NCBI GenBank assembly: GCA_018398765.1
Contig: JAHBMJ010000259.1
Location: 1 to 52,283 of the forward strand
Source of the DNA: Chromera velia
Lineage: Eukaryota
Length of the DNA stretch: 52,283 nt
Direction: 5' to 3'
The notes under the pieces were generated by a model. That model was not told where the DNA came from. It ran no database searches and saw only the letters and a list, made by a program, of their open reading frames with translations. Positions 1 through 52,283 of this stretch are shown here, piece after piece. Numbering within the stretch: position 1 is the first letter of the stretch; the number at the start of each line of letters is the position of its first letter. A program made the translations under genes and the position numbers.

Positions 1-13599: not shown

Positions 13600-14142
13600 G
13601 CAAACCAATAAAGACACCCCGACCCTCCTCACTCCCGCCCTCCCCGGCCACGTATGGGCGATCGTCGAGAGAATTAAAGCTGTACAGGGAGGGCATCGAC
13701 TCCCTTCAACAGACTGTTCTCCTTCAGGACGGCGATGTTAATCACGACGGGGTCCTCTTTCTGGAAGAAGTCACGTGGGAGGACATAGTGGACCATGTGG
13801 TAGTGAGGGATGCATCCATCTGCTGGTTGACCTTCTCCACTAGGTTTTTTGCAACAACCCCTGCAAGCAAGTTGGAGTAGTCTGCTTGGAGTGATCTGGT
13901 GAATTCTTTGTAGACCATCTCGGCTATCCCTGCAGAGAACAGTTGATGTGCAGCGAAGTAGAAGTAACAGAGCGTCTTCCAAGAGATTCTTCTTCCGGCA
14001 GCATCTAAGAGGACTCCCACAACGATCGAGGTCCAGAATGTTGGTGCTCAGGTAGAGATCAACAGTGGCGGTGAAGATTGGTGGGCGATGGGGGCGGGGC
14101 CTTGAGTGCCTCCTCTCTGATCAGATCGCCAAACAGCTCCAT
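13600..14142 (-). pseudogene. Frameshifted coding-like remnant, product unknown
   Basis: Overlapping protein-like segments in three frames (MELFGDLIREE..., VGVLLDAAGRRISWKTLCYFYF..., HYVLPRDFFQKEDPVVINIAVL...). No recognisable family. Confidence 0.3.
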
Positions 14143-14373
14143 GATGGATGAAGGGGAGGTTGCATTAGCCTGCACCGACGTACCGATGCCGAGGAGGCAC
14201 GTGGAGATCCCAGAGACAATCTTCCTCCTCTCTCTCTTTCTTCTTCTCTGTTTCCCTGCGAACTTCTTCTCTGGCGATCCTTTTCTTCTTCCTCCGACAC
14301 TCTTGCTTCCTCTAATACCTGCTCTTCCATCCACGCTCCAGGGTCTTCCTTTCCCTCCCTGCACTAACACATT

Positions 14374-14478
14374 GATACGCAAGGACGCATCAATTTTTTT
14401 TCTCCATTTTTCACCCAGCACTGGGTGAAAAAATGGGTGAAAAATGGTGAAAAATTTCGATGCGTCCTTGCGTGCATC
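14374..14478. repeat. ~105-bp imperfect palindrome
   Basis: Outer arms ACGCAAGGACGCATC (14377-14391) / GATGCGTCCTTGCGT (14459-14473); inner arms CCATTTTTCACCCAG / CTGGGTGAAAAAATGG around a 2-nt loop at 14419-14420. Confidence 0.85.
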
Positions 14479-15226
14479 GAACAAGGCCTCCCTCGCGTGA
14501 GATCAGCCAGACATGTCCCTCCCGGCATTCTGGAGAGATGAGGGATCGATTATTAAAGCGTTTTTCTGCCCATCTCGAATCTTTTCCGAGAAGCGAGTCC
14601 AGTAGAGATGTATCGCACGCCGTTGTGCTTCTGTGGTTTTCATATGGAACTTTATATATATTATGTACGTAGCAATGATAGACGTAAGCATTTTTCAAAA
14701 AAGTGAGTATTATCTCAAGGGTCCGTTGATAACCTTTGTAGCACCTCTCCATCTAGTCCTCATACATAATTAAACTCCTCAAGCTCTTCTTATCTCTTCT
14801 TGTACACTTCTTAATATTTCTGTTCTTTGTACAGGTAAAGAACTGCTCAGCCTGCTTAATGTGGAGGTACCGGGACGGACCCGGGAAGGAAGGGCCTTTA
14901 TTCACCGGGGAGATTGAGGAGAAGGGGGATGAACGATACGCGTACAAGAAGTCTGGCCAGTATTGCTGACCCTTTTGTGCCAAAGACGCCGCTCTCCATC
15001 TTCAACGTTAATAGGAGAGAAAGATGATCGTCTTAAAGCAATCCGGGGATACTGATGGCTGTTTTTACTAAATAAAAAGGCACTAAAGGGCTACTGTACA
15101 TAGTGGTGTTGCTGGGAAACGGCCGGATAGGGTAGAGCACGGGAGTTAGCAGATGCGGGAGTGGCAAAATCAAGTTTGGCATCACTCATTTCTACAGTGC
15201 TGAATGTGGGATGAAGACGTGCAAGT

Positions 15227-15971
15227 TCAATCTGCAGATACGGTGGGAGGTACATCTAGGAGGTGCGTTTTCAGAAAGTCTTTGAGCTCCACGCTTGGCG
15301 ACGAGCTTGTAGTGGGGCAAGACTTTATATTATCGCCGGTCTCCAGATTTATTTCTGGCTCTTGCATTCTAACAGCAGCTGCGCAGTCCATGGAATCCTC
15401 TACTTCAGAAAAATCGAGGACTGCTAGGCATTCGTCAAGCAGCTGGACGTCTTGTCTCACCTTATGATGGTACTCAACGAGCAGGCGGTCCCCGGTACCC
15501 TGGAAGTTTGATGCTGGAATCCATTGCGGATTATCTGGACCTAATGGGTAGTCTTTCCATTGGACCTTATACTCGTTGCGCCTCTCATCGTAGTCAAGAA
15601 TTTTTTCGACCTCCCACTCTGCGTCATCAGAAGATTGGAAAGTCATTGAGTCAGGCTTTTCGCCTGTATTACGGATTTGAGATGGAAGGATGCTAGGGAA
15701 AGATGCCTTCAACTCTGAGGTATTGATGAAACAGATCGAGATCACTGCTTCCTTGGACCTTGTAATCAAAGCCCGAAGCCCAGCGCAATTCTTGAACGCT
15801 CATTTGTATGACTTGTTTCTTTGCTCGTTCTTTTTGCAGTCCTCGCGTTGCTTGATTAGCTTTCAGTTCTTCTTGACTCAGCGTAATGCTCCTTGGGATC
15901 TTATGTTCTTCATTCAGGATTCGCAATTCTGTATAAAAGTCATAATCAGATGAAAAATACGTATCGACCAT
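15227..15971 (-). pseudogene. Intronless chromodomain-containing gene, probably frameshifted
   Basis: EWEVEKILDYDERRNEYKVQWKDYPLGPDNPQWIPASNF is a typical chromodomain with aromatic-cage residues. The upstream ORF 15971-15693 is in a different frame. Confidence 0.65.
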
Positions 15972-16891
15972 AATAGATAGGAGTCAATATGATAGACTTG
16001 CTTTGTAATATAATCACGAAAAGACCGGAACGTTGCTAGTACGTGTGTATAAGAGGCGTTGATTAGTCATTCTTGGTGTGACTTAAAGAGCCGGACTAGG
16101 CTTTTGAGCTTATAGTGACTAAGTCGCTGAATAAGTCGAGAAGCAGCCGTTCTAGATGATCCAGTCACGTTTGCATAACCGCAGGCGGAAACGCTAGGAT
16201 GCAGATGATGTTAAAGCCCCACAGATAACATAAGTGGTACTGATCTAGTCTATGGTTTGGGTTTTTTAATGTACTGCCAATTTTAATGAGTGATAGACAT
16301 GCTAGGAACGGGTTTTCTAGAGCGTATAGAATGGGGCGGTTTACATTGATTAGACATACAATAGTTCCTGGGGACTACCAGCAGGCATACTAGTCAAACT
16401 TATTTTTTTTTTATTATAGAAGGCGGGATGCAGAAGCGATTAGCCATGCTGCACGATCCCGCATATTTGATGCCAAATGATGAAGATACTGGGCAACCTG
16501 CCGATCAAAGGCAAGCAGGTCAGCATTTTTTCCCCGTAAGAGAGACTCTAGAGTACCCTTTGTTTTAAAAACGCGGTGACCATCACTCGTTAGTTCTCAA
16601 AGGCCACAAAGTTGTGCTAGTATTGAAAGAGGTACAAACGTAGCAATATGAGATCGAAGTCGAGGCTTTCCAGAAGCTGCGCTAGGACTGTAGTTTGCAT
16701 ACGGACCTGCAGGCTGGACTCGGTGATGCACTCCAAGAGCCGCTCTTCTTGGAGAAAAACGGAGGGGAAGAGGCAACGGTGGACAACATTTGGAGCTTGA
16801 AGAGCCTAAACCCATCATCCGCCAACATTTACTAGTGTTTGGATACAGTGCAAAATGCTTGTGACTTGGAGGCCACGCTCTAGTGCCGTAC

Positions 16892-18440
16892 TGATTGATT
16901 GATTGATTGATTGATTGATTAATGCCAAACCCTAGGTGGAGTTAGAACTTCCGGGTGGCGCATACATGCATGCTAGACATGCATGGGTCTGTTCAATTAT
17001 ATTAGCTGCAAGCTAAGTGGACGATAGTTATTCGAACTTAATCTAATCAATCATTTACTACAATATGATAAGAAATCATAAAGAGGGGAGAGGGTTGAGA
17101 GTGCAAGAGCAATATGATGAACTTGCGAACCCCCAAATTAGAAAAGGAGGCGGATGCAAAGGGTGAGTCATAACGAGTGAAGCGGTCTAATTAAATTAAT
17201 GCCAACCACTGCAAAAAGCCTTGTTCGGTAGTCTATCGGGGGCAGACAGAGAGCCAATGAATAAAATCATCTACACACCGGTAGCAGGCTTCATAGGTGC
17301 ACAGCTTTCTATCAGAGCAACCAACAGGCAGCCCACCTTACCCGCCCATCGGGTTATATGTCAGCATACACAAAAAAGAAAAGATCGAGCCATTCATAAC
17401 CGACAGGGCAGAACGGGGAAGGGCAAAGACAGAAAAAACACTAGAGGATGACTTGCTGCACAGGAGGAAGACAAACATATGGCGGGAGGACGGGAAGTCG
17501 CGCTGCAGAGGGGTGAGTTTAACAAGGAGGGGAAAGTGAAAGGAAGATTCCCCATCATCCTCAAAAGCCTTCATGCATTCCTTTGCAACTGTCTGTCTCA
17601 CCTTGCAAGCCCTTGAAGAAAAGTTAGCCGGTGCCTTATGCCCTACGACCATTCTGCCTGCGTTGGGAAGACAGATCGGGCTTGACCCTCAGCGCGCGGA
17701 CAGAAATCAAATCAGCCCAACGAAGCAGCCTGTCTATAGACCTTGTGAATTGTTGGCAGCAGTTATTCTTCTAGGCATGCAACATGGCTGCAGGAATAGT
17801 GTGTGTTGTGATGGAAAGAGAATGCCACCAGTTAGCTACATGGGAGCAGAGAAAGGCTTTGCAGGGAAGAAGACCAAGGATGCAAAGAGAGGGCAGACGG
17901 AGGCTGCGAGCAGACAAATGACCACACCAACGGGCAAACCGAAGCTGCAAAGCATCAAGAGCGAGCAGGTCTGCATCTTCAAGGCAGTAGAGCGCTACGG
18001 AGGTCCAGCAGGCTCTAAAGACTGTTACCTGCGCGTTAATGCTGAGCGGGCCTATGCTTGCAATCAACCCAATTGCCCCTCCCAGAGCCTGCGAAGCAGA
18101 AGCAATACGGGACTCAATTGTCTTGTTCAACTACCCCCCTTCAAAGAAAACATACCCCAGATATTTGTATTCGGATGTCCATTCAACTTCCCTCCCACCA
18201 TACATGACTCTACCTGCAGACTGTCCCAGAGCTAAGGCAGACAGACGCAAGATTTTCCTTTTCTTTAAGTTCACAACTAGGTTCACAGTCAATCCCCATT
18301 CCTTGCAGTACCCTTCCAAGGCTGAGAGCTTCTTTTGCAGATTTGAGATGGAATAAGCAAGGAAACAGAAATCATCCGCATACCTCAGACTGCTTAAGAT
18401 ACAGTTGTTAAGAAGAACAGGTTCGGGCTCTCTCTCAGGC
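16892..18440 (-). mobile_element. 5'-truncated, decayed non-LTR retrotransposon (LINE) with (AATC)n 3' tail
   Basis: RT motifs LRYADDFCFLA..LQKKLSALEGYCKEWGLTVN..K.KIL and EYKYLG, followed by thumb-like TIESRIASASQA; degenerate C-terminal RACKV..ED.ES.FHF; in-frame stops; (TGAT)n tract at 16892-16920 at the element 3' end. Confidence 0.85.
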
Positions 18441-18943
18441 TCCTTGATGCTGCCCTCCCCCATTCTGCTGGCTGACCATCCTGCTCCCTCTGTTTCTCTG
18501 TCTACGGCCCCCTCGTTCTTACTAATTGAAGGAAAAGGTTCTAGTAAGTCTACCGAGGCATCATCTGGTAAGCTTTCATCTAGCATATCTAAGAGACTTA
18601 TTGAAGCCTCGATCACTTGCGTGCTAGCGGCTATAAACAACAGAAGGTGAAAAGGTACAACCAAATTGCTGGTTAGGCAGTGATGGCCCAGGAAGTTCGC
18701 GATAAGGGATCGGACACATATGCTCAAAAATACTTTATTTTTTATCTGTAAGATATTTTATACTACGTCTTAAGAGCATCAATCAAGTATTGCCTAAATT
18801 TATTATGCTTTTGCGGAGATGTGAATCCAGCTTTTAATCGATCCTATATTCCTAACGGATTCAGTATATCCTTACCCGAGTACCCACAAATTATTTTATC
18901 GATCATTCATAACATAGAGTCCCATTTTCTTCCCTCATCGAAT

Positions 18944-19452
18944 TACACAGTACGGTTAGGAGTTACCACCGGCCTTTTTTATCTAGTAGCGAGTTACCGT
19001 TAGTTTGGTAACCATGAGATGGTAACTGGCGGACTTAAAGACGTATACCACTAGTACTACTACCATGGTAGTTCAAGGAAAAACTCTGGTAAAAATAGTT
19101 GCTAGACCTATATTTTAAAGCTTGACCACTTATTAACTCATTAGCAGTTTCAAGCCCTGAAATGACTATACTCAAATAATTCATGCTATACATAGTTAGA
19201 GTTCAGTTATAAAATGATAAACATTGAATTTTACTAGAATGAACTTTTAATAAATGCTAAAAATACTATTTTTACTCGTCTAAATTGGTTTTATACGTTA
19301 AGTTTGACTCAAAATGTGGCTAAATCTGCCTGTTTTTAGCTACTACCACTACCATTGGAACAGTACTACCGTAGCCACAAAATTGGTAACTGGACGGCCT
19401 AGCGGCCGCCTAGTAACCGTCCTACTTTCATTACTCCTAACCGTACTGTGTA
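18944..19452. mobile_element. 509-bp non-autonomous TIR element (MITE), 20-bp TIRs, 8-bp TSD (hAT- or P-like)
   Basis: TIR TACACAGTACGGTTAGGAGT at 18944-18963 with its reverse complement at 19433-19452; TSD CATCGAAT at 18936-18943 and 19453-19460. Confidence 0.88.
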
Positions 19453-19460
19453 CATCGAAT

Positions 19461-20735
19461 CTCTTGCCTCAATCCAAAAGACCGCATGCAATCTTTCTGA
19501 AGTACGTCCACCCTAGACGTCCACCAAACGCATAAAATTCTCTGGAGTCAGGGGGTGGGTACCATTCTGACTTGGCTGTGTTTGGCCTAGGTGTTTGGCT
19601 GTCCTGCTTGACGGGGAACATGTACCAGCTGTGGTTGGCATCTACAAATACTACGATTCCGTACCGTGGCGGTTGAAGACGCCTCGCTTGACACTGTACT
19701 TCGATCTTCACAATGAGTTGTCTAATCACCTCTTCTTTAGATTTGGAGCCAGAGCGTATCTCAACGAATGTGAAAGTCTGAGCAAGTACGTTGTTCTCCT
19801 CTTCACGTGTCATACTACTTGTTTCTTGACTCTACTGACCATAGGCAGCTTCTGAGGTGCGCTGTCATGGAAGGACCATATAATTGGCAGGAGATGCCTT
19901 CGCTTCTTTTTTTACCTGCCTTGCGTCGGCCACCCGATAATGCAGAGTCAGGTAAGTTTGCGGCCCCACATCCCAGACTTTCCACGATTTCAAGTTAGAA
20001 AGAAGACTGGCACCTGCTTTCACTGTGCTGTGAACAGCCGGGTTCGAACCTGTCACGACAGTTGTTGAGAAGTCAGGCATTTTGTCAAGCGCCCATTCAA
20101 TGTCAACAATGAGTTGGTCCACTGCAACCTTGTCTAGCCTTGAGGCGCATACCAACGTCTCGTCAGCGATCTTCGCCTGCATGAAATCCCCAAAGAGCGC
20201 TTACGAAGGGGAACTCAAGACACCAGGAAGCGTTATACCTGCAAAAGGACAAAAATTTTGCACCAACTTTACACAGGCATACGCACACACCATACAAGAC
20301 ATAAAAAGGAGAAGGAACCCGCATTGTACATACCTGTGCTCAGCCTTACGCACTCGTCCATGCAAACATGTACCTGCTATGGATGTAGACACCTGTTTTT
20401 CACAGCCAGACGGACAGTGTGTCACCCGATGAACAACCAGCCCACCATGTACACACAGCACTCGCGTACTTCCATCTGGAGCTGGACACTGAATGCATGC
20501 TGTAAAAATTTTTGTTCGGTTAACGAGTCCAATCTCGATATACCATCTCACACAGCCAGCCACTCACACATACAACACTTGCGCACTTCCATCTGGCGAC
20601 GTTGAACGTATGTTGGAGAAAACGGGAAAGGCTTGCAGACACTCAAAGGTCGGCAAACCAAGACCAAGCCTCTTGACGTAAAAATATACGCTCTCACGGC
20701 TTGCATGCTCAGGCTACCTGACGGTTCCATCCATT
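19461..20735 (-). pseudogene. Intronless decayed gene with Cys/His-rich N-terminus, product unknown
   Basis: ORFs 20563-20201, 20182-19865 and 19813-19469 are all in one frame, separated by stops. Internal repeat PDGSAQVLYV / PDGSTRVLCVHG. The frame continues (GKRFDEGRKWDSML) once the MITE and one TSD copy are removed. Confidence 0.5.
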
Positions 20736-21255
20736 TCCATCCCACTACCGCATACCCGACCAATAGCCACACATAGCCCGCGTATGTCAATTTAAAGAGA
20801 TGGAGGTGCCGAATGTAGGATAGAGAATTTTTTGTGCGGAAAAAGAAAAAAACCGGGAATGGGAAGCCAGGTTGAGCCAGACGAGTCACACGTGACTCAG
20901 GCTATACGTAACCGAGGAAGTCTAGCAAAGGTGCCATTATAGCAAAGATAGCTATTAACGCTGCATGACTTTTGATACTTTATTTTTTATAGCTCATTTG
21001 GACTTCTTCGATCCACATCGACATGCCATCCCCCTCAGAAGAGTGCTAAGCTACTCGACGACAGATATCAAGATATAATTATAGTCAACCTACATGGAAA
21101 GCGGTTATTATATCATTTTTCTATACTTCTCCTACAGCTGCATACTTCAGCGTTAGATTACCTCCCGCGTGTCTATTATTTAAATTTTTATTTAAAGAAA
21201 CTTCTGTGGCCAGAATCTTCTTTTTGATATATATTACAAGAGAAAAAAAAAGAAA

Positions 21256-22203
21256 ATGAACGTCAAAAATGATTAGCAATAGCTTGCGGCCTATGCTTGG
21301 CTCTATAAAGAAGCTGGCTTCATATTTTTCACCTTCAGTCACGTCCAAATCCCGCTGGATCCTGAAACTGGACAAGAGAAGAGAAAAACGTTTTACCCAC
21401 CCTAAAAATGGTCCAAGATTACGCGCAAAAATATGGATGCGTATATTGATCTGGAAAAACATGAGGCTATCGCATTTTTTACGGGCGAGAAAAGTAATTT
21501 GACCATCTTTGATTTTGATTGTCGAGATGAATACAAAAGGGCCATTAGAGAACATCCTAAGCTGAAAAAGCACCTGACAGTCCAAACGTACCAGGGCTTT
21601 TATATATACTTTCGATATGATCAAAGAGTTCCAAACCGAAGTGAGGTACTGTCAGAGTATGAAAAGGTGGACACACGATGTGACGGAGGACTAGCGATTG
21701 CTCCACCAACAGTTGTTCATATTAATGGGCAACCTGACGTCTTTCACTATATGTTTGTTCCTGAAGCTATGCAGACATCTTTTGAGCAAGCCAAAGCTGT
21801 TTTGAGCGGTGGCCTTTTTCGAGAAGTTCCGTCATTTTTAATTGATGGCATCAGCACTTCTGGCAGCAGAAACTTTTTTAAGGCCGAAATAAAACTTAAA
21901 GTCGCATCGTGTCTGCATCCATTGGCAATAGAAGAAGCCGAAGGCATCCCCATCGTAAAACCTCTTTTATGTTCTCAACAGATGGATGACATTGCTAGGG
22001 AGATCGAACAGCTGTGTCATTGCCTTTCGGATGAGCGGGCAGAAAACTATCAGCAGTGGATCGATATCGGTCACACAATTAAGAATGAATTGGGAGAAGC
22101 TGGTCATCAGCTCTTCCACACGTTTTCTAAAAAGTGTGCAACAAAACATAATCCGTATGAGTGCGATGTCAAGTTTAATTCATTTCTCTTTCAAGCGAAC
22201 TGA
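21256..22203 (+). pseudogene. AEP primase-polymerase (Prim-Pol) + PriCT-2 domain gene, with nonsense codons in the N-terminus
   Basis: Prim-Pol motifs AIAFFTG..NLTIFDFD, TVQT.QGFYIYF, VDTRCDGGLAIAPPT; PriCT-2 AENYQQWIDIGHTIKN...LFHTFSK. The in-frame upstream part (AWLYKEAGFIFF...KTFYPP*KW) from ATG 21256 contains TAG, TAG and TAA. No helicase domain follows. Confidence 0.8.
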
Positions 22204-23121
22204 CTGTACTGACAATTGAAACTTTTATACTAGAAAGTGACTTTTAATTTTTTATATATCACACTAAATACTACATAAAAAACTAAGTCTTTAAAACACT
22301 TAGAATGATTCTATTTATTGTTTTTTACTTGTATAAAAGCATGAACAACTTTTAAAGATAAGCTTTAATGGGTGTGGTGTGTATGTGTTGGAAATTGTTG
22401 GACGTGAGTGAGGTGAAAGAGTTATAGTATGTTGATGTTGGAGAGTAAGTGAAGACTCTGCAGGCCGCTGCAGGCATGTGATAATGTGCAGTGTAATGCA
22501 TAAACAAGCTAACTTTTACTTCTAATAGAATACGCCGAATCCGCATACTGATGTAAGGAGGGAACACAGAGCGGGCAACCCCTATGAAACATAAGAATGA
22601 ATGTCCACAAACAGATCTGCCGATTTGACCTCCACATAAAGCAGTTCAGCCAAACACATGTTGAGCACTATGAACGTGCACGAGATAAAATTTAATGCTT
22701 AGCTTCTGAAAGCCTGATCGATCCACGGCCTCTAGCCAGAGCGTCTTGCCCACGACTGGCCATCATAGTGTTCTTACTTTTTCTGGGCGAGGCCCGGCAC
22801 TGGGTTTTAGTCCACCCAGGAGCCCTACCTCCAAATTCTCATGCAAACGGGAGCTGCGCCCCACTCCCAAAACTTTAGATCACCCGAGATTACTAGCCGC
22901 AATGCTTCCTCATGAAACCTAAGCACCGACAAACGGTCCTTTGAGAAAGGCTCAGTCTGACCTGCAGCATAGATATACAAAAATTCACAAAGTGGCTCAC
23001 CTTTTGGCCACCCAGAGCTGGCCCCCTCATCCAGAAAGCCTTTCCAGCTCCTCATTTAAAGCTTGTTAGAGCGCACGCATGGAAAAGATTCACCTAAAGA
23101 TTCACTGGAAGCTTTACTGGG

Positions 23122-24327
23122 TAGTGACCATGTTTGATTTGATTATCTTTGATTTGATTTGATTTAATTTGAGCTTTAACCTCAAATATTTGATATTTGA
23201 GGTAAGATTTGAGGTTAACCTCTTAAGGTTCCTCACTGAGTCACTGACTTACTGTCACTCTGATCATTTTTCTCATGATAATAGTTATCAGAACATTTCT
23301 AATGTGTGTTTCAAAAATTTAAAAAAATATATATAAAATTATAACTTATCAGTTCCGTAAAAAAAATATGCCTGTGTGGCAGTGTATATACACTAGTCAC
23401 TGAGACTCACTCTAGTACTAATAGAGATTAAGAAAATAAAATTGATAGATTTGAAATTGCATATAACTTTTTATTGATACGATAAAATTAGAGCACGTAC
23501 CAAAATTGAGGTGACAATCACTCAGCTTTATGGCACTTCCTTTTTTTCTTCTTCATGATCACTTTCTTCAATGTAAATCGAATCGATCGGTGGTGGGAGC
23601 TGCTGAGAGCTTTTTCTTTGGCTTTTCGGCTTTCCAGGAGTGGGTGCTCCTGGGCTTCTATTCGGTTGCGGAGAGATGACAACGGGGTGAGATGGAGAAC
23701 CGCGCACACGTTTGCTATTGCTGTTAGTGTTGGAACCGTCCTGTTTCTGGGCAGCTAAGCATCCAGAGTTAGTAAGTTCGGCTACCCTCTGTGCCGCGCT
23801 AGGGCCGACAACAAGCCCCTTGTGTTGGAGGTGAATATAGAGAGGTCGGTAGCCTTCCTCACCCGGAGTGATGACTTTCTCAGGAGGGGGAAGTTTCCCC
23901 CCAGCCTTCTCAGCATTTGCATCTGCGGCCGCCTCCTTTGGTTTCAAATTGGTCCTCCCGCCGGGCCCTGCAGGAGCGGCCCCCCTTCCAGCACTGTTAA
24001 CAGCCCCCCCATTGCCTTTTCCCTTACCTTTCTGGAACTGCTCCACATCGACAGGGAATGTGGTCGCAGCCTTTCGACGCTCGAGGCCAGGGGCATGCTG
24101 CAATCTCTCGTGGTTCACATCCAAAATGTCCCAGTCATACAGCATGTCTCCGGTGGCGAATCGGTCAAAAGCGGGGTACCTCACCCATAGATCCGTCCTG
24201 TAGGCGACAATCTGTTTCTCATGCACCTTCACCAACTTATCAGCCCAGTTTCATTCAGCCAACGGGAGGAGGCACATCAGATTGTTCTGAAACCCCAACC
24301 ACCGGATAGTTGTATGCGTCTGCAACA

Positions 24328-24369
<42 letters not shown>

Positions 24370-24723
24370 GACACACACACACACACATACACACATACAC
24401 AGACATACACACACACACACAGACACACATACACACCTGCATGAAGTAAAAGGGGGTGAAACGTCAATTTCAGTGCAGCTCAAAACGTTTTGTTTTTGAG
24501 AGCAAACCATCAAGATTTAGGTTTTTCCATTTGAATCAGCATGCGTGACGGATCGGTACTTGCAAAAGTTTTTTCGGGACCTTCATATTTGAGGTTGAAA
24601 GTCATATTGATCAAACATTTGATCGTATTTGATAGGTCTTTAAACACTAGGTCCTCCCTGACTAGATATTTGATTTGAGCTTAAGCCCTACCTCAAATCA
24701 AATCAAATCAAACATGGTCACTA
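23122..24723. mobile_element. 1.6-kb non-autonomous hAT-like element with internal captured coding exon
   Basis: 23-bp perfect TIRs TAGTGACCATGTTTGATTTGATT; 8-bp TSD TTACTGGG at 23114-23121 and 24724-24731; subterminal TTTGA / CCTCAAAT repeats. Confidence 0.9.
23528..24319 (-). pseudogene. Exon-like coding fragment inside the hAT-like element, product unknown
   Basis: (GT)n tract then TTGCAG acceptor (~24320), reading [53 protein letters not shown]... for ~260 codons with one internal TGA. No transposase motifs seen. Confidence 0.5.
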
Positions 24724-25786
24724 TTACTGGGGCAACTTTGTAGGCCCCTTTGCGTGGAGACGGGCCGTGCCGATCGTAATGGAAGATCGAAATGGCCCTG
24801 TCAGGGCAACCAATAGAGTGAATGTCATAAACTTAAGAGAAGGCAAAGAAACCAATCCTCTGGGCTTTCGATAAAGCCTACTTTTATCGCTGGAGAGCAA
24901 CTTCTGAGCAAGTCTGTGTGATGGGAGAGAGCCGGCACTCTCATCTGCGAGGGTCGTTTTCTGACTTGAAATATTCGACGGAAAGCCGATTTTGGGAGCC
25001 GATTTTAGATCGACCAACCATATGACGGCCCCGGAAGGCAAGCTACGCGTTGCGGGCCAGGGCCCAGCCGGGCGCCAAGGCTAAAAAGTACTTCCCGGCT
25101 GCGCGCTGACCCCCCAAAAAGTTTTTCTGATCTTTTGTTTTTTAAATATATGTAGTGCATATGGCCTAGGAATGAATGAATGAATAAGTTAAAAATCAAT
25201 GTTCTTTTCAAAGGTGAATGAAGAGCAGAGTCGAGAAGTTAATATTAAAGAGCAAAAACGAGATTATTTATAGCGATTCAAGTTGGGCGACGATTCCACA
25301 AAATATGCATAAATGAAACCACAGAGGGCCCTGGGACGGGAACGATCCTTGAAGAACATGCATACGACAGACACGTCACGAAAACATAACAACGAAACAT
25401 GCAGAGAAAATATGGAGCAGGCACCTGCAAGCACACCTCCGGAGAGATCTTCATTTGAGCAACAGACACAGAGCGAATAGGTGAATTAAGGAAGGACAGT
25501 ACATAAATATCTTTGACGATAGCAACCGATGTATACCATTCCCGTGCCTCTTGTTGCAGACAACGGCACCGGAATCTACCTTCTCTTCCGTGCTGCCCAC
25601 TTTCGTGTCAAAACTTCCCTCCCGTTCTTTCCTCCTCTCCCCTCTTTCACAATTAAGCAATCTCAAAGAGCCAGACCAACTATGATTGTTACCATTCATC
25701 TTGTACCCCATCCCACCCACCCCGTAGGAAAATTAAAGTTTTCCTGCACAACACCCGGCCCTTCACCTCATCCTGATGAAGCTAGA

Positions 25787-25823
<37 letters not shown>

Positions 25824-26301
25824 CATCGACGGAAGGAAGCCCTCGATCCTTCCTTCTTCCTTCCTTACTTACTTCCTTACTTCTTTCCTCCCTTCCCTCC
25901 TTTTCCATTCACCCTCCTAAGCGAAACTCCAGTCATTCACGCATTCATTGACTCACTCACTTATTCACGGACTCCCTCGATCGCTCTCTACCTAGATCGA
26001 TTCGATGGATTCATGGATGGATGGATAGCATACAGGCAGGGACTTCCTTTCCTCACACATGCAGGTACGTTCATGCATGTCGCATGCAAAGCACTGAATT
26101 ATTCCCTTTCCGTCAGCTCCAGTTGCTCTCTCTCTTCTTTGCATTGGTCCCTTGACCCCTTTCCATTCTTCCTTCACCCTCCAACTCCCATCCTCACCCT
26201 CCATACATACAGAGGAAGACTCATGCATGCAGAGACAAAGAAAGAAAAATTCATTCACGAGAACCCAGGACCATGCGGCGTTCGACCGATCACTCCCCCC
26301 C

Positions 26302-26533
26302 NNNNNNNNNNNNNNNNNNNNNNNNNNNNNNNNNNNNNNNNNNNNNNNNNNNNNNNNNNNNNNNNNNNNNNNNNNNNNNNNNNNNNNNNNNNNNNNNNNN
26401 NNNNNNNNNNNNNNNNNNNNNNNNNNNNNNNNNNNNNNNNNNNNNNNNNNNNNNNNNNNNNNNNNNNNNNNNNNNNNNNNNNNNNNNNNNNNNNNNNNNN
26501 NNNNNNNNNNNNNNNNNNNNNNNNNNNNNNNNN
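26302..26533. other. Assembly gap (a second gap at 29199-29463), both flanked by poly-C
   Basis: Runs of N. Confidence 0.99.
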
Positions 26534-29500
26534 CCCCCCCTTGTATGCCCCCCCCACGCGATACACAGACAAGATCTCCCTCAGGTGCGCTGGGTGAAGA
26601 GCCTTCTCAACCTCCTCCTTCCCCATCAGCGCGGCGTTTCTCCGGAGCGCCAACCGAATCTCCTCTCTATGCAGCTCGTTGTGAGGGACGCCAAACTGCT
26701 CCAAGGGAAGGAACAGCAGAGTGCGGTTCGACTCTGCGTCCTTTGAGACCTGCACGAAGAAAGCAGGCAGGCAGGAAGGAAGGAAGAAGGCAGGAAGGAG
26801 ACTGATAGCCAGCCAGAGGGATCAGAGGAGCTCTGCATGGCGTCTGTTGCATGAGAATAAACGAACAGATTCTCAGACATTCCTCTGGACTTTCTTGTTC
26901 TTGCTTTTCAGACCGACCGACAGACCGAAAGACGGACTGGCAAACTGTATGACAAAGGGAAGCACACGGTGTGCAGAATGCATCTTCTTCCATACAGATA
27001 TTTACTTTCCAACTGTATGACAAACTGTATGCAAACTGCAAACTGTATGACAAAGGGAAGCACACGGTGTGTGTTGACCGCGAAGGAACTGGGGGGAGAC
27101 TGCATCTTCTTCCAAAAGGGCCGAGTGGCCATATTCATCTATCTCTCTCACACCGAGACGAGCTCTGTGAAAAGAAAAAAAAAATGCAAACATACAGCCA
27201 GCCCCTGCCTGCCCAAAGATGCATGGCCCTATGCATTCCACTAATGGTCCTTCCGTCCGTACGACTGACGAGTGCCTGATGGAACACCGCGATGCCCGTC
27301 TGTTGGATTTGATTGAACACGCATTTACTTTCATACAGATATTCACTTTTTTCCCTGAAAAAGAATCCTGTATGAAAATGAATGCATGACTGACAAGTGC
27401 CTGATGGAACGCCGCGATGCCCGTTTGTTGGATTTGATTGTACACAACGTCCAGGCCCCTCAGACTTCTGTTCGTTCTCAGTGCACTCGCAAGCGCCTCT
27501 GCCCCCCCGTTCTGTATCCGATTCGGGAGCTCCCCCAGAGCAGGGGTGGACTTCGCAAACCCCAGATCCAAAAATCGGATCCCGCAAGAGGGCATCGAGA
27601 GAAGACGCGCGAGGGCGTCTGCCCCCTCTGTCTCGATACGGCAGGAGGGAAACGACAGACGGTGAAGTCGGCTCTTAGCTGCAGATATTATTAAAATTGA
27701 GGTTGACAAAACTTCGTTTATTCTTTCACTGGGAAGCAACCTTGCTGCCTTGGCAAATGAAGCGAAAGAATGACAACACCCGCATGATCTGAGGGTAAAG
27801 TTCGAAAAGCTAATTGCAGAGCCGCACAAGACACAGGAGGTCCTTGTCCATGCCTCGTTTCTCCGCCACCCACCCCTCTCTCCGAATGCACGGGTGTGTG
27901 ACAGACACAGAGAGAAAGACTCATCCGTCTATCAAGCGTCTCCTTCAGCCGCTCATTCCCACACGCAGTCGGAAAAACACGACATAAATGCCGGCCGGCC
28001 CGCAGCGAAGTTTTATTTCAGTTGCAGTGCAGAAACATGCACGAGCATCAGAGACAGAGACAGAGACGCAGGGGGAGAGGGAGGGTGAGAAACAGAAAGA
28101 AAGAAACACACAGACAGAACGAGAGAAAAAGAGATGGTAATAGAGAGACAGACGCACAGATAGGATGAGATGAGAGAGAAAGAAACACAGACAAAAAAAT
28201 TAAAAGAGAAACACACTGACTGACGAGTTCTCTTCAGTGCCTCTGCAATGCACTTTGCCCCCTCATTCCCGAGTCTGTTCACCCCCAAAGAGAGGCCCAC
28301 CAGGGGCAAATCTGGGGTCTCCAGCACCTCCGCCACGGCACGTGCGCCTTCCTGCAGTACAGAGTTCATTCCAGTGGGGAAAGAAAAAACACCACACCGG
28401 CTCATACGGCATCACATGAAGTAATTTCACGAAACACAGGCACGTGGTGCTATGAGCAACGGACACACACCCTGCTTGAGAGAGACACCTGGCTACTGCG
28501 TGCGTCAATTCGGTCAGACTCCATCCCCCTCACCCGGCCCCCTCGCCCCTCTCGCGACTTAAGGGGCGTAATGGACCTTTCCGGAACATTTCAGAGGAGA
28601 GAAGTTACTTAATTCAGATGGTGCAAATACGCAACAAGAGGCAATGCCAGTCGTCACTGCTCCGTCATGCATGGGAGCAAGCAGGAGCTAATGGACTCAG
28701 GTGTTGTGCAGATGGTTTGTTTTTTTCTTTCACACAGAGAGGAGCGCACACACAGATGCATAATCATGCGCACCCCGAGAAAAGAAAAAAGAGAGAGCAA
28801 CAGTTCCGCAGACACAAAGAAAAAGAGAAAACACGACTTCTCTCCCTCGAGACTTGCCACCACCCCCCACCCGCCCCCACCGGAGTAATTCCATTCCCAT
28901 CCAGCAGCAGGTGTGTGAGTGCGCTTTGCCCGCCTCTCGCCGCATCGATCAGCCCCCTTGCCAGTTTCCGAACGCCCTCGTCGAGGAGGCCGGTATAGGA
29001 CAGGTCAAGAATCTGAACGTTAGAACAGGAGATGCATCCGTCAGACAATTAAAAGAGAGGACCGACGAGTGAACAGAAGAGGCAGAGGAGGTCTCTGTGA
29101 AACTTCTGTTCAAACAGACCTCAAGCGGACCAAGAAGAGAAGAGAACCGAATTGACACACTCAGTCCCCACCAGCAAGGCAATCCCCCCCCCCCCCTTNN
29201 NNNNNNNNNNNNNNNNNNNNNNNNNNNNNNNNNNNNNNNNNNNNNNNNNNNNNNNNNNNNNNNNNNNNNNNNNNNNNNNNNNNNNNNNNNNNNNNNNNNN
29301 NNNNNNNNNNNNNNNNNNNNNNNNNNNNNNNNNNNNNNNNNNNNNNNNNNNNNNNNNNNNNNNNNNNNNNNNNNNNNNNNNNNNNNNNNNNNNNNNNNNN
29401 NNNNNNNNNNNNNNNNNNNNNNNNNNNNNNNNNNNNNNNNNNNNNNNNNNNNNNNNNNNNNNNNCCCCCCTTTCCCTACCCCCTACCTGCAGAGTCGAAT

Positions 29501-29819
29501 TCTTGCAGAGCATCGAGGCGATGGCCTCTGCTCCCGGTGCTTTGAGGGGATTTCTCTTCAGCCAGAGTTGCCTCACCAGCGTGTCGCCCTCCAGGGCCTC
29601 GCAGAGAGGTCTGATGCCGTGCACGTCCATGGCATTGCCTGCGATGTACCTGCACGACCAGGCCAGTGCATGCACCTACGTGCATTTATCTTCATATGTG
29701 AAAAGGAATTATGTATGAAAACATTTGCCTGAGATGTACCTGCACGCCCATGCAGGCCAGCCAGCACGGTCCCGCCCGAATTAACGCACCAACCATGCAG
29801 ACTCAAATTCCAAAAGGCT

Positions 29820-29872
<53 letters not shown>

Positions 29873-31300
29873 GTCAGGCAGGCACAATTAAAAACAAGAT
29901 AAATAAAGAACACTTCCTTCATTCCAGACGCCAACGCAGTCAATCGCGTGCATGCCAGAAAGAAAATCCGCAAGACAGCAGACGGGTACGGGGGCGACCA
30001 AACGGTTTGTTTCGAAACATTTTCATCTGCTGCACGCCTCATCTCTTCCTATGCATCTAATCACTGCCCTCCCTCCCTCTGCGTGCATGCCCCTTTCTCT
30101 AACGCCCCACCACCCCATTGGCTGACTGACTGACTGACCAGGAAACGATCTGAGACTTTCCCGAACGGACGAACGCAGCCACCTGCGTGCATGCATGCAT
30201 GGTCAAAGTTTGACCCGGAGAGGAAAAGATGAGATGAGTGGGTAGAAACGTACGGGCCGACATTCACACACACATGAAGGTAAGGAGAGAGCCAAAACAC
30301 TTCACAGAATTGCAAAAGAATGACAGAGAAAAATGAACAGCCGTCTTCCGACTGCCTGCTTGCCCCTGATTTGCGAGGGCCGAGCTCGATCGCGGAAAAC
30401 CAAACGTCTCCAGCCGCCCCCAAGCATTCCAGATCTAAAAAATGGAATGGAAGTGTACTTGCAGAGGTATCAGAGTTTAGTTGTAGGGACGCCTTCTTAT
30501 GAAGTAAATTGGCCAAACGCGCGCAATTTTGGGCCCTATTTTGGCAAATCCTACACAGACACAAATGCCCGCACCTACATATTCATTCCACGCACACCCC
30601 TGCACGCACGCACGCACCTTCTGTCCGAGTCCATTCCCACAGACGTTATTGCCCAACAACAGATGCCGCACTCGGGGACCGCCCCCCGGCTGCTCTCCAG
30701 AGGAAGAAGCAGAAGAGGACGCCTCACCCTCACCCCTGCCGGCAGCCGCAAGGGCGTCGAGCATGTCTGTCACCCCTGTGGGCCCTATGGCCTGCTTGCA
30801 CAGGTCCAGGCGCCCATCGGTTGTTATTGCCCCTTTTGCGAAGTGCTTCTCCGTCTCCTTCTCAGCGCCCCCTCTCACAGCATCACTCCCGAGAGCAGAC
30901 AAGAGTCCGTCCAGTCCCGAAGGTCCGATGGCCTGCTTGCACAGGTCCAGTCGGCCGTCAGAGGTCAAGGCCCCCTTCGAGAAATGAAGATCCCCGTTTG
31001 GCGCCTGACGGTCACCCCTGACGGCATCACTTCCGAGAGCAGACAGGAGACTGTCCACTCCCCCAGGGCCAATGGCCTGCTTGCACAGGTCCAGACGCCC
31101 GTCAGAAGTCACAGCGCCCTTCACAAAGTGAAGCTCATCAGGTGAAGGGGCCCCGGCATCGTTTTGTGGCGGCGCAGGGGGCCCTCTGAGCGCATCGGCC
31201 CCCAGAGCCGCGAGGAGCCCGTCCACCCCCTCAGCGGCAATGGCCTGCTTGCAGAGGTCCAACCGGCCATCGGAGGTCACGGCCCCTTTGGGAAAATGAC
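26534..31300 (-). CDS. Ribonuclease-inhibitor-like LRR region of the large gene, preceded by four DGRLDLCKQ repeats
   Basis: RHLLLGNNVCG, WYIAGN, LWLKRNPL, ILDLSYTGLLDEG, LLLDGNGITPEG, LSLGVNRLGNEG, LDLGFAKST..LGELPNRI, ending HLREILSVYR. Confidence 0.85.
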
Positions 31301-33149
31301 GCACGCCAGGGTCATCTGCCCCTGCTGTCCCATCACTCCCCGCGGGGGCAGATGCTGAGATGTCTTTTCCTGAGAGATAGGACCACAGGGGTGCCATCTC
31401 TTCTGCTGTGGCGAACTCTACAGGTTCGGGAATCGGGTCCGTGATGAGTTTACTCACAGGCATCGCCTTCAGGCGCTCCCACTGAGCGTCTGAATCCAGT
31501 TGTCGGTTGCCAAACACATTCTGCCCCCCCTCTCCCTCTTGCACCCCCCCCCCCCCCGCCTTCTTCTCTTCTGCAAACAGGCGACGGAGAGCGTCTGCAG
31601 ATGTGCCCTTGACCCAGTCAACCAGACCAGAGAGCACACGACGGTAGAAACGCTCACACACACCCTTATTGCACCCTGTTGTCAAGATCTTTTCGAACTG
31701 AAAGGCAGTCAAAGTGGACGGACAGGTCCTCCACTCCTCTTCCTCCTTCTGATTCTCTGTAGCAGTCTTCTTCTCCTGCTCAGATGGAAGCACGGACACA
31801 CGGGGATTGAGAAGCTGGAAGGTCATCACACTACACAGGTCGTTCCCTCTCGTCAAACGCCCCCCCGCGGTTTTCCCCCTGGGCGCCGCCGCCTCGGCTC
31901 CCGAGGGGGAGAAGGCGAACACGGCTGCCCGCTTTCCGGGGCCGTCCCCTCCAGCGGCGGCTGTGAGCACAGGCTGCAGCGCGAGGAAATCGGCCGCCAG
32001 CTGCAGCGAAAAGGTCTCACAGAGAAGTCTGTGCAAGATGGAGCAGAGAAAATTCTCTCTAGAGCTGCGTGGAGGGGGCTCTGTACCCTCCCCTGTGTTG
32101 AATGGCGGACGCACTGCGCTTCCTGTGCAGGCGAGAAGGTCCAGTCGCTTCAGGGCCTCCCACCCCGCCTCCTCTGCCAGCAGCAGCAGGGAGGAGTCTT
32201 CAGGAGACGTGAGGAAAAAGTCGGGACTGTCGAGTAAAGCCCGGTCTCTGTCTGTGTCCTCAACCGGGAATCTCCGTGTATTTCCCCTCTGTGCCTCTGT
32301 CTCTTTCTCCTTCATACCCACAGAGAGGAATTCAGAAGGAGCCTCCAGGAAGACGGAGAAGAGCAGCTGGGAAGAGAACACACCTGAGCGAGAGAGAATA
32401 TGGAAAGAAGAGAGGCAAACGTCAAGCAGATACAGACAGAAGGAGGCGAATCACACTCGGCCTGAAGGCAAAAGAGCTTTCTGCATGCATGGCCTTTGAT
32501 GCTTCCCACAAATGAGATCGAGGAAAATCGAGCATTCACTCACGACACAAAAACTAACTGCCAAGGATCTGATCAACATCCAAACACAATCTCATGAGAG
32601 GGCTATGAGTCTCCTCTTCTGTTCACGTCCACATTACCTTCCGAATCACGCGAAAAATGTGCTTATGCAGCAGCCACAAGGCCGGGCCCTCCCTCCTTTC
32701 TGTTTGTCTGATCAATGCAGCCTTGATGTTCCCTCGACCCACTGCCTCCCTTCCGGCGGGCCGGACGGACGGACGGACGGACTGACCATCGGTCGCCTCG
32801 TATGCCTCCCGCTCTGCCTTCCGGATGTGCCGACGCGCCCTTGCCTTCTCTGCTGCAAACGCCTCTCGCCCCCTTCCCTGCCCCCCCGGAGCCAGACAGA
32901 CAGCGAGAGCGAAGAGATCCATCAACCCTCTGTGGGAGTCTCCCCCCTCCTCCCTATCCTTCTGCAGCACGTCCCTCACAAGCTCCCTGACTCGCGAGGA
33001 AGGAATCGGCTCAGACCCGGGGAGGGCGTCAAGGGTCGATCCAGACCTGCATGCATTTATGTATGTATGTACGTGAGGGGGGAAAGGAAGCAGGGGAAGA
33101 TCGAGGTGAAATTAATGCTTCGTTCTGCTTCGTCTCACACTCTCATCTG

Positions 33150-33189
<40 letters not shown>

Positions 33190-33200
33190 AGGGGAGAGAA

Positions 33201-33243
<43 letters not shown>

Positions 33244-36200
33244 GAGAAAAACAAAGGAAAAAAAAAACGGCTGCAGGGAAGGAACGTTCTGCTGAGCACT
33301 GAAGCGAAAAACACATTCATTCTCTCACCCACCAGCCTGCAGACAGACAGACAGACCTGAGGATGCGATCGAGGTCCTTCACCACAGGGTGGGAGAACAG
33401 GGAAGGCCTCTGGAGGGCGAAAGGGAAAATGCAAGACGCCCCCTGCAGGCAGGCAACACACACATGCAGAAAGACACACACGCAGCCGTGTGCTACCTCA
33501 GGAATGGCAACCGCAGAAGCTCGGACAAAGAAAGATCTAAACGAAAAGAGGGAGGGAGGAGGCAACTTAGTTGCATATCCACGAGAGGCGTCCCCATGTA
33601 CGCCAGCAAAGACTGAGACGAAAAATATGATCTCAGAGCACTGGATCACAGAGAGAGACACAGTGACTGAATGTCACTGGATGTTCAGATGCGCTCACAG
33701 AGAGGCCTGCACTTTCTTCGGTGGGCATCTTTCTTCATATCTATTTTCTCCCGTACGTATGTTTCTACGCGTATGGGTATCTTGATATGTGCAATTAATT
33801 CTGTATCTGTCCCCCGACTGAAACGTTTCGGTCCCCTCCGTCCCCTCCGCCCACTGACCCATGGAGTGGCTTGGGTCTCGGTAGCCAGTCGTTTAAGCAG
33901 TCGGCAGTATTTTCCCAGACTTAGCTCGGCCCCCTGTCCGGCCGTCTCGGCCGCATGCACGGCAGAGACGGAGACGGGAGAGGTGAGGGAGAGCTCTTGA
34001 CTGATCACCGCGCCGCTCCCCTGACCTCCAGAAACCTTCAACATCCAGTCCTTCAACTCACGAATTGGCCAGTGTTTGATTGCCTTCACGAAGTGGTCTG
34101 AAGGATGCACGTGAATGACAGGGTCCTTGAAGGTGCTGGCCAGAATTTCGGAGCGTCTGGGAAGGACTAACTGATCTTTCTGTCCCCACACATGAAACGA
34201 GGGGATAGAGAATGCGGCCTTCCGGGGCCGCACCTCCTCCAGATTCGTGGACCCCTCTCCGCTCTCGATGAATCTAGAGACGTGGTCCCTGTCTCTGCAA
34301 TAGAACCCCGAGATGATCGCGATGAACTTGAAGGAGACGTGCTTGTACGGCTGGAGAGCTGCCAGGAGCCCCGCCAAGCAGCCGCCCTGGGAAAACCCAA
34401 TCACTCCATCTGCATGCATACAGCCAGACAGGCAGGCAGGCAGATCAGGGCATCGAGAGAAAAGAAATGTGTATTCTTCTCTTGGACTTTATTTGGGAAG
34501 GTCGACAGAATCAAGCAGAACTTGAGCCTAAGAGGGAGACTCAAACGAAATGTCAGCAGCGGTGAAGAAACGCAAGCAAAGGGGAGAACCGGAGACACCA
34601 AAAAGAAAAATCAACGACTGAGAGAGCTTTCTTGCACGGACAGACCAGAGAGATCGTTCTGCATGCAGAGAGCTCACTACCTCCCAAATTGTTTTCATCA
34701 AGAAGCGAAGTTCAGCACATCGTGTCTAATTTGCGGAAAGGACCGAAAAGGAAAGAAGGAAAGAAGCGTTAGAAAGAAAGAAAAGAGAGGGAGGGAGGAC
34801 TCGACTCGACTCACCAAAAGGGCCTTCAGACATGAAAACCCGATTGATGTACTCCAGACTCGCCTCCAGCCCCTCGTACCGCATCGAGGCAGGATCGTCA
34901 GTCGCGTTCCACCAGCACTTGCCGGACCCCCCGGCCATCCCTGCAGGCCCTCCAGAGATCAGGCCTGCAGACCGCACCGCCTCCTCAGCCTCCCCCCTGG
35001 GCACATATGGGTGAGGGGCGTCTGCGTAGGTGAGTGAGGCGACGGGCCCGAGGACCCTCTGGAGGAACGGCTGGGTGGCTGACTTGAATCTCTCCACTGT
35101 CTGGCGGTTGCTGTGGAGGACGAGCAGCTTCAAACGTCTGGCAGGAAGAAGCCCTGGGGAAGGAGAAGGAGACACCCCCTCAGCAGACCCCTCTGCTGCT
35201 TCTCCTTTGTCCTTTTTCTCGGTAGACCGGGCCCAGAGGGGAAGTCTCTTTCCCCCCTCCTTTCCTTCCAGCCAGAGCCGCTCAGCTTCAGTCGTCTCTC
35301 TGCCCAGGATGTCGTTGCGGTGCGGGTATCTGAGGGAGGGAGGGAGGGAGGGAGGGAAAGCAAGATAGAGAAAACCAGAGAGGATGGAGAAAAGGGTGAC
35401 TGCCTCACGAAGAAGATCAACAAACAAAGTGGTATTCAGACAGAGAAAAGACAAACAGAAAGTACGAATCAAGGAATAAAAGGATCAAGCAGAAAGAAAA
35501 GAGAAAAAGTCAAGTCCCGACCTTTTGAACTTTGAGAGGACATGAAGATGATCCTTGTGGGACCTGGCAGTTCTCTGAAGACTTGCGATCACTTTGCCAG
35601 GGGGGGCAGCAGGTAGCTCTGGAGCCCGCGTCTGAGGCTGAGGCTCCGATTCGCCCTCTGTCCCACGAGACGTGTAGGTCCTCTCCACTATTTTTTCTGT
35701 TTCCTTGATCACCTGGAGAGACCTCTCGCAGTCAACCAACTCTTCCGAGTGACTCAGCGCTACTGACACAAAAGTCAGGTGAGGCCAGAAAGCAGCCAGA
35801 GGCTCCACACCCAAATCTGCCAGTGCATGAGGGGATGCCGTCCCTGTCTCCCCCCCCATCATTGGCAGAAGCACAGAGCGCAGAATGAGCAAACGTGCCT
35901 CTAGTTTGGCAATCAACAAGCCAAGCGGGTCGAGTGCAAACATTTCCTTTTCACCCCTGAATGCGTTTCGGTTCATCTGGTCGCACAGCAAAAGCAGAGC
36001 AATACGGCCGTGAAAGGTGAAGGGCCACTGCGAGAGAGGGCCCAGCCCTTCTTTTCGAAGCAAATCGGACAGTTGAGATGCCACTTCAGCACCCTCTGCC
36101 TCTGCTGCCTCCAGACTACCGTTCGACCCTCCCGCCCCCTCCGCCCTCTTAGTCAGTTGGCGCAGATTGTTACCATTCAAAGACACGAAGCGGTGCAGAG

Positions 36201-37661
36201 CACGGAGAAGATCGCCGAACTGTCTTCTGATCAGCCTGTCGGCCCACCCCGCTGCATCCCTCTCCTTCCCTTCAACTTCCCCCCCCCTCACCCCATACTC
36301 CTGCACCAAGTGATCCAAACGCACCGACCGCCACCAGAGAGGACCCAGCCACTGGAACCCCCCCCCCTGAAAACCTCCAAACCAGAAACTCAGAGTCTGC
36401 TTCGGAGAGACAGAAGAGGAAATCCGCATGTCGGCCTGCTCGGACGACGGAAGCGTTATTTTGACGGCACACGCCTTTTCCTCTAGCTCGGTCAAGCTCA
36501 GCGGCATAGAAGCCTGCAGGGAGGAGAAAGTCCCGGAAGGCGGCTGTGTGTGTAATCTCTTTGCCCCCTCCTCAAACGCAGGCTCGAGAGGACGAACAAC
36601 CGCGTAACCCCTGACAGCATAAATTCCGTCCCTGGCGTCCGAATCTTCCCCCCGCCCATGGTCAGAGGGCTCCTCAGGTCCCTCCTTGTGTGCTCCCTTC
36701 AGTTCCAGGGGCCAGTTGAGAGACTGGAAGCTCGCCCCCTTGCCCACCAACCGGCCCTCTCCATCCTTGAACGTCGTCACGGCCCGGAAGGTCACGCTGA
36801 TACGCGGCCCTACGGGGGTGCCTGTTGCTGTCGATGTCGTTGCGGTTGCCGTCGGGTCATCTGCTGCTGTGGGTTGGGGGGGAAGTTGGCGGATCGAGTG
36901 ATAGAAATTCTCATTCGTTCGGGGGCCAAGAGCCAACAGAGAGCCATGTCCGAGCAAAAGAGTCTGTTCCTCCTCCCTCTTGAAGATATCCGGCCTGAGA
37001 GTATACGGTCTGGGCATTCCGAGAGAGAGGGAGACGATGGGTGTCTCTGAATCAAGGTCCAGAGTCTTGTCCTTATGGAAACCTATGCAGTCGTCTCCGT
37101 CGCGGTACAGCAGAACGACCGCGTGGTTGAACTTCACGCCCAGCCTGCACAAACGGCACAAACGGGGCGCGAAGAGCCTACAAAGCGGTACATCATTAAT
37201 ATCAGGGGGGAGGAAGAGGACAGGAAAAAACAGAGGGAGGAAGAAGCGGAGTCAATTCGACAGAAGGGAAGCAGAAGAAGAAGAGGGAGAGAAACAGCAA
37301 AAAAGCCGTCGACAGAAAAAGCGGAAAGACCATTTCCCCCATCTGAACAAACAAACGGGAGGGACTACCAGACGGACTAACGGACTCTTTGGAGACTTTC
37401 TGTCTCAGAGCCTCCACTGCAGGGGCCATCGGGGACGTCACGCCGTGTCTCTGTTGATCGTTCACAGGAAATCTGCAGGCAGACAGGCAGGCAAATGCAT
37501 GGAGGGGGGGGCAGGAAAGCCCGCAAAAAGAATCGATCAGTCTCTCTCTTCAGAATTGATTGTATGCATGGTTGAAGGGACGGGAAGGCGTTTAGATGCA
37601 TTTATTCTTCAGCCGTAGAGTGGTGGAATAGACGCATGCGTGCGACCGGATGGGAATGCAG

Positions 37662-37692
<31 letters not shown>

Positions 37693-38483
37693 TGAGTGAT
37701 CTTTGTCTGTCTTTCCTCTCTGTCCCTTTATACTCTCTCTCTTTCGTTGGCAGTGGAGTGGAATCTCATCCATCCAATCACTTTTTCCTCTTCTCTTTCT
37801 GATTCCATCTGACCGTCCCTTCCCATCCCCACCCACCCACCCACCTGTACCAAGGCAGCAGCTCGTCCTCTGTCTTCACAGCCATGGCTGCTTTCACGCG
37901 CCGGAGCCTGTCGAGGGCCCCGTGGGTGCCCGTCTTCTTCCCAGGCATGTGATACCTGTCCTTCCACACACACACATGCACACTCACGGAGATACACCCA
38001 CACAGACACACACAGACCACACGAGCGAGCGAGCAAGAGACAGGCGAGAGCAAACAGTGCAGGAGCCTGCAGGCGCACAGCTGCGGACACGCCGCCTCCG
38101 TCACGATCTTTCATGGGCGGGCAACAGGAATCAATCTATCTGGGTGCAAGGCGGGGCACGCCCGTCAGAGAGAATTGTTCAGGGAAGACGATCGAAGAGC
38201 CTGGCAGAGAGAGGGGGGCTGAGGAGGAAAAGAAAAGAAAGAGAAAGAACGGAGGCGCCGCTTGTCAGAAGAAAAAGAAGAGGGTCACTCACTAATGCAA
38301 CGCAGAATTGTCGACGCACCGACCGATTATTCATTCGACCGATCGACCGACCGACCGACCGACTGACCACTGTTGAAAGTCCACCTCCTTTTCGATGTCT
38401 TGCATCGCCTTGTCGGCCTCCTCCTGTCCGTCAGTCCGTCGTTCCGTCCGAGGGAGGGAGGGAGGGAGAATGCGCACAGAGGG

Positions 38484-38514
<31 letters not shown>

Positions 38515-39088
38515 AGGGCAAACTTAGACGAAAGAAAATTGATTACGGGTATGAATGAAGGGAGGCTTGCAAGGAAACAGACAGACAAAGGCGATTGAGT
38601 CCTGAAAGAATCCCGCCACTGTCCCGTCGCGTCGCAGGTGTGAAGACAGAGAGAGACAAAATGAGCCGGCTGAGAGGAAGCTGCCAAAGCCGAAGACCAC
38701 TCCACAGATGCCTCCCTCATTCACTGACTGACAGACTGTCTGACTGACCTTTGAGAGAAACCCCTTGCGAAGGAGTGAGTCCCCCGCACCGATTCCGTCC
38801 CCCTCCTCGAGCAATGCCGGGGGGGCAGGAGCGCCCTGCAGTCACATGAGGGGAAATATACAAGAAGTAAAGAATGTACTCGAAGGAAGAAACACAACAT
38901 AGGTCACGAGAACTTCACGTGTTGCTCACTGAAGTTCATTCAGAGACATGTGAAAGATTCAGACTGACCGCATTCCCATTCCCTGTGTCTGGCTGCTTCG
39001 GCTGGAATTCAACCAGCGCAGAATCATCTCCGTGCCCCGTGTCCTTCAGCCAGGCTGGAAGGCTGGGTTCTTTTGTAGTGCCACTCAT
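26534..39088 (-). CDS. Large multidomain protein (~2,080 aa): AlkB-like 2OG-Fe(II) oxygenase, DUF924, FSH1 serine hydrolase, 4x DGRLDLCKQ repeats, RI-like LRR. 17 exons: 39088-38969, 38835-38749, 38423-38368, 37955-37845, 37472-37386, 37144-35522, 35329-34815, 34409-33859, 33442-33357, 33046-32787, 32383-30618, 30182-30139, 29649-29487, 29012-28881, 28351-28225, 27678-27395, 26749-gap
   Basis: All 16 introns are GT-AG with compatible phases, giving one continuous frame of 6228 nt up to the assembly gap. The stop codon is not visible (gap 26302-26533). The link through exons 9-10 rests on splice logic only. Confidence 0.72.
30750..31300 (-). repeat. Four tandem diverged coding repeats HF.KGA.T.DGRLDLCKQAI...G...LL.AL
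   Basis: Visible at both DNA level (GGCCTGCTTGCA.AGGTCCA x4) and protein level within exon 11. Confidence 0.92.
34040..35135 (-). CDS. FSH1/OVCA2-type serine hydrolase domain of the large gene
   Basis: LKLLVLHSNRQT, YADAPH, CWW, GPF|DGVIGFSQGG (nucleophile Ser), IISGF, FHVWGQKD (Asp), HPSDH (His). Confidence 0.88.
35265..36405 (-). CDS. DUF924-like domain of the large gene
   Basis: TLSFWFG, LLLCDQMNRNAFRG...FALD, HSEEL..., H..VLSKFK|RYPHRNDILGRETTEAE match the DUF924 pattern (FWF, DQFPRN, HSE, FGRFPHRN.ILGR.ST.EE). Confidence 0.8.
36770..37955 (-). CDS. AlkB-like 2OG-Fe(II) dioxygenase domain of the large gene
   Basis: FNHAVVLLYRDGDDCIGFHKDKTLD (HxD), IVSLSLG..R, HGSLLALG, FYHSI (distal His), RISVTFR (2OG-binding Arg). 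Confidence 0.88.
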
Positions 39089-39842
39089 TGTAAAAGGCGC
39101 AGAAAAATCAGATACCCTTCTCTCTTTTTTGCCACAAATACTCAAAAAAGAGACGGGGAGATTGGCGGAAGTGACATGTTGTCTTTCTCTCCCAGCTCGC
39201 TACAGGTCCTTAAATTTTCTGCCTGCAGCAGAGACAGACAATCTGAACAGCTTCGAATTATACATGCATCGCGTAGACACGCTAAATGTATGAAGAGGAG
39301 TGGGCATGCAGGTCTTTCTTACCAGAATTAAAAGGAAAAAATCTTCGGTCGTCTGATCGCATCGATAATCGCGAATCCGACTTTCACTGCCGCGCACAGA
39401 ATCGGCTGCTTAATTATTAATATTAATAATTGCGCCGCGTGCGCGCGGCGGCGACGCGCGGGGCTTGGTGCATGGCGCCGGGCCGATCGATGCGCGGCTC
39501 ATCATTGCATGCAATTCATTGCGTGTGAGTGGCGCGCCGCACCACGACCACGCACTTACATACATCCGACGTTGAATTTGCACTGCACAGAAAAGTTCTA
39601 ACAGGACTGTCATGCAGCTAGCATAGTCGAGTGTCCCCGGGTCCGCTCCTGCAATGATTGCTGGGTGGAGAGGTTCCACAAACCCACAGGAGGCCTCCAT
39701 GCAGCTAGACTAGTCCTGTTTGATCAACAACACTACACGCAACTCTGTCGACGTTCGGCGTCTCTCTCTCTACTTATAATTGAATAACGGGATCGTCCGT
39801 GCCAGGCAGAGTCTGAGGAGGGGGTCCCATGATGCAAACATA
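39089..39842. promoter_or_regulatory. Probable bidirectional promoter
   Basis: Divergent ATGs at 39088 (-) and 39843 (+). An AT run (39410-39430) abuts a CpG-rich core (39432-39540) containing TGCATGCA. Confidence 0.45.
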
Positions 39843-41243
39843 ATGATTAGATTTCTCTTTTTTCTTTTGATGCTTGATTTTTCCTCTTGTTTTCCTCAGA
39901 GCAAAAAGAGGAAGAGACGGCTTCAAGAAGAGACGGCAGAGACGTCTGGACTTTCTCTCTCCGAGAGGAGAGGTGTCCCCTCCCCCAGAGGCCGGCCGGC
40001 AGCTTTTTTCGGAAGAGGCTGGTCTCTGACTGCGGGAACATCTACGCGGTTGCCCAGGGACGTTTGGGGAGTGTCGACCGGTAGAGTGGAAGTGAAGGGG
40101 GTGGCCAGGGTTGAGGAGACGGGTAGAGTGGAAGTGAAGGGGGTGGCCAGGGTTGAGGAGATGGGTAGAGTGGAAGTGAAGGGGGTGGCCAGGGTTGAGG
40201 AGATGGGGGGCACAAGTGAATTCTCTCAGGAGTCTTTCCTTCCGTCGACAGCCGCCTTGTCGAGGGCCCTGCGAAGAGAGGCCCTGCAGCTCTACCTCCC
40301 CCTCCTGGCCGTCCTCAACGAACGGGACGTCTCCAGTGGGGACCTTTTTGAAGGGTTCAACCATCTCTTCGGTGGCAGAAGGCAAAAACAGAAACGAATC
40401 CATCAGGTTGCAGAGGCCCTCTCTCCCCATCTTCCTTCCCTCTCTGCCATTTTCAGAAAGACTCTAGGGAAGGAACGACTGAGGTCAGGAAAGACCATCA
40501 ATCGGGAAATTGGTGCTTTTCTGCGACGGTTCCCAACCCAGGAAGCCCACACCCCCTCCCCCTCTCTGTTCCAACAGGCATCGTGCGACACCGATCGAGA
40601 GTTTTCATCTTCATGTGAATCGGCTCCAGTGGCTCTGACCACTTCCGAATCAGACGCCAGTCCGGTTGAAGAAGAAAAGGAGACCTCCGAGCCACAGCAG
40701 CAGGAAGATCAGCAGGAGAGGGTGGAGACCGGGTTCAAACATCTCTTCAGTGGCAGAAGGCAATATCAGAAGGGGAAGGGGAAGCATACAGAGATAGAGA
40801 GTTCAAATCTGAGGGCCCCCCGGGGTGTGTGGGAGTTGCCGAAGGAGAACATGGGAAGTCTGATGAGTCTGTTGGGGGACCGGAGCTTGACGTTGTTTTT
40901 CCTTGTTGAAGCTTGCGTGCGTCGAAAGGTTCTGACAGGGAGGGACATTGGTGAAGGTCTGAGAACTCTGTTCTCTCAAAATGCTCTTGCAGAGAATCGA
41001 AAGCAGGCCGAAATGAAAGAGGATGCATGTGCTCGCAGACTTCACCCGCACCTCGGCACTCTGTCCGTCATTTTGAAGGAGACGGTCGGGGTGGAGCGGT
41101 TGATAGACGGAGAGACAGTGCACGAGGCAACGGAAGATTTTCTTTCCCAGAAAGACCAGACGCCTCCAAATCCGTCAGGGAAACCAATGTTTAAGTCAAA
41201 GAAGAGAAGACTGTGGATACAACGAATAGAGGCTCGTGTTTGA
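39843..41243 (+). CDS. Single-exon hypothetical protein (~466 aa) with signal peptide, 14-aa tandem repeats and an internally duplicated domain
   Basis: 1.4-kb uninterrupted ORF; MIRFLFFLLMLDFSSC|FPQ leader; GRVEVKGVARVEE(T/M) x3; two related segments (EGFNHLF..LSPHLPSLSAIFRKTLGKERL and EGLRTLF..LHPHLGTLSVILKETVGVERL). Confidence 0.75.
   Translation: MIRFLFFLLMLDFSSCFPQSKKRKRRLQEETAETSGLSLSERRGVPSPRGRPAAFFGRGWSLTAGTSTRLPRDVWGVSTGRVEVKGVARVEETGRVEVKGVARVEEMGRVEVKGVARVEEMGGTSEFSQESFLPSTAALSRALRREALQLYLPLLAVLNERDVSSGDLFEGFNHLFGGRRQKQKRIHQVAEALSPHLPSLSAIFRKTLGKERLRSGKTINREIGAFLRRFPTQEAHTPSPSLFQQASCDTDREFSSSCESAPVALTTSESDASPVEEEKETSEPQQQEDQQERVETGFKHLFSGRRQYQKGKGKHTEIESSNLRAPRGVWELPKENMGSLMSLLGDRSLTLFFLVEACVRRKVLTGRDIGEGLRTLFSQNALAENRKQAEMKEDACARRLHPHLGTLSVILKETVGVERLIDGETVHEATEDFLSQKDQTPPNPSGKPMFKSKKRRLWIQRIEARV
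40080..40207 (+). repeat. 42-bp coding tandem repeat, 3 copies
   Basis: GTAGAGTGGAAGTGAAGGGGGTGGCCAGGGTTGAGGAGA at 40081, 40123 and 40165. Confidence 0.95.
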
Positions 41244-42059
41244 AAAACAAAGAAGTTCGATAATCATATAATACAGTGATACTAGGTCACGGCTGGATGC
41301 TAGATTGGATGATCTTTCGGATATTAAAAAGATACTATTAATTAGGAACGACATAAAAGGATGCGTTTAATTATTGCTTTTACTTAACTTTCTGCCAGCT
41401 AGTCTGTTTGGGGGACTCTACGAGTGGTAAGTTCCTAGGTGAGTTTCAATTTTTACTAAAATTTTTAATATGTGGATTATCCTAGGGATTGTCAGATCTA
41501 TTGTATTTATGATGGATTACTAGATGAAATATAATAAAAATTATTGATTCAAATTATAGAAGGAAGTTAAACATAAACTAGCATGAATTAAACATCCATT
41601 ATCATCGATATCATCATTATTATACGCCATCGCCACCACCTTATAAATAGGCTAGTAGTAAATAGGTATGTAGAGTCTGGCAGCAATGTATGAGGCAGTT
41701 CAATTCTTCACTGGGTTCTTCATAACAGCAGTTCTCTTTGATTTATACTTAATTCTCTACTTAATTCTAGACTTAATTGACTTTTAAATTCTTTTTAAAA
41801 AAATATTACCCATTATTACCCCCATGCATATGAATCCCGTGCTAGATCCCGTGTGAAACGGTTTTTTTTTTGCGTAACACAGCCTAAGTACTCAAGCTAT
41901 GCAAGCTTAAGTAATTTAGCTGACTCAGAGTAATTTAAAATAATTTAAAGCAATTTAGACTAATGAAAAGAAACTTTGAATAGTATATATCATAACTTTG
42001 AATTTAGTTCATAAGTCAAACCATTGCACTTAAGCTTTAAAATGCCTTTGTAGCTTCCT

Positions 42060-43010
42060 TATTTTACTTCAAACACCAGGTCTTCATATTGAAAGACTTT
42101 CTGACACAAAGAATAATAAGGACTTTTTTGTTTCTTCAAGCACTCCCTCATTCTTTTCCTGAAGCATAGGGGTCTAGAATTGCTATCACAATACCCTATG
42201 AAGGGGCGTTGTCGGCTTTGCGTGTATATAGCGCCTCGGGGGGGGGGGCGTCGGCCTTTGGCCGACGGCTATATACAATGCCCCTACAGGGGCGTAGGAG
42301 GTCGTAGGGGGGCGTTGGAAGAGCGCTTTCCATGCAGGGCGATGCACGAGCGTTCAAAAGCCCTTTTATTCAGACATGTATACTAACAAAGACCTTCTTC
42401 CATAACAGATAAAAATGAATGAATCATGTTTGATTTTGATATATAACGACTAGATTTTGTATGATATATTAAAGGGTATAGGCTGATGTAAATTGGCTAG
42501 ATTCGGCTGGATCTGACTAGTATAATATGATTATTCGTGAGGTTAGCTCAATTTTTTATCAATGAAGGGGTATAGCCTGTCTAAAACCTTATACATTCAA
42601 CACAACACCCTAGGGGCATTGCCCCTATCATGATGGCAAAATGCCTTTATATACAACGCTCTTAAGGCGTAGCCCCTAGGCACGTCTCTATATACTATGC
42701 CACCCCCCCCCCCCCCCNCCGATATCTAGACCCCTATCCTGAAGCAACCAATATGCATCTTGCGTGAGTGGGAGCCTGAGCAAGGAAGAACAACGACACC
42801 CGGCTTAATGTCCTCGATGTCTCTGGCAAAGGTGTGTAGGCAAATTGGATAGTCAGCGGAAGTTTGTATCTCTTGACTGCTGCTGCTGCTGCTGCTGCTG
42901 CTGATACTGCTACTACTGTTTGTATTGCTGGTGTCACCTTCCATCAAAAGAGGTATCGAGAGGTGTCCCCCCCTCGCTCTCCCAACCAACAGACCAGAAC
43001 AACTTTCCAA
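42060..43010 (-). pseudogene. RING-H2-type zinc-finger pseudogene interrupted by a TIR element
   Basis: Removing 42167-42746 gives DYPICLHTF..VVVLPCSGSHSRKMHIGCFRKRMRECLKKQKSPYYSLCQKVF. This has RING spacing, with ligands 1 and 7 read as Tyr (TAT). Confidence 0.7.
42167..42736. mobile_element. 570-bp non-autonomous TIR element, 12-bp TIRs, 10-bp TSD
   Basis: TIR TAGGGGTCTAGA / TCTAGACCCCTA; direct repeat TCCTGAAGCA at 42157-42166 and 42737-42746; subterminal GCCCCTA and TATATAC repeats. Confidence 0.88.
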
Positions 43011-44155
43011 AACAAAAAATATCTATTCCCGATTCGGCCCACCCTTGTTATGAAATTGTTTGAGTCAGTTGAATGTCGGTGAGAGGTGGGGAGTCAACGC
43101 AGTGTTATGGTCTGTAGATCTCTTTCAGCTTCATAGCCAGGCAAGTCTCTTTATCATGCCCCTTCAGCTGGATCGGCCATTCTGCGTTACCTCTCGAAGG
43201 TATCCACACGCGAATATCTCTCTACAGCATATGGGAAAACAAACGCAGCAGAAATCGGCCGTTTTCTTTAAGTAAGCCAACTTCGTGCATAAGCCACTGC
43301 TGGTGCTGCTTGCTTGACCGCGGAAGCGGACACAGGGCTCCAACTTGCATCCTGAGCTGTTTGAGGGCATCGTTCGACAGTCACTCCTCATTCCCTCTGA
43401 GAAGGGTTTACAAGCTGAGCAAAAGGGAGTGCCCGTGCTGGAAACACCTGGTCTACGTATATAGCGCGTCTGGCTCCCACAGGTCAGGTAGGATGCCGTC
43501 TTTCACCCCGAAAGCACAGGCCAACAAACAGTCAGAGTTTACCCCCCCCTTGCGACTTACCCAGAGGAGACGTCCCATGGTGCCCGTCCTGGAACAGGCT
43601 ACCAACTGTTTGTCGTGTCGTAGATTCACCTTCTCCATTCATGACTTGACCTCGGCTTTGGCGAGAGATCGCAATGGTTAATTCATCTCCATAAGCGAAT
43701 CACCCCGCAAGAACGATCTCGTTCTCGTGGGATTCCCCTCACCGAACTTAATGTTACTCACCCCCCCCCTCCATTCCGTTTCCCTCTTCCCCCCCCTCAA
43801 CCCCCCCATTCTCTTCAAAGAAATCTACCTCATTCCCTCCATCCTCCTCAATCTTCTTTCCCTCCTCATCTCTATCCTGTCCTTGTCCCCACTGAGTCTC
43901 GCTCACGCTTCCGTCTTCCAAAGAAGTCTGTCTCTTCTCTGTAAAGAAAGGCCAAGCACCAGAGGATATGTTCCACCTACTGAAGCAGTAACAAGAGAAA
44001 ATCCTTTCAAAAGGGTACTCAACAAAGGCTGCCTTCAGAGTGAATAAAACTTTCAATACTAGTATGTACTGATCTATTTACTAACTACTGTTATACGCTG
44101 TTGGCTATAAATAAAAGTACATTCAAAAATCTGTCTCAAATCATTCTTAAAACAC

Positions 44156-44527
44156 TCACGTGCATTCAACGCTCGATCTGATGACCACTTTTGACCGACT
44201 TTTGCATTCTAAACATCGAAAATGCTGCTTGTTGTACTCGCAGATGCAGCTTCCTCCACACTCTTTGCATGAGTCTTTCCGGTGACCATAGACGCAGACT
44301 GTGCGAGCGCCGGGGTACAGCGGGCAGCGGTACCGAAATTTCCCGTGCTTATAACGGCTACCTCCTCCACACTCTTTGCATCGCGTCCGACGCTTCCCAT
44401 AAACACACACACCCTTCCCACTACACAAGATACAGAGAGATTTCATGTTGCCATATGCATAAAATCTGCTCCCACCACACTCTCTGCAATCCCTTCTGCG
44501 CCTTCCGTGCTCACAATAGTCCTCCAC
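44156..44527 (-). pseudogene. Terminal exon encoding tandem C-x-HG...CxxCGG zinc-binding repeats, degenerate
   Basis: Acceptor TTCTTGCAG at 44528, then CEHGRRRRDCRECGG...CKECGG...CKECGGSCICEY. Seven expected Cys/His positions read Tyr. Confidence 0.7.
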
Positions 44528-44609
44528 CTGCAAGAAAACGGTCAGTGTCAAGTTAATAAATTGAGATTTGACAGGAAGAGGGACAAATGCAGGAAGCGCT
44601 AAGAATAAG

Positions 44610-45520
<911 letters not shown>

Positions 45521-45563
45521 AGTTTTGTCATACATGCCGCGTCCCCATATATGAGGGGCGGAT

Positions 45564-45919
45564 CTACAACTGTTGCGCAACTCTTGTACATGCGGTCCCA
45601 AAAAACTAGATGTGTCTTACCACTTTTATTTTCTTTCTAAAATATTGTAGTCCCAATATGCAATGATACATCCACGAACCCTCAAGAGATGTATCGATTA
45701 TGATTGCGCAAAGCTACGGACGGGCAAATAAACAACTGTTACGCAACTCTTGTGCATGCGGTCCCAAAAAACTAGATGTCTCTTACCACTTTTATTTTTT
45801 TTCTAAAATATTGTAGTCCCAATATGGAATGATGCATCGATTATAATTGAAGGGACGCCAATCCCCGGTAAATGAACAACTGTTGCGCAACTGTTGTGCA
45901 TGCGGTCCCACAAAACTAG
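45564..45919. repeat. ~148-bp satellite, left part (~2.3 units)
   Basis: CAACTGTTGCGCAACTCTTGTGCATGCGGTCCCAAAAAACTAGATGTGTCTTACCAC... with CTAG at 45606, 45772 and 45916. Confidence 0.9.
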
Positions 45920-48900
45920 GCTAGTGAAATCGGGTCTTTCTGTCAATCCTCTTCGAAGCAATCGGTTTACGGACAAGGACTTCGTGACGGAAGGGCGTCG
46001 CTTGCTTCGTTGTTGCATGCAAGCCTTAGATCATCGTCAATTAATCCAGTAGAAAGGGGGGGCGGGCGCGTGTCTACTGGGCGCCTCGGAGGATCGTTTG
46101 GAGGAGCACTACCGGTTTTGCTGTTAAGAGTCCTTGCTTCAGGATCAGACTCCCTGAGGTTCTCTCCTTTTTCGTTCGTTAGATTCCTTCTTTCCTTTCT
46201 TCCAGAACCTTCCTCTAGACCTTCCTTCTTTCCTTCGTGCTTGTTTGACTCGTTTCTTTTCGTCTTCATGATTTCTTTTGTGACTTCTGCAAATGCGCCC
46301 TTGCATGCGCTTGCATGCCCTTACTATTGAAAGAACTCTTTTCCTTCTTAGCAGATCTTGACCTGTTTGATCGTTCATGTAATCAAGCCAACAGCGATAG
46401 ATAAATGATAGTGGCAGACCGACGGGGTATGGATCGGTAGGCTAGAACGGAAGTTGTTTGGTGTTTCAGGCGGTGTATGACGCGATCGATGCCTCCTTAG
46501 ATGCGTGCGTGCGTCATCCATCTATGCATGCGCGCTGATCTCAGTATGCACGTTGCATGCATATATTTTGCATGCATGCATTTGCATTAATACACATCTC
46601 TTCAATCGATCGCTGTACATCGCTCGTATGGCATTGCCTTAAGACAGCTCCGTAAGCCTCTCTTTTTGCGTGCCGAAAACTGACAATGCATGTCGGTATG
46701 GTCAAGATTCCTCAGCTGTCTGAAGAGGTTAAAGTGATTCTAGCTCCTATATTACTAGAGCTTCTCCTGGGGCGGTGGTAGCCAAGAACTCAGGGTTTTC
46801 ACGAGAGGTTTGCAGGGAGTTTTTGGCTGTGTCCATCTCTCTGTCATGTTGCATCTGCAGTTTGAGATTTGAAGCACTTCACGGTGGTATTCTCTCTTTG
46901 TTTCCTGTTGCAGCGCGCTGCTGAACCGTCCGAAGACTGTGTTCGCTCGGCCGTTCTGTAACTAAACTTGAGAGCTCTGCCACCCTTTGACTTACTGTCT
47001 TCTTTTTATCACCTCGGTCTAGCTCACATTGCGCTTTTTGCTTTCTTGAGATGGTTGCTACAACTCCCTCCATCTTAGCCCAGGCGGTCCTCTGGAGGAT
47101 GGAAGCTTTCCTTGCTGAGCAGGGTTTTGCAACTTCGGACCCTTTCTGTTCCGGTTCGTTGGTAGAAGCTTTAGAACGTTTTTTTGGATTCCTTCGTCGA
47201 CGCAGGGATCCGGTTGCCCTCTCTAATTCAGGATGCGTTGGCTCTACAACAGCAGCCAGCTGTCACCGACGTAGGAAGCGTACGAAGAGGGGGAAACGCT
47301 TCTCTAAGGCAAAGTGAGAACGGATGAGTTCGGATGAGTGGGACACGGACGCGCCGTCTTCAAACGAATGCAGATCTCTTTCTCGGCCGGGCCCCTTGAC
47401 TGTATCATGTTGCAATCTTGAGCCCCTTCTTGTGCAGAAAGAGTCCAATGTACGTGAATATAACCATTGCTCTGTGATGAAAACAACTAGACGGTGTCCG
47501 ACTCAACCGCATCAGGAGAAGTTTCACGGTGTGTTTGGGACTTCTTCGGGAGTTTGGGGTGCAGTTGTGCGACAGAGGGATGGTTTGTCGCTTTATGCAG
47601 GAGTGGTAAATGGGGTGGGGAAGGGACATGCCTCGGTGGGGCTAGTGAAATCGGGTCTTTCTGTCAATCCTCTTCGAAGCAATCGGTTCACGGACAAGGA
47701 CTTCGTGACGGAAGGGCGTCGCTTGCTTCGTTGTTGCATGCAAGCCTTGGATCATCGTCAATTGATCCAGTAGAAAGGGGGGGCGGGCGCGTATCTACTG
47801 GGCGCCTCGGAGGATCGTTTGGAGGAGCACTACCGGTTTTGCTGTTAAGAGTCCTTACTTCAGGATTAGACTCCCTGAGGTTCTCTCCTTTTTCGTTCGT
47901 TAGATTCCTTCTTTCCTTTCTTCCAGAACCTTCCTCTAGACCTTCCTTCTTTCCTTCGTGCTTGTTTGACTCGTTTCCTTTCGTCTTCATAATTTCTTTT
48001 GTGACTTCTGCAAATGCGCCCTTGCATGCGCTTGCATGCCCTTACTATTGAAAGAACTCTTTTCCTTCTTAGCAGATCTTGACCTGTTTGATCGTTCATG
48101 CAATCAAGCCAACAGCGATAGATAAATGACAGTGGCAGACCGACGGGGTGTGGATCGGTAGGCTAGAACGGAAGTTGTTTGGTGTTTCAGGCGGTGTATA
48201 ACGCGATCGATGCCTCCTTAGATGTATGCGTGCGTCATCCATCCATGCATACACGCTGATCTCAGTATGCACGTTGCATGCATGTATTTTGCATGCATGC
48301 ATTTGCATTAATACACATCTCTTCAATCAATCGCTGTATACCGCTCGTATGGCATTACCTTAAGACAGCTCCGTAAGCCTCTCTTTTGCGTGCTGAAAAC
48401 TGACAATGCATGTCGGTATGGTCAAGATTCCTCAGCTGTCTGAAGAGGTTAAAGTGATTCTAGCTCCTATATTACTAGAGCTTCTCCTGGGGCAGCGGTA
48501 GCCAAGAACTCAGGGTTTTCACGAGAGGTTTGCAGGGAGTTTTCGGCTGTGTCCATCTCTCTGTCATGTTGCATCTGCAGTTTGAGATTTAAAGCACTTT
48601 ACGGTGGTATTCTCTCTTTGTTTCCTGTTGCAGCGCGCTGCTGAACCGTCTGAAGACTATGTTCGCTCGGCCGTTCTGTAACTAAACTTGAGAGCTCTGC
48701 CATCCTTTGACTTACTGTCTTCTTTTTATCACCTCGGTCTAGCTCACATTGCGCTTTTTGCTTTCTTGAGATGGTTGCTACGACTCCCTCCATCTTGGCC
48801 CAGGCGGTCCTCTGGAGGATGGAAGCTTTCTTTGCTGAGCAAGGTTTTGCAACTTCGGACCCTTTCTGTTCCGGTTCGTTGGTAGAAGCTTTGGAACGTT

Positions 48901-50200
48901 TTCTTAGATTCCTTCGTCGACGCAGGGATCCGGTTGCCCTCTCTGATTCAGGATGCGTTGGCTCTACAACAGCAGCCAGCTGTCACCGACGTAGGAAGCG
49001 TACGAGGAGGGGGAAACGCTTCTCTAAGGCAAAGTGAGAACGGATGAGTTCGGATGAGTGGGACACGGACGCGCCGTCTTCAAACGAATGCAGATCCCTT
49101 TCTCGGCCGGGCCCCTTGACTGTATCATGTTGCAGTCTTAAGCCCCCTCTTATGCAAAAAGAGTCCAATGCACGTGAATATAACCATTGCTCTGTGATGA
49201 AAACAACTAGACAGTGTCCGACTCAACCGCATCAGGAGAAGTTTCACGGTGTGTTTGGGACTTCTTCGGGAGTTTGGGGTGCAGTTGTGCGACAGAGGGA
49301 TGGTTTATCACTTTGTGCAGGAGTGGTAAATGGGGCGGGGAAGGGACATGCCTCGGTGGAGCTAGTGAAATCGGGTCTTTCTGTCAATTCTCTTCGAAGC
49401 AATCGGTTCACGGACAAGGACTTCGTGACGGAAAGGCGTCGCTTGCTTCGTTGTTGCATGCAAACCTTGGATCATCATCAATTGATCCAGTAGAAAGGGG
49501 GGGCGGGCATGCGTATCCGCTAGGCGCCTCGGAGGATCGTTTGGAGGAGCACTACCGGTTTTGCTGTTAAGAGTCCTTGCTTCAGGATTAGACTCCCTGA
49601 GGTTCTCTCCTTTTTCGTTCGTTAGATTCCTTCTTTCCTTTCTTCCAGAACCTTCCTCTAGACCTTCCTTCTTTCCTTCGTGCTTGTTTGACTCGTTTCC
49701 TTTCGTCTTCATAATTTCTTTTGTGACTTCTGCAAATGGGCCCTTGTATGCGCTTGCATGCCCTTACTATTGAAAGAACTCTTTTCCTTCTTAGCAGATC
49801 TTGACCTGTTTGATCGTTCATGTAATCAAGCCAACAGCGATAGATAAATGACAGTGGCAGACCGACGGGGTGTGGATCGGTAGGCTAGAACGGAAGTTGT
49901 TTTGTGTTTCAGGCGGTGTATGACGCGATCGATACCTCCTTATATATGTGCGTGCGTCATCCATCCATACATGCGCGCTGATCTTAGTATGCACATTGCA
50001 TGCATGTATTTTGCATGCATGCATTTGCATTAATACACATCTCTTCAATCAATCGCTGTACATCGCTCATATGGCATTGCCTTACGACAGCTCCGTAAGC
50101 CTCTCTTTTGCATGCCGAAAACTGACAATGCATGTCGGTATGGTCAAGATTCCTCAGCTGTCTGAAGAGGTTAAAGTGATTCTAGCTCCTATATTACTAG
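45920..50200. repeat. 1.72-kb tandem repeat, ~2.5 copies, containing decayed coding-like sequence on the - strand
   Basis: CTAGTGAAATCGGG starts at 45921, 47642 and 49362 (periods 1721, 1720). About 98% identity over the 580 bp I aligned between copies 1 and 2. Confidence 0.95.
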
Positions 50201-50764
50201 ATGTGTCTTACCACTTTTATTTTTTTCCTAAAATATTGTAGTCCGAATATGCAATGATGCATCGATCATAATTGCACAAAAACCTCAATCAACAATTATA
50301 ATTGCAGGAACGTCAATCTCCAGCAAATTAATGAACAACTGTTGTGCAATTCTTGTGCATGCGGTCCCAAAAAACTAGATATGTCTTACCACTTTTATTT
50401 TTTTCCTAAAATATTGTAGTCCCAATATGCAATGATGCATCGATTATAATTGCAGGGACGTCAATCTCCGGCAAATTAATGAATAACTGTTGTGCAACTC
50501 TTGTGCATGCGGTCCCAAAAAACTAGATATGTCTTACCACTTTTATTTTTTTCTTAAAATATTGTGGTCCCAATATGCAATGATGCATCGATTATAATTG
50601 CAGGGATGTCAATCTCCGGCAAATTAATGAATAACTGTTGCGCAACTCTTGTGCATGCGGTCCCAAAAAACTAGATATGTCTTACCACTTTTATTTTTTT
50701 CCTAAAATATTGTAGTCCCAATATGCAATGATGCATCGATTATAATTGCAGGGACGTCAATCTC
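50197..50764. repeat. ~148-bp satellite, right part (~3.7 units)
   Basis: CTAG at 50197, 50375, 50523 and 50671; same unit as 45564-45919. Confidence 0.92.
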
Positions 50765-51980
50765 ATGCGCCTCCTTGCAGGCTCCCACTCTTTCTTTGAA
50801 ATGGCCAGCTTGAATCCGTTGATCAGCTGGTACGTACAAGTTTGAGAAAAAACGGCCCAGAAATGGCTGAGTTCTCAGATTGTCAACTGCCGAAAGGAGA
50901 CGGCTCTGTGAGATAGTCCAATTCCCAAGCGAGATGGTAGGAAAGAGCGAACTGCTGGCCACTGTATGGTTCATCCTTCTCGCCGCCTGGTTGCGGGCTC
51001 TCACACCGCCGGATTGGGTGACGGTCTTGTCCCCATTCCTGTCCATCAACCACCTGGCCGTCTCCTGCCTCCTGCTGTGTAAATATCTTTTGTGGCCAAG
51101 GAGGCAACCTGTGGAGTTTTTCTTGCGGAGATGGCTACAACTTCTCACGTGCAAAGCTGTCTGCTCCACACAACGAGTTCTCTATCCACACCGACACGGG
51201 ACAAAGGACACGGTTGAGCTGAAGGTTTTCTTAGTTTATGAAAGATGGAGAGATCGGGTGCTGGAATTCGTAAAACCAGCCTTCCGTCTCCTCATAGACA
51301 AAGATGAATTGATTCGACTTCTGGAGCTGGGAGAACGGAGAATGGAGGAGATCATTTATCGCTACCTTGTCTCTCCTTTCTTCCTAGCATTTCTTTTCTT
51401 GCAACTCCTCTTTTCTATCCTTATCATTCCTCTGTGTGCTGTCATTCTGGCAAGAGGGTGGGAAGCTTGCACCCACGCCACCGCACTTGGATGGGTCGTC
51501 CTCGCACGAATGTCCATGACCATTGAGGAGGGCCTCCAACTATGTCTTGAGGCAGCAACCGGGCATCGGCAGGCCCAGACAAGTCGAATTACTACACTTT
51601 TCCCCAGGCGGAGACCTCGAGAAAAAAGGTCAGTCGCTCGCATCATCGCTTGTACTGCCTTCCTCATTCTCGTTGCGTCTCCGGCGCTTGCCGCCCATTC
51701 GCCCCCTACGGCCCTGTGTACGCAGACGGTGAAGGGAATCCCTTGGAGTGTCCCCTCCCCTACCTTCTTCTACGCACACATCCAGAGAGTGAGATGCTCC
51801 GGGCACTCAGCCTCCCCCACCTTCGCATCCGAGCTTTGGGCAACCGGCACGGCCCACCGCATAGATCCCCCTGCAAGGTGGATCCACCGCTTTTGCTACC
51901 GCTGGCTCCGTCCCACCAACGTCCCCCTCCTGACCTCACAAGACATCCGCCGTCTAGATCTCCAGCCACTTTCCCCCTGA
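50765..51980 (-). pseudogene. Possible decayed gene (in-register antisense of the 366-aa + ORF), product unknown
   Basis: The - frame reads protein-like (EETEGWFYEFQHPISPSFIN*ENLQLNRVL..., YSGQQFALSYHLAWELDYLTEPSPFG) with several stops including TAA/TAG, and runs into the satellite. Strand assignment is uncertain. Confidence 0.3.
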
Positions 51981-52283
51981 GATGCTTATCTTCTGGCAGG
52001 GCTTGTCGACGAACGTAAGTACACAGGGTTCTTCCACCCCCCACCCACAAAAGCAGATAGAAAGGAAGAAGCCGCAAAGAGAAGACGCAGAGTAGCACCA
52101 TGCTTTTCAGCACAAAGAGCAGACAGACAGCTGGGCCAAGTAGTGACTGGTCATGCCCGAACCCCCTCCTCTGTACCCCCACTTTCCTCCCCGCCTCACG
52201 CACGTCCCAACACCCGCCCGCAGCAAACAGCTTTCTTTGTCGGTGGACTGCTTCAACTCAACTTCAAGAAAAGCTACTGCTGG

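What the first reader, a model, noticed from the sequence alone, without database searches (positions are those of the whole stretch)
45921..50200. RIP-like CpA->TpA hypermutation between copies of a 1.72-kb tandem repeat in an apparently non-fungal genome
Seen: aligning copy 1 (45921-46500) with copy 2 (+1721) gives 12 substitutions, all transitions. Eleven interconvert CpA or TpG with TpA (copy-1 positions 45968, 46028, 46043, 46072, 46136, 46146, 46270, 46380, 46409, 46429, 46479). The TpA allele is in copy 1 at six sites and in copy 2 at five, so both copies were hit independently on both strands, and none of the 12 is at a CpG. The same trend continues through the array, with a minority of CpG changes. 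Established: this spectrum is the hallmark of fungal repeat-induced point mutation (RID / DIM-2 cytosine methyltransferases, Neurospora CpA preference). Inference: the host looks like a plastid-bearing alveolate, so this would be a repeat-targeted mutational genome defence, or heavy CpA methylation-deamination, outside fungi. I am not aware of this being described for such a lineage.
Basis: partly seen in the sequence, partly recalled or inferred. Interest (0 to 1): 0.9.

Follow-up and report, generated by a model that had tools for sequence, protein, structure and literature searches.

The report
CpA-biased decay of Chromera repeats
In the alga Chromera velia, a free-living relative of malaria parasites, tandem copies of a repeated element differ almost only by C-to-T changes concentrated at CA and CG steps, likely because repeats are methylated there, which would be a mild echo of the way fungi mutate their transposons.

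Summary
The host is Chromera velia, not a fungus. The array is A-B-A-B-A (A about 840 bp, B about 880 bp), TRIM/LARD-like, inserted in a 148-bp satellite. Over all three copies 67 of 71 substitutions are transitions, mostly C to T. Per site: CpA 34/242, CpG 19/191, CpC+CpT 14/436. CpA excess is real (p=4e-7), but CpG is statistically as mutable (p=0.24); the CpG-free stretch was unrepresentative. A decayed Cys/His gene nearby (7 of 24 key residues changed, all to Tyr) and, more weakly, a second repeat family agree; the satellite does not. Short duplications in host genes show CpG (5/23) but not CpA (2/63) change, so CpA mutability looks repeat-restricted (small, post hoc). No 1-kb window passes RIP index cut-offs. 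Best reading: CpG+CpA methylation-linked decay of repeats, like the Zymoseptoria Dim2 mutator, not RIP proper; a published table lists 5 cytosine-methyltransferase genes in Chromera. Methylation, enzyme and read support are untested. The scan earlier noted the opposite direction (TpA loss) in diatom DNA, not this.

The parts
45920..46759 (.). Segment A, copy 1 (LTR-like direct repeat, about 840 bp; CTAG near both ends)
46760..47640 (.). Segment B, copy 1 (internal part, about 880 bp; short ORFs 47051-47317 and from 47324 on the + strand, no Pfam match; only a weak RNase H-like lead at score 0.78)
47641..48479 (.). Segment A, copy 2
48480..49360 (.). Segment B, copy 2
49361..50201 (.). Segment A, copy 3 (closes the A-B-A-B-A array)
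45521..45919 (.). Left part of a 148-bp satellite, ending at the CTAG insertion site
50197..50764 (.). Right part of the 148-bp satellite, starting at a second CTAG; the 4-bp site is duplicated across the insertion. No CpA excess in this family (CpA 5/21, CpG 3/8, CpC+CpT 6/23, 5 transversions)
44158..44530 (-). Decayed Cys/His-repeat coding exon, six 18-residue units; 7 of 24 key Cys/His codons changed, all to Tyr (4 His, 3 Cys), i.e. CpA-to-TpA on both strands
50871..52283 (+). Second, dispersed multicopy ORF family of C. velia (paralogues 92-96% identical); replacement changes nearly all transitions; CpA 8/72, CpG 10/72, CpC 6/110, CpT 5/94; in-frame stop at 51978 where three paralogues have Trp
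4534..11723 (+). ABC1/UbiB-family kinase gene whose exons match C. velia CCMP2878 protein P0002; identifies the host and supplies the intron/exon control

Best explanation
The array is three linked copies of a TRIM/LARD-like repeat in Chromera velia whose differences are almost all C-to-T transitions enriched about three- to four-fold at CpA and CpG, most likely because a host cytosine methyltransferase marks repeats at both CpG and CpA and the marked cytosines then deaminate. Shown: host, architecture, transition excess, direction, dependence on the 3' neighbour and not the 5' neighbour, both strands hit in every copy. Inferred: (1) CpG mutability is genome-wide while CpA mutability is added in the transposon-rich compartment; (2) the cause is 5-methylcytosine laid down by one of the C5-methyltransferases listed for this genome; (3) changes accumulate gradually on double-stranded DNA, not in premeiotic bursts triggered by pairing of copies; (4) over time this raises TpA in old transposon blocks and helps disable them.
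For: Per-site rates CpA 34/242, CpG 19/191, CpT 10/249, CpC 4/187; 67 of 71 substitutions are transitions. The 5' base does not matter (ACA 9/55, CCA 6/40, GCA 9/87, TCA 10/60), which fits a methyltransferase context better than APOBEC/AID-type motifs (own knowledge). Polarity C to T, 18 against 4 at CpA-type sites. Decayed Cys/His exon 1.4 kb away: 7 of 24 key codons to Tyr against 0 of 14 Gly second-position G-to-A (p=0.033), 0 Tyr in 244 key sites of 7 annotated Chromera paralogues. Pooled over element, second family and satellite: CpA 47/335, CpG 32/271, CpC+CpT 31/663 (p=6e-7 for CpA against CpC+CpT). Short duplications inside host genes: CpA 2/63, CpG 5/23, CpC+CpT 1/85, 6 transversions; CpA/CpG contrast differs from the element (p=0.004). 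Host exons keep C at 94 of 117 NNY|A junctions against 226 of 466 before C or G (p=2e-10). Introns have TpA o/e 0.56, old transposon blocks 0.87, and the simulated equilibrium of the array's spectrum is 1.3-2.0. CpG o/e is similar in introns and blocks (0.67, 0.73). Published Pfam count: 5 DNA_methylase genes in C. velia, 0 in transposon-poor Vitrella (PMC5890265 supplement 3). Precedent: Dim2-dependent mitotic CpA mutation in Zymoseptoria (PMC8016269 passages).
Against: No methylation data and no enzyme identified; the count of 5 includes any DNMT2, and the table misses known enzymes (it lists 0 for Cryptococcus), so Vitrella's 0 is not proof of absence. The satellite shows no CpA excess (5/21 against 6/23; differs from the element, p=0.027). 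In the second family CpA against CpC+CpT is not significant alone (p=0.11; CpG p=0.035). The genic control has only 14 substitutions, was chosen after seeing the data, and partly overlaps coding sequence. TpA avoidance in exons is common in eukaryotes and TpA o/e near 0.85 is ordinary for non-coding DNA (own knowledge), so the compositional contrasts are not proof. All data come from one 52-kb window plus four paralogue proteins.
Confidence: 0.55

Rival explanations
1. A true RIP-like defence: an enzyme system recognises duplicated DNA by homology and actively converts C to T at CpA, on top of a background of CpG decay.
For: CpA is the class that separates repeats from genic duplications; linked direct repeats over 800 bp are hit on both strands in each copy; the first 580 bp of copies 1 and 2 have 11 CpA and 0 of 68 CpG changes; the decayed exon lost 7 of 24 key codons by CpA change alone.
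Against: Low intensity (about 97% identity, GC 49%); product index 0.69-0.71 and substrate index 1.26 against cut-offs of >1.15 and <=0.75; 0 of 53 windows pass; no clustering (p=0.23-0.57); CpG equally hit; about 30 Mb of transposons persist (PMC4501334 passage); a survey of MMETSP transcriptomes found RID-related DNMT4 only in diatoms (PMC9998398 passage; whether Chromera was among those screened was not seen).
Confidence: 0.17
2. A genome-wide mutation bias (C to T favoured before purines) that is simply visible in unselected repeats.
For: CpG is depleted everywhere; 2 of the 3 differences in the 78-bp genic duplication are CpA type; CA microsatellites carry 16 TA interruptions in 4 arrays against 8 other interruptions; no single-copy polymorphism data could be obtained.
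Against: Genic duplications CpA 2/63 against CpG 5/23 and 6 transversions in 14 changes (p=0.001 against the element's 4 in 71); introns and exons are TpA-poor and CpA-rich, far from the simulated equilibrium; synonymous C before A is retained.
Confidence: 0.17
3. The changes arose during retrotransposition, by reverse-transcriptase error or deamination of single-stranded cDNA.
For: Retroelement-like architecture; G/A changes outnumber C/T on the + strand, 43 to 25 (p=0.04 raw).
Against: After correcting for base counts the strand skew is not significant (42/455 against 25/414, p=0.10); every copy has both C-to-T and G-to-A; no 5'-base preference; the intron-preceded Cys/His exon shows the same change on both strands.
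Confidence: 0.08
4. The differences, or the array itself, are assembly artefacts.
For: Short-read assembly with iterative correction (PMC4501334 passage); no reads could be laid on the array.
Against: Assembly errors have no known reason to be 94% transitions with a dinucleotide preference; each copy has private changes; the insertion has a clean 4-bp site duplication; independent loci show the same transition excess.
Confidence: 0.03

Closest known systems
Dim2-dependent mitotic CpA mutator of Zymoseptoria tritici (PMC8016269, passages read)
   Same: C-to-T at CpA in repeats, linked to a cytosine methyltransferase, with no need for a sexual cycle; TpA gain in transposons.
   Different: There more than 98% of C-to-T changes were at CpA and CpG was spared; here CpA is 34 of 67 transitions and CpG is about as mutable. 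Enzyme and methylation are shown there, not here. Host is an alveolate.
Repeat-induced point mutation (RID/DIM-2) of Neurospora and other ascomycetes (PMC12543289, PMC7882544, passages read)
   Same: Transition-dominated, CpA-preferring, both strands, both copies, in long direct repeats.
   Different: Far weaker, no AT-rich product, index cut-offs not met, no clustering, CpG equally hit; homology sensing, premeiotic timing and RID not shown.
TpCpG hypermutation of Pucciniomycotina transposons (PMC3318451, abstract read)
   Same: Repeat-associated C-to-T inferred from alignments only, with a CpG component.
   Different: No TpCpG preference here (TCG 3/51 against other NCG 16/140); CpA is the leading context.
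Passive deamination of 5mC in methylated plant and animal transposons (own knowledge)
   Same: Gradual C-to-T decay that follows methylation context; CpG component.
   Different: CpA equal to or above CpG is unusual; in those systems CpG dominates.
Putative TRIM/LARD elements of Chromera velia (PMC4501334 supplement row)
   Same: Non-coding element with long direct repeats and a short internal part; the class makes up about 6.0 Mb of the genome.
   Different: No primer-binding site, polypurine tract or TG..CA ends were established; A is longer than typical TRIM repeats (recalled); ends carry CTAG.

Membership tests
Fungal RIP | C:G to T:A transitions dominate differences between repeat copies | tested here: met
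   67 of 71 transitions; polarity 29 T/A singletons against 9
Fungal RIP | CpA preferred over all other contexts | tested here: inconclusive
   CpA above CpC+CpT (p=4e-7) but not above CpG (p=0.24; pooled p=0.47)
Fungal RIP | [quoted passage not shown] | tested here: not met
   element 0.69-0.71 and 1.26; 0 of 53 windows pass; cut-offs from PMC7882544
Fungal RIP | Heavy, clustered mutation per pass | tested here: not met
   53 differences in about 1.72 kb between copies 1 and 2, spacing no closer than chance
Fungal RIP | Restricted to repeats | tested here: inconclusive
   genic duplications lack the CpA excess (2/63) but are short and few; the satellite also lacks it
Fungal RIP | Triggered by homology between copies, at a premeiotic stage | not testable with these tools
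   needs crosses or engineered duplications
Fungal RIP | RID/Masc1 or DIM-2 methyltransferase present | not tested
   no genome held; only a published count of 5 Pfam DNA_methylase genes without family assignment
Methylation-linked repeat decay (Dim2-like or passive 5mC deamination) | Mutation rate set by the 3' neighbour, on both strands | tested here: met
Methylation-linked repeat decay (Dim2-like or passive 5mC deamination) | 5mC at the mutable contexts in repeats | not testable with these tools
   no methylome found in searches
TRIM/LARD non-autonomous LTR retroelement | Long direct repeats around a non-coding internal part, with target-site duplication | tested here: met
   A-B-A-B-A, 4-bp CTAG duplication, no Pfam match in the ORFs scanned
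TRIM/LARD non-autonomous LTR retroelement | TG..CA termini, tRNA primer-binding site, polypurine tract | tested here: inconclusive
   by eye: ends read TG..TA inside the CTAG sites, a purine-rich run precedes A, no primer site next to A

The most novel reading that the evidence does not exclude
Chromera velia has an active, methyltransferase-driven mutator that converts CpA to TpA specifically in repeated DNA: a RIP-like genome defence evolved independently in the sister group of apicomplexan parasites.
Probability: 0.2. Interest if true: 0.88.

Novelty: new member of a known kind. Interest (0 to 1): 0.55.

Why it matters
RIP is described as fungus-specific (PMC7882544 abstract), and a vegetative CpA mutator was said to have little precedent in any eukaryote (PMC8016269 discussion). 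My searches found no methylome or repeat-mutation study for Chromera. A CpA-directed repeat signature gives a direct prediction (non-CG methylation of transposons) for the closest photosynthetic relative of apicomplexans, which have few transposons and one or two methyltransferase genes. It is cheap to test on the public assembly and by one nanopore run. If only passive decay, it is a first sequence-based sign of CpA methylation in chromerids; if an active mutator, it is a second origin of RIP-like defence.

Tried and rejected
No whole genome is held and no sequencing runs were obtained, so genome-wide RIPCAL-type analysis and read checks were not done. A motif of segment A found 0 matches in metagenome and viral contigs; the second family found no loci in metagenome contigs (274 pattern matches, none confirmed). 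Exact look-ups of window ORFs found 0 of 7 and 1 of 10, a singleton. The profile search of protein representatives never ran (queue full, 7 tries). Rfam: 0 matches in 45400-52283, so no hammerhead retrozyme support. Pfam: 0 of 85 further ORFs matched; no methyltransferase is encoded in the ORFs scanned. ESM Atlas: weak RVT_3 lead at 0.78 for the B ORF, treated as noise; nothing for the second family. Opposite direction (TpA to CpA) rejected by polarity. APOBEC-like 5' context rejected. Clustering not found. Coding repeats at 30780-31300 were left out of the genic control as saturated (76-83% identity); pairs 26936/27035 and 9713/27358 were also left out; the 40-bp five-copy intron array had no differences and its sites were not counted. 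In the second family, 29 of 33 distinct replacement events were scored for context; left out were 2 transversions, 1 two-step change and the Trp-to-stop change; one ambiguous event was counted as CpT; contexts come from the window's DNA only. Microsatellite interruptions were inconclusive. PMC9998398 supplements: 12 of 23 files searched, no Chromera entry; the 11 unsearched files may classify its enzymes. PMC4501334 supplements: 12 of 16 searched.
Full report
Host. An exon at 7285-7530 retrieved a Chromera velia CCMP2878 kinase (P0002) as best hit at 95% identity, the next at 68%. Laid on the window, P0002 matches exon by exon from 4534 to 11723, with 100% over the first 161 residues and mismatches elsewhere compatible with alignment run-over at intron edges. 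A second window ORF is identical over 154 residues to a member of a cluster of C. velia proteins. The contig is therefore chromerid, not fungal. No whole genome and no reads were available.

Architecture. The array runs 45920-50201 as A-B-A-B-A: A about 840 bp in three copies, B about 880 bp in two, period 1721 then 1720. It interrupts a 148-bp satellite at a CTAG site that appears on both sides. No Pfam or Rfam match was found in it. This is the layout of a tandem non-autonomous LTR-type element; the genome paper lists about 6.0 Mb of putative TRIM/LARD sequence for Chromera (PMC4501334, supplement row). Primer site and canonical ends were not established, so the family label is tentative.

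The observation. In 45921-46500, copies 1 and 2 differ at 12 sites, all transitions, 11 of CpA type, 6 with TpA in copy 1 and 5 in copy 2, none at CpG; binomial p=1.6e-6 against context-free transitions. Over all three copies there are 67 transitions and 4 transversions; per site CpA 34/242 (14%), CpG 19/191 (10%), CpT 10/249, CpC 4/187. CpA exceeds CpC+CpT (p=4e-7), so does CpG (p=0.001), and CpA and CpG do not differ (p=0.24). Because earlier notes of this scan describe the reverse process in diatom DNA, I polarised the three-copy part: at CpA-type sites 18 T/A singletons (7, 5, 6 per copy) against 4 C/G singletons, so at least 11 are C to T whichever copy is the outgroup. Each copy carries both C-to-T and G-to-A; the + strand skew (43 against 25) is not significant per site (p=0.10); spacing is not clustered. 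The 5' base has no clear effect.

Other repeats. (a) A decayed exon at 44158-44530 (- strand) encodes six Cys-x-His..Cys-x2-Cys units of a family amplified in Chromera and common in other genomes (120 of 180 hits listed; two hits carry PF19114, whose name EsV-1-7 is recalled). Seven of 24 key codons are changed, all to Tyr: 4 His and 3 Cys, that is CpA to TpA on each strand. Tyr occurs at 1 of 4004 key sites in 113 proteins without a Chromera name and 0 of 244 in 7 Chromera proteins; these are selected proteins and serve only to polarise. His-to-Tyr and Cys-to-Tyr are CpA-type by construction, so I compared them with Gly second positions (CpC type), 0 of 14 changed by my count (p=0.033). (b) The ORF at 50871-52283 has four other C. 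velia copies 92-96% identical. Of 33 distinct replacement events 30 are single transitions (one ambiguous), 2 transversions, 1 two-step. Visible rates: CpA 8/72, CpG 10/72, CpC 6/110, CpT 5/94; CpG p=0.035, CpA p=0.11. (c) The satellite: CpA 5/21, CpG 3/8, CpC+CpT 6/23, 5 transversions, no excess, and different from the element (p=0.027). Pooled (element, b, c): CpA 47/335, CpG 32/271, CpC+CpT 31/663.

Repeat-specific or genome-wide. No single-copy polymorphism could be had. Three indirect controls point the same way. Short duplications inside host genes give CpA 2/63, CpG 5/23, CpC+CpT 1/85 and 6 transversions; the CpA/CpG contrast differs from the element (p=0.004) and so does the transition share (p=0.001); this is 14 changes, chosen after the fact, with the exclusions listed under Tried and rejected. 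Host exons keep C at 94 of 117 pyrimidine third positions before A against 226 of 466 before C or G. Introns have TpA o/e 0.56 and CpA 1.36, old transposon-rich blocks 0.87 and 1.14, while the array's spectrum run to equilibrium gives TpA 1.3-2.0 and CpA 0.7-0.9. CpG o/e is alike in both (0.67, 0.73). The simplest reading is CpG mutability everywhere and CpA mutability added in repeats. Against: TpA avoidance in genes can be selective, microsatellite remnants raise intron CpA, two of three changes in one 78-bp genic duplication are CpA type, and the satellite does not conform.

RIP or not. The element has product index 0.69-0.71 and substrate index 1.26; the published cut-offs are >1.15 and <=0.75 (PMC7882544 passages); 0 of 53 windows pass. 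Its TpA o/e equals that of introns. Neurospora crosses give up to 108 changes in an 802-bp duplication construct in one cross (PMC12543289 passage); here copies 1 and 2 differ at 23 of 841 sites in A after an unknown number of generations. RIP proper is therefore not met on intensity or exclusivity, although a young element under a weak RIP would also fail the indices. The nearest precedent is the Dim2-dependent mitotic CpA mutator of Zymoseptoria (PMC8016269 passages), which spares CpG, unlike this case.

Enzyme. A published Pfam survey lists 5 DNA_methylase genes in C. velia, 0 in Vitrella, 1-2 in apicomplexans (PMC5890265 supplement 3, read whole; main text has no mention). The count includes DNMT2-type genes and misses some enzymes, so it shows capacity only. 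Vitrella has 1.5 Mb of transposons against about 30 Mb (PMC4501334 passage). A microalgal survey reports DNMT4 only in diatoms (PMC9998398 passages; 12 of 23 supplements searched, no Chromera entry). I could not retrieve or classify the Chromera proteins.

Novelty. Searches for Chromera with RIP, with DNMT terms, with 5-methylcytosine and transposons and with bisulfite found no relevant paper by title and abstract listing; a search for RIP-like CpA mutation listed 30 of 49 papers, all fungal by title; searches added nothing on this. The library lacks most subscription papers.

Verdict. The signal is real, directional and probably repeat-associated, but it is a CpA plus CpG pattern of modest strength. 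Methylation-linked decay of repeats is the best reading (0.55); an active RIP-like mutator stays open (about 0.2). Interest 0.55.

Noticed in passing
window 350-11750 and 26600-41250: Host genes are strikingly TpA-poor (o/e 0.30 in exons, 0.56 in introns, 0.40 over gene regions) and CTAG is about five times rarer than in transposon-rich DNA; may reflect a TpA-removing bias or selection in genes.
   Followed up: partly
window 45915-45925, 46755-46760, 50197-50201: Every junction of the array carries CTAG, including the target site in the satellite; could indicate site-specific insertion or recombination at a CTAG core rather than an ordinary target-site duplication.
   Followed up: partly
window 45921-46500: Between copies 1 and 2 no CpG changed here (0/68) while 13/122 changed in the rest; possible local protection from CpG methylation or recent conversion.
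   Followed up: partly
window 21406-22203 (+): Prim-Pol plus PriCT_2 primase fragment of virus or Polinton type inside the transposon-rich block.
   Followed up: no
window 15227-15799 (-) and 18131-18757 (-): Chromodomain and reverse-transcriptase fragments of decayed retroelements.
   Followed up: no
window 35485-37251 (-): One open frame joining a 2OG-Fe(II) oxygenase (AlkB-like) domain and DUF924.
   Followed up: no
window 30477-32450 (-): Host ORF with four copies of a conserved 20-residue motif, no Pfam match, synonymously saturated.
   Followed up: no
window 50871-52283 (+): Multicopy C. velia ORF with hydrophobic stretches and no family match in Pfam or the ESM Atlas; probably part of an unclassified mobile element.
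   Followed up: partly
window 10763-10952 (+): 78-bp tandem duplication at an intron-exon boundary of the kinase gene; also a perfect five-copy 40-bp array at 10393-10593.
   Followed up: partly
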